NCBI GenBank assembly: GCA_945890715.1
Contig: CAMDCX010000001.1
Span: forward strand, 13,751-77,750
DNA length: 64,000 bases
From: PVC group bacterium
Lineage (GTDB): Bacteria > Verrucomicrobiota > Kiritimatiellia > CAIKKV01 > CAITUY01
Direction of reading: 5' to 3'
A model generated the notes under the pieces. That model had not been told where the DNA came from. It saw nothing but the letters and a program-made list of their open reading frames with translations, and did no database searches. The position numbers and the translations under genes were made by a program. Shown here one piece after another: positions 1 through 64,000 of the stretch. Positions within the stretch are counted from its first letter, which is position 1. Every line of letters begins with the position of its first letter.

Positions 1-345
1 GACGGCATTCTGGCAGCGGCCACCGAGGTGAAGGGGATGAAGCTGATGGCCGTGGCTGTCGGTGAGGTCTCGCCCGAAGCGCTCAAAACTCTGGCCGAGG
101 CGGCGATGGCGAAGGCCGGGTCGGCCGTGGTGGTGTTGGGTGCCAGCCATGCCGGCAAGGCGCAGTTTATTGTGGCGGTCAGTCCCGACCTGGTGAAGCA
201 GGGGGTCCACGCCGGGAAAATTATCAAGGAAGTGGCCAAGGTGGCAGGTGGCGGGGGTGGCGGACAACCCGCCCTGGCGAATGCCGGAGGCAAGGATGTC
301 AGCAAGATTGCCGAGGCGGTCGAGAAGGCCAGGGCGTTGCTGTGA
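1..345 (+). CDS. alaS: Alanyl-tRNA synthetase, C-terminal fragment (5' end lies upstream of the window)
   Basis: The reading frame is open from base 1. The translation (…[44 protein letters not shown]…) matches the AlaRS C-terminal DHHA1/oligomerisation region, including its glycine-rich tail. Confidence 0.75.
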
Positions 346-369
346 GATGTGAAACGTGAGACGTGAGGA

Positions 370-732
370 GTGCACATGAGTGTGGAAATCATCTGCGCGG
401 GGTGTGGACAGGAAAGTCTTCTGAGGCGGGAGCCTGTTTATGAGGGGTTCAAGAAGGTGGGGGAGATTCTAACCTGTGCCGCTTGCGGACATGACTATGC
501 TTCCGAGGAGGAGGTGCCGTTCAAGCAGAAGGCGGCGCCTCAAGTCTTTGATGCCAGTGATGCCCCTCGGACCATCAAGGTTTTCCGCGAGAACGAAGCG
601 GAGACCCTTTGTCGCCACTGCAAACACTTTGTGGTGAACCCGTTTCTTCAGCGTTGCGGCAGGCATGCCAAGAGTGTGGAAGCCACCGATTCGTGCCGCG
701 ATTTCGAGAAGAAGCCTGTGCCGAAGCTCTAG
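370..732 (+). CDS. Small cysteine-rich hypothetical protein with a double zinc-ribbon
   Basis: The 119-120 aa ORF has two CxxC…CxxC modules (CAGCG…CAACG; CRHCK…C…C). A GAGGAG Shine-Dalgarno sits just upstream of the ATG pair at 370/376. No recognisable family. Confidence 0.5.
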   Translation: MHMSVEIICAGCGQESLLRREPVYEGFKKVGEILTCAACGHDYASEEEVPFKQKAAPQVFDASDAPRTIKVFRENEAETLCRHCKHFVVNPFLQRCGRHAKSVEATDSCRDFEKKPVPKL

Positions 733-861
733 AAGATGGCCCGCGATCTCCGAGCGCGGGGATCTCCGGCTTGACTCCCGTTGCCTGTCAATGGCACGAT
801 GCCCGCGCTTTTTTATGGGGGTCATGTGAAGTCGAGTCGGCGCGAAAATATTGAAACATTC

Positions 862-2001
862 ATGGTGGACTTGATTCAGAGGAAGGATACCTCGCGGATC
901 AAGGATCGGCGTGTGTTACTGCTGCTTTGGACGCTTCGTCAATTTTCCCGTGTGTTCAATGTCATCGTCAAGACCCGTCATCTGCTCTATGCCCACGGGA
1001 TTATCCGCCATCACACGCTTGGCTGCCAGGTCATCAGCATTGGAAATGTCACGGTAGGGGGGACGGGAAAGACGCCGGTTGTGGAAGTGTTTGCCCGTTC
1101 GCTTCAAAAGAAGGGGCGGAAAGTCGCCATTCTCAGCCGTGGGTATAAGAAAAAAGAGCTCCCGCTGGCGGAACGCCTGGTGAATAAGCTTTTGCTCCGC
1201 GAAACCCGGATTCCGCCGCGAGTGGTATCGGATGGGAAAAACCTGCTTCTGGATTCCGATATGGGCGGTGATGAGCCTTACATGCTGGCGTCCAATCTGA
1301 CGGATGTGGCCGTGCTGGTGGACAAGGATCGCGTCAAGAGCGGACGCTATGCCATCAACCGGTTTGGGTGTGACACCCTGGTTTTGGATGACGGGTTTCA
1401 GTATCTGGCGTTGAAGCATCATGTTGAAATTGTGCTGGTGGACAGCAAGAACCCCTTTGCCAACGGCTTTATGTTGCCGCGCGGACTTCTTCGGGAGGAT
1501 GTTCGTAATCTCGCGCGTGCTCACTATATTTTCATCACCAAATGCGACGGAAGCGATAACACCGCCCTGAAGGCCGAACTCCGGAAATTGAACGCCAAGG
1601 CTGAAATGATCGAGTGCACCCACAAAGCCCGTTACCTGACGAATGTGTTCACCACCGCTCGCGAGGAACTGTCCTTCCTTCAGGGACGATCAGTCGCGGC
1701 CGTGTCTGGAATTGCCGCGCCGGGTGGTTTTGAACGGGAACTCGAGCGGTTGGGTGCCCGTCTGACTCAGCGGGTGCAATTTGCCGACCATCACCGTTAT
1801 ACCCAGCAGGAGATCATCGAGGTCATCAACAGTGCGCGCGACAGCGGGGCCGAGGCGATTATGACGACCGAAAAGGATGCGGTACGGTTTCCGCGGCTTG
1901 ACCGGTGCGATCTGCCGATCTATTTTCTGAGGGTGGATATTGAATTGTTATCCGGGAGTGAGGACTTCAATGCCTGTATCGCCCGAATTTGTTTCCATTA
2001 A
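862..2001 (+). CDS. lpxK: Tetraacyldisaccharide 4'-kinase
   Basis: P-loop GNVTVGGTGKTP lies about 60 aa from the proposed ATG at 862, with LpxK-like architecture throughout. The longer ORF from 781 is probably an over-extension. Confidence 0.8.
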   Translation: MVDLIQRKDTSRIKDRRVLLLLWTLRQFSRVFNVIVKTRHLLYAHGIIRHHTLGCQVISIGNVTVGGTGKTPVVEVFARSLQKKGRKVAILSRGYKKKELPLAERLVNKLLLRETRIPPRVVSDGKNLLLDSDMGGDEPYMLASNLTDVAVLVDKDRVKSGRYAINRFGCDTLVLDDGFQYLALKHHVEIVLVDSKNPFANGFMLPRGLLREDVRNLARAHYIFITKCDGSDNTALKAELRKLNAKAEMIECTHKARYLTNVFTTAREELSFLQGRSVAAVSGIAAPGGFERELERLGARLTQRVQFADHHRYTQQEIIEVINSARDSGAEAIMTTEKDAVRFPRLDRCDLPIYFLRVDIELLSGSEDFNACIARICFH

Positions 2002-3037
2002 AGCGGCGCCTCATGGCGTCGGATCGGCCCGGATCCTGATCGTCGGGCTCAGTTGGCTGGGGGATGGTATCATGGCCATGCCGGCCCTGGCGGCCTTTCG
2101 GAAGCGCCTTCCCGGCGTCCATATCACCATGCTGGCCAAACCCTCGGTCGCATCGTTGTGGTCGATTTTTCCAGGCGTGGACGATGTGATTTTGCTCAAG
2201 AAGGGTTTTGTCGGAATGCGCGACACCATTCGGGCGGTTCGAAAAGGCGGTTTTGATTTTGCCTATATCCTGCCGAAATCATTCCGAACCGCCTGGATTC
2301 CCTTTCTAGCGGGCATTCCCGGACGGCGTGGGCTGTCTGGAAACGGCCGGGGCTGGATGTTGACGGAGACTGCTGCATTATCGGAGGCGGCAGTGTGCGG
2401 GCACCAGTCCCTCGAAATCGCCGATGTACTTCAACTTTCCCATGGGGATTTGGAATTGCCTCCGTTTTTGATGGTTTCTGACGAGATTCGTAAGCGGATA
2501 CGAAACCGGGTGGACACATTTCAGGGCGGAGTAGAGGAAGGTAAGTTGATCGCTTTTTTCCCCGGTGCGGCGCATGGTCCATCCAAACGCTGGCCCGCCG
2601 GAAATTTTGCCGCTGTGGGGCGCAGGTTGGTTTCGGAGCCGGGGTGTCGCCTGCTGATTCTGGGGAGTCGGGGCGACAAGGTTGTCTGTGATGAAGTCGC
2701 CGCCGGGATCGGGGACGGTGCGGTGAATCTGGCGGGAGAGACGGATTTTCTGGAACTGATCGGTTTGCTCAGCCTGTGCCGGTGTGTCGTGGCCAATGAT
2801 AGTGGCGGGATGCATTTGGCGGCGGGGCTTGGCGTTCCCGTGATCGGACTCTTCGGGTTGACGGATCCTTCCAAGACGGCTCCCGTTGGAACCCGCCACA
2901 CGCTTTTATGTGCAGAAGGAGTCCGCCAGTCACGGGATATTGACCCGGATTCCCCGGAGGCTCGATCAGCTATCGCCTCCATTTCCGTTGACGCCGTCCT
3001 GGGTGCCGTTGCAAGGGTGGTCGCGGGGTCTGTTTAA
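1970..3037 (+). CDS. ADP-heptose:LPS heptosyltransferase (GT9 family, WaaF/RfaF-like)
   Basis: N-terminal RILIVGLSWLGDGIMAMPAL…HITMLAKP and C-terminal VANDSGGMHLAAGLGVPVIGLFG are typical GT9 heptosyltransferase motifs. Overlaps the lpxK stop. Confidence 0.8.
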   Translation: MPVSPEFVSIKAAPHGVGSARILIVGLSWLGDGIMAMPALAAFRKRLPGVHITMLAKPSVASLWSIFPGVDDVILLKKGFVGMRDTIRAVRKGGFDFAYILPKSFRTAWIPFLAGIPGRRGLSGNGRGWMLTETAALSEAAVCGHQSLEIADVLQLSHGDLELPPFLMVSDEIRKRIRNRVDTFQGGVEEGKLIAFFPGAAHGPSKRWPAGNFAAVGRRLVSEPGCRLLILGSRGDKVVCDEVAAGIGDGAVNLAGETDFLELIGLLSLCRCVVANDSGGMHLAAGLGVPVIGLFGLTDPSKTAPVGTRHTLLCAEGVRQSRDIDPDSPEARSAIASISVDAVLGAVARVVAGSV

Positions 3038-3146
3038 TCTTTTTTCGCCTGTCGGCTTTTTCAGGGTATTTCCCGTAGATCAGGAGAAGAGTGTATCACG
3101 CGAAGACGATCGTTAATACCAGGAATGGACGCACTCCTTTCGCTTT

Positions 3147-5501
3147 TTATCGTGGCCCGACATTGATCGTCAGGTTACCTGCTTGGGCCAAGGAAGCCTG
3201 ATAGGGTGTCATGGCCAGGTCATCAATGATTAAACGGTTATGTTCAGCAGGTTCGACGAATCTCATGAGAATATACAGGCGATTTCTTTTTTTGATCGAA
3301 AACGCGAACTCCTCACAGATGCGCGAACCCGCCTTGAAGGTCTTCGTCAAATGTGTTCGGCCACCCTCCCGAATGACCAATTCAATATCTGAATCTCCAT
3401 GGATCTCCGCCCGGAATCGAAGGGCATAATCATGCTCGCCAACGGGTATTGGATCCATCAATGTAGCCCAACAATACTCAGGGTGAATGTCCCAGCCATT
3501 GGGTGTGATTAGAGGATATGAAATAATCCCGCCACGGTTAACTTGCTTCGCACGGCTTCCCGTTACTTCTTGGACGGCTCGAGGCCAGCGTTCCGCGCGG
3601 CAGAGATTGGAATAGTCCAGCAGGGACAATGGACGCGACGTGTCTCCGAACGCCCACATGAAGGCGTGATGGGGAATTGTTCGCTCCCATTTTTGCGCCG
3701 TCCACAGGGGGAAGTACGTGGCATTATCCGGAGACGTGCGATTAAGGAAAATAACTCCCGCAGTCAAGACGACGACTCCATATTGCAGAACGACAGGAAT
3801 CTTCCGGAAAAGCCAGAGAAAGGCCAGGAGGGCTGTTCCGCCCATCACTATCCACGGGAAAGCAGTTCCGGGCGGCAACAGGAAGCGAGGGAGGGGCGAA
3901 AGCAAGAAGTGGAAATCGCCAACGATGTGGGGGTCATGCAATGCACGTAAATCAGGATAGACCGACAGGAGGAAACAAAACATGTTCATGGAAAAGAAAC
4001 CGAGAAAGAAAATCACCAGGCGAAATCCAGGAGCTGCCACATCGAGAACCACTGCTAGAACCCCCATTAGGATGGGAACGGTGACGAGGAGAAATCGTCC
4101 CGGCAATGTCGCCCCTCCCCACCAGTCAGAGGCAGAACAAGATGTCAGCCAAATGCTCATGAAACAAAGCAAGGCCAGGAAAGCATGGGCGCGATGCCGT
4201 GAGTATTGAAGCAGTCCAATCGTGCCCAGGAGAGCGCAGGAAAAAACGGGAAACGCCACCAGGATTCCCTTGGAGGAGGTCAGGACGTGCCACAGACCCG
4301 AGGGACTAGCCATGAGAAAGGCCGATACGGGAGCCACCGTCCCTCCGATGAACATCCGGTACTGATTCAGGTAGAGCAACGTCCACACGGCAAGAATGAG
4401 AGCCGCGAACATGGACAATCGTGGTAATCCGCGTCGCCATGGACTGGACAAGTAGAGACACTGGACGCCATAGGCGCCCGCAAGGGTCATGGCCAGCGGG
4501 ATAAAGCGGACATAGGCCCACGGCAATGCCCCGATGCACGGGACGGCTAGCAAGAGAGCGTGAACGGGGTGCGTCCTCTGCAGCACTATGGCGACGAATC
4601 CATAAACGGCTAGCGTTCCGCCAAGGACTTCCGGGAGAGCACGGCAGGAGTAAATACCCCAGAACGTGCTGCCGCCCATCAGGATGGCAACAGCCCAACC
4701 TCCCCGTCTGGATGCGCCCAGCAAACGAGCCAATAGATAGGTGCCCGCGAGGCCTAGACCGGCAATTATGCCAAGCACGAGATGTCTGGCGTACAGCCCG
4801 TGTTCACTGGTCGGAGCTAATAGGATACACAGAACTGACGAATGCAAGGAATACCACTTTCCGTTTCGCGAATTCGGGCTGATATGTGTGCGCTCGGAGA
4901 AATCTTCCGCGGCGACATCGCCGAGGTTGTTCCGCAGGTCCAGATCCCCATCGTCGTGGAGGCTTTTTGCCTGGATGAGATAGTGCCCCTCATCGCCGGA
5001 GTGCTCGCCGACGGTCTTTGTGATCCAGACCCCCAGCAGGCAAAACAGGATCGATCCTGCTGCGAACAGGATTATCCAATCCTTGCCACGGCAATCTCTT
5101 TCTCCGCAAGAGGTTACGCTAAAGGCTTTCACAGCGGCAGCAGACAGGATGCATGACGGAATGAAGATATGGAGAAAGGCGCTGAGGTGCGGATGCCATG
5201 GGAGCCCCAGTAAGCCTAAGGAGGGAAGCAGGGCGAGCCATTTGAGCCATGCGTTAATCTTGCCGAATTGCCCTGTTTTCCCACAGCACTGGGCAACACA
5301 ATACCCGATGAACAGAATCGCGCTTACCACCACAAATGTGCTGTACAGGTAAGGCAAGGAAATTAACACCCGGCCGGGAAATTCACGAAAAACAACAACG
5401 CCTTCGCCAAGAAACGGCGTCACGATCCACAGCCCCAGAAAAAGAGACATCCACAGCAAGCCAGCCATCTTACTCCATAATTGTCGTAGACACGTATGCA
5501 A
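3147..5501 (-). CDS. Large polytopic membrane protein, GT-C-like (ArnT/PMT-type) putative glycosyltransferase with a soluble C-terminal domain
   Basis: 784 aa with more than 12 predicted hydrophobic helices, followed by a roughly 230-aa hydrophilic C-terminal domain. Sits beside LPS-core genes. Family assignment is tentative. Confidence 0.45.
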   Translation of the reverse strand: MHTCLRQLWSKMAGLLWMSLFLGLWIVTPFLGEGVVVFREFPGRVLISLPYLYSTFVVVSAILFIGYCVAQCCGKTGQFGKINAWLKWLALLPSLGLLGLPWHPHLSAFLHIFIPSCILSAAAVKAFSVTSCGERDCRGKDWIILFAAGSILFCLLGVWITKTVGEHSGDEGHYLIQAKSLHDDGDLDLRNNLGDVAAEDFSERTHISPNSRNGKWYSLHSSVLCILLAPTSEHGLYARHLVLGIIAGLGLAGTYLLARLLGASRRGGWAVAILMGGSTFWGIYSCRALPEVLGGTLAVYGFVAIVLQRTHPVHALLLAVPCIGALPWAYVRFIPLAMTLAGAYGVQCLYLSSPWRRGLPRLSMFAALILAVWTLLYLNQYRMFIGGTVAPVSAFLMASPSGLWHVLTSSKGILVAFPVFSCALLGTIGLLQYSRHRAHAFLALLCFMSIWLTSCSASDWWGGATLPGRFLLVTVPILMGVLAVVLDVAAPGFRLVIFFLGFFSMNMFCFLLSVYPDLRALHDPHIVGDFHFLLSPLPRFLLPPGTAFPWIVMGGTALLAFLWLFRKIPVVLQYGVVVLTAGVIFLNRTSPDNATYFPLWTAQKWERTIPHHAFMWAFGDTSRPLSLLDYSNLCRAERWPRAVQEVTGSRAKQVNRGGIISYPLITPNGWDIHPEYCWATLMDPIPVGEHDYALRFRAEIHGDSDIELVIREGGRTHLTKTFKAGSRICEEFAFSIKKRNRLYILMRFVEPAEHNRLIIDDLAMTPYQASLAQAGNLTINVGPR

Positions 5502-5604
5502 AGCAGAAAGGTTGCATGAATTGACTGTTTATTACAGACATTATTAATGTTTTCATAATAATCCAGATGGGAGTAGACTAGCGCCAACAAGCAGGAGGTA
5601 TTCC

Positions 5605-6048
5605 ATGAGTACAGTCAAGGATCTGTTGACGGCTAAAGGTTCCTCGGTTTCCACGATTTCCCCCCAGGCAAAGGTGTATGAGGCTTTGGCCCTCATGGCG
5701 GAAAAGGATATCGGCGCCTTGGTGGTGGTGTCTGAAGGTAAGGTAGTGGGCGTGATCTCCGAACGTGACTATGCCCGCAAGGTTGTTCTCAAAGGACGTT
5801 TCTCCAAAGAGACGGCCGTCAAGGATGTCATGAGTTCCCTCGATGCCACGGTCAAGCCCTCCCAAACCGTGGAAGAGTGCATGGCGATCATGACGGAGAA
5901 ACGGCACCGGCATCTTCCTGTACTGGATAATGGAAAGCTGGTGGGGATCATTTCCATCGGCGATCTGGTCAAGAGCATCATCTCCAACCAGAAGTTCATG
6001 ATCGAGAACCTCGAGAATTACATCAGTGGGGCGCCGGAAGTCCGGTGA
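5605..6048 (+). CDS. CBS-pair domain protein
   Basis: Tandem CBS motifs (…DIGALVVVSEGKVVGVISERDYARKVV… and …HRHLPVLDNGKLVGIISIGDLVK…). An AGGAGG Shine-Dalgarno lies upstream. Confidence 0.8.
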   Translation: MSTVKDLLTAKGSSVSTISPQAKVYEALALMAEKDIGALVVVSEGKVVGVISERDYARKVVLKGRFSKETAVKDVMSSLDATVKPSQTVEECMAIMTEKRHRHLPVLDNGKLVGIISIGDLVKSIISNQKFMIENLENYISGAPEVR

Positions 6049-6099
6049 CCGGCTTGATTCGACGGGATTCCTGGGCCGGCCCGGAGCGGGAGGATAGTC

Positions 6100-7890
6100 A
6101 TGGGTAATACCATCACCGATGTGATCAAGCAGTACGGCGGGGATGAAACCCGGCTCATGGATATCCTGATTGATATCCAGGCGGCGCAAGGATATCTCTC
6201 CGATTCGGCGATTACGCAGATAGCGCGTGCTCTGGGTATTCCCCAGGTTGATGTCGAGCAGACGGTGTCCTTCTATCATTTCTTTGCGCGGGAGCCGCGG
6301 GGCAAATATGCCATTTACCTGAATGACAGCGTGGTGGCGGAATTCAATGATCGGGCTGGTGTCGTCAAGGCCCTGGAGGAGGCCGCAGGGTGTTCCTTCG
6401 GGCAAGTGTCCCCGGACGGCCTGATCGGACTCTTTCCCACAGCCTGTATCGGCATGAGCGATCAGGAGCCCGCTGCTCTGGTCAACGAGGTGGTATTCCC
6501 CCGAATGACCCCTGCGAAGGCGCGGGCTTTGGTGGCGGGACTGAAGGCGGGTAAAACCGTCGCCGATCTTGCCGGAACGGATTTCGGGGAAGGGCAGAAT
6601 GCCCACCCGCTGATCCGGTCCACCGTGCGCAATAATATCAGACTTCGGGGCGACATGGTGTTTGACCGTTATGAACCCGGTACGGCGCTCCGGCGTGCCG
6701 TATCCATGAGTTCGCGGGAGATCATCGCCATGGTGAAGGCGGCGAGTGTGCGGGGCCGCGGCGGCGCGGGTTTTCCCACGGGCATGAAGTGGGAGTTTGC
6801 GCGCAAGGCACCGGGTGATGTGAAGTACATCTTCTGCAATGCCGATGAGGGTGAGCCGGGAACGTTCAAGGATCGTGTCATCCTGACCGAATTGCCGGGG
6901 TTGGTGTTTGAGGGGATGGCCGTGGCGGGATATGCGGTGGGCGCCAGGCATGGCATTCTGTATATTCGCAACGAATACCGTTATCTTCGATCCTACTTAG
7001 AGAGCATCCTGGCGGACATGCGGGAGCAGAATCTCCTGGGTGCGTTCATCGTAGGCAAGGCGGGTTTTAACTTTGACATCAAGATTCAGTTTGGCGCCGG
7101 GGCCTATGTCTGCGGGGAGGAATCCGCGCTCATCGAGTCGGCGGAGGGGAAACGCGGGGAACCGCGGGATCGTCCGCCGTTTCCCGTTGAGAAAGGATAC
7201 CTCCAGAAACCGACGGTGGTGAATAATGTCGAGACGCTGTGTTCCGTCGTTCAGGTTCTGGTCAAAGGGGTGGACTGGTACAATTCGCTGGGAACCCCGG
7301 AATCCAAGGGCACCAAAGTGCTCAGCGTGTCAGGCGACTGCGATAAGCCCGGCATTTACGAGATTGCCTGGGGCTTTTCGGTGAATGATGTCCTAAAGAT
7401 GGTCGGAGCCCGGGAGGTTCAGGCGGTTCAGGTCGGAGGGCCGTCGGGTGCGTGCATCGCTCCCGGAGAATTCAACCGCATTCTAGCCTATGAAGATCTC
7501 GCCACGGGTGGATCGTTGATTATTATCGGGGCGCATCGGGATTTGTTGAAGGATGTCGTTTTGAACTTTGCCCGCTTTTTCCGTGAGGAGTCCTGCGGAT
7601 CCTGTGTCCCGTGCCGCGCCCTGACGGTGATGGCCCAACGGGTGATGGAGCACATCGTGGCGGGGAAGGGAACCCCAACCGATCTCGCCCGGTTTGTGGA
7701 ATGGACCTCCATCATGAAGAAGAACCGGTGCGGCCTCGGCCAGACGGCCTTGAATCCGATCATCACGACCCTCCGGAATTTCAAACCGCTGTATGATCGC
7801 CGGATCGCCGTTGGCGACGACCGGTTTATGCCGACATTCGACCTGGCGGCGGCGGTCAGGGATTATGATGAGGCGGTCAAAGAAACCTGA
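6100..7890 (+). CDS. hoxF: NAD-reducing [NiFe] hydrogenase diaphorase subunit HoxF (NuoE-like N-terminal domain fused to NuoF-like FMN/NADH/4Fe-4S module)
   Basis: NuoF motifs are GAGAYVCGEESALIESAEGKRGEPR and a C-terminal ESCGSCVPCR…CGLGQ 4Fe-4S site. Length is about 600 aa, typical of HoxF. Confidence 0.85.
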   Translation: MGNTITDVIKQYGGDETRLMDILIDIQAAQGYLSDSAITQIARALGIPQVDVEQTVSFYHFFAREPRGKYAIYLNDSVVAEFNDRAGVVKALEEAAGCSFGQVSPDGLIGLFPTACIGMSDQEPAALVNEVVFPRMTPAKARALVAGLKAGKTVADLAGTDFGEGQNAHPLIRSTVRNNIRLRGDMVFDRYEPGTALRRAVSMSSREIIAMVKAASVRGRGGAGFPTGMKWEFARKAPGDVKYIFCNADEGEPGTFKDRVILTELPGLVFEGMAVAGYAVGARHGILYIRNEYRYLRSYLESILADMREQNLLGAFIVGKAGFNFDIKIQFGAGAYVCGEESALIESAEGKRGEPRDRPPFPVEKGYLQKPTVVNNVETLCSVVQVLVKGVDWYNSLGTPESKGTKVLSVSGDCDKPGIYEIAWGFSVNDVLKMVGAREVQAVQVGGPSGACIAPGEFNRILAYEDLATGGSLIIIGAHRDLLKDVVLNFARFFREESCGSCVPCRALTVMAQRVMEHIVAGKGTPTDLARFVEWTSIMKKNRCGLGQTALNPIITTLRNFKPLYDRRIAVGDDRFMPTFDLAAAVRDYDEAVKET

Positions 7891-7902
7891 GGAGCTGGAG
7901 AC

Positions 7903-8598
7903 ATGGCCACATTTGTCAAATTTACATTGAACGGGGTGGAGTGCCTCGCCGAGGACGGAACGCAACTCGTGGAGGCGGCTGCTGAGAATGGCGTGTTCAT
8001 TCCCACGCTTTGCAATTATCCGGGAATCCCGCCCAAAGGCTCATGCCGGATCTGCACGGTGCTGGTAAACGGGATTCCCGTCACCGCCTGCACCACTCGG
8101 GTCGTCGAGGATATGAAGGTTCAGACCTCGACCCCGGAATTGGAATCATTCAGGAAGTCGGTCGTTGAAATTCTTTTTGCGGAAGGCAACCATCTCTGTC
8201 CGTCCTGTGAAAAAAGCGGCAGTTGCGAATTGCAGGCGCTGGCCTACAGGTACCGGATGACGGTGCCTCATTTCCCTTATCTGTTCCCCACGCGTGATGT
8301 AGAAGCCTGGCATCCCAAGATTCTCAAGGATCACAATCGCTGCATTCTGTGCAAGCGGTGTATCCGCGGGATTCACAATAAGGACGGTAAGGCGTTGTTT
8401 GCCTTTGGTAAACGGGGAGACCGGCTGGTGATCAATATCGATCCCGAAACGTCACGGGATGTCAGTGATGAATTGGTCCAGAAGGCGATGGACATGTGTC
8501 CTGTCGGGGCCATTCTGAAAAAAGAAAAGGGATTTGATGTGCCCATCGGGTCCCGGAAATACGATGTGGCCCCCATCGGTAGTGAGATTGAAGGCTGA
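7903..8598 (+). CDS. hoxU: NAD-reducing hydrogenase diaphorase subunit HoxU (NuoG N-terminal-like 2Fe-2S/4Fe-4S ferredoxin)
   Basis: Starts with a 2Fe-2S ferredoxin fold (FTLNGVECLAEDGTQL…CNYPGIPPKGSCRIC), followed by CPSCEKSGSCELQ and CKRCIRG/CPVGA cluster motifs. Confidence 0.85.
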   Translation: MATFVKFTLNGVECLAEDGTQLVEAAAENGVFIPTLCNYPGIPPKGSCRICTVLVNGIPVTACTTRVVEDMKVQTSTPELESFRKSVVEILFAEGNHLCPSCEKSGSCELQALAYRYRMTVPHFPYLFPTRDVEAWHPKILKDHNRCILCKRCIRGIHNKDGKALFAFGKRGDRLVINIDPETSRDVSDELVQKAMDMCPVGAILKKEKGFDVPIGSRKYDVAPIGSEIEG

Positions 8599-8612
8599 TC
8601 GGAGAGTGTGTT

Positions 8613-9164
8613 ATGCCCAAGAAAATCATCGCCACCGCATCCCTCGCAGGCTGTTTCGGCTGTCATATGTCGTTTCTTGATATTGATGAGCGGCTTCTGG
8701 ATCTGATCGAACTTGTGGAGTTCCATAAATCCCCGCTTACCGACATCAAAACCTTTTCGAAGGAGTGCGATATCGGGTTGATTGAGGGGGGCTGCTGTAA
8801 TGACGAGAATGTCCATACCCTGATGGAATTCCGGAAGCACTGTAAGATTCTCGTTTCGGTGGGGGAATGTTCCATCATGGGCGGGCTACCGGCTTTGCGG
8901 AACATGATTCCCCTTCGGGAATGCCTGGAGGAATCCTACCTGAGAGGGCCCACCACAGGCGATGGAACGGGGAAGGGGATTATCCCCCATGATGAGGATC
9001 TGCCGAAAATTCTCGACCGGGTTTATCCCTGCCACGAAGTGGTGAAGATTGACTATTACCTGCCGGGATGTCCCCCCAGGGCGGACTTGATCTGGGAGGC
9101 GCTGGTGGCGTTGGTGAACGGCACCGAATTGAAGCCGACGGATGCGATGTTTAAATTTGATTAA
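8613..9164 (+). CDS. hoxY: [NiFe] hydrogenase small subunit HoxY (group 3d)
   Basis: N-terminal SLAGCFGCHMSFLD and later GECS…GCPP cysteine motifs of the NuoB-like hydrogenase small subunit. Confidence 0.85.
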   Translation: MPKKIIATASLAGCFGCHMSFLDIDERLLDLIELVEFHKSPLTDIKTFSKECDIGLIEGGCCNDENVHTLMEFRKHCKILVSVGECSIMGGLPALRNMIPLRECLEESYLRGPTTGDGTGKGIIPHDEDLPKILDRVYPCHEVVKIDYYLPGCPPRADLIWEALVALVNGTELKPTDAMFKFD

Positions 9165-9178
9165 CGGGAGTGCTGTTT

Positions 9179-10630
9179 ATGGCCAGGAAGATTGTCATCG
9201 AACCGGTTACCCGCGTGGAGGGGCACGGGAAGGTCACGATCCAGCTCGACGACGCGGGCATGGTGACCCGGAGTCGGCTTCACATTGTGGAGTTTCGCGG
9301 GTTTGAGCGGTTCGTTCAGGGGCGGCCTTACTGGGAGGCGCCCGTTCTGGTGCAGCGGTTGTGTGGAATTTGTCCGGTGAGTCATCATCTGGCGGCGGCG
9401 AAGGCAGTGGACGTGATTGTCGGCGCCGGAACGGGTGAGGGACTTACTCCGACGGCAGAGAAGATCCGGCGCCTGATGCACTATGGCCAGATTTTTCAGT
9501 CACACAGCCTGCATTTCTTTCATCTGGCATCTCCGGATCTGCTCTTCGGATATGATTCGCCGCCGGAGACCCGGAATGTAATCGGGGTCGCCATGGCGAA
9601 CCGGGAGCTGGCCACTCAGGCCGTGATGATGCGCAAGTACGGCCAGGAGGTGATTTTGGCGACCGCCGGAAAGAAAATTCACGGAACCGGCGCCATTCCC
9701 GGCGGGGTGAATAAAAGCCTGACCCCGGCCGAGCGGGACACCCTGCTCAAGGGGCCGCACCCGCTCAATGCCGTCCAGATGATCGCCTGGGCGCAGGGCG
9801 CGGTGGCATTTTTCAAGGATTACTACCGGAAGAACAAGGCGTTTATCGACGGGTTCTCGCGGTTCCCCTCAAACCACATGAGCCTGGTTCGCCAGGATGG
9901 CGCGATGGATCTCTACCACGGCGTCCTGCGCGTGGTGGATGCGAACGGGAAGCGGATTCTTAACGATGTGGATTATCAGGACTATGCGAAGTATATCCGG
10001 GAGGATGCCCGGACATGGACCTATATGAAATTTCCGTATCTCCAGGCTCTGGGGCCTGAAAAGGGATGGTATCGGGTGGGACCCCTGGCGCGGTTGAATA
10101 CGGCGGATTTCATTCCCAGTCCCCTGGCCCAGCAGGAGTTTGAGGAGTACAAGAAGGGGACGGGTGGCAAGCCGAACGACATGTGCATGCATACGCACTG
10201 GGCCCGGCTGATTGAGACGCTCCATGCGGCCGAAATGATGAAAGAATTATTGGAGGATCCGGACATCACGGGCGACAAGCTTGTGGTGAAGGGGCGGCGC
10301 CAGGCGGAGGGAGTTGGGTTGATCGAGGCACCGCGCGGGACGCTTTTCCATCATTACCGGGTTAATGGCGACGACCAGATCGAGATGGCGAACCTGATTG
10401 TTTCGACCACGAACAACAACGAAGCCATGAACGAGGCGGTGAATATCGTGGCGCGGGCGCAAATGAACGGGGTCAAGGAGATCACCGAGGGCATGATGAA
10501 TGCCGTCGAGGTGGCGATCCGCGCTTATGACCCCTGCCTGAGTTGTGCCACGCACGCTTACGGACAGATGCCTCTGGAGGTTTCCCTGTTGGACGCAGGC
10601 GGAACCCTCATTGACCGGAAACTGAAATGA
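9179..10630 (+). CDS. hoxH: [NiFe] hydrogenase large subunit HoxH (group 3d bidirectional hydrogenase)
   Basis: The N-terminal RLCGICPVSHH and C-terminal DPCLSCATHA Ni-Fe ligand motifs are present. An approximately 24-aa C-terminal extension follows the His, the expected substrate of the maturation protease. The ATG at 9179 has GGGAG 8 nt upstream; the GTG at 9170 is too close to the Shine-Dalgarno. Confidence 0.9.
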   Translation: MARKIVIEPVTRVEGHGKVTIQLDDAGMVTRSRLHIVEFRGFERFVQGRPYWEAPVLVQRLCGICPVSHHLAAAKAVDVIVGAGTGEGLTPTAEKIRRLMHYGQIFQSHSLHFFHLASPDLLFGYDSPPETRNVIGVAMANRELATQAVMMRKYGQEVILATAGKKIHGTGAIPGGVNKSLTPAERDTLLKGPHPLNAVQMIAWAQGAVAFFKDYYRKNKAFIDGFSRFPSNHMSLVRQDGAMDLYHGVLRVVDANGKRILNDVDYQDYAKYIREDARTWTYMKFPYLQALGPEKGWYRVGPLARLNTADFIPSPLAQQEFEEYKKGTGGKPNDMCMHTHWARLIETLHAAEMMKELLEDPDITGDKLVVKGRRQAEGVGLIEAPRGTLFHHYRVNGDDQIEMANLIVSTTNNNEAMNEAVNIVARAQMNGVKEITEGMMNAVEVAIRAYDPCLSCATHAYGQMPLEVSLLDAGGTLIDRKLK

Positions 10631-11088
10631 CCTCGATTCTGGTCTATGGTTATGGAAACCCCGGCAGGCAGGATGACGGGTTGGGTCCCGCCCTGGTATC
10701 GGAATTGGAAGTCTGGCTTACGGTGAATCCTGATCGGCGGATTACCCTGGATTCCAATTACCAGTTGAACGCCGAGGACGCGCTGGCGGTATCCGGACAT
10801 GATGGGGTGATTTTTGTCGACGCAACTCAGGCGGGAGAGGCTCCCTATGAGTTTCGATCCCTAGTTCCGGAAAAGACCATTGCTTTTTCGACCCACGCTA
10901 TGACTTCCGCCACAGTGTTGGCGTTATGCGAGGAACTCTATGACAAACATCCCGCCGCCTGGATCCTGACCATTCGCGGGTATTCCTGGGAGCTGAATGC
11001 CAATCTGACTCCCGAGGCCTCCGCCAACCTGGTGGCGGCCTCTGAATTTATCAAACTGCATTTGAGTCGTTTATGTGATACGCTGTGA
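10627..11088 (+). CDS. hoxW: Hydrogenase maturation endopeptidase (HoxW/HycI family)
   Basis: The ILVYGYGNPGRQDDGLGP motif matches HycI/HoxW proteases. It follows hoxH with a 4-nt overlap. Confidence 0.85.
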   Translation: MTSILVYGYGNPGRQDDGLGPALVSELEVWLTVNPDRRITLDSNYQLNAEDALAVSGHDGVIFVDATQAGEAPYEFRSLVPEKTIAFSTHAMTSATVLALCEELYDKHPAAWILTIRGYSWELNANLTPEASANLVAASEFIKLHLSRLCDTL

Positions 11089-11091
11089 GAC

Positions 11092-11736
11092 ATGAATCAG
11101 ACGGTTCAGTCCTATTCGTTGCCCGAGGAGATCGCCAATAGCGTCATCCATGGAATCGGTTTTATCCTGGCCGTGGCGGCGTTGTCGGCGATGGTGTTTT
11201 TTTCGGCGATGCGCGGAACAGCCTGGCATATTGTGGCGTGTTCGGTGTACGGGACGACGCTGGTGCTGTTGTTTGCGTCCTCGACGCTCTATCACAGTCT
11301 ACCCTGGCCCCGGACCAAAGCTGTACTGAAAATCATTGACCACTCCGCAATCTACCTGCTTATTGCCGGAACCTATACGCCCTTTCTTCTGATTTCCCTG
11401 CGGGGTCCGTGGGGCTGGTCCCTGTTTGGCATCATCTGGGGGTTGGCGCTGGTGGGGGTGGTGTTCAAGGTCTTTTTTGCCGGCCGCTTCAAACTGTTTT
11501 CGACGCTGGTCTATATCGGCATGGGCTGGATGGCGGTGGTGGCGATAAGACCGCTCTACCTGGGACTGCCCCGGGGCGGATTGTTGTGGTTGGTGGCGGG
11601 TGGGGTGCTCTACACGGCCGGAACGATTTTCTACCTGGGTCGCCGTATTCCCTTTAATCACGCTATCTGGCACGCTTTTGTTCTGGCCGGGAGTCTCTGC
11701 CATTTCCTCAGCGTCATGCTGTATGTGATCCCGTGA
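11092..11736 (+). CDS. Hemolysin-III / PAQR family channel protein
   Basis: Seven-TM protein whose HSLPWPRTKAVLKIIDHSAIYLLIAGTYTPF and C-terminal HAIWHAFVLAGSLCHF motifs are typical of the HlyIII/YqfA family. Confidence 0.8.
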   Translation: MNQTVQSYSLPEEIANSVIHGIGFILAVAALSAMVFFSAMRGTAWHIVACSVYGTTLVLLFASSTLYHSLPWPRTKAVLKIIDHSAIYLLIAGTYTPFLLISLRGPWGWSLFGIIWGLALVGVVFKVFFAGRFKLFSTLVYIGMGWMAVVAIRPLYLGLPRGGLLWLVAGGVLYTAGTIFYLGRRIPFNHAIWHAFVLAGSLCHFLSVMLYVIP

Positions 11737-11761
11737 AGAACGGAGTCTGAGAACGCCCTGT

Positions 11762-11842
11762 CAGCCCATTGGACAATCTGCGGACGCCGAGGCCGGCGTC
11801 CCTCCCTGTTTGAAATCATGGTATTATCCTGTTTTTCGGGAG
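11762..11842. repeat. Pair of inverted REP-like GC-rich hairpin elements (BIME-like) between convergent genes
   Basis: Plus-strand copy is GGACGCCGAGGCCGGCGTCCCTCCC (11762-11786). Minus-strand copy reads GGTCGGCGAGGCCGCCGCCCCTCCC (11818-11842). Each has an 8-bp stem, an AGGC loop and a CCCTCCC tail. Confidence 0.6.
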
Positions 11843-11872
11843 GGGCGGCGGCCTCGCCGACCGTCTTGACGG

Positions 11873-13150
11873 TTATCCCTGGATGGTTTTCCACAGGAGG
11901 ATCAGATTCAGGGCAATGACGATGGCGGCCACCAGCCAGAGCCAGAGTTTTCCATACAGGGTGTTGGCATGGGTACCCATGACCCTTCGGGATGAAGTCA
12001 GGTAGATTTGCAGGACGATGGTGATGGGGAGCTGGATGCTGAGAAGAACCTGGGACACAATCAAGGCCTTGAAACTGTTGGTGACAAACATGACTGCGAG
12101 CAGGGCGACCCCAAGGGTAATTCCGACACCTATTTTTGAGAGCGGCTTCTGAATGTCGTAATTCCGGGAAAACAAACCGGCAAAAATGGATCCCCCCGCC
12201 ATCCCGGCCGTGAGGCTTGCCGATAACCCGGCACAAAGCAGGGCCAGGGCGAAGACCGTGGCGGCGAGCGCCCCGCTATGACCCAGCATCGGGTGCAGCA
12301 TTTCCTCCGCTTGCTCGAGGGAGCTCACCTTGACCTTCTGTTGAAAAAAAGTGGCGGCCGCCAGCAAAATCATGGCGCTGTTGATCATCCAGCCGACCAT
12401 CATCGAGAACAGGGTGTCAAGCCATTCAAACCGCAAATGACTGATGATGACGCCTTCGCCCTGACTATTCCATTGCCGGTTCTGAATGACCTCGGAATGC
12501 AGGAACAGATTGTGGGGCATCACCACCGCGCCCAGGACGCTCATCACAATCAGGATGGAGCCGGTGGGGAGATCGGGCGTCACCCAGCCCTTGGCCGCGC
12601 TGATCCAGTGGGTGTCGATCAGGGTCAGTTCAAACAGAAAGGCCAGCCCGATCAGGGAAACAAAGCCCACAATGATTTTCTCAAGGCGTTTGTATGAGTT
12701 CCAGAGGAGTAGCCCCGCCACAACCACGGTGGTAAGGATGGCTCCGACCTTGAGGGGAAGATGAAACAACATCTGAAGTGCGATGGCACCCCCCAGGATT
12801 TCCGCGAAGGCGGTCGCCACCGACGCCAGAACGGCGGAGCCTAGCGCCGGACGGGAGACCCATCGGGATAGGTGTTGCGTGGCCGACTCCGCCAGGCACT
12901 TTCCTGTTACAATTCCCAGGTGCGCCGCATTGTGCTGCAACAGAATAAGCATGATTGTACTCAAGGTCACCACCCAGAGTAACTGGTAGCCGAACTCGGA
13001 ACCCGCCGCCACGTTGGAGGCCCAGTTTCCGGGGTCGATAAAGCCCACGGTAACCAGCAGTCCTGGCCCCAGGAACCTCAGGGCATTCAAGGCGCCAGAG
13101 ACTTGCTTCTGCTGTCTTAGTCGCTCTCGGAATTGTTGAAAGAGTTTCAT
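11873..13150 (-). CDS. mntH: NRAMP-family divalent metal (Mn2+/Fe2+) transporter
   Basis: GPGLLVTVGFIDPGNWASNVAAGSEFGYQLLW contains the NRAMP DPGN signature. About 11-12 TM segments. Confidence 0.9.
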   Translation of the reverse strand: MKLFQQFRERLRQQKQVSGALNALRFLGPGLLVTVGFIDPGNWASNVAAGSEFGYQLLWVVTLSTIMLILLQHNAAHLGIVTGKCLAESATQHLSRWVSRPALGSAVLASVATAFAEILGGAIALQMLFHLPLKVGAILTTVVVAGLLLWNSYKRLEKIIVGFVSLIGLAFLFELTLIDTHWISAAKGWVTPDLPTGSILIVMSVLGAVVMPHNLFLHSEVIQNRQWNSQGEGVIISHLRFEWLDTLFSMMVGWMINSAMILLAAATFFQQKVKVSSLEQAEEMLHPMLGHSGALAATVFALALLCAGLSASLTAGMAGGSIFAGLFSRNYDIQKPLSKIGVGITLGVALLAVMFVTNSFKALIVSQVLLSIQLPITIVLQIYLTSSRRVMGTHANTLYGKLWLWLVAAIVIALNLILLWKTIQG

Positions 13151-13263
13151 GTGTCGGGAACAATACCACGGTGATTATAAATTGTCTAAACTCGACACGT
13201 TTGCGTCATTACAGTATTTTCTCAGACTTTTACCGCGCCAGAATGGCGGGAAATGGGTGAATT

Positions 13264-14283
13264 ATGAATGCACAGGATGTAGTTGTTCTGAAAGAGCAGG
13301 GGTTGGCTGAGGCTAGGCAGGCGGCGACGCTGGCCGAGGTCGAGGCGGTTCGGATCAAGTATCTGGGTCGCAAAGGGGTGCTTCAGGAGGTTATGGACAA
13401 CCTGAAATCCGTGCCCGCCGAGGGGCGTCGGGATTTTGGACGTTGCGCCAATGAATTGAAGCAGGAGCTGACCGTTTTGCTGGATGAGCGGAAAACGGCG
13501 CTAGCGGCGGCGGAAAAGGCGGCGGGCCAGAAACAGTTTGATGTCACCATGCCCGGCGCCTGGCGGAGCCTGGGAACCCGTCACCCCGTTACGCAGGTGA
13601 TTGAGGAATCCATCCGCATTTTCAGCATGCTGGGCTTTACTGTGGCTGATGGCCCCGATATCGAAACGGAATACAACAACTTTGATGCCCTCAACACACC
13701 GGCGGATCATCCGTCGCGGGATACACAGGATACCTTCTGGCTGGATAACAAGACGCTGCTTCGCACTCAAACCTCGCCGGTCCAGATTCGTGTGATGGAA
13801 AGCCGCAAGCCGCCGATCCGGATCATTGCGCCGGGCCGCTGCTATCGCCGGGATACCACGGATGCCACGCACAGCGCGAACTTCCACCAGGTGGAGGGGC
13901 TGTATGTGGATCGCAAGGTGTCCATGGCTGATCTCAAGGGTGACATCACGTTTTTTGCCCACCAGATGATGGGGCCGAACGTTAAGGTGCGGTTCCGTCC
14001 GCATTTCTTCCCGTTCACCGAGCCGAGCGTGGAATATGATTTCTCGTGCCATGTGTGCGGCGGGTCCGGGTGCCGGGTCTGCAAGAACAGCGGCTGGATC
14101 GAAATTTCCGGCGCCGGCATGGTGAATCCGAAAGTGTTCACGATTGTCGGGTACGATCCCGAGGCGGTCACCGGCTATGCCTTCGGCATGGGCCTGGAGC
14201 GTATTGCCATGATCAAGTTCGGCATCGAGGATATCCGGTTGTTGTATGATAACGATGTAAGGTTCCTGTCCCAGTTCTCGTAA
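13264..14283 (+). CDS. pheS: Phenylalanyl-tRNA synthetase alpha subunit
   Basis: Class II aaRS motifs FRPHFFPFTEPSVEYD and GAGMVNP…GMGLERIAM. Confidence 0.95.
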   Translation: MNAQDVVVLKEQGLAEARQAATLAEVEAVRIKYLGRKGVLQEVMDNLKSVPAEGRRDFGRCANELKQELTVLLDERKTALAAAEKAAGQKQFDVTMPGAWRSLGTRHPVTQVIEESIRIFSMLGFTVADGPDIETEYNNFDALNTPADHPSRDTQDTFWLDNKTLLRTQTSPVQIRVMESRKPPIRIIAPGRCYRRDTTDATHSANFHQVEGLYVDRKVSMADLKGDITFFAHQMMGPNVKVRFRPHFFPFTEPSVEYDFSCHVCGGSGCRVCKNSGWIEISGAGMVNPKVFTIVGYDPEAVTGYAFGMGLERIAMIKFGIEDIRLLYDNDVRFLSQFS

Positions 14284-14293
14284 GGGGTTGATT

Positions 14294-16723
14294 ATGAAGT
14301 TACCGTTGAGTTGGTTGAAAGAGTATGTCGATGTTGGCCTGAGTCCCAAGGAGCTGGCTTCCCTGCTGACGTTCTCCGGAACGGAAGTGGAGGGGATCAA
14401 GACCATTGGCGGGGATTTCACGGGAATCGTGGTGGGTGAAGTGCTTTCTGTCGAGCGGCATCCGAATGCCGACCGGTTGACCGTCTGTCAGGTGAACAGC
14501 GGGTCGGAAACCCTGACCGTGGTCTGTGGCGCGCCGAATGTGGCGGCCGGGATCAAGGTGCCGCTGGCCACTCTCGGAACCCTGGTTCCGAACGGCTTGA
14601 AGATCAAGAAGGCCAAGGTCCGGGGCGTCGAATCCTTCGGGATGCTTTGCGCGGCCGACGAACTGGGACTGTCCGAGGATCATAGTGGGTTGATGATTCT
14701 GCCGCCTGAGACCAAGGTCGGAACACCCTTTTCTGAAATTGCCGGGCCGCCGGAGACGGTGCTGGAACTTGAGGTGACGCCAAACCGGCCGGATTGCCTG
14801 AGCTTGATCGGGATGGCCCGCGAGGTGGCGGCCTTGCTGGGCAAGCCCCTGAAGATGCCGAGTCCGGTTGTGAAAGAAGAGGCTCGCACGGTCGAAAGTC
14901 TCGCCAGTGTCACCATTGAAGACGCGGTGGGATGTCCGAGATATACCGGCCGAGTGCTTTCCGGGATCACCATTGCCCCGAGCCCGCAATGGATGCAGCG
15001 GCGCCTGACGGCGGCAGGGATCCGTCCGATCAACAATGTCGTCGATATCACCAACTATGTCATGCTGGAATGCGGTCAACCGCTGCACGCTTTTGACTAC
15101 GAGTTGCTGGACGGCCACAAGATCATTGTGCGCCGGGCGAAGGCCGGGGAAGCTATGAGCACGCTGGATGGCACGGCGCGGGAAATCAATCCGGACATGC
15201 TGATGATTGCCGATGGCCGACGGCCCGTGGCCGTGGCGGGCGTCATGGGCGGGGCGGGGAGCGAAATCCGGGACGTCACCAAAACGGTTCTGCTGGAGAG
15301 CGCCTATTTCAAGCCGTCCGATATCCGGAAGACCTCCAAGAAGCTGGGGCTGTCCACCGACTCGTCCTACCGGTTCGAGCGCGGGGTGGATATCGAGAAC
15401 GTCGATTGGGCAAGCCGGCGTGCCGCGCAGTTGATGGTGGAACTGGCGGGCGGGGTGGCGGCGAAAGGGGTGATCGATGTCTTCCCGGCAAAACCGGCGC
15501 GTGGTCAGGTGTCGTTGCGGTTTGAGCGCGCCCGGGATCTTCTGGGAATTCAGATTGCCGATGAGGTGATCCTGACGATTTTCAAGGCGCTGGGATTGGG
15601 GCTTGTTTCCCGGGATGCCGTGTCTTGCTTGATGGAAATTCCCGCATACCGGGTTGACCTTAAGCAGGAAGCGGATCTGATCGAGGAAATCGCGCGCATT
15701 CACGGGTTGGATAAGGTTCCGTCGCCGTCTCCCGTGGCAAAGATTATTCCCGGCGCCGACGACAAGCCGACGCGTGCCATTCTGGCGTGTCGGGCGAATC
15801 TGGTCGGGCTTGGGCTTTCGGAAATCATGAACTACAGTTTCCTTTCCGGGCGCCTGCTGGACCTAGTGGGACATGGCGATCCGGAGAAGCGGGTCGTGCT
15901 GCCCAACCCGATCAGTGCGGATCACACGGTGTTACGGGATTCCTTTATTCCTCAGATGATTGAGACTTTAGGGAAGAACCGGGCGCGCCAGGCTCGGGAA
16001 GCGTCGTTATTTGAAATGGGCCGCGTATTCTTCAAGGACGACTCGGGAAAGAATGCCGAAGCCGACCGGATTTGCATTGGCCTGATGGGTCCTGTGGGGC
16101 GAACCGGGATGGCGAAATCCAAGCCGGTGAAGGACGAGGAGATGTTCCAGTGGATCACGGGCATCCTGGAGTCGCTCTGCCGCGCGCAGCATGTTCCGGA
16201 GATCGCGAAGGGCGGATTGGCGAGCTTGGATCTCGTGCTAAAGCCTGTAAAGAGCCCCTGTTATGAAGAGGGACGGGGCGTCAGCATCTGGATCTCCAGC
16301 GCCTGTGTTGGAACGATGGGGCTGGTTAGCGAACGGGTTCGCAATGAGTGGCGGCTGGTTGATCCTGTGGCGGTGCTTGAGCTTGATCTGGCGCCATTGG
16401 TGGCCCAGGCCCTGCGGATTCCGGTTTCCCGTGCCCTCGGGACGTTCCCCAGTGTCGATCGTGATGTGGCTCTGGTCGTTGATGATGGCATTTCGCACGA
16501 GGCGATTCTCAAGACCATTTGGACGGTGGCCCCGCCGGAATTGGTGGATGTCCGTTTGTTCGATATCTATCGTGGCGAAGGGGTCGGGAAAAACCGGAAG
16601 AGCATGGCGTATTCCCTGACTTATCGCTCGATGGAGAAGACGTTGACCGATGAGGTGGCGAACGGATTCCACGAGAAGGTGAAAGCCGCCATTTGCAAGG
16701 ATGTTGGGGCGGAAATACGATAA
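14294..16723 (+). CDS. pheT: Phenylalanyl-tRNA synthetase beta subunit
   Basis: An approximately 810-aa protein directly downstream of pheS, with B3/4, tRNA-binding and B5 domain organisation. The ATG at 14294 is preceded by AAGGGG. Confidence 0.9.
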   Translation: MKLPLSWLKEYVDVGLSPKELASLLTFSGTEVEGIKTIGGDFTGIVVGEVLSVERHPNADRLTVCQVNSGSETLTVVCGAPNVAAGIKVPLATLGTLVPNGLKIKKAKVRGVESFGMLCAADELGLSEDHSGLMILPPETKVGTPFSEIAGPPETVLELEVTPNRPDCLSLIGMAREVAALLGKPLKMPSPVVKEEARTVESLASVTIEDAVGCPRYTGRVLSGITIAPSPQWMQRRLTAAGIRPINNVVDITNYVMLECGQPLHAFDYELLDGHKIIVRRAKAGEAMSTLDGTAREINPDMLMIADGRRPVAVAGVMGGAGSEIRDVTKTVLLESAYFKPSDIRKTSKKLGLSTDSSYRFERGVDIENVDWASRRAAQLMVELAGGVAAKGVIDVFPAKPARGQVSLRFERARDLLGIQIADEVILTIFKALGLGLVSRDAVSCLMEIPAYRVDLKQEADLIEEIARIHGLDKVPSPSPVAKIIPGADDKPTRAILACRANLVGLGLSEIMNYSFLSGRLLDLVGHGDPEKRVVLPNPISADHTVLRDSFIPQMIETLGKNRARQAREASLFEMGRVFFKDDSGKNAEADRICIGLMGPVGRTGMAKSKPVKDEEMFQWITGILESLCRAQHVPEIAKGGLASLDLVLKPVKSPCYEEGRGVSIWISSACVGTMGLVSERVRNEWRLVDPVAVLELDLAPLVAQALRIPVSRALGTFPSVDRDVALVVDDGISHEAILKTIWTVAPPELVDVRLFDIYRGEGVGKNRKSMAYSLTYRSMEKTLTDEVANGFHEKVKAAICKDVGAEIR

Positions 16724-16730
16724 GCGATCA

Positions 16731-17195
16731 ATGAAGTGCCTCATCCAGCGCGTCAGTCGTGCCAGTGTCACCGTGGACGGGCAGGTTACCGGCTCCATAG
16801 GGAAAGGTTTTGCTATTTTACTTGGCGTAAGGATCGGCGACACGGATGCCGACTCGGTTTATCTGGCTGAGAAGACGGCCGGGCTGCGGATTTTTCCCGA
16901 TGCACAAGACAAGATGAACCTGGCACTGGGTGAGGTGGGTGGTGCGGTGTTGGTTGTTTCCCAATTCACCCTTTACGCCGATACCCGGAAGGGGAACCGG
17001 CCGAGCTTTATCCATGCCGCTCCGCCCGCCGAAGGCGAGCGGCTCTATGAAGTCTATGTGGGTCATCTCCGGCGGATCCTGGGGTCCGGCCAGGTGGCCA
17101 CCGGCACCTTCCGCGCCAGCATGAGCGTCGAGATCATCAACGATGGACCGGTTACGATTGAGTTGGTGTCAGATGGCCGTGGCGGCGGTAGGTAA
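16731..17195 (+). CDS. dtd: D-aminoacyl-tRNA deacylase
   Basis: Starts MKCLIQRVSRASV… and contains SQFTLYADTRKGNRPSF, both classic Dtd motifs. Confidence 0.9.
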   Translation: MKCLIQRVSRASVTVDGQVTGSIGKGFAILLGVRIGDTDADSVYLAEKTAGLRIFPDAQDKMNLALGEVGGAVLVVSQFTLYADTRKGNRPSFIHAAPPAEGERLYEVYVGHLRRILGSGQVATGTFRASMSVEIINDGPVTIELVSDGRGGGR

Positions 17196-17208
17196 AGGTG
17201 GGACAGCG

Positions 17209-19011
17209 TCAACTGTGAGCCGAACCGCCCGGTTGATACTCTGGTAGACGGATGAGGAAGGTGGTGCCCGCGCCCGGCTGGCTTTGGGCGGTGATCGTTC
17301 CCCCGTGTTGTTGGACGATCTTCTGGCAGACCGCGAGTCCGATTCCCGACCCTGGATACTGATCTTCTGAATGAAGCCGCTGGAAGGGTTTGAAAATTTG
17401 TTCAACATGCTTCTCGTCGAAACCGATCCCATTGTCCCGTATCCGGATCTCAATCAGGCCCTTGCCGGGGCTCCGGCTCGAGACGCAGACGCGCGGGGCA
17501 CAGCCGGGCGTGACAAATTTAAGGGCATTGCCGATAAGATTCAGGAACAGTTGATACAATTGCAGTTGATCGCCCAGTACTGTCGGCAGGATCCCGACCT
17601 CCACCGCGGCTCCTGTTTCCTTGATGCGGGGTGCTAAATCTTCAAGGGCCTGATTGACCGGATTCGACAAGGCCACAGGAAAGAACACCCGGTCGCCTTT
17701 ATTCACGCGGGCGTACATCAGGAGCCCCTGAATTAATTGCTGCATGCGCTGGGAGGATTTTTCAATGTGACTCAGAAAATCACGCGCCGTGTCCGGCAGG
17801 GCGGCCGCGCACTCTTCGCGAAGGAGTTCGCTGAAGCCGATGATCCGTCGCAGGGGGGCTTGTAAATCATGCGAGGCGATGTAGGCAAACTGATCGAGCT
17901 CGGCATTTGACCGGGCCAGTTCCTCCGACTTTCGAAAGACTTCAGCTTCTGCTTGTTGGCGAAGACTGATCAAGCGGGCGTTTGTAAGGCTAAGGGCGCA
18001 CAGGCTGACAATATCAAGGGCCAGATTAAGGTAGTCCTGACCGTGATGCGGCAAGGTGATCGTGTCGGCGATCACAAATCCCAAGGTTGCATTCTGGTAT
18101 TTGACACGTACGGAAAACCCGCTTTCCGTCATGGCGGAAGTCTCATCGGGTCTGAACCGTGCCATCCAGGCCTCTATCCATTCGGCATCATCAGGTTTCG
18201 GGAAGTTGCTGTAGATTCTTTTTGTCTGACCCCCATCAGGCGAAACATAGGCCACGCGCTCGGCTCCAAACAGCATGGTGAAAAGCTCGAGTATGGCCTG
18301 GATCGCGTCTTCCTCATTCATAATCCGCGTCAATTTCACCAACAGATCCATGGCTAGCACATGGTCGGCCAGTTTCTTGTTGGCACGCGCGAATTCCTCT
18401 TTCACCAGAAGCTCGGCTTCACGGGTGCGCCACGCCTGGACAAGATAACTCAGAATGAGTCTGAAATGGTCCAGTCCCACGGACATGACTTCGGTCGGAA
18501 GTCCAAGGTATTCGGCGCAATCGTGCAGGCGGGTCTGAGCCTCCGGATCGACGCCGGTATCAAGCAGAACCATGCGGCGTGCGCCTTCGGCAAAAAACAT
18601 TCGTGCTGTTTCCCGGTCAAACTGCCAGGCGTCAATATGCTGTTGCCAGTGTTCCAGCCAACCGGAGGTGACCAGGTGCGATCCGTCACAAAGACACCGG
18701 TCAATGGTCGTCTTGTTGATAAGCATATGAAAGCATAATTCCTCCCGGTGAATCCGGTGATACCGGTCCTCGGACAAGGCCGTTTTATTCTGGTTCAGGA
18801 GGTAGCAGGCCCCGACCAGAATAGTGGTCTGTCCATTTTTTCCCGAGTCATAAAACTGGTGTGTCAGCGTCGCCGTCAGATCCGCCCGGGGGCGAACACA
18901 GAGATCGGGAAATGCCGAGACGCTGACGTTTTCAAAGCCTTCGGATTGGAGGATGACCTGTGCTTCCTTGAGGTAGTACTGGCAGACGAGGAGATGGAGA
19001 CTGGGAGGCAT
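17209..19011 (-). CDS. Cytoplasmic sensor histidine kinase: uncharacterised Cys-containing N-terminal domain, then a GAF/PAS-like region, HisKA and HATPase_c
   Basis: H-box is FAYIASHDLQAPLRRI, and the C-terminal G-boxes include GSGIGLAVCQKIV. No TM segments. The approximately 200-aa N-terminal domain (…LLVCQYYLKEAQVIL…ILVGACYLLNQ…) has no assignable fold. The proposed ATG at 19011 lies 4 nt after the stop of the upstream URO-D-like gene. Confidence 0.8.
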   Translation of the reverse strand: MPPSLHLLVCQYYLKEAQVILQSEGFENVSVSAFPDLCVRPRADLTATLTHQFYDSGKNGQTTILVGACYLLNQNKTALSEDRYHRIHREELCFHMLINKTTIDRCLCDGSHLVTSGWLEHWQQHIDAWQFDRETARMFFAEGARRMVLLDTGVDPEAQTRLHDCAEYLGLPTEVMSVGLDHFRLILSYLVQAWRTREAELLVKEEFARANKKLADHVLAMDLLVKLTRIMNEEDAIQAILELFTMLFGAERVAYVSPDGGQTKRIYSNFPKPDDAEWIEAWMARFRPDETSAMTESGFSVRVKYQNATLGFVIADTITLPHHGQDYLNLALDIVSLCALSLTNARLISLRQQAEAEVFRKSEELARSNAELDQFAYIASHDLQAPLRRIIGFSELLREECAAALPDTARDFLSHIEKSSQRMQQLIQGLLMYARVNKGDRVFFPVALSNPVNQALEDLAPRIKETGAAVEVGILPTVLGDQLQLYQLFLNLIGNALKFVTPGCAPRVCVSSRSPGKGLIEIRIRDNGIGFDEKHVEQIFKPFQRLHSEDQYPGSGIGLAVCQKIVQQHGGTITAQSQPGAGTTFLIRLPEYQPGGSAHS

Positions 19012-19015
19012 GATG

Positions 19016-20062
19016 TTAGATCCAATCAAGGGGGTAGCGGCCCCAGCGGCGAACCGCATCCGCGATAGTGAGCAGGACGGAATCCGGAACCTGCCAGGGA
19101 ATTTCCCCATGGTTATCTGTTAAAACAAATCCGCCGCCCGGCCCGGCTTTTGCGATCGCCTCCTTGACCCTGATCTCGGCCTCGGCGGGAGTCCAGTGCC
19201 GCATTTCGATCGCATTCAAATTGCCCATAACGGTAAGCCGTCCCCGGGCTGCGGCCTTGACAGCGGCCAGATCTTCCAGAAAACTGGCTCCGATCCCGAC
19301 GGTGCCCGTTTGAACGACATCATCGAGAATTGCCAGGCAACGGCCGGAGGCAAAGCTGGTTGCAACGGCTCCTTTGATTTTCGACAATGTTCTTCTGGCG
19401 ATCAGGAACCCTGTTTTCAGGTATAGTGCCCGGGGAATGATGGTGGGGGACGATACCGGGTCGGCATACGCGATGGCTCCTGCGCCCGCCTCCAGTTGTG
19501 CGTTGGCCCACTCCACGCAAAAGGCTTCGTTCAGGCGCATGAGTTGCTCAAACCGTTCTGGTTGTTCGTGGAGTAAAAGCAGGTAATTCTCGAAACCCAA
19601 CTGCATGACCGGCAGTGAAAAGGGCGAAATCACCGAGCCGAACACGGGGACCTCGTTGCCCGCCCGGTCCTTCAGGAGACGAATGAGACGCAGCACTTTC
19701 TGCAGGCAGGGGGTATCGCGCACCCGGGGCGGTTCAAGGCGGGCGATGTCCGCCGATCCTGACAGGGGCGGTTGGCCTGCATTGGGCGGGCCATCTTCCC
19801 GATAGATCACTTCACCTCCCCACGCCTCAGCCTCCACAGCCCCATACATGAAACCGAGCAGGGCATCATGTCCATAGCGGACGCGGAGTCGCCACTGGCC
19901 TTCCGCCACGAGATCCGGCCGGCTGAAGTAGTCCCGGATTGAGAGGCCGAATTCCCTCGCGCCCTGCATGACGGTGGGAAGCAGGAAGGGAACGCGATCC
20001 GGTTCCCTGTGGGACATCGCCGTGCTGAGGCGTTCCGAGGAGGTCATGGACTCCGGTTTCAT
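19016..20062 (-). CDS. Uroporphyrinogen-decarboxylase-family protein (MtaA/CmuA-like corrinoid methyltransferase homolog)
   Basis: N-terminus ERLSTAMSHREPDRVPF…, typical of the URO-D/MtaA superfamily. 348 aa. Start overlaps the upstream corrinoid-protein stop by 4 nt. Confidence 0.75.
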   Translation of the reverse strand: MKPESMTSSERLSTAMSHREPDRVPFLLPTVMQGAREFGLSIRDYFSRPDLVAEGQWRLRVRYGHDALLGFMYGAVEAEAWGGEVIYREDGPPNAGQPPLSGSADIARLEPPRVRDTPCLQKVLRLIRLLKDRAGNEVPVFGSVISPFSLPVMQLGFENYLLLLHEQPERFEQLMRLNEAFCVEWANAQLEAGAGAIAYADPVSSPTIIPRALYLKTGFLIARRTLSKIKGAVATSFASGRCLAILDDVVQTGTVGIGASFLEDLAAVKAAARGRLTVMGNLNAIEMRHWTPAEAEIRVKEAIAKAGPGGGFVLTDNHGEIPWQVPDSVLLTIADAVRRWGRYPLDWI

Positions 20063-20748
20063 GGTAGAACCCCCGCTAATCGTGAAATGGCCGCAATGGC
20101 ATCGGATGCCGTGTTGCCGAAGGCGTCCGCTCCGACCTCTTTCCAGAGCTCTTCATCAAAGCGGAAAGGGGCGCCTCCTACTACAATTAGCGGGACGCAC
20201 CCCTTTGCCTGAAGCCGTGTGCGGAGCTCTTTGATCCGAAGCGCCGCCGGCAGCATGAGTGCGGAGAGAAGCAGAATACGAATCCCGTCGGTCTTGATGT
20301 GGGCGACCAGTTGGTTCATGTCGGTTCGTCCATAATTTCGCAACGAAAACCCGCTCGCCCGCAATGTCGAGTATACAATTCTCAAGCCCAGCAAATGATA
20401 ATCTTCAAGGGCTGCGATTGCCAGCGGCGGCATGCTTTTCCGGGTGTCATCGGAGGGGGGGAGAATGGCGTCAACCGCTTCCTCGCAAAGGCGACCGCTC
20501 ATGTATACCTGAGACAAGGAAACGCTCCCTTCCTCCCAGCCGACGCCAATCCGCTCCAGGGCCGGAACAATCAGGCTCTCGATTCTTGTGAGCGGTGAAG
20601 GCGAAGCGGAGGCTTCCGACAGCACGCGGTTGACGGTCACCCTGTCAAGCGACAGGAGAGCACTCTCCAGTTGATCCAACGGCGACTCCATGGCGTTCTC
20701 TTTTTGCTCGCTCCTATTACTCGGAACGTATTCCAGCCCGCCGGGCAA
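20059..20748 (-). CDS. Cobalamin (B12)-binding corrinoid protein, MtaC/MtbC-like, with His-on ligation motif
   Basis: Four-helix cap N-terminus followed by a Rossmann-like B12-binding domain. The DxHxxG (DYHLLG), SxL (LLSAL) and GG (VVGGAPF) motifs are all present. An alternative start at 20691 (MESPLD) is possible. Confidence 0.75.
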   Translation of the reverse strand: MPGGLEYVPSNRSEQKENAMESPLDQLESALLSLDRVTVNRVLSEASASPSPLTRIESLIVPALERIGVGWEEGSVSLSQVYMSGRLCEEAVDAILPPSDDTRKSMPPLAIAALEDYHLLGLRIVYSTLRASGFSLRNYGRTDMNQLVAHIKTDGIRILLLSALMLPAALRIKELRTRLQAKGCVPLIVVGGAPFRFDEELWKEVGADAFGNTASDAIAAISRLAGVLP

Positions 20749-20858
20749 ACCTGTAATCAGCTTCTCGATCTGAAACTACGCGCAATTCAAGTGTTTGTCA
20801 GCTATTTTTATTTTGACTTTTATCCGTCACTGCCAACTGGTATTGTCCGATTAAAGCC

Positions 20859-22007
20859 ATGAGTAAAATTCTCAAAGCCCTGATTGTCGAGGATTCTGAG
20901 TGTGATGCACTCCTGCTGTTAGGGCACCTGAAGCGGGGAGGGTACGATACGACATCCCTTCGCGTCGATAATGCTTCTGATCTTGTGGCAGCATTAAGCG
21001 AAAGAGAATGGGACATTGTTTTTTCAGATCACAACATGCCGCAATTCACCTCCATTGAGGCCCTGGAGCTTGTGCGCGCCCGCGATCCGGACATTCCTTT
21101 CCTGATTGTTTCCGGGAGCATCGGGGAAGATGTGGCGGTGGCGTCCATGAAGGCGGGAGCCCAGGACTATCTGATGAAGGGCAACCTGACCCGTCTTGTA
21201 TCGGCCGTTGATCGCGAGTTGAAGGATGCCGGGGATCGCCGCGCACGCAAGGTGGCGGAGCATGCACTTTTGGCGCGTGAGGAGGAACTCAGAATCGCCC
21301 GCGAAGTTCAACAGTTGCTCTTCCCGATTTCCATGCCTGTCATCGGCGGTTACGATATCGCGGGCGCCTCTTGCCCGGCGGACGCCACAGGCGGTGACTA
21401 CTACGATGTTATCGTCCGTCCGAATCACGATATTTATGTGATTGTCGGGGATGTGACCGGGCATGGGCTCGGGCCGGCCCTGCTCATGACCGATGTTCGG
21501 GCATACCTCAGGGCACTTGTCCTGGAGGACAGATCCCTCGAGGATCTCATGACTCTGGTGCGTCACCTCCTGCTTGAAGATCTTGGAAACGACCGGTTTA
21601 TCACCATGGTGATCGCCCGGTTCACTCCCGGAGAGGGTGTCATGGATGTGATTAATGCGGGGCATCCAACGGGCTATATTCTTGCGCCTGGAGGCGGGAT
21701 AAAAACGGAACTGAATGCCACTGTTCCAGCCTTGGGTGTTGACGCCGAGGTGGATCGACTTGAGTCCTGCAAGGTCCGGCTGGAAGCAGGAGAACTGGCT
21801 GTATTCCTGACGGATGGGATTCTCGAGGCGTGTTCACCGGCTGGCGAGGAGTTCGGGGTGCCGCGCCTGCTTGGGATTCTCCAGCGCGAAAGGGACCGGC
21901 CCGCCGCTGAAATCATCAGGATTCTCTTCGATGAAGTGCGCAAGTTTGGTTCCCCGGAAGGGATTCAGGACGATATCACTGCGGTGATCATCAAACGCTC
22001 GTCCTAA
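20859..22007 (+). CDS. Response regulator with PP2C/SpoIIE-type Ser/Thr phosphatase output (RsbU-like)
   Basis: REC domain has the ALIVEDSECD acidic pocket and phospho-acceptor IVFSDHNMP. The PP2C domain has GGDYYDV…GDVTGHGLGPALLM. Transcribed divergently from the histidine-kinase operon. Confidence 0.85.
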   Translation: MSKILKALIVEDSECDALLLLGHLKRGGYDTTSLRVDNASDLVAALSEREWDIVFSDHNMPQFTSIEALELVRARDPDIPFLIVSGSIGEDVAVASMKAGAQDYLMKGNLTRLVSAVDRELKDAGDRRARKVAEHALLAREEELRIAREVQQLLFPISMPVIGGYDIAGASCPADATGGDYYDVIVRPNHDIYVIVGDVTGHGLGPALLMTDVRAYLRALVLEDRSLEDLMTLVRHLLLEDLGNDRFITMVIARFTPGEGVMDVINAGHPTGYILAPGGGIKTELNATVPALGVDAEVDRLESCKVRLEAGELAVFLTDGILEACSPAGEEFGVPRLLGILQRERDRPAAEIIRILFDEVRKFGSPEGIQDDITAVIIKRSS

Positions 22008-22044
22008 AGGGACAGGGTGTGGGCGTTCGACTTAAGAGCACGAC

Positions 22045-22830
22045 ATGGAAGACCCTATCGGAACGGAAAAAATTGTCCACGGGCAACGGTGGGGTGAGTT
22101 TCATAACGGCTACTTCTCCGATCCGGTGATCGTGCGCCCCCTGATTGACGCTGCCCTGCGAGTTCTGACTAAATCGCCCGTCGATGTCGTTGTTGATTTA
22201 GGGGGTGGAACGGGTTTTCTGTTATCCCAGTTGGCCTCGAACGGGATCGGCGCCACCACGAAGCTGGTCAATGTCGACTGCTCGGACGCCCAGCTTGCGC
22301 TCAAGGATTCTGCCGGTATTGTTCGGGTTCATGCGTCCATCGGAGAGTTCCGTCGCCGGGAGGTTGTCCCCGGAGATCAGCGACTTTTCCTGCTCATGAG
22401 GTCTGTTCTTCATTATCTCGGGGAAGACGGATTGCTCCCCTTATTGCGTCATCTCCGTGGTCAGGTTGCGGAAGGGGAGTTCTTCGTTCATCAAAGCGCC
22501 TCCTTTAAGAATAAAGAGGATGCGGCATGTCTCAATGCCCTGTACCGGCACATGCGGTCCCGGAAGTGGTATCCCTCTGTGCATCATTTAAAAAACTGTT
22601 TGCTAAAATCCGGCTGGCGCGTAGCGGACGCCATGGAGGCCCCATCTCTTGTACTGACCTCGGAGGATCTCGGGCTGCGGTATGCGCTGAACACAAGTGA
22701 CATCGTTCGCATACGGGAGGCGATGGCGGGTGAATTCGGTGGGGAAGGTCCTGTCTTTCGTCTGACGCCATCAGGGTTTCAGGCCGACTTGCATTACCGG
22801 ATTTTCACCTGTGTCGCGATGTCATCCTGA
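22045..22830 (+). CDS. Class I SAM-dependent methyltransferase (function unknown)
   Basis: Motif I is VVDLGGGTGFLLSQL, with an acidic residue at the end of beta-2 (VNVDCSDAQL). Confidence 0.6.
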   Translation: MEDPIGTEKIVHGQRWGEFHNGYFSDPVIVRPLIDAALRVLTKSPVDVVVDLGGGTGFLLSQLASNGIGATTKLVNVDCSDAQLALKDSAGIVRVHASIGEFRRREVVPGDQRLFLLMRSVLHYLGEDGLLPLLRHLRGQVAEGEFFVHQSASFKNKEDAACLNALYRHMRSRKWYPSVHHLKNCLLKSGWRVADAMEAPSLVLTSEDLGLRYALNTSDIVRIREAMAGEFGGEGPVFRLTPSGFQADLHYRIFTCVAMSS

Positions 22831-23364
22831 AGACGATGCGAAGCGGCGGATGAAGAGGAGCCAGGCGGCGAGGGTTTTGGAGTCATCGACAAGGCCGCCG
22901 TCAATCAGGGATTCAAATTCCTCCCGTGTCAGGTATTCCACGGTGATCCGTTCGTCAGGGTCGCCCTCCTGAAGTTCGGCAGATTCTGAAAGTTCCGCAA
23001 AGAACAGATGAATGATTTCGTCAATATACCCCGGGGAGGGGTAGATAACGCCCAGAGAGTGGAGGGAAACGACATCATGGCCGGTTTCCTCCTTGATTTC
23101 CCGCGCAGCGCAATCCTCGGGGCGTTCTTCGAGTTCCTTCCGCCCGGCAATAATTTCAAGAACCTCGCGTTCAATGGGTTTCCGGAACTGCTTTACGAAA
23201 ACATAACGGCCGTCAGGCAAACGGGCCACGGCGGCAATGGCACCAGGATGCCTGATGATTTCCCGATGGGCGCGATGTCCAGGCTCCAGTTCAACCACCT
23301 GGGTTTCCACCGAAATCATACGGCCCGTGAAGACAGGCGTGATGGAAAGGGTTCTTTCGTTCAT
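22822..23364 (-). CDS. NUDIX hydrolase (ADP-ribose pyrophosphatase-like)
   Basis: Nudix box GRKELEERPEDCAAREIKEETG. Proposed start MNERTL… at 23364 overlaps the rfbB stop (ATGA). Confidence 0.8.
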   Translation of the reverse strand: MNERTLSITPVFTGRMISVETQVVELEPGHRAHREIIRHPGAIAAVARLPDGRYVFVKQFRKPIEREVLEIIAGRKELEERPEDCAAREIKEETGHDVVSLHSLGVIYPSPGYIDEIIHLFFAELSESAELQEGDPDERITVEYLTREEFESLIDGGLVDDSKTLAAWLLFIRRFASSSG

Positions 23365-24389
23365 GAACAAGACCTGTCCCGCCACCCGTACATCGTGTCG
23401 TAGGCCTTGAGGTATTCGCCGCTGCGGATGCGATCCCACCAGGCTTTGTTGGCCACATACCAGTTGACCGTTTCCTTCAGGGCGTCCTCGAACCGGTGGG
23501 CGGGTTCCCAGCCCAATTCGGTCTTGGCTCGCGTGTTGTCCATGGCGTAACGCCGGTCGTGACCGGGGCGATCCTTGACATAGGTGATCAGGCTTTCCGG
23601 CTTACCGAGGATTTTCAGGATTCCCTTTACGATCTCGATATTCGGGACATCGTAGTTGCCGCCGAGATTGTAGACTTCCCCTGATTTTCCTTTTCGGAGC
23701 ACCGTATCGATGCCGGAACAGTGATCCATGACATAAATCCAGTCTCGCACATGCATGCCGTCGCCATAGACGGGAAGGGGCTTGTCGGCGAGGGCGTTGG
23801 AGATCATGAGAGGGATCAGTTTTTCAGGGAATTGATATGGGCCGAAGTTATTGGAGCAGCGGGTGATGACGGCGTCCAGTCCGTGCGAGTGCTGGGCGGC
23901 GCGGACCATGAAGTCGGCCCCGGCCTTGGTCGCGGAGTAGGGGTTATTGGGCTGGATCGGGGTCTCTTCCGTAAAGGCGCCGGTCGGGCCGAGGCTTCCA
24001 TACACTTCGTCGGTGGACACCTGCAGGAACCGGGGTACTTTGTGCTTCCGGGCGGCATCGAGAAGGTTCTGGGTTCCCATGATATTGGTCTTGATGAATT
24101 CACGGGGGCCCATGTGCAGGCTGCGATCCACATGACTTTCGGCGGCAAAATTGAGGACGGCGTCAAAGCGGTGTTCCCTGAAAAGCCGGTTCACATCGCG
24201 GGTTGAGGTGATGTCGCCGTGCACGAACACATGGCGGGAGTCATTCTTGATATCAGTGAGATTTTCAAGATTCCCCGCATAGGTCAGGGCGTCAAGATTG
24301 ACGATCTCATCCGCCGGATGAGTCTTTAAAATATAATGTACAAAATTACTGCCGATAAACCCGGCTCCCCCTGTTACCAATAATTTCAT
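23361..24389 (-). CDS. rfbB: dTDP-glucose 4,6-dehydratase
   Basis: Starts MKLLVTGGAGFIGSNFVHYIL, with the YxxxK SDR catalytic motif and an RfbB-like C-terminus. The ATG at 24389 is preceded by GGAGAAC. Confidence 0.9.
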   Translation of the reverse strand: MKLLVTGGAGFIGSNFVHYILKTHPADEIVNLDALTYAGNLENLTDIKNDSRHVFVHGDITSTRDVNRLFREHRFDAVLNFAAESHVDRSLHMGPREFIKTNIMGTQNLLDAARKHKVPRFLQVSTDEVYGSLGPTGAFTEETPIQPNNPYSATKAGADFMVRAAQHSHGLDAVITRCSNNFGPYQFPEKLIPLMISNALADKPLPVYGDGMHVRDWIYVMDHCSGIDTVLRKGKSGEVYNLGGNYDVPNIEIVKGILKILGKPESLITYVKDRPGHDRRYAMDNTRAKTELGWEPAHRFEDALKETVNWYVANKAWWDRIRSGEYLKAYDTMYGWRDRSCS

Positions 24390-24463
24390 AAGTGTTCTCC
24401 TGCCCGAATGTATAGGGGACAGACCCGTCCGGTTCCAGCATTTTTTCTGCAAGGAGCGATTAT

Positions 24464-24481
24464 GATTAAGATTACGATTAC
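24464..24481 (+). promoter_or_regulatory. AT-rich GATTA(A/C)GATTACGATTAC repeat motif upstream of the flavodiiron gene, also present upstream of ispA
   Basis: The 18 nt gattaagattacgattac recur exactly, as reverse complement, at 59060-59077. In both cases the motif lies upstream of a start codon in the same relative orientation. Confidence 0.4.
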
Positions 24482-24549
24482 GATTATGATGAAGATATGG
24501 TATACATGATCGGTCTGTATTTCTTATTTATAAGGAGATGAGGTGTTTT

Positions 24550-25737
24550 ATGCCGATTGAACTAGCTAAAGGGGTTTACTGGGTGGGTGTGACCGATTGG
24601 GGCATCCGTCATTTTCACGGGTTTGAGCTCTCGGTTCATCGTGGAACGACTTATAATTCCTATCTCATTATGGATGAGAAAATTGCTTTGGTGGATACCG
24701 TTTGGTCGCCCCATTCGGAGGAATTCCTTGCCCGGGTCAGGGAATTGGTGGATCCCGCCAAGATTGATTATGTGGTGGTGAATCATGCGGAGCCGGACCA
24801 TTCCAGCAGTTTGCCCGCTCTGATGAAGCTATGCCCCAATGCCACAGTGGTGGTTTCCAAAAATGGGGCCACCAGTGTTCCCGGGCATTATCATGAAAAC
24901 TGGAATTTCAAAGCCGTCAAAACCGGGGATCGGATCAGCTTGGGCAAAAATGAACTGGTTTTTGTCGAGGCGACGATGCTGCACTGGCCGGACACTATGT
25001 TCTGCTACCTGACCGGGGAACAGATCCTGATGTCGAATGATGCCTTCGGTCAGCACTATGCCACGGCTTTTCTGTTCAACGATCTGGTCAATCAGGAGGA
25101 ACTGTATGAGGAGGCGTTGAAATATTTTGCCAATATTTTAACCCCCTACACAGATAAGATCTTGAAGAAAATTGACGAAATTCTGGCTCTGAACCTTCCG
25201 GTCAAGATGATTGCGCCGAGTCATGGGGTGATCTGGCGTCAGGATCCTCTCCAGATCGTTAAGCAATACCAGGAATGGTCCCTGCAGAAACCGGCTCCCA
25301 CGGCGGTGGTTTTGTATGACACCATGTGGCGTGCCACCGAAAAGATGGCAAAGGCGATTGCCGAGGGCTTGATTGAATGCGGCATCGACTGCAAGGTCTC
25401 TCACGCGGCGACTGCAGACAGCAACGACCTGATGGTGGAGATCTTTAAGGCAAAACTGGTTGTTTTGGGATCCTGTACCTATAACAATGGCATTCTTCCC
25501 TCCATGGCAAAGATTCTGGAGGAGATGCGGGGACTTCGATTCAAGAACAAGATTGGCGCCGCTTTCGGATCCTACGGGTGGAGCGGGGAGTGCGTGAAGT
25601 CCATCGAGGAAATCTTCCAGAAGTCCGGCATTCCCCTGGTGCGCTCTGGCCTTCGTGTCAAGTGGCAGCCCAGTGACGCCGATCTGCAGTTGTGTCGGGA
25701 GTTTGGACGCGAACTGGCGGCGGCGACCAAGGGCTGA
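24550..25737 (+). CDS. Flavodiiron protein (FprA/rubredoxin:oxygen oxidoreductase or NO reductase family)
   Basis: N-terminal metallo-beta-lactamase fold with a di-iron site (VVNHAEPDHSSS) and C-terminal flavodoxin fold (AVVLYDTMWRATEKMAKAIAEGL). The ATG at 24550 is preceded by AAGGAGATGAGG. Confidence 0.85.
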   Translation: MPIELAKGVYWVGVTDWGIRHFHGFELSVHRGTTYNSYLIMDEKIALVDTVWSPHSEEFLARVRELVDPAKIDYVVVNHAEPDHSSSLPALMKLCPNATVVVSKNGATSVPGHYHENWNFKAVKTGDRISLGKNELVFVEATMLHWPDTMFCYLTGEQILMSNDAFGQHYATAFLFNDLVNQEELYEEALKYFANILTPYTDKILKKIDEILALNLPVKMIAPSHGVIWRQDPLQIVKQYQEWSLQKPAPTAVVLYDTMWRATEKMAKAIAEGLIECGIDCKVSHAATADSNDLMVEIFKAKLVVLGSCTYNNGILPSMAKILEEMRGLRFKNKIGAAFGSYGWSGECVKSIEEIFQKSGIPLVRSGLRVKWQPSDADLQLCREFGRELAAATKG

Positions 25738-25740
25738 GTT

Positions 25741-27441
25741 TTAGAAAAATGCCCCGGCTAGAAGGCTTTCCGCTTCGGAAATCCATGCCTTGGAAAATTT
25801 GTTTTTCAGGGGGAACTGAATCATCACCCGCCTTGACGCGATTTTTCCCGTCAGAGCCACCGGTGCGTAACGGTCAATGAGGTGGCGGGGCTGGCTCCGA
25901 ATCACTTCGATCAGACCATCCAGTAGATCCAGCGGTTCTTCATGATCCGGGCATAGCACAAACTGGAACAGCCCGTCGGGCTCCCTTCGGATGGCGGTTC
26001 GGATATACCCCTCCAATTCTTTTCGGTGGGCGAATAGATCGGAGCCAGAAAATAGACAAGCGCACCGGGTGGAGGTAATGGCGGGCTCTATTCTGGGGTC
26101 GGAGGCTGTTACTTTAATCTGGTTTTTAAAGAGCATCAGCCGGGTTCCCGTGAATGCCCCGGTGTGAATATCCGACCGCAATTTCGGGTGGCGGGCAATC
26201 AGATGCTCAATGGCAAGGAAGTCCTCGGTATTCATGGTATCGGTTTCCGTCACTGCATAAGGGGGGTGTGTCAGCGCACGCATGCGCCATTCCTTGCGCC
26301 GGTCACGCAGTTCTGTTCCCGGCAGAAGCAACGTTTGCAGGCATTGGACATTTGTGGACGGGAGTTTCAAGGCCCAGTTTACTGATCGTCTTACATCGCC
26401 TGTGCCCTGTAGCGGAAGACCATACATAACATCCAGGGTGACTTTGATCCGGCGCCGGGTGAGGAGCCGAATTCCCGATTCCAGCTTCCCGAGTGAAGTG
26501 GGGCGACGGATTGCCTTGAGCACGGCGGGATCACGGCTTTGCAGGCCCACTTCAACATCCACAAAACGGGCCCGCGCCAGGTTGTCCGCTTGTTCTGCGG
26601 TAAGCCGTTCCGCATTGATCTCGGCAAAAAACGCCAGATTTCTGGACTGGTTCAGGTGGGCCAGACGCTGGACAATTTCGCCGAAATGCGGATGGGCGTT
26701 GAAGGAGGGATCCACGAAGCGGATTTCCTTCGCTCCGAGACGACGCAGGGCGCGAACGCGTGACAGAATGTCGTCCGGCTCCAGGAAAGACATGGACTGG
26801 CGCAGATGGGGATAGCGGCAATAGGTGCAGCGCATGGGGCAGCCCCGCGAGGCTTCGAGATAGGCCATTCCTCGGGCATCCGGTCGGCTGGCTCCATAGC
26901 CTGGGGGCGGCAGTTGATGCGACAGGCAGACGGCAGGCGGGGGCTCGGATCCCCAGCGATAGCCGTTACCGGTTCGCGTCGCCACGGTTGAATAGGGGAC
27001 GGATTTTCCGGTGCGAAAGGCGCGCAGCAGGGCCGGAAAAACAATTTCCCCTTCGCCCACCACCAGGGCATCGGCGGTTTTGTTTTTGAAAAGGAAGGGA
27101 TGGGCTCGGGCCACTTCGGGGCCGCCCAGGACGATCCGGGTTTCAGGAAGCCGATTGCGCAAAAGTCGGGCCAGTCGCAAGGTCCGTTCAATATTCCACA
27201 GGTATAGTGTTCCGGCGAGAACATCAGGGGCGAGGCGCGTCAGGGTGTTGAGCAGGGACTGGTTTCCCGCGTCCTGTTCTGATTCTGGAAGTCTGCAGAA
27301 CTCGTAATGAGCCCCTTCGCCCGCTTGTTCGGCGGCATACTGGAGGGTGGCGGCGGCCAGCGGGACATTCTCATGGTCCGCCTGGAGATCGTTATCCAGC
27401 TGGGGGAGTTGAATAAATAAAACCCTTTTCCGTTTCGGCAT
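25741..27441 (-). CDS. B12-binding-domain radical SAM protein (large, about 567 aa, function unknown)
   Basis: N-terminal B12-binding-like Rossmann segment (RVLFIQLPQLDND…), the radical SAM CPMRCTYCRY (CxxxCxxC) motif, and a long C-terminal extension. The start MPKRKRV at 27441 was verified by reverse translation. Confidence 0.7.
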   Translation of the reverse strand: MPKRKRVLFIQLPQLDNDLQADHENVPLAAATLQYAAEQAGEGAHYEFCRLPESEQDAGNQSLLNTLTRLAPDVLAGTLYLWNIERTLRLARLLRNRLPETRIVLGGPEVARAHPFLFKNKTADALVVGEGEIVFPALLRAFRTGKSVPYSTVATRTGNGYRWGSEPPPAVCLSHQLPPPGYGASRPDARGMAYLEASRGCPMRCTYCRYPHLRQSMSFLEPDDILSRVRALRRLGAKEIRFVDPSFNAHPHFGEIVQRLAHLNQSRNLAFFAEINAERLTAEQADNLARARFVDVEVGLQSRDPAVLKAIRRPTSLGKLESGIRLLTRRRIKVTLDVMYGLPLQGTGDVRRSVNWALKLPSTNVQCLQTLLLPGTELRDRRKEWRMRALTHPPYAVTETDTMNTEDFLAIEHLIARHPKLRSDIHTGAFTGTRLMLFKNQIKVTASDPRIEPAITSTRCACLFSGSDLFAHRKELEGYIRTAIRREPDGLFQFVLCPDHEEPLDLLDGLIEVIRSQPRHLIDRYAPVALTGKIASRRVMIQFPLKNKFSKAWISEAESLLAGAFF

Positions 27442-27577
27442 GGGATGCACCTTACCACAACCCGCCGCGAAAACGCGAGAGTTCGACATAGCCAAAGAAC
27501 GATTGAAACAAGGGCGATGAGGCGATATACTCGCCCGTTTTACAGTGAAATTGCTGAGCCGGAAGTGGAGTTGAACC

Positions 27578-28703
27578 GTGAATAACGATGATATAAAGGG
27601 CCGCATTCAAGAGTTGCGGGAAAAGACCGATGAAATGCGAGGTTATCTTTGACGTTGCCACCCGCCGTGCCACGTTAAGGGAATTGGAGTCTCAAACCTC
27701 CGCGCCGGATTTCTGGGAAGATCCCAATAAGGCCAAGAATCATCTGGCCAAGGTGAATGAAATCAAGGCCGTTCTCACTCCCTTTGATGAAATCGAGAAA
27801 TTCCTCGAAGAAGCCGGCGTGATGCTCGAACTTGCCGATGCCGAGGCTCCGGGTCCCGCTCGTACCCAGGCCTTGAGCGATGCCGGAAAAGATCTGGATC
27901 GCGCCGATGCCGATTTCCGGAAACTGGAGATGCAATCACTTCTGAACGCCAAATTGGACCGGAACAATGCCTTTGTTACCATTCATGCGGGCGCCGGGGG
28001 GACGGAATCCTGCGACTGGGCCAGCATGCTGTTCAGGATGTTTCAACGGTTTTGCTCCATCAAGGGGTTCGAGGTGGAAGTTCTCGATATTGCGGAAGGG
28101 GATGAGGCTGGGATCAAGTATGCCACCTTCGCCGTGCGCGGCACTTATGCTTACGGGTTCATGAAGTGTGAACGCGGGGTGCACCGGCTGGTGCGAATCA
28201 GTCCGTTCGATTCCAACAAGCGGCGCCATACCTCCTTTGCCTCATTGGATGTGATTGCCGAATTGGATGACGATATTGATATCGTGATTGAAGATAAGGA
28301 TTTGCGTGTCGATACGTTCCGGTCCAGCGGGTCGGGGGGGCAGCATGTCAATAAGACCGATTCCGCCATCCGCATTACCCATATGCCCACCGGGGTGGTG
28401 GTCTCCTGCCAGGCGGAACGTTCCCAGCATGCCAACCGGGCCAAGTGTATGAAGGTGTTGCAGTCGAAACTTTACGAACTGGAACAGGACAAGAAACGCA
28501 AGGATATGGAGCGGTTCTACGGGCAGAAGGGCGAAATTTCCTGGGGTAGCCAAATCCGGTCGTATGTGCTCCAGCCTTATACCATGGTCAAGGATCATCG
28601 GACGGATACGGAAACCAGTAATACCGCGGCCGTTCTGGATGGCGGGTTGGATATGTTTGTGGAAGCCTATTTAAAGCAGTTGAAGGCCTCGGAAAAGAAG
28701 TGA
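27578..28703 (+). CDS. prfB: Peptide chain release factor 2 with programmed +1 ribosomal frameshift
   Basis: A 24-codon leader ORF from GTG 27578 (VNNDDIKGRIQELREKTDEMRGYL) ends at CTT TGA C (27647-27653). An internal SD-like GAGG lies upstream of the shift site. The +1 frame continues DVATRRATLRELE… through the SGGQHVNKTDSAIR GGQ motif. Confidence 0.85.
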
Positions 28704-28710
28704 GGGGTTT

Positions 28711-29595
28711 ATGGCATTGCGCAGCATGACCGGATACGGAAGGGGAGAGGCGTCAGGTCGGGGAATTCGCGTGGAGGCGGAACTGACCTCTGTGAATCGC
28801 AAGCAACTTGAAGTCAGGTTGAACCTTCCCCGCTCTCTCTCTTCCCTGGAGTCCCGGATGGTGGAGTTGATTCAGGGATCTGTCTCGCGCGGGCAGATCA
28901 CGGGAAGCGTGATGATTCATGTGTCCGAGGCCTTGCGCCAGAAAAGCCTGAAGGTTGACCGCGTCATGGCCTCGGCGTACATCGTTGAACTTCGAAAAAC
29001 GGCGGCGGCGTTGAAGTTGACGGATGATCTTTCGGCCAGTCTCCTTTTGGAGCTTCCGGAAGTGGTCCGGTATTGCGGGGCGGACGAGGACGTCGATGCA
29101 GTCTGGCCGGTCCTGGAGAAGGCGCTGAAGGGTTCGCTCAGGAATCTGGTGGTGATGCGCCTTAAGGAAGGCGCCGCGCTGGTGACCGATCTGCAGAAGC
29201 GCGTGAAAAAGCTTACCCACCACCTCGAGGAAATTAAGGCCGAAGCCCCCCATGTCACGCAGCGTTATCGTGAAGCGCTCCGGAAACGGCTGGTTGAGGC
29301 GGGGATCACGCTTCAGGTGGAAGATCCGATGATGATCAAGGAACTGGCCGTATTTGCGGATCGTTCCGATATCACGGAGGAGATTACCCGTCTGGACAGT
29401 CATTTGAAGCAGACCCACGAATTGTTCAAGTCCAGTGAGCCGGCCGGGCGGACCCTTGATTTTCTCGCCCAGGAGATGTTCCGGGAGATCAACACGATCG
29501 GGTCGAAGGCCAACGAGGTCCGGATTACCCGTCAGGTGATCGAGTTCAAGACCGAGTTGGAGCGAATCCGGGAGCAGGTTCAGAATATCGAATAA
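28711..29595 (+). CDS. yicC: YicC-family stress-induced protein (UPF0701)
   Basis: Starts MALRSMTGYGRGE… and is about 294 aa with a YicC-like C-terminus. Confidence 0.85.
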   Translation: MALRSMTGYGRGEASGRGIRVEAELTSVNRKQLEVRLNLPRSLSSLESRMVELIQGSVSRGQITGSVMIHVSEALRQKSLKVDRVMASAYIVELRKTAAALKLTDDLSASLLLELPEVVRYCGADEDVDAVWPVLEKALKGSLRNLVVMRLKEGAALVTDLQKRVKKLTHHLEEIKAEAPHVTQRYREALRKRLVEAGITLQVEDPMMIKELAVFADRSDITEEITRLDSHLKQTHELFKSSEPAGRTLDFLAQEMFREINTIGSKANEVRITRQVIEFKTELERIREQVQNIE

Positions 29596-29626
29596 TAGTG
29601 ATTATCCGGGCATCCTCAAGGTGGAT

Positions 29627-29672
29627 CGCGACCTCCGGGCGCGATCAGACGCCGCCCGGAGGTCGGCGTCCA
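29627..29672. repeat. GC-rich extended palindrome/hairpin in the yicC-gmk spacer
   Basis: GCGACCTCCGGGCG…CGCCCGGAGGTCGGC forms a perfect 13-bp inverted repeat. Nested within it is a GACGCCG…CGGCGTC stem related to the REP-like family. Confidence 0.5.
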
Positions 29673-29720
29673 CCAAGTGGATGTGGCGACAATAATGGAC
29701 GGGAGATGAGGGGATAAAGG

Positions 29721-30332
29721 ATGATAGGAACAGAAAAAAGACGGGTGTTATTGCTGGTGGTGTCGGCTCCTTCCGGGGCGGGGAAGAGTACGCTGTGCGA
29801 CCGCCTGTTGGCCGATCATTTCTTTATGACCCGTTCCATTTCCTGTACCACCCGTGCCCCCCGCGGCGCCGAGGTGGATGGCAGGGACTACCATTTCTTG
29901 TCCGAGGCTGAATTCAGCCGGCGAGTCGCGGAGGGATTGTTCCTGGAACATGCGGTGGTTCATGGCAACCTGTATGGAACCCTGAGGGCCACGGTGGAGG
30001 AAGGGTTGAAGGCAGGCAAAGACGTTCTCATGGTGATCGATGTACAGGGCGCGTCCTCCGTCCGCGCCGCCGCGCGGGCCGCCGGTGGCATTTTAGGAGA
30101 GTCTTATGTCGATATCTTCATCAGTCCACCCTCCTTGGAGGCCTTGCGCGACCGGCTCCAGGCACGCGGCGAGGATGCGCCTGAGGTGATTGAGCAGCGA
30201 TTGGCCAATGCGCAGGGGGAGATGCTTCGGGCACGGGAATATCAGCACCGAGTCATCAACGACCAACTTGATCAGGCCTATGCCGAGTTACATGCGATTA
30301 TTCAAGCCGAGCATGACCGGACGCCATGCTGA
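29721..30332 (+). CDS. gmk: Guanylate kinase
   Basis: P-loop VVSAPSGAGKSTL and Gmk architecture. Confidence 0.9.
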   Translation: MIGTEKRRVLLLVVSAPSGAGKSTLCDRLLADHFFMTRSISCTTRAPRGAEVDGRDYHFLSEAEFSRRVAEGLFLEHAVVHGNLYGTLRATVEEGLKAGKDVLMVIDVQGASSVRAAARAAGGILGESYVDIFISPPSLEALRDRLQARGEDAPEVIEQRLANAQGEMLRAREYQHRVINDQLDQAYAELHAIIQAEHDRTPC

Positions 30333-31111
30333 CGGATACTCATGTTCATTTTCGCGGGGCGATGACACCGGACGATATCGCGGGTCTGGTGAGCCGGGCC
30401 TCGGTCGCCGGGGTAGGGCGTCTGGTAGCCGTTGGTTGCGAGCCTGATGCCAATGCTGCGGCGCTTCGTGTCGCGGCGATGTTTCCCGAATGTGTCAAGG
30501 CGGCGGTGGCCTATGATCGCAGTCTGGCAGGAACCGGTGTCGGAGCCGGAGCTATTCGGGAGTTGATCCTTTCGGCGCCGGTTGGACATGTGGCGGCCAT
30601 TGGCGAACTCGGACTCGATTTCCATTATATGCCGGAGACGGCGGAACCCCAGCAGGCCTTGATGGCGGAGCAGTTGGAGTTGGCTCGTGAACTCCGGTTG
30701 CCGGTCATCGTGCACAGTCGTGAAGCCGACCAGGAAACCGTGGCGTTATTGTCAGCTCATGCCCGGCAATGGGGCGGGGCACCCAACCGGATCGGGGTGT
30801 TGCATTGTTTTACCGGAACGGAATCCCTGGCCCGTCAGTTACTCGATCTGGGTTTCATGATCAGCTTCAGCGGGATTGTCACCTTCCGTAATGCCGATCC
30901 TCTGCGCGCGGTGGCCCGGGGAATTCCTTCCGACCGACTCCTGATCGAGACCGATACTCCGTACCTGGCGCCCGTTCCCCATCGTGGAAAGCCCAACGAG
31001 CCGTGCTACCTTCCTGATGTGGCCGCCTTGTTGGCCAAAGTGCGGGGAATTGAGATGGCGGAACTTGTCATTCAAACCACCGCCAATGCCGAGAAGCTGT
31101 TCGGATGGTGA
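30326..31111 (+). CDS. tatD: TatD-family metal-dependent hydrolase/DNase
   Basis: Starts LTDTHVHF, with the conserved GEIGLDFHY and ETDTPYLAPVPHRG motifs. Confidence 0.85.
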   Translation: MLTDTHVHFRGAMTPDDIAGLVSRASVAGVGRLVAVGCEPDANAAALRVAAMFPECVKAAVAYDRSLAGTGVGAGAIRELILSAPVGHVAAIGELGLDFHYMPETAEPQQALMAEQLELARELRLPVIVHSREADQETVALLSAHARQWGGAPNRIGVLHCFTGTESLARQLLDLGFMISFSGIVTFRNADPLRAVARGIPSDRLLIETDTPYLAPVPHRGKPNEPCYLPDVAALLAKVRGIEMAELVIQTTANAEKLFGW

Positions 31112-32719
31112 TTACAGGGTGTTCAGGAGGTGCTCAGCTGATCGCATGCCATCGATGGCGGAACTGACGATGCCCCCGGCGTATCCGGCGCCTTCCCCAA
31201 CGGGATAGAGGCCGCGTGTGTTGACGGATTCTCCTTCCGCGGTTCGGGTGATCCACAGTGGACTTGAGCTGCGCGTCTCAGGGGCGTACAGGACGGCGTC
31301 CTTCAGCTTTACGCCGTACAATTCCTGTAACATCGGGGGAATGGCCTTCTCCAAAGTGGTCGTGACAAAATCAGGAAGAAGGGTTCGGAATTCAACCGGT
31401 ACGGCCACGGGGCACGAACCTCCTTCCGGGAGCGCGGCAGAAACACTTTTGGCCAGAAAGTCGACCAGGCGTACGGCAGGGACTTTGTAGCCGCCCCCCG
31501 CCGCCGTAAAGGCGTCACGCTCCAGTTTGCGTTGAAACTCGACACCTGCCAATGCGGGAATGGCGTGCTCAGGATAGTCGGCCGGGCCGACGGGAACCAG
31601 AAAGGCGGCATTGCCAAGCGGTAACGACCTTTTTGAATAACTCATGCCGTTCGTGGTCAGAAGTCCCGGTTCCGATGCGCACGTGATGACTTTCCCTCCG
31701 GGGCACATGCAGAAACTGTAGCAGGAGCGGACGTCCTCTTCCTCCCGCCGGGTCAGCCGGAAACTCGCGGGTCCCAGTAGGGGGCTTCCCGCAAATCGCC
31801 CATACTGGGCACGGTCAATGGCCGATTGTGAAATTTCAAGGCGGACACCGACAGCGAAGGGTTTTGGTTGAAGGGCCACGCCTCGGTTTGCCAGCATTTC
31901 ATAGACATCACGGGCGCTGTGTCCCACTGCCAGCACGCAGTGTGTGCAGGCGATTTCGTGCCCGTTCACCACGATTGCCCGAAGTTGGCCTGCTTCAATG
32001 ATGACGGCATCGAGTCGTGATCGGAAACGCACCTCGCCGCCGGTAGCGATGATCCGTTCGCGGAGGCGGGGAACAATCGTCAGCAGAGCATCACTGCCGA
32101 CATGGGGTTCTGCATCGATCAGGACATTTTCATTGGCGCCGCAGGTATGAAGCAGTTTCATGAAGTCCCGGATACGTCCCCGCTCCTTGCTTCGTGCGGT
32201 GAGCTTACCGTCCGAAAATAGTCCCGCGCCCCCCTCGCCATAGAGGACATTGCTTTCCGGATCCAGGATTCCGTCGTTCCAGAACTGAGCCACTTTGGGT
32301 GCCCGCTCTGAGGCCTCGTCACCCCGTTCAATCAGAAGGGGGCGAGCCCCGGCGATCGCCAGTTGGTACGCCGCCATTAAACCGGCGGGGCCGGCACCCA
32401 CCACAACAGGGCGAATGCCGGTTTCAGGAAGAGCTCGAACCCGTGTGCTGGGTATTTCATCCTCTGTCGGACCGGTCACGATTTCCACGGCCGGGCTTGT
32501 TGCCGAGGGAGGCAGGGAGGGGAGATTGAAATCCACTTCAACGGTCAGGGCGTACACCGGTTCCGGGTTGCGGGCCCGGGCATCCAGGGAGCGGCGGACG
32601 ATTTTCGGATTAGCCAGGCAATCGGAATCGCATCCAATTTTACGGCTCACGCGTTGCAGAATCGTTGGGTCGTCATAGGAAAGAGGGACATTGACCTGAT
32701 GGACGAGCAATCTCATCAC
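31112..32719 (-). CDS. FAD-dependent oxidoreductase (COG2509-like uncharacterised flavoprotein)
   Basis: N-terminal dinucleotide-binding VVVGAGPAGLMAAYQLAIAG…LIERGD. About 535 aa. Confidence 0.6.
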   Translation of the reverse strand: MMRLLVHQVNVPLSYDDPTILQRVSRKIGCDSDCLANPKIVRRSLDARARNPEPVYALTVEVDFNLPSLPPSATSPAVEIVTGPTEDEIPSTRVRALPETGIRPVVVGAGPAGLMAAYQLAIAGARPLLIERGDEASERAPKVAQFWNDGILDPESNVLYGEGGAGLFSDGKLTARSKERGRIRDFMKLLHTCGANENVLIDAEPHVGSDALLTIVPRLRERIIATGGEVRFRSRLDAVIIEAGQLRAIVVNGHEIACTHCVLAVGHSARDVYEMLANRGVALQPKPFAVGVRLEISQSAIDRAQYGRFAGSPLLGPASFRLTRREEEDVRSCYSFCMCPGGKVITCASEPGLLTTNGMSYSKRSLPLGNAAFLVPVGPADYPEHAIPALAGVEFQRKLERDAFTAAGGGYKVPAVRLVDFLAKSVSAALPEGGSCPVAVPVEFRTLLPDFVTTTLEKAIPPMLQELYGVKLKDAVLYAPETRSSSPLWITRTAEGESVNTRGLYPVGEGAGYAGGIVSSAIDGMRSAEHLLNTL

Positions 32720-32728
32720 GAATGAATA

Positions 32729-33022
32729 TCATGGGATCGACGGAAATGAAAGCATAGCCTGTGTTGCGGTGATCCCTTTGACGGATACCCGTTTCTGACG
32801 ACTGGTCTGGCCCGAGAGCAGGGTGACTTGTCGGCGCGGGACATTCAGAACTCCGGCCAGAAATTCCAGTAGTGTGTCATTGGCTTTTCCGTCCACCGGC
32901 GGCGCCTGGAGGCGGATTTTCAGCGCCTCACCGTGAAGTCCCTGAATCTGGTTTTTGGCGGCGCGCGGTGTGGCGTGTATGGACAGGACAACGCCTTCTT
33001 TGGTTTCAGTTATCCAACTCAT
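32729..33022 (-). CDS. DUF167/YggU-family protein
   Basis: 97 aa containing …HATPRAAKNQIQGLHGEALKIRLQAPPVDGKANDTLLEFLAG…, typical of YggU. Confidence 0.75.
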   Translation of the reverse strand: MSWITETKEGVVLSIHATPRAAKNQIQGLHGEALKIRLQAPPVDGKANDTLLEFLAGVLNVPRRQVTLLSGQTSRQKRVSVKGITATQAMLSFPSIP

Positions 33023-33204
33023 GTTGTTATACTGACGGGCTCGGTCAGGACAGTCGAGACAAGAAAATCATTTCGGCGCTTCCTTCGGTCTATCAACGGC
33101 TTAACAATTTGACGCTAGCGGAGAGGGGGAAAAGGCTTGAAGAAGATGGTGGTGAAGTACTATAGTCTGACTGTTTTTTTGTGCTCGATTAGGAAATCAA
33201 CCGG

Positions 33205-36200
33205 ATGAATGAATCATCCGGAAAAACTCTGGAAAGGGAGTTGAAGGCTATGGCTGAGAATAAGAACATGATCATGGTGGATGGAAATCAGGCGGTTGCC
33301 AATGTCGCCCATGCCACGAACGAAGTTTGCGCGATTTATCCGATTACCCCCTCCTCCGCGATGGGCGAATGGGCTGATGAGTATAGTGCCGCTGGCATGA
33401 AGAATGTCTGGGGAACGATCCCGCAAGTGGTGGAGATGCAGTCCGAGGGCGGCGCGAGTGGCGCGGTTCATGGCGCGTTGGCCACCGGTGCCCTGACGAC
33501 GACGTTCACGGCCTCTCAGGGTCTGCTTCTGATGATTCCCAACATGTACAAGATTGCCGGTGAGCTCACCAGTACGGTATTCCATGTCACCGCCCGTTCC
33601 CTGGCCTGTCAGGGGTTGTCGATTTTCGGCGACCACTCGGACGTCATGGCCGTGCGCCAGACCGGGTTTGCGATGCTGGCTTCTGCCAGCGTTCAGGAAG
33701 CGCATGATTTCGCCCTCATTTCGCAGGCGGCTACCTTGCAGGCGCGGGTTCCCTTCGTGCATTTCTTTGACGGCTTCCGGACGTCCCATGAAGTTCAGAA
33801 GATTGAATCCATTTCCAGCGATGTAATTCGTGCGATGGTTACGGATGATCTTGTATTTGCCCATCGCCGGCGCGCCCTGTCGCCTGATCGTCCCATGATC
33901 CGGGGTACCGCCCAGAATCCGGATGTGTATTTCCAGGGTCGCGAAACCGTCAACAAGTATTACGATGCCTGTCCGGGTATTGTGCAGAAGACCATGGATC
34001 AGTTTGCCAAGCTGACGGGTCGCCAGTATCACCTGTTCGATTACGTCGGAGCCCCGGATGCCGAGCGCGTGATCATCATTATGGGGTCAGGCGCCGAGAC
34101 CGTTCATGAAACAGTTGAGGCTCTGGTTGCCAAAGGCGAAAAGGTCGGCGTGCTCAAGGTTCGCCTGTTCCGTCCCTGGGATATCAAGACCTTCGTCAAG
34201 ACCCTGCCGGAAACCGTTCGCTCCATTGCCGTCTTGGATCGCACCAAGGAGCCGGGCTCCATCGGTGAGCCGATGTACGAAGATGTCCGGACCGCAATCG
34301 GCGAGGCGCAGAGCGAGAAGCTCATGCAGACCAAGTTCTATCCCCTGGTCGTTGGCGGCCGCTACGGCCTTGGTTCCAAGGAATTCACCCCGGCCATGGT
34401 GAAGGCTGTTTTCGACAATCTCGTCACCGGTAAAAAGAATCACTTCACAATCGGAATCAACGACGACGTGACGAATACGAGTCTGTCCTTTGACCCGTCT
34501 TTTCAACTCGAGCACAAGGGCCGAATCGAGGCCATGTTCTACGGGCTTGGGTCCGACGGCACGGTGGGCGCCAACAAGAATTCGATCAAGATCATCGGGG
34601 ACGACACGGATTTCTCCGCACAGGGGTATTTCGTGTACGATTCGAAGAAGGCCGGCACGATCACCGTGTCGCACCTGCGATTCGGACCCGGCTTGATCCG
34701 CAGTCCATACCTTTGCACCAAGGCCGACTTCGTGGCCTGCCATAACTTCTCATTCGTCGAGAAGTACGACATGCTGGCGACAGCCAAGATGGGGGCCGCA
34801 TTCCTGCTGGCAAGCCCGTTCACGGCGGCGGAAGTCTGGAATCATATGCCCGATGAACTGGAACAGCAGATCATCGACAAGAAAATCAAGTTCTATGTGA
34901 TTGATGCCAATAAATTGGCCGCCGATCTCGGGTTGGGCGCCCGCATCAATACCCTGATGCAGACCTGTTTCTTCAGCATTTCCGGTGTTCTGCCCCAGGC
35001 AGAAGCCGTTGAAAGCCTCAAGAAGGCCATTAAGAAGAGTTACGGTCGCAAAGGCGATGATGTGGTTAAGTCTAACTTCCAGGCTGTGGATGCCGCCGTT
35101 GCCGCCATCCAGCCTGTCAAGGTTCCTGCCACGGTTGCCGGCAAGGTGAAAATGCCTGCCGTTGTCCCGGCGGATTCCCCGGAATTCGTGCGGACCGTTA
35201 CGGCGACTCTGATCAAGCAGAAGGGTGACAGCATTGCCGTGAGCCAGATGCCCGAGGATGGAACCTGGCCGACTGGGACGACCCAGTACGAGAAACGGAA
35301 CATTGCGGTTGAGATTCCCGAATGGAATCCCGATCTGTGCATCCAGTGCGCCCAGTGTTCGCTGGTTTGCCCCCATGCGGCAATCCGTGTCAAGGCCTAC
35401 GATGCGAAGGCCTTGGCCTCTGCGCCGAAGACCTTCAAGTGCAGCGATGCCAAAGGTAAGGAATTTGCCGGCCTTAAGTTCACCGTTCAGGTGGCTCCGG
35501 AAGATTGCACCGGGTGCGGCGCCTGTGTCTGGAATTGTCCCGGACGGGAGCGCGACAAGGCGACCAAGCAGGAAACTGGCAAGCGCGCGATTATGATGGC
35601 GCCCCAGTTGCCGCTTCGCGAAAATGAGGCCGAGAACTTCAAGTTCTTCCTGGCGCTTCCTGAAACAGACGTCAAGCTCTACAAGAAGGACACGGTCAAG
35701 GGCAGCCAGTTCGTAAAGCCGTTGTTTGAGTTCTCCGGAGCCTGTGCGGGTTGCGGCGAGACGCCGTACGTCAAGTTGCTGACCCAGTTGGTGGGCGACC
35801 GTCTGTATATCGCCAATGCCACAGGCTGTACGTCGATCTATGGCGGGAACCTGCCCACGACCCCTTACGCAAAGCGGGATGATGGACGCGGTCCGTGTTG
35901 GGCAAACTCGTTGTTCGAGGACAACGCCGAGTTTGGCTACGGGATGCGCCTGACGGTTGATAAGTTCAATGAGTACGCTCTGGAACTTGTGGATCAGTTG
36001 ATCGGGGGTGCCTGTGACAGCCTGAAGGCGGACAAGGATCTCCTGACGGCCATCAAGACGGCGGATCAGACAACGCAGGCCGGGATTGAGGAGCAGCGTG
36101 CCCGGGTGGCTACGCTCAAGACCAAGCTGGCCGGTTGCAAAGCCGAGTCCTGTACGCGGTTGCTCTCACTGGCCGATTATCTGGTGAAGAAGTCCGTCTG

Positions 36201-36870
36201 GGTACTGGGCGGCGATGGCTGGGCCTATGATATCGGCTATGGTGGCTTGGATCATGTCCTTGCCTCAGGCCGCAATATCAAGATATTGGTGGTGGATACA
36301 GAAGTGTATTCCAATACCGGCGGCCAGGCTTCCAAGTCGACCCCGATGGGCGCTGTGGCCAAGTTCGCGGCAGGCGGAAAACCGTCCATGAAGAAGGATC
36401 TGGGTATGATCTCGATGACCTACGGGAACATCTATGTGGCCACCGTGGCGTTGGGTGCGAACCCGGGCCAGTGCGTGAAGGCGTTCATGGAAGCCGAGCA
36501 GTATGACGGTCCCGCCATCATCATTGCCTACTCGCATTGCATCGCCCACGGGATTGACATGACCTCGGGTATGCAGGGCCAGAAGGATGCCGTGAATTCG
36601 GCTCACTTCCCGCTGTACCGGTTCAATCCGGAGCTGTCGGCGCAGGGCAAGAATCCACTTGTGCTGGACAGCAAGGCTCCGACGATGAAGTTCAGCGAGC
36701 ATGCCATGAAGGAAAACCGGTTCCGTGTATTGAAGAAGATCAATCCGGAACAGGCCACGAAACTCATGGCCATTGTGGATCAGAAGGTTTTGGCCAAGTT
36801 CGATATGCTCACCAAGCTGGCGGGTATGCCGCCCTGCACGGGTGAAGTGACTTCGGCCCCGCAGGCCTGA
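33205..36870 (+). CDS. Pyruvate:ferredoxin (flavodoxin) oxidoreductase, single-polypeptide form (NifJ/PorA-type)
   Basis: 1221 aa carrying TPP-binding motifs and two 4Fe-4S ferredoxin motifs (CIQCAQCSLVCPHAAIRV; CTGCGACVWNCP). The exact start is uncertain (33205, 33250 or 33265). Confidence 0.9.
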   Translation: MNESSGKTLERELKAMAENKNMIMVDGNQAVANVAHATNEVCAIYPITPSSAMGEWADEYSAAGMKNVWGTIPQVVEMQSEGGASGAVHGALATGALTTTFTASQGLLLMIPNMYKIAGELTSTVFHVTARSLACQGLSIFGDHSDVMAVRQTGFAMLASASVQEAHDFALISQAATLQARVPFVHFFDGFRTSHEVQKIESISSDVIRAMVTDDLVFAHRRRALSPDRPMIRGTAQNPDVYFQGRETVNKYYDACPGIVQKTMDQFAKLTGRQYHLFDYVGAPDAERVIIIMGSGAETVHETVEALVAKGEKVGVLKVRLFRPWDIKTFVKTLPETVRSIAVLDRTKEPGSIGEPMYEDVRTAIGEAQSEKLMQTKFYPLVVGGRYGLGSKEFTPAMVKAVFDNLVTGKKNHFTIGINDDVTNTSLSFDPSFQLEHKGRIEAMFYGLGSDGTVGANKNSIKIIGDDTDFSAQGYFVYDSKKAGTITVSHLRFGPGLIRSPYLCTKADFVACHNFSFVEKYDMLATAKMGAAFLLASPFTAAEVWNHMPDELEQQIIDKKIKFYVIDANKLAADLGLGARINTLMQTCFFSISGVLPQAEAVESLKKAIKKSYGRKGDDVVKSNFQAVDAAVAAIQPVKVPATVAGKVKMPAVVPADSPEFVRTVTATLIKQKGDSIAVSQMPEDGTWPTGTTQYEKRNIAVEIPEWNPDLCIQCAQCSLVCPHAAIRVKAYDAKALASAPKTFKCSDAKGKEFAGLKFTVQVAPEDCTGCGACVWNCPGRERDKATKQETGKRAIMMAPQLPLRENEAENFKFFLALPETDVKLYKKDTVKGSQFVKPLFEFSGACAGCGETPYVKLLTQLVGDRLYIANATGCTSIYGGNLPTTPYAKRDDGRGPCWANSLFEDNAEFGYGMRLTVDKFNEYALELVDQLIGGACDSLKADKDLLTAIKTADQTTQAGIEEQRARVATLKTKLAGCKAESCTRLLSLADYLVKKSVWVLGGDGWAYDIGYGGLDHVLASGRNIKILVVDTEVYSNTGGQASKSTPMGAVAKFAAGGKPSMKKDLGMISMTYGNIYVATVALGANPGQCVKAFMEAEQYDGPAIIIAYSHCIAHGIDMTSGMQGQKDAVNSAHFPLYRFNPELSAQGKNPLVLDSKAPTMKFSEHAMKENRFRVLKKINPEQATKLMAIVDQKVLAKFDMLTKLAGMPPCTGEVTSAPQA

Positions 36871-36891
36871 CACGCGTAATAGAAAGATCGA

Positions 36892-36931
36892 CAGGGCGGC
36901 CTGAGTCAAATCAGGTCGCCCTGTTTTTTTT
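36892..36931 (+). terminator. Rho-independent terminator after the PFOR gene
   Basis: A 10-bp GC stem (CAGGGCGGCC / GGTCGCCCTG, one G-U pair) with a 12-nt loop, followed by T8. Confidence 0.8.
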
Positions 36932-36972
36932 GAAAACACGCACCGTGGATCAAGGGGAAAGGGATAATGGAC

Positions 36973-37150
36973 TCATGACCCAGGACTTGGGGAGGGGGGC
37001 TCGACCTGGCGGGTTCCTTTGCAGTTGGGGTAAGCGGTGCAGCCCCAGAAATCGTGGCCTGCATTTTTGCCTGCCCGTGCCTTGCGCTTTTGCATGGGTT
37101 TTTCGCAAAGGGGGCAGGCTGGGGAGGGCTCGCCTGATGCGGCGGTACCC
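36973..37150 (-). pseudogene. Remnant or orphan topoisomerase-type C4 zinc-ribbon ORF with no in-frame start nearby
   Basis: CPLCEKPMQKRKARAGKNAGHDFWGCTAYPNCKGT fits the zf-C4_Topoisom pattern (CxxC-x16-C-x5-C). The only upstream ATG would force a 113-nt antisense overlap with the toxin gene. Confidence 0.4.
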
Positions 37151-37291
37151 CGTGTGTGGCCTTGAGATGAGATCTGCTGATGAGGCGCTTTTCGGTTTGC
37201 TGATAGAAGAATCGTTATGGTGGCCGATAGACGGGGGCACCTTATTCCAGGCACAATACGCCAGTATCCAATATTGACAAGGAGTAAGCCA

Positions 37292-37627
37292 ATGGCGTAT
37301 AGTGATGTGGTAGTGTTTATTGAGACACCTGTATTTACAAGGCAGATCGAAGACCTGTTGACGGAGGATGAATACTGTGGACTCCAGCAGGCTTTGATTC
37401 TCAATCCAGGGGTGGGTGATGTGATACGTAACAGTGGCGGGTTACGGAAGGTGCGGTGGCGAGCGGGATCAAAGGGGAAACGTAGCGGGATCCGGGTGAT
37501 CTATTATTGGTTCGTTCGCGAGCATGAAATTTATATGCTTCTTGCGTATGGTAAAAATCAAAAGGATGATTTATCTCCAAGGGAATTAAGCATTTTACGG
37601 GGGGGCGTTCATAAGGTGCAGTTATGA
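37292..37627 (+). CDS. Type II toxin, RelE/ParE superfamily, Gp49/HigB-like
   Basis: A 111-aa protein with VVFIETPVFTRQIEDLL… and C-terminal GIRVIYYWFVREHEIYMLLAYGKNQKDDL, typical of Gp49-like toxins. TTGACA and AAGGAGT lie upstream of the ATG at 37292. Confidence 0.75.
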   Translation: MAYSDVVVFIETPVFTRQIEDLLTEDEYCGLQQALILNPGVGDVIRNSGGLRKVRWRAGSKGKRSGIRVIYYWFVREHEIYMLLAYGKNQKDDLSPRELSILRGGVHKVQL

Positions 37628-46968: not shown

Positions 46969-47985
46969 ATGGCAGAACGTTTAATCAGCGACGGGTTGAA
47001 TAAACCAGACAAGGATCTTGATGTCCGGTTGAGGCCGACCCGGTTCCGGGATTTTGTGGGGCAGAAAAAGGCCAGCGAACGATTGGAGCTGTTCACGGCG
47101 GCAGCGAAAAAGCGCGGCGATGTGATGGAGCATGTGCTTTTATCAGGGCCGCCTGGGCTTGGTAAAACGACCTTGGCCTATATTCTGGCTGAGGAGATGG
47201 GGGTTAACATCAAGTCGACGTCCGGTCCGGTTATTGATAAGCCGGGCGATCTGGCGGGCCTGCTGACCGGGTTGGAGCGCGGCGATATCCTGTTCATTGA
47301 CGAGATTCACCGGATGCAGCGTTCCGTGGAGGAATACCTGTATTCCGCGATGGAAGATTTCGTCATCGACATCATGATCGATCAGGGCGCCAATGCGCGT
47401 TCCGTAAGACTGAACCTTCAGCATTTTACCCTGTTGGGCGCCACAACGCGGAGTGGATTGCTCACCTCTCCGTTCCGGTCACGATTCGGCCTGTCGATCC
47501 GCCTGGATTATTATCATGCGGCGGATCTGGAACACATCGTCAGGCGGTCAGCCAGGATCCTGGATGTGGATGTTGACGAAGGAGGTGCGCGCGAAATCGC
47601 CCGGCGCTCCCGCGGAACACCCCGGATCTGCAATAATCTGCTCAAGCGCGTCCGTGATTTTGCGCAGGTCAAGGCTGACGGTAAAATCACCGGGGACATT
47701 GCGGCTCAGGCGTTGACGATGCTCGATATTGATGAGGACGGTCTGGATGAGATGGACAAGAGAATTCTTGAAACCATCATGCATCGTTTCTCAGGGGGGC
47801 CTGTAGGCTTGAGTTCACTCTCGGTTTCCGTCGGCGAGGAAGCCGATACCATCGAGGAAGTGTATGAGCCGTTCCTGATCCAGGAAGGATTTCTGAAGCG
47901 AACTCCGCAAGGACGTGTCGCCACCGATCTCTGCTACAAGCGCTTTGGAATCACGCCTGTTGCCAACCAGGAACGGTTGCTGTAA
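46969..47985 (+). CDS. ruvB: Holliday junction DNA helicase RuvB
   Basis: Walker A LLSGPPGLGKTTLA within an AAA+ RuvB architecture. Confidence 0.95.
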   Translation: MAERLISDGLNKPDKDLDVRLRPTRFRDFVGQKKASERLELFTAAAKKRGDVMEHVLLSGPPGLGKTTLAYILAEEMGVNIKSTSGPVIDKPGDLAGLLTGLERGDILFIDEIHRMQRSVEEYLYSAMEDFVIDIMIDQGANARSVRLNLQHFTLLGATTRSGLLTSPFRSRFGLSIRLDYYHAADLEHIVRRSARILDVDVDEGGAREIARRSRGTPRICNNLLKRVRDFAQVKADGKITGDIAAQALTMLDIDEDGLDEMDKRILETIMHRFSGGPVGLSSLSVSVGEEADTIEEVYEPFLIQEGFLKRTPQGRVATDLCYKRFGITPVANQERLL

Positions 47986-48073
47986 TTAGGTGTGACATTG
48001 TGTCTCTTGTTGTTCAGTCCTTTCCGAAATCGCGACACTATGTCGCCTTTTAAAATTTTTCGAAATGCGATAA

Positions 48074-48091
48074 AACTATTTTAAAATAGTT
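48074..48091. promoter_or_regulatory. Perfect 18-bp palindrome AACTATTTTAAAATAGTT upstream of dnaK (candidate regulator/activator site)
   Basis: The sequence is its own reverse complement. It lies about 60 nt upstream of the sigma-54-type promoter. Confidence 0.45.
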
Positions 48092-48149
48092 GTATCCTAT
48101 TGGTAGTAAAGTTTTTACGATTCATAATATTGATAGCATTTTGGTGTTT

Positions 48150-48164
48150 TGGCACACGCTTTGC
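48150..48164 (+). promoter_or_regulatory. Sigma-54-type -24/-12 promoter (TGGCAC-N5-TTGC) upstream of dnaK
   Basis: TGGCACacgcTTTGCT matches the consensus TGGCACG-N4-TTGCW exactly in both elements and in spacing. It sits 70 nt upstream of the dnaK ATG. Confidence 0.6.
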
Positions 48165-48233
48165 TATTAAAGAAGCCCTGTTGAGAATTATCATGAATGT
48201 CACACTTCCCTATTTAGGGAGAGGAGTTTAATT

Positions 48234-50156
48234 ATGGCTAAAGTATTAGGAATTGATTTGGGGACGACCAATTCGTGTATGTCCGTGATGGAGGGGGGCG
48301 AACCGGTTGTGATTCCGAATGCCGAGGGGATGAGGACGACTCCCTCCATTGTAGCGTTCACGAAGTCCGGTGAGCGGTTGGTGGGTCAGGCGGCCAAGCG
48401 GCAGTCGATTACCAACTCGCAGAACACGATTTATTCCATCAAGCGGTTCATGGGGCGTAAGTTTGACGAAGTGGCTCATGAAATCTCGCTGGTTCCCTAC
48501 AAAGTGGCGCGCGCCAAGAACGGGGATGTTCAGGTTCAGGTGGGTGACAATGTTTACTCACCGCCGGAGATTTCCTCCATGATCCTCCAGAAGATGCGTG
48601 CCGATGCCGAGGCTTATCTAGGCGAGAAGATCACCCAGGCGGTCATCACGGTGCCCGCGTACTTCAACGACAGTCAGCGCCAGGCGACCAAGGATGCCGG
48701 GAAGATTGCCGGCCTCGAGGTGTTGCGCATCATCAACGAACCCACCGCCGCCTCGCTAGCCTACGGCTTGGACAAGAAAAAGGATGAGAAGATTGCCGTG
48801 TACGATTTGGGAGGCGGAACCTTCGACATCTCCGTGCTTGATATCGGCGAGGGCGTATTTGAAGTCAAGGCGACCAATGGCGATACCCATCTCGGTGGCG
48901 ATGATTTTGACCATACCATCATGACCTGGTTGGCGAATGAATTCAAACGGGAGCAGGGGATCGACCTGACCAAGGATGCCATGGCGATGCAGCGGCTCAA
49001 GGAGGCCGCTGAAAAGGCCAAGTGCGAGCTCTCCAGCGCCCTCAGTACGGAGATCAACCTGCCCTTCATCAGCGCCGATGCGTCGGGGCCAAAGCATCTG
49101 ACGGTAACGTTGTCGCGCGCCAAGCTGGAGCAACTGGTGGATTCCCTGATCGAGCGCACCATGCAGCCCGTGAAGAACTGTATGAAGGACTCGGGGCTCT
49201 CGACTGTGGACGAAGTAGTCCTGGTAGGGGGAATGACCCGCATGCCGAAGGTTCAGGAGATGGCGGGCAAGCTCTTCAACAAGGAGCCGCACAAGGGTGT
49301 CAATCCGGACGAAGTGGTGGCCGTGGGTGCCGCGATCCAGGGCGGTATCCTGAAGGGTGAAGTCAAGGATGTGCTGTTGCTCGACGTGACCCCGCTGTCG
49401 CTGGGTATTGAAACGCTCGGCCGCGTGTTCACGCCTCTGATTGAGCGCAATACAACGGTTCCGACGAAGAAGACGGAAATTTTCAGCACGGCCTCCGACA
49501 ACCAGCCGTCCGTTGAAATTCATGTTCTTCAGGGTGAGCGGAAAATGGCCGATCAGAACAAGACTATTGGCCGGTTCCACCTGGATGGCATTCCCCCGGC
49601 CGCCCGCGGCGTTCCCCAGGTCGAAGTGACCTTTGACGTCGATGCGAACGGCATTCTCCATGTGTCCGCTAAGGATCTGGGGACCGGCCGCGAGCAGAAG
49701 ATCACGATCACCGCCTCAAGCGGTTTGTCCGATTCCGAGATCAAGGAAATGGTCAAGGATGCCGAGGAGCACGCCGAGGATGACAAGAAGCGGCGCGAGA
49801 CAGCGGAAACCCGGAATATGGCGGATAATCTGGTCTACCAGACGGAGAAGCTGATCAAGGATCAGGGCGAGAAGATGCCTGAGGACAAGAAACGGCCGGT
49901 TCAGGACGCCGTCGAAAAGGTCAAGACTGCGCTCAAGGGGGATGATAACGACTCCATCAAGTCGGCCATGGATGAATTGAATACCGTGATGCAGGCCTTC
50001 ACCGCAGAGCTGTATTCCCAGGCCAAGGCGGCCCATCCTGCTGGCGCTCCCGAAGAAGGGGCCGGGCCGGGCGGCAAGACGGAGGGCAAGGGCAAGGGCG
50101 GCAAGGATGACGTGATTGATGCCGACTTTGAGATGGTTGACGACAAGAAGAAGTAA
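48234..50156 (+). CDS. dnaK: Molecular chaperone DnaK (Hsp70)
   Basis: [16 protein letters not shown]…, 640 aa, canonical Hsp70. Confidence 0.98.
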
Positions 50157-50225
50157 GGATTAGACGCGGGTGCGGCTGTTCCGCAGTCCGCGATAGGGTA
50201 ACGTAACAAGAAAAGGAGAACTGTA

Positions 50226-50516
50226 ATGTTGAAAGTGAAACCGTTGGCGGATCGGGTTCTGGTTGAACCCAAGAAGGATCAGGAAATGAAGAAGGGCGGG
50301 ATTATCATTCCCGACAGCGCGAAGGAAAAACCCATGGAGGGTACCGTGATCGCCGTGGGAACCGGCAAGCGTGACGAAGCGGGGAAATTGATCCCGTTCA
50401 CCGTCAAGGCGGGCGACAAGGTTCTGATGCCCAAGTACGGCGGCACCGAGGTCAAGATTGACGACAAGGAATACCAGATTATTCGCGAGGATGACATTCT
50501 GGGCGTTCTGGAATAA
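50226..50516 (+). CDS. groES: Co-chaperonin GroES
   Basis: A 96-aa protein with [15 protein letters not shown]… and the mobile loop. Confidence 0.95.
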
Positions 50517-50561
50517 GTGTTACTCATCGATTTGAAATCATAACTACAGGAGAGACAGACA

Positions 50562-52211
50562 ATGGCTGACAGAGGCAAGCAACTCAAGTATGACAGCGAA
50601 GCGCGCCAGGCGATGCTTCGCGGTGTGGAAAAATTGAGCCGCGCCGTCAAGGTAACCCTTGGCCCGTGCGGGCGTAACGTGATTCTGGACAAGAAATTCG
50701 GTTCGCCGACCATCACCAAGGATGGTGTGACGGTGGCCAAGGAAATCGAACTTCCGGATCCCTTTGAAAACATGGGTGCCCAGATGGTTCGTGAAGTCGC
50801 CAGCAAGACCAGCGATACCGCTGGTGACGGTACGACGACCGCGACCCTTCTCGCCGAGAACATCTACCGCGAAGGTCTGAAGAACGTGACGGCCGGCGCC
50901 AACCCGATGAGCCTCAAGCGCGGTATCGACAAGGCCGTGGAAGCGGTCGTGGAAGCGATTGCCAAGCAGTCCAAGCGGGTCAAGGAGCATGTCGAAATCG
51001 CCCAGGTCGCGACCATTTCCGCCAACGGCGAAGTCGCCATCGGCGAAATTATCGCGGATGCCATGGACAAGGTCGGCAAGGATGGCACCATCACCGTCGA
51101 GGAGGCCAAGGCCATCGAGACGACGCTGGATGTGGTCGAGGGAATGCAGTTCGACAAGGGCTATATCTCCCCGTACTTCGCCACGAACATGGAAGCCATG
51201 GAAGCGGCGTTGGAAGATGCGTACATTCTGATCTACGAGAAGAAGATCTCGAACCTTCAGGATTTGCTGCCCCTTCTCCAGAATGTGGCCAAGTTGGGCA
51301 AGCCGTTGCTGATCATCGCCGAGGATATCGAGGGTGAAGCTTTGGCGACACTCGTGGTGAACCGCCTGCGTGGCACGCTGCAGATCTGCGCCGTCAAGGC
51401 GCCGGGCTTCGGCGACCGTCGCAAGGAAATGATGAAGGATATCGCAGTCCTGACCGGTGGCGAATGCATCACCGAGGATCTCGGCATCAAGCTGGAGAAC
51501 GTTAAGATCGAGGATCTGGGTCGTGCGAAACGCGTGACCGTGGACAAGGAAAACACCACGATCGTTGAAGGCGCCGGCAAGGCTTCTGCGATCCAGGGTC
51601 GTGTGGCGCAGATCAAGCGTCAGATCGAAGATACCACCTCGGATTATGACCGCGAGAAGCTCCAGGAGCGCCTGGCGAAGCTCGCCGGTGGCGTGGCCGT
51701 CATCAATGTCGGCGCCGCGACCGAGACCGAGATGAAGGAGAAGAAGGCTCGCGTTGAGGATGCGCTTCATGCAACCCGCGCCGCTGTTGAAGAGGGCGTT
51801 GTGCCCGGCGGTGGTGTGGCCCTGTTGCGGTGTCTGTCCGCGCTGGACAAGGTGGTTGCCGAAGGCGACGAGAAGATCGGTGTGGATATCATCCGCCGTT
51901 GTCTCGAGGCGCCCCTGCGTCAGCTTGTGGATAATGCCGGCCTCGAAGGCGCCGTTATCGTCCAGGAAGTCAAGAAGCAGAAGGGGAACATGGGTTACAA
52001 TGTGGCCACACGGCAGTATACCGACCTGATCAAGGACGGCGTGCTGGATCCGGCCAAGGTGACCCGCATGGCGTTGCAGAACGCCGCGAGTATCTCCGGC
52101 CTGCTCCTGACGAGCGAGTGCATGATCACCGAGATCCCGAGCACCGAGAAGCCGGCTCCGATGCCGGGCGGCGGTGGCGGGATGGGCGGTATGGGCGGAG
52201 ACATGTACTAA
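50562..52211 (+). CDS. groL: Chaperonin GroEL
   Basis: 549 aa with a Gly/Met-rich C-terminal tail ([13 protein letters not shown]). Confidence 0.98.
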
Positions 52212-52238
52212 ACCGTTTGTAGAAAACGGTTGACCTGT

Positions 52239-52277
52239 GTAAACGGGGCGCATACACTGCGCCCCGTTTACTTTTCT
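52239..52277 (+). terminator. Rho-independent terminator after groEL
   Basis: A 14-bp perfect stem GTAAACGGGGCGCA / TGCGCCCCGTTTAC with loop TACAC, followed by TTTTCT. Confidence 0.85.
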
Positions 52278-52294
52278 ATATACGGAGGTGGATT

Positions 52295-52531
52295 TTGAAT
52301 GCTGAACTGATTGAAAAAGCAAAATTGAAGATGGGCTCAGTCCCGTTGCTCGTGAATATGATTTCCCGTCGCGTGCGCCAGCTGAATGCCGGCATGCGTC
52401 CTTATCTTAAGCCGCTCAGCCAGAATGAAGAGAAGGTTGATATCGCCCTTCGCGAAATCGTGGAAGGCAAATTGACTGCCGAAATCGGCTATTTCGATCC
52501 GTCCGCTCCCGCTTCGGCTGCCAGCCATTGA
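52295..52531 (+). CDS. rpoZ: RNA polymerase omega subunit
   Basis: 78 aa with the …LLVNMISRRVRQLNAG… core resembling omega (LV-AA-RARQL-G). The TTG start is preceded by GGAGGTG. Confidence 0.65.
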   Translation: MNAELIEKAKLKMGSVPLLVNMISRRVRQLNAGMRPYLKPLSQNEEKVDIALREIVEGKLTAEIGYFDPSAPASAASH

Positions 52532-52548
52532 TGCTTGGGCAGTGACCT

Positions 52549-53022
52549 ATGGCGGCCGCTAAGGACAAGAAGGACGCGGGAAAGGCCGCAACCAATCGCA
52601 AGGCGTTCCACGATTATTTTGTCGTGGATCGTTTTGAGGCCGGAATTGAGCTTCTGGGAACCGAAGTGAAGTCGGTTCGAGCCTCCAATGTCACGCTGAC
52701 CGGCGGATACGCCAAAATTGAAGAATCCGGACGGGTTCTTCTCTATGATGTCCATATCGCGCCCTACGAATGCGGGAACCGCTTCAATCACGAACCCACC
52801 CGGCCCCGCACCCTGCTGCTTCATCGTCGTGAAATTGAACGGCTCAAGGGGTTGATTGCCACCAAAGGCTACACCATGATCCCTCTTAAAATGTATTTCC
52901 TGAAGCGCTGGGCCAAGGTCGAAATCGGCCTGTGCAAGGGGAAACAGGACGAGGATAAGCGCAATACCCTGCGCCGCAAGGACGCCGACAAGGAAACCCG
53001 TCGCGCCATGGCAAGGTTCTAG
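52549..53022 (+). CDS. smpB: SsrA-binding protein
   Basis: KAFHDYFVVDRFEAGIELLGTEVKS… with a C-terminal basic tail. Confidence 0.95.
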   Translation: MAAAKDKKDAGKAATNRKAFHDYFVVDRFEAGIELLGTEVKSVRASNVTLTGGYAKIEESGRVLLYDVHIAPYECGNRFNHEPTRPRTLLLHRREIERLKGLIATKGYTMIPLKMYFLKRWAKVEIGLCKGKQDEDKRNTLRRKDADKETRRAMARF

Positions 53023-53041
53023 CGTAGTGTCCCTCAAAACA

Positions 53042-53280
53042 AAGATCACCACCCGCTTCGCTGGAGATACGGAGAGGTGGAGGGGAGAGTAAAAAATCAC
53101 GCAACACCTCCTCGGGAGGAAGGCCAAAAGAATTTCGGCGCTACGCTAGCTCGGGTATTCCTCGAGGAACGGTGTTGCGGCATTTTTGTGCGGTGTACTC
53201 GCCGCATAAAAATGCCGCAACATTTTTCTTTGCCTCTCTTGATCCCCTCCGTTTCTTCAAGCGAAGCGGGTGGTAATCTT
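53042..53280. mobile_element. MITE-like palindromic element of about 239 bp with 21-bp terminal inverted repeats and internal hairpins
   Basis: Terminal inverted repeats are aagatcaccacccgcttcgct (53042-53062) and agcgaagcgggtggtaatctt (53260-53280), 20 of 21 matching. Subterminal similarity acggag…gggga. The internal perfect hairpin is GTTGCGGCATTTTTGTGCGG…CCGCATAAAAATGCCGCAAC. No coding capacity. Confidence 0.5.
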
Positions 53281-53285
53281 CGCTT

Positions 53286-54425
53286 TTACTTCGCGCTCTT
53301 TTTCGGGATCCAACCGATTCCTTGGCTGCAGGAGATGCGAATCCAGTCATCGCTGGATGAATCCACGGTAACGGGAGTGCCGGGTTGAATGGTGAAAAGT
53401 TCACGGGCTGAATCGGAGGGGCCGAAACGTGCCGTTGTTTCTGCATCCCCTTGGATGACCATGCGCTGGCGACCTTGTAGACGGGTCCCCATTCTGATCC
53501 ACCACGAATCCGGAGAGGATGAATGCCCTGCGGCCGGGAGGATTGAATTCTGAGTAGTACATCCCGTGAGCGCCTGTGTGGGGACATAGACCGGATGCTC
53601 GGGGGGGCGTTCAGCATGGAGTGTGATAGGGAACGGCCCGGAAACCAGGGTTTTGTAACGGGATTCACGACTGTCAAAACAGGTCAGGGCGAAGGCGGGA
53701 AGCGCCTTCAGGGAATTTTCCTGAGGGATCACAGTCTGACGGAAAACCTGCCGGGTGGGGCTGCTTTCTTCGGGAACAGGCTTCGACTCATACACCTTGA
53801 GGCCTGGAATGGGAACGGCCTGGGGCACGCTGAAGGTCTCGGGAAGCCAGTCGCCCTCCACCGTAAAAGACAGGGTAATCAAGTCTCCTAAGGCGATATC
53901 CAGGGGAACGGCCTTTACGCGGAATGTGTAATTCCCGACCAGTCCTGAAAACCGGGGCGGGCGACCCGCCTCCGGAAGGGGAAGGGCGGTGATGGGGAAG
54001 GGTTCAACGGGAATATGGATAGCCCGGCGGACTTGCTGCATGATAAACAGGGTTCGGCTGGTTTGAATCAGGGTTCCCTCCAGCCGGGGAGCCAGGGTCA
54101 TTGTGCCCGGTTTTTTCACGCGGGCCCAGGTCCGGAACCGGCGAATTTCAATCGTTTTTTCTCCCTGGACAACGGTTTCATTGGGTAGTTCCTCAAATGA
54201 GCGTATTTGAATGTCTCCCGGGGGCGGAAGTGCGGCGATGGAGATCTCCTTGTCAAGGGCATCTCCCGATATCCGAAACTCCAAGGTCAGCAGAAAGGCT
54301 TCTCCGGCATGGAGCCTTTCCCGATCCTTGAAAAAATGGGCGGTGACGCGAGATTCCGGGAATGCGGGCTGACTGAAGCATCCCATTACCGCGAGAATCA
54401 GCATGATGGATCGCCTTCGTTTCAT
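53286..54425 (-). CDS. BatD-like (oxygen-tolerance family) protein with signal peptide and C-terminal SH3-like domain
   Basis: Starts MKRRRSIMLILAVMGCFSQPA (signal peptide). The repeated beta-rich BatD-like core is followed by …DDWIRISCSQGIGWIP (SH3b-like). Confidence 0.55.
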   Translation of the reverse strand: MKRRRSIMLILAVMGCFSQPAFPESRVTAHFFKDRERLHAGEAFLLTLEFRISGDALDKEISIAALPPPGDIQIRSFEELPNETVVQGEKTIEIRRFRTWARVKKPGTMTLAPRLEGTLIQTSRTLFIMQQVRRAIHIPVEPFPITALPLPEAGRPPRFSGLVGNYTFRVKAVPLDIALGDLITLSFTVEGDWLPETFSVPQAVPIPGLKVYESKPVPEESSPTRQVFRQTVIPQENSLKALPAFALTCFDSRESRYKTLVSGPFPITLHAERPPEHPVYVPTQALTGCTTQNSILPAAGHSSSPDSWWIRMGTRLQGRQRMVIQGDAETTARFGPSDSARELFTIQPGTPVTVDSSSDDWIRISCSQGIGWIPKKSAK

Positions 54426-54600
54426 GAATGGCGGAAAGTTTAGCGTCCGCCTCTTGGGGCGTAAAGTTATTAAGCGAAGACTTAATGACTGGCAAAACAT
54501 GGGTGAGTGCTGCATACTAATATTCCTGAAATAATCTGGACATGATCTTGGAAGAGCCACGCCTTAACAGGCGCGGCTACGTAGCCGCCGCGGTTACGCG

Positions 54601-55320
54601 GTGGCCGGATCATGGCTGGATTATTATGGGAACATTAATGACGGGATCGAAATTCTCATGATTCTTTATGTGGTGATGGAAACGGCGGAGAAGTACCAAT
54701 CCGGGAACTGGCATCGCCAGAGGTTGATTCTTGAGGAAACCTCAGGCTATTTCTGCCTGATGATTCATTACAAACAACTCAACCTGAAGATGCTGGCTGA
54801 GCTTTGTCCCCGCGCCATTGTGTACAGCGGCGCGTCCACCCCGTTTGAGGATTATGATGTCCGCCGGACCAAGGCGTATCAACACGTGGTTCTGACCTCG
54901 GATATTCCACAATTGGGGATTTGTGGTGGCCACCAGCTGGCGGCTGAAATTTTTGGGAGTACGGTGGGGATAATGCGGAGAACACGCGCGAACGAACCCG
55001 ATCACAACCCCAAGTATCACCCCGGGGAATACAAGGAATGGGGTGTTTATCCGGTGACTATTCTCCAGCGGGAGCCCTTGTTTTCAGGTTGCCGTAACCT
55101 CATCCGGGTTCAGCAGTTTCATCGAAGCGAAATCAAGAAATTGGGCAGGGATTTGATTGTATTGGCAAGCAGTTCGGCCTGTCGGGTACAGGCTTTTCGC
55201 CATACCGAGAGACCTTTTTTCGGGGTTCAGTTTCATCCTGAAGAGGCGACGGAAGCCTATCCGGACGGGTTCACGATTCTCCGGAACTTCTTCCGATGGG
55301 CTGCCACTCGACAGAAATAA
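54601..55320 (+). CDS. Class I glutamine amidotransferase-like protein
   Basis: Catalytic Cys in LGICGGHQL and C-terminal …GVQFHPE (His/Glu of the triad). Confidence 0.7.
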   Translation: MAGSWLDYYGNINDGIEILMILYVVMETAEKYQSGNWHRQRLILEETSGYFCLMIHYKQLNLKMLAELCPRAIVYSGASTPFEDYDVRRTKAYQHVVLTSDIPQLGICGGHQLAAEIFGSTVGIMRRTRANEPDHNPKYHPGEYKEWGVYPVTILQREPLFSGCRNLIRVQQFHRSEIKKLGRDLIVLASSSACRVQAFRHTERPFFGVQFHPEEATEAYPDGFTILRNFFRWAATRQK

Positions 55321-55382
55321 CGACTTTATGGTAGATCTTAGGCTTTTGCAGGGGAATTCCAAACATCGATGGGTGTAGTGTC

Positions 55383-56198
55383 ATGAAAGCAGCACTAAAA
55401 TTACGGCAGGGCATCACGGATGCCAGGCGGGTGGTGGTCAAAATCGGAAGCCGCGTCTTGGTTCAAAAAACCGGGCGTCCGGAACACCGTCGCATCAAGG
55501 CATTGGTCGCCGAGATGGCGAAATTGCAGCAGAACGGCATTGAAGTTGTTCTGGTTACATCCGGTGCGATCGGGGCAGGGATGGAAGCCCTTGGGATGAC
55601 AAGCCGTCCGACGGCCCTACCGGACCTCCAGATGGCGGCGGCTGTGGGACAGTCCCGTCTGATGACTGCCTACGACAAATTATTTTCGGCAAAACGCTGC
55701 AAGGTTGGGCAGGTGTTGCTCACCCATGACGATTTCAACCATGCGATCCGCCAGAACAATGCCTGCCGTACCATTGAAAATATGCTCCGGCACAAGGTCA
55801 TTCCCATCGTCAACGAGAACGATGTGGTGGCGGACGAGGAAATCCGGGCCGACATCAAGCTCGGTGACAATGATTTTCTGGCCTCTCTGGTCGTGCGCCT
55901 GATCCGGGCGGATTTATTGATCATCCTGAGCACTGTCGATGGATTGAGGGCTCCGGGAGCCAATGGGAAAACCCGCAGGGTTTCCTGTCTCGAGCGGGTT
56001 GACAAGAAGACGCTGGCACTCGTAACGGGGCAAAAAGGAAATTTGTCAACCGGGGGCATGGGATCCAAGTTGAGGGCGGCTGAACTGGCCGCCCGTTCGG
56101 GATCTCATGTGGTGATTGCCGATGGGCGAAAAATTGGAAACATCACCCGCGTGATACGCGGGGAGGATGTCGGAACCTTTGTGGTGGCTTCACTGTAG
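55383..56198 (+). CDS. proB: Glutamate 5-kinase (short form without PUA domain)
   Basis: VVKIGSRVL…VLVTSGAIGAG within the amino-acid kinase fold. Confidence 0.9.
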   Translation: MKAALKLRQGITDARRVVVKIGSRVLVQKTGRPEHRRIKALVAEMAKLQQNGIEVVLVTSGAIGAGMEALGMTSRPTALPDLQMAAAVGQSRLMTAYDKLFSAKRCKVGQVLLTHDDFNHAIRQNNACRTIENMLRHKVIPIVNENDVVADEEIRADIKLGDNDFLASLVVRLIRADLLIILSTVDGLRAPGANGKTRRVSCLERVDKKTLALVTGQKGNLSTGGMGSKLRAAELAARSGSHVVIADGRKIGNITRVIRGEDVGTFVVASL

Positions 56199-56221
56199 GG
56201 ACGGCGACGAGAGGAGTCTGT

Positions 56222-57481
56222 ATGGGTCTGCATGAAGAAATGCTGATGTTGGGAGAGAAGGCGGTGGCAGCATCGCGTGATTTGGCCCGCCTCTCGGCCA
56301 GGAAGAAAAACACGATCCTGCTGTCCATGGCCGATGAAATTGAGGCGGCCCGTGAGAGTCTGAAGCAGGCAAATGGAAAAGATCTGGAGGCCGCGCGCGC
56401 GTCCGGCATGTCGGCGGCCCTGCTCGACCGGTTGACGCTCACGGATTCTCGAATCAATGCCATGGCAAAAGGACTGCGAGAAGTTTCCGGGCTCAAGGAT
56501 CCGGTAGGGGCGGTCATCAGTCGCTGGATTCGACCCAATGGGTTGGAGATTCTCAAGACCCGGATTCCGATCGGAGTGATTGCGATTATCTATGAATCGC
56601 GTCCGAATGTCACCGCCGATGCGGCGGGATTATGTTTCAAGACGGCGAATGCCGTTATTTTACGGGGTGGCAAAGAGTCCCTCTACTCTAACCAGGCGAT
56701 TGTTGAGGTGCTTCGGGCTGGCGGCAAAAAAAAGGGGCTTCCTGAAAACGCCATTCAGCTGGTGATGACAACGGATCGGGAGGCCGTGCGGGAACTGGTT
56801 CAGCTTGAGGGAAAGGTGGATCTCGTTATTCCCCGGGGCGGCGAAAGTCTCATTCGTGCGGTTGTGGAGCAGGCCCGGGTTCCCGTGATCAAGCACTATA
56901 AGGGTGTGTGTCATACCTATGTGGATGTTTCTGCGGATTTGGATATGGCCCTCAAGATTTGTGAAAACGCAAAGTGTCAGCGTCCGGGCGTGTGCAATGC
57001 GATGGAAACCCTTCTGGTGCATGAGGCCGTGGCGGTTCCGTTTTTGAAAAAGGTGGCCGCCCGCTTGGGCGGTGACTTGAAAGTTGAACTCAGGGGGGAT
57101 GAGGCGTCGCGGGCACTTGTTCCGACCATGACGCCGGCGACCGAGGAAGATTGGTCGGCGGAATTCCTGGATTTGATTCTGGCCGTCCGGGTGGTGCCCT
57201 CCCTGAAGGCGGCGATTGAGCATATCAATCGCTACGGCTCAAACCATTCGGACGCCATTATTGCCAATTCACCCGAAGCCCAGAAGGAATTCACCCATGA
57301 AGTCGGGTCGGCGGCCGTCTATGTCAATGCTTCCACCCGGTTTACCGATGGTGCGGAATTCGGAATGGGTGCCGAAATCGGAATCAGTACCGATAAGCTG
57401 CATGCACGCGGCCCTATGGGACTTGAAGAACTGACGACCTACAAGTACGTCATCAGTGGTGACGGCCAGATTCGCGAATAA
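56222..57481 (+). CDS. proA: Gamma-glutamyl phosphate reductase
   Basis: 419-aa ALDH-fold protein immediately downstream of proB. Confidence 0.9.
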   Translation: MGLHEEMLMLGEKAVAASRDLARLSARKKNTILLSMADEIEAARESLKQANGKDLEAARASGMSAALLDRLTLTDSRINAMAKGLREVSGLKDPVGAVISRWIRPNGLEILKTRIPIGVIAIIYESRPNVTADAAGLCFKTANAVILRGGKESLYSNQAIVEVLRAGGKKKGLPENAIQLVMTTDREAVRELVQLEGKVDLVIPRGGESLIRAVVEQARVPVIKHYKGVCHTYVDVSADLDMALKICENAKCQRPGVCNAMETLLVHEAVAVPFLKKVAARLGGDLKVELRGDEASRALVPTMTPATEEDWSAEFLDLILAVRVVPSLKAAIEHINRYGSNHSDAIIANSPEAQKEFTHEVGSAAVYVNASTRFTDGAEFGMGAEIGISTDKLHARGPMGLEELTTYKYVISGDGQIRE

Positions 57482-57503
57482 GGGGTGTTTACTGTTCCGG
57501 ATG

Positions 57504-58151
57504 TCAGATGCAGGTTCTTCCGGTTGCTCGTTCAAACTGGCGCATGATGACGGCACGAACTTCATGCAGGGTGGGACAGGTCGGGCCCAGGATCGCCTTG
57601 AGGGATGTGACCTTTTCACCCTGCAAGCCGCAGGGGATGATGGTGTTGAATCCAGCCAAATCAACGTCCACATTGAAGCTCATGCCGTGCGAGGAAACCC
57701 ATTTTTTGAAACGGACGCCGATGGCCGCCAACTTTCCCGATTCGGTCCAGACCCCCGTTTTTCCTTTTCTCCGGAAGGCAGGGACGATGAATGCGTCGGC
57801 TGTTTGGATGGCGATTTCCTCTAGTTTATTGACGAAGGCGTGCGCATCGGCCTCCGCCCCGGTGAGTTTCATGATGGGGTAGAGAATCAGCTGGCCCGGG
57901 GCGTGGTAGGTCACATCACCCCCGCGGGGCGTTTCATAAAGAGCGATTCCCCGACGGAGCAGGGCCTCAGCAGAGAGTAGAAGATGCTCGGGCTTGGTCC
58001 GGACCCCCATGGTGATCACCGGGCTGTGCTCCAGAATGAGGAGCGTGTCCGGAATTTCGTCCGCCTGCCTTTGCCCAACGAGCTTGTCCTGAAGCGTCAG
58101 GGCCTCAGGGTAGGGGACGGGATTGGGGAAAACCATGACCCGCATATTCAT
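57504..58151 (-). CDS. lipB: Octanoyltransferase (lipoyl(octanoyl) transferase)
   Basis: …LLILEHSPVITMGVRTK…GGDVTYHAPGQL…KVTSL, typical of LipB. Confidence 0.85.
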   Translation of the reverse strand: MNMRVMVFPNPVPYPEALTLQDKLVGQRQADEIPDTLLILEHSPVITMGVRTKPEHLLLSAEALLRRGIALYETPRGGDVTYHAPGQLILYPIMKLTGAEADAHAFVNKLEEIAIQTADAFIVPAFRRKGKTGVWTESGKLAAIGVRFKKWVSSHGMSFNVDVDLAGFNTIIPCGLQGEKVTSLKAILGPTCPTLHEVRAVIMRQFERATGRTCI

Positions 58152-59032
58152 GAGATGCGCTTGATGGTGTATTCCGCGAGGGCGATCAGGGGTTGCGGAT
58201 CGCCCGGGAGCGGTCGAATAGCCGCCACAGCGTCACGAATCAGGGCCTCCGCCTTATCCCGACTGGCCTGCAGCCCATGAACCGTGACATAGGTCAGTTT
58301 TTTCAGCTGTTCATCATTGCCCACGGGCTTCCCCAGTTGTTCCGGGGTGGAGGTCACATTCAGGATGTCGTCGGCAATTTGGAACGCAAGCCCTGCCGAG
58401 TCGCCGTAATGAGTCAGGGCGTCCAGCGAAGCGGGCGAAGCGCCGCCGCAAATCCCGCCCATGCGCACTGCCGCCCGGATCAGGGCGGCCGTTTTATGGC
58501 GGTGAATGTAGTCCAGAAGGTCGGCATCGGGATCCGTACCCTCGGCTGAAAGATCCTCGACTTGTCCGCCGATCACGCCCTGGCTTCCCCCTGCGATGGC
58601 GAGCTCCAGTGAAAGTTGGTTTGGAGAATAGGGGGGGGGTGCCTGGATTCCGGCAAGCCACTCGAAAGCCAGAGTCAGAAGGGCGTCGCCCGCCAGAAGA
58701 GCATTGGCCTCGCCGAACATGATATGGGAGGTGGGTCGCCCGCGGCGGAGTTCGTCGTCATCCATACAGGGAAGATCATCATGGATCAGGGTGTAGGTAT
58801 GGAGGATTTCCGTGGCAAGACCCGCCATGAGTGCCAATTCCGGCCTCCCTCCCACGGATTCACAGGCCGCCAGGCACAGGATGGGGCGCAGGCGTTTTCC
58901 GCCTGCCATGACGGAATATCGCATGGCCCGGTGCAGAATGGCAGGACGTGTTGTTTCGGGTGGCATCGTTCTTTCGAGCCCCGCCTCAACAATAGTTTTC
59001 CGCGCTTCAAGATAGGCATTCAAATCAAACAT
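58148..59032 (-). CDS. ispA: Polyprenyl (farnesyl/geranyl) diphosphate synthase
   Basis: First and second Asp-rich motifs are LIHDDLPCMDDDELRRGRPT and (Q)IADDIL. Confidence 0.9.
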   Translation of the reverse strand: MFDLNAYLEARKTIVEAGLERTMPPETTRPAILHRAMRYSVMAGGKRLRPILCLAACESVGGRPELALMAGLATEILHTYTLIHDDLPCMDDDELRRGRPTSHIMFGEANALLAGDALLTLAFEWLAGIQAPPPYSPNQLSLELAIAGGSQGVIGGQVEDLSAEGTDPDADLLDYIHRHKTAALIRAAVRMGGICGGASPASLDALTHYGDSAGLAFQIADDILNVTSTPEQLGKPVGNDEQLKKLTYVTVHGLQASRDKAEALIRDAVAAIRPLPGDPQPLIALAEYTIKRIS

Positions 59033-59059
59033 GATGATCTCTATATCACATTCCCCACT

Positions 59060-59077
59060 GTAATCGTAATCTTAATC
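59060..59077 (-). promoter_or_regulatory. Second copy of the GATTAAGATTACGATTAC motif, upstream of ispA
   Basis: The reverse complement of 59060-59077 equals 24464-24481 exactly (18 nt). It lies 28-45 nt upstream of the ispA ATG. Confidence 0.4.
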
Positions 59078-59370
59078 TCCTGGATTCCTAAACGAAGTAA
59101 AGATGAGCCCAGTGAGATGACCCACATAACAGTACTCAACTGCGTATCCTGCGGGTAGAGATATCAACACCTTCACACCACGGGTGAAAAAAGCAGAAAT
59201 ATTTAGAAGAATCCACTCCGCGGTAGGGTTCTACCCCATAGAACAAGGCCGGAGCGTGGACTAACTTAGAGACGGCAAGCAGGCAAACAGACGGCAGGAG
59301 ACGTGGCACTCCGGGCTTAGGCACTGTTGGATGCGATCAATCGAGTCATGGAAGGTGGAGTGAAACCGGA

Positions 59371-59868
59371 ATGAGTCTTGAACCGACAACATCCATGCTT
59401 CCCGACGGCGGGAGGCACGTCGTCGTCATAAGGTTCGGCGACATCAGGATTGCCTTGCGCCTTTCCGTGGTCGAGCGGGTAATCAGGGCGGTGACCGTTA
59501 CCACGGTGGCTGACGCCCCCGCGGACGTCGGCGGTCTGGTGAATGTTCACGGCACGGTGATCCCCATTCTTGACATCCGTTGTGTGTTTGGCGTTCCCCG
59601 GAAAGCCATTGTGCCTGCCGACCTGTTTGTCATTGCGGGGGCTGGCCAACGGAGGGTCGCCATACCGGTTGAGGAAGTGTTGGGCGTCGCCAAACCCGCG
59701 CCAGGCGCGGCCGTGCCGGCTGGCGACATTCTTCCCGGACTGGTCGGCTTCATTGAGGGCGCCGTCACGTTGGAAGACAGTATGATTCTGATATATGACC
59801 TGGAGCGGTTCCTGCGAAAAAATGGTTCGTTTCTTTTCGATCACGTTGTGCCTGGAGTTTCGCCATGA
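59371..59868 (+). CDS. cheW: Chemotaxis coupling protein CheW
   Basis: CheW fold; GGLVNVHGTVIPILDIRCVFG. Confidence 0.85.
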   Translation: MSLEPTTSMLPDGGRHVVVIRFGDIRIALRLSVVERVIRAVTVTTVADAPADVGGLVNVHGTVIPILDIRCVFGVPRKAIVPADLFVIAGAGQRRVAIPVEEVLGVAKPAPGAAVPAGDILPGLVGFIEGAVTLEDSMILIYDLERFLRKNGSFLFDHVVPGVSP

Positions 59869-61349
59869 ACACGGTTGCCATGAAACAAGATACGCTGGAG
59901 GCCGTAAGCAACCTGATCGAACGGCGCCTGGGGCTCCATTTTCCATCTGAACGCCACGACGTTCTTGCCCGCGGATTGGAGCGCGGCGGCACGGAGATGG
60001 GCTTTGCCGATTCCGAGGCGTGCGCGATCCGTCTTCTGGCCACTGGAATCACCCCGGCGGAACAGGACACTCTGGCGCTGGCATTGACGGTGGGCGAAAC
60101 CTATTTTTTCCGCGAACCTGCCGCTCTGAAAGCCCTTGAGGAGCACGTCCTGCCCGAACTGATCGCAGTACGCGGCAAAAGCGGGGAAAGGCGAATCCGA
60201 ATGTGGAGCGCCGGTTGCTGCACCGGCGAAGAGGCGTACACGCTGGCCATCATGCTCACCCGGCTGATTCCTTCTTTGACCGAATGGGACATCACGATTC
60301 TGGCCACCGATATCAACCCTGACTCCCTGCGTAAGGCCAGGGTCGGTCGATATCGGGAATGGTCGTTCCGGGGCGCACCTGCCTGGCTCAAGACCGGCTA
60401 TTTCAGCAAGTCCGCAAGCGACGAATACGAACTCGCCGAGCGCGTGCGGCAAATGGTCAGTTTCTCCTATCTGAATCTCGTCGACGACGTCTACCCGTCG
60501 CTGGTGAATAATACGTCGGCCATGGATGTCATTCTGTGTCGAAACGTGATGATGTATTTTTCCGCTGATCGCGCCAAACTGGTGGCCGGACGATTCCACC
60601 GGGCGCTTCTGGACGGCGGCTGGCTTGTCATGAGTCCCAGCGAGGGCTGCGCCGGGAGTTCCGCTCTTTTCGCCAGGGCGTCGTTCGACAACGCCTCGTT
60701 GTACCGGAAGAGTGGCGCCGTGGCGGTGCCCGTATTGCCGCCGTACGTCCTGTCTGCGACCGACCAGATGGGCGCCTGCGTCATTACCGGCTCGCCTCAG
60801 GCTCGCCCGCCAGGGAGTGATGTGATCCGTACGATATCACTCCCCACGGCACACTCGGAATCGCCCCTGGCGACCGCGGCCGCGGCATACGCGTGCGCGG
60901 ACTACGAAGCGGTCCTGGAGATCGCCGCCACCCTCCCGGAACCAGCGGTACCCGTTCTCGTGCTGGCGGCTCGCGCCTGCGCCAATCTCGGGCGGCTCGA
61001 CGAAGCCTTGGCGTGGTGTCGAACGGCCTTGGAACGTGACAAGCTGCACGCCTCCGTCCACCATCTGCAGGCGACCGTTCTCGTGGCCAAACACGACGAA
61101 CCCGCCGCGCTGGAAGCGCTGAAGCGCGTCCTGTACCTGGAGCCCCATTCCGTCCTGGCCCACTTCACAACGGCGAATCTCATGCTCCAGACCGGAGAAC
61201 CTGCCAAGGCCATGAAGTACTTCCGCAAGACCATGAGTCTCCTCCGTGCGCTGGATGACAGCGCGGTGGTTCCCGACAGCGATGGCATGACTGCGGAAAG
61301 GCTGAAAGTCATGGTGAAACACATTCAGGAAAGTTTGGCGAGAACATGA
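59865..61349 (+). CDS. cheR: Chemotaxis protein methyltransferase CheR with C-terminal TPR repeats
   Basis: The CheR SAM-binding core (RMWSAGCCTGEEAYTLAI) is followed by a TPR-like helical C-terminus. Confidence 0.85.
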   Translation: MNTVAMKQDTLEAVSNLIERRLGLHFPSERHDVLARGLERGGTEMGFADSEACAIRLLATGITPAEQDTLALALTVGETYFFREPAALKALEEHVLPELIAVRGKSGERRIRMWSAGCCTGEEAYTLAIMLTRLIPSLTEWDITILATDINPDSLRKARVGRYREWSFRGAPAWLKTGYFSKSASDEYELAERVRQMVSFSYLNLVDDVYPSLVNNTSAMDVILCRNVMMYFSADRAKLVAGRFHRALLDGGWLVMSPSEGCAGSSALFARASFDNASLYRKSGAVAVPVLPPYVLSATDQMGACVITGSPQARPPGSDVIRTISLPTAHSESPLATAAAAYACADYEAVLEIAATLPEPAVPVLVLAARACANLGRLDEALAWCRTALERDKLHASVHHLQATVLVAKHDEPAALEALKRVLYLEPHSVLAHFTTANLMLQTGEPAKAMKYFRKTMSLLRALDDSAVVPDSDGMTAERLKVMVKHIQESLART

Positions 61350-61894
61350 ACACGGCAAGCCACACAGACCAAAGTATTCTCGATGCGCGGGCCAGGGAAC
61401 TTGCGCGGCCCATTTCACGCAGGACAAGTGCCGAAGGGCAGCTCGCCGTTGTTGAGTTCCAGTTGGCTCACGAGTGCTACGCCATCGAGAGTCGGTTCGT
61501 GGCGGAAGTGTTCCCTTTTGGCGACATCACACCCTTGCCAAGCACGCCTGCGTTTGTCGTCGGAATCGTTAATTTCCGGGGAAGAGTCCTCTCCGTCATT
61601 GACCTGAAGTTCTTCTTTCAGTTGCCGATGAAAGGTTTGAATGACCGCAACCGCGCCATCGTGCTGCGGTCGGGCAACATGGAGTTCGGTGTTTTGGTCG
61701 ATGCGATGCACGGCACCCGGCGCATCGCGCAGGAGACGTTGCAGGAGGCGCTGCCGACGCTCTCGGGTATCCGGGAGAAGTATCTCAAGGGTGTTACACC
61801 CGACGGCGTGGTGGTCCTGGACGGCGGCAAGTTGCTTGCGGATGACGCACTGGTAGTGAGGGACCGAACAAACAAAGGAGAACGCGAACCATGA
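61346..61894 (+). CDS. cheW: Chemotaxis coupling protein CheW (second copy)
   Basis: CheW fold; VGIVNFRGRVLSVIDLKFFF. Confidence 0.85.
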   Translation: MNTASHTDQSILDARARELARPISRRTSAEGQLAVVEFQLAHECYAIESRFVAEVFPFGDITPLPSTPAFVVGIVNFRGRVLSVIDLKFFFQLPMKGLNDRNRAIVLRSGNMEFGVLVDAMHGTRRIAQETLQEALPTLSGIREKYLKGVTPDGVVVLDGGKLLADDALVVRDRTNKGEREP

Positions 61895-63735
61895 AAAAAC
61901 TGACGTTGGGCAAGAGAATGGGGCTGGCATTCGGCATATTGATCGTGTTGATGGGTGTACTTGGCGGCTTGGCGGCCTGGCGCATGAACCTGGCCGCAGT
62001 CAGTTCAGCGGATCTGTCCGCCAAATTCGTCCCGGAGGTCCTCGTCGCACAAAAGGTGGCCGTTGGTGCCTGGGCGACTCGGTTCAACATTCGCAACTAT
62101 ACCTTGACGGGCGATGAAGGCTTCCTGCTCAAAACCCGCAAAGGGATTGCCGCATTGAAAGACGAACTCAAAGCAGCGGACGAACTCGCGAAGGCCTATC
62201 CTGATCTCGTCGACCTGCGCCAGGGTGCGGTTGACTCCAGAATCGCTTTGGACACGTGGGAGGCGGACACCGACAAGATGGAGTCCGAACGCAATAACCT
62301 CAAGGTGCAGCACGGACTGCTCGATGCGGCCGGCGAGGCCTATATGCTGGCATGCCAGACGATGCGGGCTTCGGAAGAAAAGGCGATGAAGACTGAAATC
62401 GCCACGAACGCGGCCCCGGCCACACTAGACGAGCAGCTGACGAAACTCGTTAGGATGCAGATGTTGATCGACCATGGCATGGCCATTCGCCTTAACAACT
62501 TCAAGGCTCAGGCTATGGACGACATGGAGGCCCTGCGCGATGTACTCAAGGACTTTGCGCCTCTCGAGGAAGCCTGCACTGGGTTGGGGCCGTTAATGCA
62601 CCAACAGGAGAACATCACCCAGTTGCGCCAGATCCGGGAATACGCGAGCCGTTACAAGGACGCCATGGAGGCGGTGCTGAAAATCCAACTGACCGTCAAT
62701 GAACTCAAGGAGAAACTAGCCAATAGCGCGACGGTGCTCGTGGCCAAGGGTGAAGGGGTGTCAACCGGTGGTCTGGAACGTACAGCGAAGGCGGCAACGG
62801 AGGGAGCGCAGGGTCTCAATGTCACGATTGCCATTCTGCTTGCGGGGTTGGTTGTCGCCCTGATCGTGGGGGTCGTGGTCGCCTGGCTGTCCACGCGCGC
62901 CATTGCCGGGCCAATCCGCGAAGGGGCACAAGTGCTGGTCGCCGCTGCCGGTGAGGTATCCGCCACGGTCAGCCAGATTGCCGCCAGCGCCGGGGAGACG
63001 GCCTCTGCTGTCGCTGAAACCAGCACGACGATCGACGAGGTTCGACAGACCGCGCAACTCGCAAGGGAAAGCGCGAAGGGCGTCTCGGACGGCGCCCAGA
63101 GCGCGGTTCGCACTTCGCACACGGGATCGGACGCCGTACGTGCGAGCGTGGACGGCCTGAAGCGGATCGGCGAACAGATGAAGGCGATCACGCGCTCGGT
63201 CATGAGCATGAGTGAGAAGAGCCAGGCGATCGGCGACATCATCACCACCGTCAACGATCTGGCCGAACAGTCGAATCTTCTCGCCGTCAATGCCTCCATG
63301 GAGGCGGCCCGTGCAGGCGAACAGGGCCAAGCCTTTGCATCGGTGGCCGAGGAAATCCGTAGCCTTGCCAATCAATCCAAGGAAGCGACCAAGCAGGTGA
63401 GGGCGATTCTGAGTGACGTCCAGAAGGCGACAAGCACGGCCGTATTGACCACCGAACAGGGCGGCAAAGCCGTGCAGGAGGGGCAGAAACTCGCTGACCA
63501 GGCTGCGGAAGCCATCAACACCATGGCGGCAGCCATCACGCAGTCCGCCCAAGCCGCCATCCAGATCGCCGCATCAAGCCAACAGCAACTGGCCGGCACG
63601 GAACAGGTTGCCAACGCCATGGGGAACATCAAGGAAGCCAGCCTGCAGAACCAGGCGAGTACCACGCAACTGGCTACGGCTGCACGTAACCTGCAGGATC
63701 TGGGGATGAACTTGCGGAAACTGGTGGAGGGGTGA
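61891..63735 (+). CDS. Methyl-accepting chemotaxis protein
   Basis: N-terminal TM, a periplasmic four-helix-bundle-like sensor, a second TM, HAMP, and the highly conserved signalling hairpin (LLAVNASMEAARAGEQGQAFASVAEEIRSLA). Confidence 0.9.
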   Translation: MKKLTLGKRMGLAFGILIVLMGVLGGLAAWRMNLAAVSSADLSAKFVPEVLVAQKVAVGAWATRFNIRNYTLTGDEGFLLKTRKGIAALKDELKAADELAKAYPDLVDLRQGAVDSRIALDTWEADTDKMESERNNLKVQHGLLDAAGEAYMLACQTMRASEEKAMKTEIATNAAPATLDEQLTKLVRMQMLIDHGMAIRLNNFKAQAMDDMEALRDVLKDFAPLEEACTGLGPLMHQQENITQLRQIREYASRYKDAMEAVLKIQLTVNELKEKLANSATVLVAKGEGVSTGGLERTAKAATEGAQGLNVTIAILLAGLVVALIVGVVVAWLSTRAIAGPIREGAQVLVAAAGEVSATVSQIAASAGETASAVAETSTTIDEVRQTAQLARESAKGVSDGAQSAVRTSHTGSDAVRASVDGLKRIGEQMKAITRSVMSMSEKSQAIGDIITTVNDLAEQSNLLAVNASMEAARAGEQGQAFASVAEEIRSLANQSKEATKQVRAILSDVQKATSTAVLTTEQGGKAVQEGQKLADQAAEAINTMAAAITQSAQAAIQIAASSQQQLAGTEQVANAMGNIKEASLQNQASTTQLATAARNLQDLGMNLRKLVEG

Positions 63736-63775
63736 AGATCAGAAGGCAGAGGACAGAGAACAGAGGTCAGCGGTA

Positions 63776-64000
63776 TGGCACAGGCAAACGATAACGCCGT
63801 TCTGAAAAGCATCATGGTGACGTTCAAGGCGGAAGCCGAAGAACACCTCTTGGCTATTTCAGAAGGATTGACCGAACTGCGACGGATGCCGCCGTCCGGC
63901 GCGCGCGCTGAGGTTGTGGAGCGAATCTACCGCGATACGCACAGCCTCAAGGGCGCGGCCCGTTCCGTGGGCCTGGAGATGATCGAGGCGATCTGCCAGA
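63776..64000 (+). CDS. cheA: Chemotaxis histidine kinase CheA, N-terminal Hpt (P1) domain (truncated by window end)
   Basis: Hpt motif …YRDTHSLKGAARSVG… with the phospho-acceptor His. Confidence 0.75.

Follow-up and report, generated by a model that had tools for sequence, protein, structure and literature searches.

The window is the whole 64,000-nt stretch of DNA that was analysed, and the features of the locus are collected in Table 1. The five open reading frames claimed in the initial annotation are all present at their positions. Three of these, on the minus strand, form a compact cassette. Starting at its 5′ end this encodes a corrinoid protein, continues as a URO-D-fold protein, and terminates with a soluble histidine kinase (17209–19011). 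The packing is as originally described. The sequence ATGA at 20059–20062 is common to the stop of the corrinoid gene and the start of the URO-D gene, giving a 4-nt overlap, and a 4-nt gap (19012–19015) lies between the URO-D stop and the kinase start. The genes are probably tightly coupled in translation, and overlaps of 4 or 11 nt recur among the gene calls of the relatives' loci.

Two of the starts required correction. That of the kinase was set at 19011, the methionine used by all its relatives, which begin MPPSLHLL (600 aa); the 633-aa product given by the ORF finder is over-extended. The same is true of the 229-aa form of the corrinoid protein. Its reading frame is open upstream as far as TTG 20748, but the relatives begin at ATG 20691 (210 aa), and a 210-aa protein of 100% identity is present in the database. 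Because the starts were corrected, the intergenic region dividing the cassette from the divergent REC-PP2C gene is 167 nt in length, rather than the 110 bp first given. Both promoters are presumably located here; no match to the sigma-70 consensus was found within the region, and an Rfam scan of it detected neither a riboswitch nor any other family. The cassette is flanked by housekeeping genes; a flavodiiron-type gene lies close by, and a B12-binding radical SAM gene is located 5 kb away.

Table 1. Features of the cassette and its divergent neighbours, in order of position in the window.
Feature	Position	Strand	Basis
Histidine kinase core and stop codon	17209..17931	-	HisKA PF00512 (E 1.5e-14); HATPase_c PF02518 (E 4.7e-29)
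Long linker helix and GAF-like alpha/beta domain of kinase, aa 201–360	17932..18411	-	AF2 secondary structure
DUF1638 domain of kinase, aa 1–200	18412..19011	-	PF07796
URO-D-fold protein, MtaA/CmuA-like, 348 aa	19016..20062	-	PF01208 (E 1.5e-50)
Corrinoid (cobalamin-binding) protein, 210 aa	20059..20691	-	PF02607 (B12-binding_2) and PF02310 (B12-binding)
Intergenic region, cassette/REC-PP2C gene	20692..20858	.	Sequence read
REC-PP2C (SpoIIE-type) response regulator, 382 aa	20859..22007	+	PF00072 and PF07228
Probable class-I SAM methyltransferase-like protein, 261 aa	22045..22830	+	Sub-threshold Pfam matches only

The corrinoid protein is built from a helical cap (B12-binding_2) and a Rossmann B12-binding domain. 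Its DxHxxG (EDYHLLG), SxL (SALM) and GG (VGGAPF) motifs line up with those of MttC, MtmC and the corrinoid protein of the Desulfitobacterium hafniense O-demethylase, the best relatives in the PDB, and all three are at least 95% conserved among 69 orthologues. The protein is predicted from these motifs to bind a cobamide in the base-off/His-on form, in agreement with the initial annotation. It is nearest to the methyltransferase-cognate corrinoid proteins, not to CarH, and scores far below the NCBIfam family cut-offs.

The central protein is a clear member of the URO-D family, and a profile of 45 orthologues matches MtaA (4ay7; E = 1.9e-19) and HemE (E = 2.8e-16). Its score against the MtaA/CmuA model TIGR01463 is 93 bits, where the cut-off is 235. 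The LHICG sequence of MtaA is aligned opposite SFASG, with ASGR conserved in the orthologues, and the zinc ligands H-x-C become F-x-S, the serine being near-invariant. Since the zinc ligands are missing the protein is not a canonical MtaA, and the methyl transfer implied by its earlier description is putative; taken together with the low score, their absence means that such transfer may not occur at all. Of the three cassette proteins the URO-D-like one is the best conserved, with a median identity of 58% (67 orthologues).

The kinase comprises a DUF1638 domain, a GAF-like region and the HisKA and HATPase_c domains in turn. The fold of its N-terminal part could not at first be named. A profile search of the kind then proposed places aa 1–200 in DUF1638 (E = 1.4e-11; 45 bits against a cut-off of 27), and the GAF-like region that follows has no match in Pfam, NCBIfam or the sequences of the PDB, and is so termed from its predicted topology only. 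The AF2 model of DUF1638 (pLDDT 90) has an alpha/beta fold, for which comparison with the PDB gave no close counterpart. Four cysteines (C10, C38, C69 and C93) are near-invariant, and in the model are located at or just past the C-terminal ends of strands 1–4 of a flavodoxin-like subdomain. In the kinase core HisKA spans aa 372–438, with the H-box SHDLQAPL, and HATPase_c aa 480–592; the alignment also shows H381 and the N, G1, F and G2 boxes.

At E = 1e-3 or better, 1050 clusters at 50% identity match DUF1638. The GAF-like region accompanies it in essentially all of the 80 loci, and in the relatives the two together are always N-terminal, fused to histidine kinase, GGDEF, HD-GYP or PP2C outputs, to PAS/REC arrays or to a short Cys/His motif. 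The kinase is thus one among several outputs borne by the module, and from the N-terminal location and the interchangeable outputs we conclude that DUF1638/GAF-like is a sensory input module.

On the plus strand the REC-PP2C gene diverges from the cassette in L001, L010 and L011, and in L003/L012 it shares the strand of the cassette and lies downstream of it. It does not adjoin the cassette in most other loci, so that the proximity originally noted for it is confined to the lineage of the window and one sister clade. Adjacency in these two clades makes the regulator a likely cognate partner of the kinase in this lineage. The following gene was described as a SAM methyltransferase. The gene is present and its translation contains a DLGGGTG motif, but Methyltransf_23 scores 23.3 bits against a cut-off of 27 and an NCBIfam search gave no match. 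It lies beside the cassette in L001, L010 and L011 only, which are close relatives, and any connection between the two is uncertain.

By contrast the triad itself is strongly conserved. Gene order and spacing are kept in 67 of 72 species-level genomes from at least 15 phyla, these being the genomes with enough sequence upstream of the kinase-relative gene; the corrinoid gene lies ∼1700 nt and the URO-D gene ∼1050 nt upstream of the sensor, on the same strand. In unrelated phyla this is far beyond chance. Starting instead from homologues of the corrinoid protein, the triad was found in all three loci sampled, and every locus looked up for kinase relatives down to 33% identity contained it, in mutually unrelated contexts. 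In four loci lacking the URO-D gene (L051, L053, L071 and L083) the corrinoid gene is still directly upstream of the sensor, while in L061 and L073 the sensor has no partners nearby. The identity matrices of the three proteins covary pairwise (Mantel r = 0.47–0.63, p = 0.001), a correlation that shared ancestry alone could generate. No fusion of the corrinoid protein with DUF1638 was present among its 120 best homologues. Outside the triad no gene is conserved in the neighbourhoods, and the sole recurrent neighbours are signalling genes. The conserved unit is therefore the triad only, and the REC-PP2C and SAM-methyltransferase-like genes are lineage-specific.

Elsewhere, the only known role of DUF1638 is that of a genetic accessory to the split methionine synthase. 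In Phaeobacter inhibens methionine synthesis requires a separate B12-binding protein together with a DUF1638 protein of the stand-alone type, a type that co-occurs with RamA-like activases (PMC5764234; PMC12478193); these observations tie DUF1638 to corrinoid proteins. We consider it somewhat probable that the three proteins of the cassette together make up a corrinoid-based sensory module whose signal enters a two-component pathway. The corrinoid protein would hold the cobamide, and the URO-D-like protein would act on its cobalt, most likely placing a methyl group on it or removing one, with a small molecule as the donor or acceptor. MtaA enzymes, relatives with the URO-D fold, dock onto corrinoid proteins. 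The DUF1638/GAF-like module would likewise dock there and tell methyl-Co(III) from Co(I)/Co(II), and the long helix and GAF-like domain would relay the change to the DHp/CA core, altering autophosphorylation. The phosphoryl group would then pass to the REC-PP2C regulator in this organism. We favour the reading in which the URO-D-like enzyme sets the state of the cobalt and DUF1638 reads it. If the cassette is such a module, methylation state is a tentative choice for the sensed variable, the redox state of the cobalt or of a cluster is an unlikely one, and corrinoid availability and light are each improbable.

The first of the competing explanations, a redox or oxygen sensor, is a variant of this model rather than a true alternative, and we judge it rather unlikely. 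The signal would be the oxidation state of the cobalt, a metal or Fe–S centre on the DUF1638 cysteines, or both, with the URO-D-like protein (re)setting the cofactor. Co(I) is readily oxidised to Co(II), and the Cys-rich flavodoxin-like domains of HdrB bind Fe–S clusters. The four cysteines raise the prospect that a metal or cluster is bound by DUF1638 itself, which would then be the primary sensor. Foldseek finds a resemblance to HdrB that is not significant (E = 0.035), and metal binding is only putative. The co-occurring RamA-like reductive activases, the nearby flavodiiron-type gene and the carriers, mostly anaerobes or anoxygenic phototrophs, are consistent with redox sensing, but it does not account for the URO-D-like protein as the most conserved member.

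It is more doubtful that the corrinoid and URO-D-like proteins form a methyl-transfer pathway, with DUF1638 as a maintenance or reactivation factor fused to a kinase regulating it. The affinity of the corrinoid protein for methyltransferase partners and the metabolic nature of the sole genetic data on DUF1638 point this way. However, neither the neighbours in the window nor those conserved across loci include a second methyltransferase, a RamA-like activase or a substrate-specific or catabolic gene, the contexts are mutually unrelated, thiol methylation would need the zinc ligands that the URO-D-like protein lacks, and GGDEF, HD-GYP and PP2C outputs do not directly regulate an operon.

B12-binding domains also serve as photoreceptors, as in CarH and AerR. 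Here the Co–C bond of methyl- or adenosyl-cobamide would be photolysed, DUF1638 would detect the photoproduct and the URO-D-like enzyme would restore the dark state. The corrinoid protein is weakly similar to the B12-binding GGDEF protein 8j2y (E = 1.4e-7) and to AerR (E = 2e-4), and several carriers are phototrophs (Thiocapsa, Oscillochloris, Viridilinea and Rubrivivax). Of the photoreceptor signature (PMC11796333) the GxxW element is present (GVGW), but a conserved VY stands in place of 'EH'. Many carriers are anaerobes of sediment or groundwater (Syntrophales, Desulfobacterota and Geobacterales), and with the closest relatives being methyltransferase corrinoid proteins light sensing is very improbable. 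Equally so is a sensor of corrinoid availability controlling B12-related physiology through the loading of the corrinoid protein (apo versus holo, or lower ligand); it would suit a dedicated B12-binding protein with no cobalamin riboswitch in the window or in eight other loci, and the radical SAM gene nearby, but leaves a highly conserved enzyme without a role, and genes for B12 uptake or biosynthesis are not conserved beside the cassette.

The conserved synteny and B12 motifs uphold the initial proposal of a B12-coupled signalling module without characterised precedent, and a literature search found no paper describing a DUF1638-kinase/corrinoid/URO-D cassette. It looks like an undescribed route from the state of a B12 cofactor to a cellular signal.

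Among known systems, the two-domain corrinoid protein with its three motifs resembles those of MtaC/MtaA, of MtmC/MttC/MtbA and of the O-demethylases, and as with MtaC its partner, to which it is probably coupled in translation, has the URO-D fold, MtaA being the best relative of that partner in the PDB. The cassette differs in having no substrate-specific MT1 or RamA nearby, no zinc ligands, two proteins far below NCBIfam cut-offs, and a signalling protein as its third gene. The split methionine synthase of P. inhibens has a RamA-like activase and the DUF1638 accessory PGA1_c13340, which is encoded beside a stand-alone protein made of a B12-binding cap and a Rossmann domain and is linked to it in function (Price et al. 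2018; PMC5764234). That DUF1638 is a stand-alone biosynthetic protein of ∼200 aa partnered by pieces of MetH, whereas in the cassette it is the N-terminal domain of a signalling protein, precedes a GAF-like region and is partnered by a URO-D-like protein. In CarH/LitR, AerR/PpaA and 8j2y a B12-binding domain is also the signal-receiving element, but it is fused to or binds the effector directly with no need of an enzyme; the cassette lacks the 'EH' of the photoreceptor signature, and a separate putative reader, DUF1638, and the URO-D-like enzyme are obligatory partners. A sensor kinase adjoins corrinoid/methyltransferase fusion genes in Methanosarcina (MsmS/RdmS), but these kinases have their own haem/GAF sensor, lack DUF1638 and control methyltransferase expression, and the corrinoid protein is target rather than sensor. 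In H-NOX/HnoK-type systems a stand-alone cofactor-binding sensor is encoded beside a histidine kinase or diguanylate cyclase. In both cases a small tetrapyrrole-binding protein shares an operon with a soluble kinase or c-di-GMP enzyme that it controls, or would control, one sensor serving varied outputs; the haem there is a corrinoid here, and the cassette adds an enzyme and a dedicated, predicted docking domain.

The cassette comprises three minus-strand open reading frames (ORFs) arranged head to tail, from which two plus-strand ORFs diverge. Comparison with relatives places the true start of the kinase at nt 19011 (MPPSLHLL, 600 aa) and that of the corrinoid protein at the ATG at 20691 (210 aa). 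Once these starts are adopted, the 4-nt overlap (ATGA, 20059–20062) and the 4-nt gap (19012–19015) described in the initial annotation are exact, and the divergent intergenic region becomes 167 nt in length.

Open reading frames of the cassette and its divergent neighbours, with extents as obtained by ORF finding
Feature	Coordinates	Strand	Basis
Corrinoid protein	20059–20748	-	ORF finding; Pfam B12-binding_2 and B12-binding
URO-D-fold protein	19016–20062	-	ORF finding; Pfam URO-D, E 1.5e-50
Histidine kinase	17209–19110	-	ORF finding; Pfam DUF1638, HisKA and HATPase_c
REC–PP2C regulator	20859–22007	+	ORF finding; Pfam Response_reg and SpoIIE
Methyltransferase-like protein	22045–22830	+	Sub-threshold Pfam methyltransferase matches only

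Many long opposite-strand ORFs overlap the real genes within 17209–22007 (for example 21024–21665, 18361–18738 and 17953–18357); we take these to be frame shadows typical of DNA of 57% G+C, and not genes. In Rfam searches neither the window nor eight other cassette loci gave a match to a cobalamin riboswitch or to any other RNA family, and a scan of the window for promoters and terminators gave counts no higher than in shuffled sequence. The cassette is surrounded by housekeeping genes, encoding PheS/PheT, Dtd, Nramp, NUDIX, a sugar-nucleotide dehydratase, RF-1, YicC, Gmk and TatD. Also among the neighbours, 2.5–5 kb away, are genes for a flavodiiron-type protein (ODP/metallo-beta-lactamase plus flavodoxin, 24538–25737) and a B12-binding radical SAM protein (25741–27606). 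Both are present in the 98%-identical relative (L001), with no conservation alongside the cassette elsewhere.

The three genes recur together. A search with the N-terminal 360 aa of the kinase returned 23 clusters, nearly all with the architecture DUF1638+HisKA+HATPase_c. In each genomic context that was looked up, down to 33% identity, the genes for corrinoid protein, URO-D-fold protein and sensor are found in the same order within unrelated neighbourhoods. A profile scan of species-representative genomes gave 103 relatives, of which 80 were kept. The nearest (90–98%) belong to Verrucomicrobiota and Victivallales (PVC-group MAGs). The other carriers are distributed over Chloroflexota, Gamma-, Beta- and Alphaproteobacteria, Desulfobacterota, Geobacterales-type and Myxococcota lineages, Acidobacteriota, Spirochaetota, Actinomycetota, Bacteroidota, Ignavibacteriota-type bacteria (where we place the Melioribacteraceae), Clostridia, Hydrogenedentes, Riflebacteria and Poribacteria. 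Cultured carriers include Thiocapsa roseopersicina DSM 217, Oscillochloris trichoides DG6, Geomonas sp. Red32, Rubrivivax sp. A210 and Dethiosulfatarculus sandiegensis.

Synteny was counted by comparing the window proteins by phmmer with six-frame ORFs of all the loci. The corrinoid and URO-D genes lie on the same strand about 1700 and 1050 nt upstream of the sensor, respectively. Both partners are present in 67 of the 72 loci with enough upstream sequence; one locus has the corrinoid gene only, one the URO-D gene only, and three have neither, so that a corrinoid gene precedes the DUF1638 sensor in 68/72. Chance adjacency is rejected by this synteny and, given the unrelated contexts and the many phyla, the triad is a recurrent cassette. 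In the reverse direction, three corrinoid-protein homologues (57–59% identity), chosen solely because their contigs are long, all lead to the full triad. At one of these loci (L091, 6600–9281) the public call of the sensor gene starts at 6990 and clips DUF1638, which is encoded (E 4.7e-40) by the open frame from 6600; clipped starts of this kind could hide family members in automated annotation. Neighbouring genes of the cassettes repeatedly overlap by 4 or 11 nt. The three proteins co-vary in pairwise identity (Mantel r 0.47–0.63, p 0.001), which is consistent with their inheritance as a unit, although shared phylogeny alone could also yield such a correlation. Clustering of flanking ORFs from about 80 loci revealed no further conserved neighbour. 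Only assorted signalling proteins recur, which argues against a metabolic operon.

A number of loci depart from the standard arrangement. Two from Anaerolineae (L071, 4609–10600 and L083, 6585–12600) contain a second corrinoid gene with a DUF1638/GAF-like kinase, without a URO-D gene of its own. In two from Hydrogenedentes (L051 and L053) the corrinoid gene is directly upstream of the sensor and there is no URO-D gene, while L061 and L073 have orphan sensors. Geomonas sp. Red32 (L039) has a different second unit (30–4194) about 6.6 kb upstream of its triad. This comprises a URO-D-like gene (30–1163), an overlapping gene for a stand-alone 204-aa DUF1638 protein (1132–1746) and a GAF-PAS-HK-REC hybrid kinase (1756–4194); DUF1638 is thus unfused, beside the kinase.

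The window kinase is soluble. Its N-terminal region, which had been thought to match no nameable fold, is DUF1638 (PF07796): Pfam matches aa 61–184 with 45 bits against a gathering score of 27, and aa 1–200 are modelled by AF2 with a pLDDT of 90. DUF1638 is followed by a long helix and an alpha/beta domain (aa about 201–360), and then by an intact HisKA/HATPase_c core (PF00512 and PF02518) with SHDLQAPL, NLIGNALKF, DNGIGF and GSGIGL seen in the kinase alignment A1, as expected of a DHp domain with its phospho-accepting His and a CA domain with its N, G1, F and G2 boxes. No Pfam or NCBIfam model matches the alpha/beta domain or the 355-aa sensor module as a whole, and a 73-sequence profile of the domain had no PDB match at a threshold as lax as E 10. 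We therefore call it GAF-like on its predicted topology. Among the otherwise generic Foldseek matches of the DUF1638 model (18412–19011) is HdrB (5odc_B; E 0.035, probability 0.44). The Cys-rich flavodoxin-like domains of HdrB bind non-cubane Fe–S clusters; the match is insignificant, yet it agrees with the presence of four conserved Cys in DUF1638.

The module is joined to many different outputs. Pfam finds DUF1638 in 65 of 66 genome-derived sensors, whose C-terminal parts include HATPase_c (38), HisKA (31), GGDEF (12), HD-GYP (1) and SpoIIE (1), together with PAS arrays and REC. An exhaustive HMMER search with kinase residues 1–200 against 1.84 billion cluster representatives matched 1050 clusters with E 1e-3 or lower, 841 of them with 1e-10 or lower. 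The top 150 are mostly 400–1150 aa in length, with the DUF1638 domain N-terminal in nearly all. When every second one of these 150 was examined with Pfam, DUF1638 was found in 76/76, HATPase_c in 48, REC in 10, GGDEF in 8 and HD-GYP in 1. To find one N-terminal module combined with a variety of outputs is the textbook mark of a sensor domain, and on this basis we take the DUF1638/GAF-like unit for a sensory input module. The diguanylate cyclase and PP2C outputs argue that the two upstream genes belong to the sensor, and are not its regulatory targets. There are also short DUF1638/GAF-like proteins (about 406–447 aa) without kinase or cyclase, encoded by sensor ORFs at L030, L036, L049, L051, L053, L054, L059, L065, L076 and L086, and also P0019. 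About ten short members end in LPICxxCKKIRDDxGYWxxxExYxxxHSxAxFSHGxCPxC; this C-terminal motif of ~50 aa has no Pfam match, and looks like a small zinc-ribbon-type output module.

The corrinoid protein comprises a helical cap (PF02607, E 2.9e-12) and a Rossmann domain (PF02310, E 2.4e-12), both above the gathering score. It aligns with MttC (E 7e-14), MtmC and the corrinoid protein of a Desulfitobacterium O-demethylase (4jgi). The base-off/His-on motif is present in the alignment, with EDYHLLG on DxHxxG, SALM on SxL and VGGAPF on GG, and these motifs are at least 95% conserved among 69 orthologues. The score against TIGR02370 is 63.4 bits with a cut-off of 215.3, and all the specific NCBIfam equivalogs are likewise far below their cut-offs. 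By this measure the protein is placed in a separate subfamily beside the MtaC/MtmC/MttC-type proteins. Those act between a substrate-specific MT1 and an MT2, an arrangement from which the cassette protein departs; a single methyltransferase-like gene is conserved beside the corrinoid gene, with no other conserved neighbour in 70+ loci. No fusion with DUF1638 occurs among the best 120 of 3322 corrinoid-protein homologues. Public annotations name the cassette proteins 'methanogenic corrinoid protein MtbC1', 'cobalamin-binding protein' and 'signal transduction histidine kinase'. The light-responsive signature of CarH-type photoreceptors is GxxW, EH, GxxH and GxxxP (PMC11796333). In the corrinoid protein GVGW is present, and EDYH stands in place of GxxH. 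At the EH position, which we take to be ten residues past the Trp, there is a conserved VY, and a CarH-type cobalamin photoreceptor is thus rejected.

The middle protein has the URO-D TIM-barrel fold across its full length (PF01208). A 45-sequence profile of its orthologues matches MtaA (4ay7) at E 1.9e-19 and HemE at 2.8e-16, and the protein lies between the two. The zinc-binding motif of MtaA is H-x-C...C, with the H-x-C pair located through the 4ay7 alignment. The LHICG of MtaA that contains this pair faces SFASG in the window protein. In the orthologue profile a near-invariant Ser, part of a conserved ASGR, occupies the position of the zinc Cys; the His is no more than a majority residue, and is absent from the window protein. 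The C-terminal Cys region of MtaA faces a HemE-like DNHGE. Scores are 93.3 bits against the MtaA/CmuA family TIGR01463 (cut-off 235.4), 80 against the MtaA equivalog (cut-off 400) and 35.6 against HemE TIGR01464 (cut-off 303). The catalytic Asp of HemE is that of the FSDIL motif, and in the alignments this segment faces a non-acidic yaav/ygav. HemE is rejected on the low score and the unmatched Asp, and canonical MtaA on the missing zinc ligands. With its H-x-C site replaced by the near-invariant Ser and its HemE-like DNHGE, the protein falls outside both the canonical thiol-methylating MT2 enzymes and the decarboxylases. The earlier description as an MtaA-like methyltransferase needs correcting to a non-canonical enzyme. 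This is the most conserved member of the triad (median identity 58%, minimum 48%, across phyla).

The REC–PP2C protein (PF00072, E 1e-14; PF07228, E 4.2e-41) has its receiver positions filled, as read from the translation: the acidic pair in VEDSECD, the acceptor Asp in FSDHNMP and the Lys in DYLMKG. No STAS-domain substrate or anti-sigma kinase partner is encoded among the ten flanking genes scanned. The gene adjoins the cassette only in the clade of the window (L001, L010 and L011) and, arranged differently, in L003 and L012. Of the other histidine kinase cassettes, L008, L013, L066 and L073 have a REC gene directly downstream, and L004 has none. The REC–PP2C and methyltransferase-like genes that the initial annotation had described next to the triad are lineage-specific extras outside the conserved unit.

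Gene content, motifs, conservation of the triad and interchangeable outputs uphold the initial reading of a B12-coupled signalling module. Every step beyond gene content and conservation is one that we infer, and we give the following scheme slightly better than even chances. The corrinoid protein would be the signal carrier. The URO-D-like protein would act on the cobalt of this carrier, and the most plausible reaction would be the transfer of a methyl group from or to a small molecule, because members of its fold family dock onto corrinoid proteins (MtaA) or bind tetrapyrroles (HemE). The DUF1638/GAF-like module would bind the corrinoid protein in a state-dependent manner and control the output domain. 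In the window organism this would be the HisKA kinase, probably phosphorylating the divergently encoded REC–PP2C protein. The scheme is supported by the variants lacking URO-D (L051, L053 and the second copies in L071 and L083), where the corrinoid gene stays directly upstream of the sensor, and by the tie between DUF1638 and a separate B12-binding protein in Phaeobacter (PMC5764234).

The rival explanations differ chiefly in the variable sensed. The redox state of the cobalt or of a cluster would draw on the Cys4 site of DUF1638, and is an unlikely but respectable candidate. That the genes form a genuine metabolic operon to which a regulator is attached is harder to credit, given the variety of sensor outputs and the absence of a second methyltransferase or activase near the cassette. 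Light, with the photoreceptor EH replaced by VY, is very improbable as the signal, and so to the same degree is corrinoid availability.

Methyl-state signalling through the corrinoid protein might represent a novel kind of signal input, with an enzyme 'writing' a chemical mark on the cofactor of a carrier protein and a domain of its own 'reading' that mark; this we advance tentatively, with appreciably less than even confidence. The URO-D-like protein would methylate or demethylate the cobalt of the corrinoid protein in response to a metabolite, and the Cys4 DUF1638/GAF-like module would drive histidine kinases, c-di-GMP enzymes, PP2C phosphatases and others in at least 15 bacterial phyla. If so, DUF1638 would be a general reader of corrinoid-protein state, or a docking domain, in metabolic methyltransferase systems.

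The searchable literature mentions DUF1638 in two contexts only. In Phaeobacter inhibens a DUF1638 gene and a RamA-like protein are required for methionine synthesis by a three-piece methionine synthase; the gene adjoins the B12-binding piece, and its function was explicitly left open (PMC5764234). A Ruegeria DUF1638 protein is co-induced with a glycine-betaine corrinoid system, and is 'predicted' to help recharge cobalamin (PMC12478193). The cassette would give a testable role to a domain so far merely a genetic requirement for split methionine synthase, and would define a new sensory input domain that anaerobes and phototrophs use in two-component and c-di-GMP signalling. With several cultured carriers the sensor hypothesis is directly testable. 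No account of a corrinoid/URO-D/DUF1638-sensor cassette came up in full-text searches, in keeping with the earlier remark that no characterised system of this architecture was known. The cassette is sharply defined and apparently undescribed, and it is widespread, one scan giving about 100 species-level genomes and the DUF1638 domain matching about 1000 clusters at 50% identity. We rate a signalling front end of corrinoid protein, enzyme and reader domain as new in kind, with a mechanism that we infer. To our knowledge, B12-dependent regulation operates either through riboswitches or through photoreceptors and antirepressors whose B12 domain contacts the effector directly. In contrast, the cassette would link a corrinoid protein and an MtaA-like enzyme to signalling outputs that can be exchanged, and would be a third, mechanistically different route.

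Follow-up and report, generated by a model that had tools for sequence, protein, structure and literature searches.

Organization of the dnaK Locus

The chaperone genes dnaK, groES and groEL follow one another in the 64-kb stretch of DNA that was analysed in this work and is called here the window. These genes, the 5′ neighbour of dnaK and the terminator predicted behind groEL are as follows:

46969–47985: ruvB (Pfam), the 5′ neighbour of dnaK
48234–50156, + strand: dnaK, 640 aa (Pfam HSP70, E = 2.3e-266)
50226–50516, + strand: groES, 96 aa (Pfam), starting 69 nt past dnaK
50562–52211, + strand: groEL, 549 aa (Pfam Cpn60_TCP1)
about 52239–52281, + strand: intrinsic terminator 3′ of groEL, a 14-bp stem with 9 G–C pairs and a T-run

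The genes situated 5′ of dnaK are yebC, ruvC and ruvA, a phospholipase-C-like gene in divergent orientation, and ruvB; past the terminator of groEL there are rpoZ and smpB. The annotation of the neighbours confirmed the original prediction that grpE and dnaJ are not adjacent to dnaK and that groES–groEL, oriented in the same way, come directly behind it. Since a scan of the gap between dnaK and groES found neither a terminator-like nor a promoter-like site and a strong terminator is present solely after groEL, the three genes are predicted to form a single operon, dnaK-groES-groEL, ended by the terminator at 52239–52281.

The intergenic region 5′ of dnaK consists of 248 nt with 34% GC. The GC content of the genome is approximately 56%, and across the window it ranges from 0.49 to 0.63.

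A Sigma-54-Type Promoter Upstream of dnaK

The following element was found in this intergenic region:

48150–48165, + strand: predicted sigma-54 (RpoN) −24/−12 promoter, TGGCAC-acgct-TTGCT (TGGCACacgctTTGCt / TGGCACACGCTTTGCT), with a predicted start at ~48176

An exact −24/−12 element had been claimed to precede dnaK, and it is indeed present, matching 10 out of 10 specified bases of TGGCAC-N5-TTGCW (W = T) with a GG–GC gap of exactly 10 nt. It ends at 48165, whereas 48164, the end given originally, holds the C of −12 GC. The dnaK ATG (48234) is situated 69 nt past TTGCT, and the distance to it from the first T of the element is 84 nt. Transcription from sigma-54 promoters is expected to start about 12 nt downstream of the −12 GC. 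For the exact TGGCAC-N5-TTGC, 0.15 matches are expected in the window and one is present; at least one such match was contained in 15% of the shuffles. Taken alone, a single exact match is only suggestive with respect to chance; it is the conservation of the element at orthologous loci that makes the case decisive.

This conservation was studied in 80 genome loci of Verrucomicrobiota, Kiritimatiellia and Lentisphaerae, in which 115 nt (10–125 nt upstream of dnaK) were scanned and an element was called when −24/−12 had no more than 2 mismatches and both GG and GC were intact. On the sense strand the element was found in 60 of the 80 loci (antisense strand, 0/80; dnaK coding sequence, 0; 0.9 expected from shuffles) and, after the addition of metagenome and close-relative loci, in 124 of the 154 dnaK loci, both counts being derived from loci related by descent and so not representing independent observations. 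About 20% of dnaK loci are without a recognisable −24/−12 element. The closest DnaK sequences are MAG proteins, and the nearest in the genome collection belong to uncultured Verrucomicrobiota (84–85% identity), followed by those of Kiritimatiellia, Lentisphaerae/Victivallales, Chthoniobacterales, Limisphaerales, Akkermansia and Opitutus. One locus of an Akkermansia species (L005), for example, has TGGCACAATCGTTGC at −79.

Because the element is carried by such a majority of dnaK loci, the sigma-54-type promoter is, judging from these comparisons, an ancestral feature that selection has maintained at dnaK in this part of the PVC group. RpoN-dependent heat-shock control had been described in the original prediction as unusual and lineage-restricted. 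This view stood only in part: the restriction did not, since the arrangement is the majority state across the relatives from Verrucomicrobiota, Kiritimatiellia and Lentisphaerae, and an enrichment of sigma-54 promoters at chaperone genes was already reported for Planctomycetota and Bacteroidota (PMC12316311).

The alignment A1, composed of the window and nine relatives with DnaK identity of 84–99%, gave a more detailed picture of the same region. Its invariant non-coding columns are located in two inverted repeats, TGGCA.......TGCT, the ribosome-binding site and the ATG. These relatives have different genes in front of the region (ruvB, an MFS transporter gene, rsmB and others), so the conserved region belongs to dnaK. 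Thus, the proposal of a sigma-54-type promoter for dnaK–groESL is borne out by conservation across orthologous dnaK loci, and the interpretation of the −24/−12 element as a real, conserved promoter of this type is well supported by the sequence comparisons.

Transcription of the operon in vivo would accordingly depend on sigma-54. No RpoN box was found in the six-frame translation of the window. Close relatives encode activators with a sigma-54-interaction domain, which implies the presence of sigma-54 in the clade.

Paired Inverted Repeats Upstream of the Promoter

The two invariant repeats of A1 correspond to the following candidate upstream activator sites (UAS) in the window:

47992–48006, no strand: UAS 1, distal candidate, GTGACA-ttg-TGTCTC (GTGACAttgTGTCTC), 7 nt past the ruvB stop codon
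48032–48046, no strand: UAS 2, proximal candidate, perfect repeat GCGACA-cta-TGTCGC (GCGACActaTGTCGC)

UAS 1 is centred 152 nt and UAS 2 112 nt upstream of the −24 GG, which leaves 40 bp between the two centres. UAS 2 is the sole exact match to GYGNCA-N3-TGNCRC in the window. The patterns that are invariant in A1 are G..GACA....G.C for UAS 1 (columns G18, G20–A23, G28 and C30) and GCG.CA...TG.C.C for UAS 2.

Similar repeats were found far beyond these close relatives. When the loci were aligned on the −24 element, inverted repeats of the GTGNCA-N3-TGNCAC type recurred approximately 90–150 nt further upstream, often in two copies. The core GNCA-N3-TGNC occurs at a density of 2.8 per kb in the 300 nt upstream of dnaK vs 0.40 per kb in the rest of the loci, which is a 7-fold difference. 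In a position matrix built from 103 sites, the flanking positions that were left free in the search proved to be 95% G and 90% C, extending the motif to TGYGMCA-N3-TGKCRCA. Relative to the T of TGGCAC, site centres cluster by clade at −96/−97, −106, −110/−111 and −151, and the spacing of site pairs in relatives is often 30–44 bp. The sequence of the site also varies by clade (GCGACA, GTGCCA or TGYCA). The strict core site is present in only 78 of the 124 promoter-bearing loci.

The specificity of this arrangement was estimated by a joint count of a repeat site and a −24/−12 element with no more than 1 mismatch across 1.28 Mb of fetched DNA. The combination was found 56 times, and 51 of these cases are located before dnaK, 3 before hsp20 and 2 are stray. 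The hsp20 cases belong to Ignavibacteria-like contigs and contain two or three copies of TGNCA-N3-TGNCA, which are 20 bp apart in L051. Apart from hsp20 (3 loci), one weak groES case was the only non-dnaK target in the fetched loci.

These data suggest that the two 15-bp repeats are a tandem upstream activator site of a bacterial enhancer-binding protein. The site motif GYGNCA-N3-TGNCRC is previously undescribed, and its regulon is under-described.

The AT-Rich Spacer and the 18-bp Palindrome

Between UAS 2 and the promoter there is a region of a quite different composition, which includes the following features:

48047–48149, no strand: AT-rich spacer from UAS 2 to the promoter, 103 nt, 23% GC (0.233), with the palindrome inside
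48074–48091, no strand: 18-bp perfect palindrome AACTATTTTAAAATAGTT, its symmetry being strain-specific
48084–48096, no strand: clade-conserved block AAATAGTTGTATC (A1 consensus TAAAATAGTTGTAAC), with a constant spacing of ~61 nt to the −24 GG

The exact palindrome reported earlier was confirmed, and it had been regarded as well placed to be a site of an enhancer-binding protein or a repressor. Such an explanation accepts the sigma-54 promoter as real and takes the AT palindrome at 48074–48091 for the operator. Several properties speak in its favour. This is the only perfect palindrome in the window with arms of at least 9 nt (~0.25 expected per window), its appearance in an intergenic region of 248 nt with 34% GC is locally improbable (P ~0.0024), and its centre is located ~93 nt upstream of the predicted start, at a plausible position for a regulator. 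Moreover, A1 shows semi-conservation of the right arm and 5 further nt (AAATAGTTGTAWC), which stay at a fixed distance in close relatives. However, the left arm is unconserved in A1 and has diverged even in L163, whose DnaK is 99% identical, so that the dyad symmetry is a strain feature and not a conserved, selected operator. Only one column is invariant within the palindrome, whereas the GC-containing repeats situated further upstream hold the invariant columns, and in the wider set of loci no comparable AT palindrome recurs, whereas GYGNCA-N3-TGNCRC does. In our opinion, this makes an operator role of the palindrome unlikely, and the paired repeats are the preferred activator sites.

The spacer of sigma-54 promoters usually carries an IHF site or an intrinsic bend, and the AT-rich spacer is presumed here to be a bending or looping region. 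The best match to the IHF consensus WATCAANNNNTTR is TATCAATATTATG at 48135–48123 on the minus strand, with 1 mismatch, which is expected in DNA with 23% GC, and the conserved block at 48084–48096 gave no convincing match to this consensus. As for the conserved right half AAATAGTTGTAWC, its probable role is either to assist bending, be it by intrinsic curvature or with an architectural protein, or to serve as the binding site of a second regulator.

Other Promoters and Heat-Shock Signals

Operators and promoters of other heat-shock systems were also searched for. CIRCE (TTAGCACTC-N9-GAGTGCTAA) is missing from the whole window when up to 3 mismatches are allowed, which extends the earlier observation that there is no such operator before dnaK or groES. 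With up to 4 mismatches, it was detected in 2 of 178 sources, namely in L080, with 2 mismatches, and in L152, where the match has 4 mismatches and lies across the sigma-54 element. L080 is the only locus with a convincing CIRCE, and this locus is without the sigma-54 element. Neither sigma-32 promoters (TTGAA-N14-19-CCCATNT) nor HspR/HAIR sites (CTTGAGT-N7-ACTCAAG) were found at dnaK in the window and the loci using crude loose patterns, which are not exhaustive.

If the −24/−12 match were irrelevant, the operon might be transcribed with a housekeeping sigma factor from a promoter in the AT-rich spacer, and the upstream repeats might serve a heat-shock repressor as its operators. Basal expression is necessary for essential chaperones, two sigma-70-like matches (48060–48087 and 48100–48128) are available in the spacer, and the classical inverted repeats of heat-shock genes, such as CIRCE and HAIR, bind repressors. 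Nevertheless, 2 matches found vs 1.2 expected correspond to the chance level, both are unconserved in A1, and they were rejected as promoters, whereas the TGGCA/TGCT element is invariant and strand-specific across 124 loci. The repeats, in turn, lie 100–150 nt upstream of the element, which is typical of activators, while repressor sites usually overlap the promoter. We consider this explanation improbable. The second of the two matches, TTGGTA-N17-CATAAT (48100–48128), a weak one, could be a source of basal transcription.

The idea that the repeat GCGACActaTGTCGC followed by CTTTTAAAATTTTT is merely the transcription terminator of ruvB, compatible with a 6-bp hairpin (−7.9 to −8.9 kcal/mol for the region), a T-rich 3′ side and a position 47 nt past the ruvB stop, was rejected as the main role and seems very improbable, because the terminator scan makes no call at UAS 2, GCGACA...TGTCGC is conserved whatever the upstream gene and is kept upstream of dnaK where ruvB is absent or distant, the second copy 40 bp upstream is without a T-run, and throughout the phylum the motif keeps fixed distances to the sigma-54 element. 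In this particular strain, UAS 2 might still combine the roles of a terminator and an activator site.

The 5′ Leader of dnaK

The predicted start gives dnaK a short leader with the following features:

48176–48233, + strand: predicted 5′ leader, ~58 nt
48193–48205, + strand: clade-conserved leader block ATGAATGTCACAC
48206–48221, + strand: small leader hairpin, 6 bp, with one compensatory pair among 4 sequences
48222–48226, + strand: Shine–Dalgarno sequence AGGAG, left free by the hairpin

The stability of the dnaK leader is not unusual (z = +0.73), and no Rfam family was found for it, the sole match (E = 0.89) being a chance-level hit to an unrelated intron model. An RNA thermometer is not claimed here in view of this ordinary stability, the absence of an Rfam family and the free AGGAG. 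The half-site TGTCRCAC was found in 15 leaders against 7.2 expected; it was dropped as a general leader feature, since the enrichment belongs mostly to the window's own clade.

A Candidate Activator

The search for genes of bacterial enhancer-binding proteins, which had been suggested together with the promoter, gave different results for the window and for its relatives. Neither a GAFTGA nor an ESELFGH motif occurs in any protein encoded in the window, and there is no activator gene within its 64 kb; the ORF at 59865–61349, which occupies the place of the activator gene of the relative L174, was considered as an activator and rejected, being CheR-TPR. Candidates beside dnaK were found in the relatives L009 and L057. 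Among the part of the fetched loci that was covered, these are the only two with such an adjacency, and their activators are of different types. In L057, an activator with a receiver domain is encoded directly upstream of dnaK. In L009, dnaK and a GAF-AAA+ gene are transcribed in opposite directions from a shared intergenic region that contains the repeats, and a gene of an HtrA-like protease comes after the GAF-AAA+ gene.

Members of the L009 family are 64–70% identical over ~94% of their length and are distributed in Verrucomicrobia, Kiritimatiellia, Lentisphaerae and ‘Spartobacteria’. Their alignment, including the GAF domain and the C-terminal helix-turn-helix, has a mean column identity of 77%. 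Such conservation is unusual for this class of activators and, as far as sequences can indicate, fits a regulator with a target site conserved phylum-wide. The best solved-structure match of the candidate is NifA (PDB entry 9qq6). The scores with the NifA model TIGR01817, 517.7 and 511.5 bits, are slightly below NCBI's equivalog cut-off of 528.85. The GAF activator is NifA-like in its architecture only. No nif genes were found in the examined contexts of this activator.

The activator gene of one relative comes right after a polyprenyl synthase gene, and ProB, ProA and polyprenyl synthase of this relative are 86, 80 and 78% identical to those of the window. The corresponding position in the window is occupied by a chemotaxis cluster, and an orthologue of the GAF activator is likely to be encoded elsewhere in the source genome. 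The GAF activator genes have no such repeats at their own loci, that is, no autoregulatory sites were found there. The NifA-like GAF-AAA+-HTH protein, connected with the repeats by one adjacency (L009), is the best candidate for the activator of dnaK–groESL, which is a lead and not a result.

Proposed Mechanism of Activation

The sigma-54 holoenzyme alone cannot open DNA, and an AAA+ enhancer-binding protein is required for this step; therefore, such a protein is needed at dnaK as well. It is probable, in our opinion, that the operon is transcribed from the sigma-54 promoter at 48150–48165 under the action of a bacterial enhancer-binding protein, which binds both repeats, contacts the promoter by looping over the spacer and is induced by stress. 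The sigma-54 holoenzyme would form a closed complex on 48150–48165, while dimers of the activator would occupy the repeats at 47992–48006 and 48032–48046 (~−177 and ~−137 from the predicted start) and then oligomerise. Contact between the activator and the holoenzyme would be achieved by looping over the 103-nt spacer, and ATP hydrolysis would lead to promoter opening and a start near 48176, giving a 58-nt leader. Heat or unfolded-protein stress may increase the activity of the activator and in this way induce the chaperones.

Comparison with Known Systems

The proposed architecture, consisting of a sigma-54 promoter and upstream activator sites, is canonical; its regulon and upstream motif are little described. 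The TGGCAC-N5-TTGCW element is shared with the promoters of Klebsiella nifH (NifA, IHF), E. coli glnAp2 (NtrC) and pspA (PspF, IHF), as are the two dyad sites ~100–150 nt upstream, separated by three to four helical turns, and the AT-rich gap. A further common feature is the NifA-like GAF-AAA+-HTH architecture of the candidate activator. In contrast to these three examples, the target here is the main chaperone operon and not nitrogen, phage-shock or flagellar genes; unlike nifH and pspA, there is no convincing IHF consensus; and, unlike NifA, the candidate activator occurs in lineages irrespective of nitrogen fixation. The NifA site TGT-N10-ACA and the NtrC site TGCACC-N5-GGTGCA both differ from GYGNCA-N3-TGNCRC.

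Sigma-54-dependent heat-shock promoters are known for Myxococcus xanthus lonD (HsfA/HsfB) and for E. coli ibpB and rpoH P6, whose hosts use sigma-32 or HrcA for dnaK and groESL. As in these cases, a heat-shock gene would be served here by the sigma-54 holoenzyme and a dedicated activator, so far a candidate one; unlike them, representing single accessory genes, the promoter of dnaK–groESL is apparently the main and conserved one.

Reviews on the heat-shock control of dnaK and groESL consider sigma-32, HrcA/CIRCE, HspR, CtsR and a few others. HrcA/CIRCE controls dnaK/groESL in Firmicutes and other bacteria. Like CIRCE, the repeats discussed here are inverted and located upstream of dnaK/groE operons, but they differ from it in sequence, position and logic, since CIRCE overlaps a sigma-70-type promoter and provides repression. 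Chlamydiae, belonging to the same superphylum, also use HrcA/CIRCE (PMC4652624).

In an independent computational survey (PMC12316311, PLoS One 2025), enrichment of predicted sigma-54 promoters was reported at the genes of DnaK, DnaJ, GrpE, GroES, GroEL and IbpA in Planctomycetota and Bacteroidota, phyla close to that of the window, and other categories are given for Verrucomicrobiota (Opitutia). In its passages considered here, neither an activator motif in front of the chaperone genes nor an activator acting on them is described. In PMC3162934, a comparative study of sigma-54 published earlier, there is no mention of Verrucomicrobia or of dnaK. In the open-access literature, no heat-shock mechanism was found to be described for Verrucomicrobiota and their relatives, including Akkermansia, and no experimental study of sigma-54-dependent dnaK in PVC bacteria was found.

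Significance

A broader generalization may be offered only tentatively, and we regard it as possible rather than probable. In Verrucomicrobiota, Kiritimatiellia and Lentisphaerae, and apparently in some Ignavibacteria-like bacteria, the core heat-shock regulon (dnaK–groESL, hsp20 and probably more) might be positively controlled by sigma-54 and one dedicated, slowly evolving NifA-like GAF-AAA+-HTH activator acting at GYGNCA-N3-TGNCRC, with its activity set by proteotoxic stress, for example, through titration of chaperones or heat lability of the GAF domain. Such a system would take the place of sigma-32, HrcA or HspR.

The arrangement found at dnaK points to an induction of heat-shock genes that depends on an activator and has hardly been studied. 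Since a sigma-54 promoter gives no transcription unless its activator is present, two questions arise, namely how basal chaperone expression is provided and what signal is sensed by the activator. The motif GYGNCA-N3-TGNCRC can be used for regulon prediction in complete PVC genomes. The sigma-54 promoter, the tandem 15-bp motif and a short list of candidate activators together constitute a directly testable model of the heat-shock response for a group of phyla. If the control by a dedicated activator is true, another major class would be added to the types of heat-shock regulation in bacteria, one whose regulator and operator can both be named.

The dnaK-groESL Transcription Unit

In the window, the stretch 48193-48226 of the dnaK leader contains a block conserved within the clade, ATGAATGTCACAC, which is similar to a half-site of the upstream inverted repeats GYGNCA-N3-TGNCRC, the candidate activator sites. 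A 6-bp hairpin (48206-48221) is situated in the same leader directly against the Shine-Dalgarno sequence and is accompanied by one compensatory pair among four relatives. Unusual stability was not found for the dnaK leader as a whole. Immediately 3' of groEL, a strong intrinsic terminator consisting of a hairpin with a 14-bp stem and a T-run (52239-52281) sets dnaK-groESL apart from rpoZ-smpB. A second strong intrinsic terminator, a hairpin with a 20-bp stem (53174-53230), was found between smpB and a convergent SH3-domain gene and may be bidirectional.

Other Gene Clusters of the Window

The cluster at 6100-10630 encodes a NuoE/NuoF-like fusion (2Fe-2S thioredoxin-like and 51-kDa FMN domains), a NuoG-like Fe-S protein and the large subunit of a [NiFe]-hydrogenase, a gene content that would fit a bidirectional hydrogenase linked to NAD(P). 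At 17209-20748, a histidine kinase with DUF1638 at its N-terminus adjoins genes with URO-D-like and B12-binding domains, whose products are methyltransferase-type corrinoid proteins; such a neighbourhood is an unusual context for a sensor. The gene of a RhuM-family "virulence" protein (38019-39086) lies inside a stretch of lower GC content (37001-39100, GC 0.51-0.52), possibly a short piece of mobile or foreign DNA.

Activator Genes in Related Genomes

Immediately after the polyprenyl synthase gene, the window carries a chemotaxis cluster (59371-63735) of CheW, a CheR-TPR fusion, CheW and a methyl-accepting protein. Since the related genome L174 has the gene of the conserved NifA-like activator at this position, an insertion or rearrangement after the polyprenyl synthase gene is suggested.

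In a relative's locus (L009:82-3561), the gene of a sigma-54 activator of the GAF-AAA+ type is paired, in the same orientation, with that of an HtrA/DegP-like protease (Trypsin_2 and two PDZ domains). Both genes are divergent from dnaK, and the candidate activator sites are located within the intergenic region common to this pair and dnaK. The dnaK promoter of an "uncultured bacterium" contig (L057:1290-1440) is TGGCACgctaaTTGA, with GA and not GC in the -12 element; GTGCCAttgCGCCTC and the gene of a receiver-domain sigma-54 activator are found upstream. This contig may represent a lineage in which the same promoter design receives its input from a two-component system.

Promoters of hsp20 in Ignavibacteria-like Contigs

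In three Ignavibacteria-like contigs, hsp20 is located upstream of dnaK. Its promoter regions are:

L051:3056-3220, hsp20 promoter region
L070:3010-3175, hsp20 promoter region
L135:2037-2200, hsp20 promoter region

In each, hsp20 is preceded by a sigma-54 element that matches exactly or nearly so, together with two or three copies of the repeat TGNCA-N3-TGNCA, which are spaced by 20 bp in L051. Therefore, the design combining this promoter with these sites is present beyond the PVC group.
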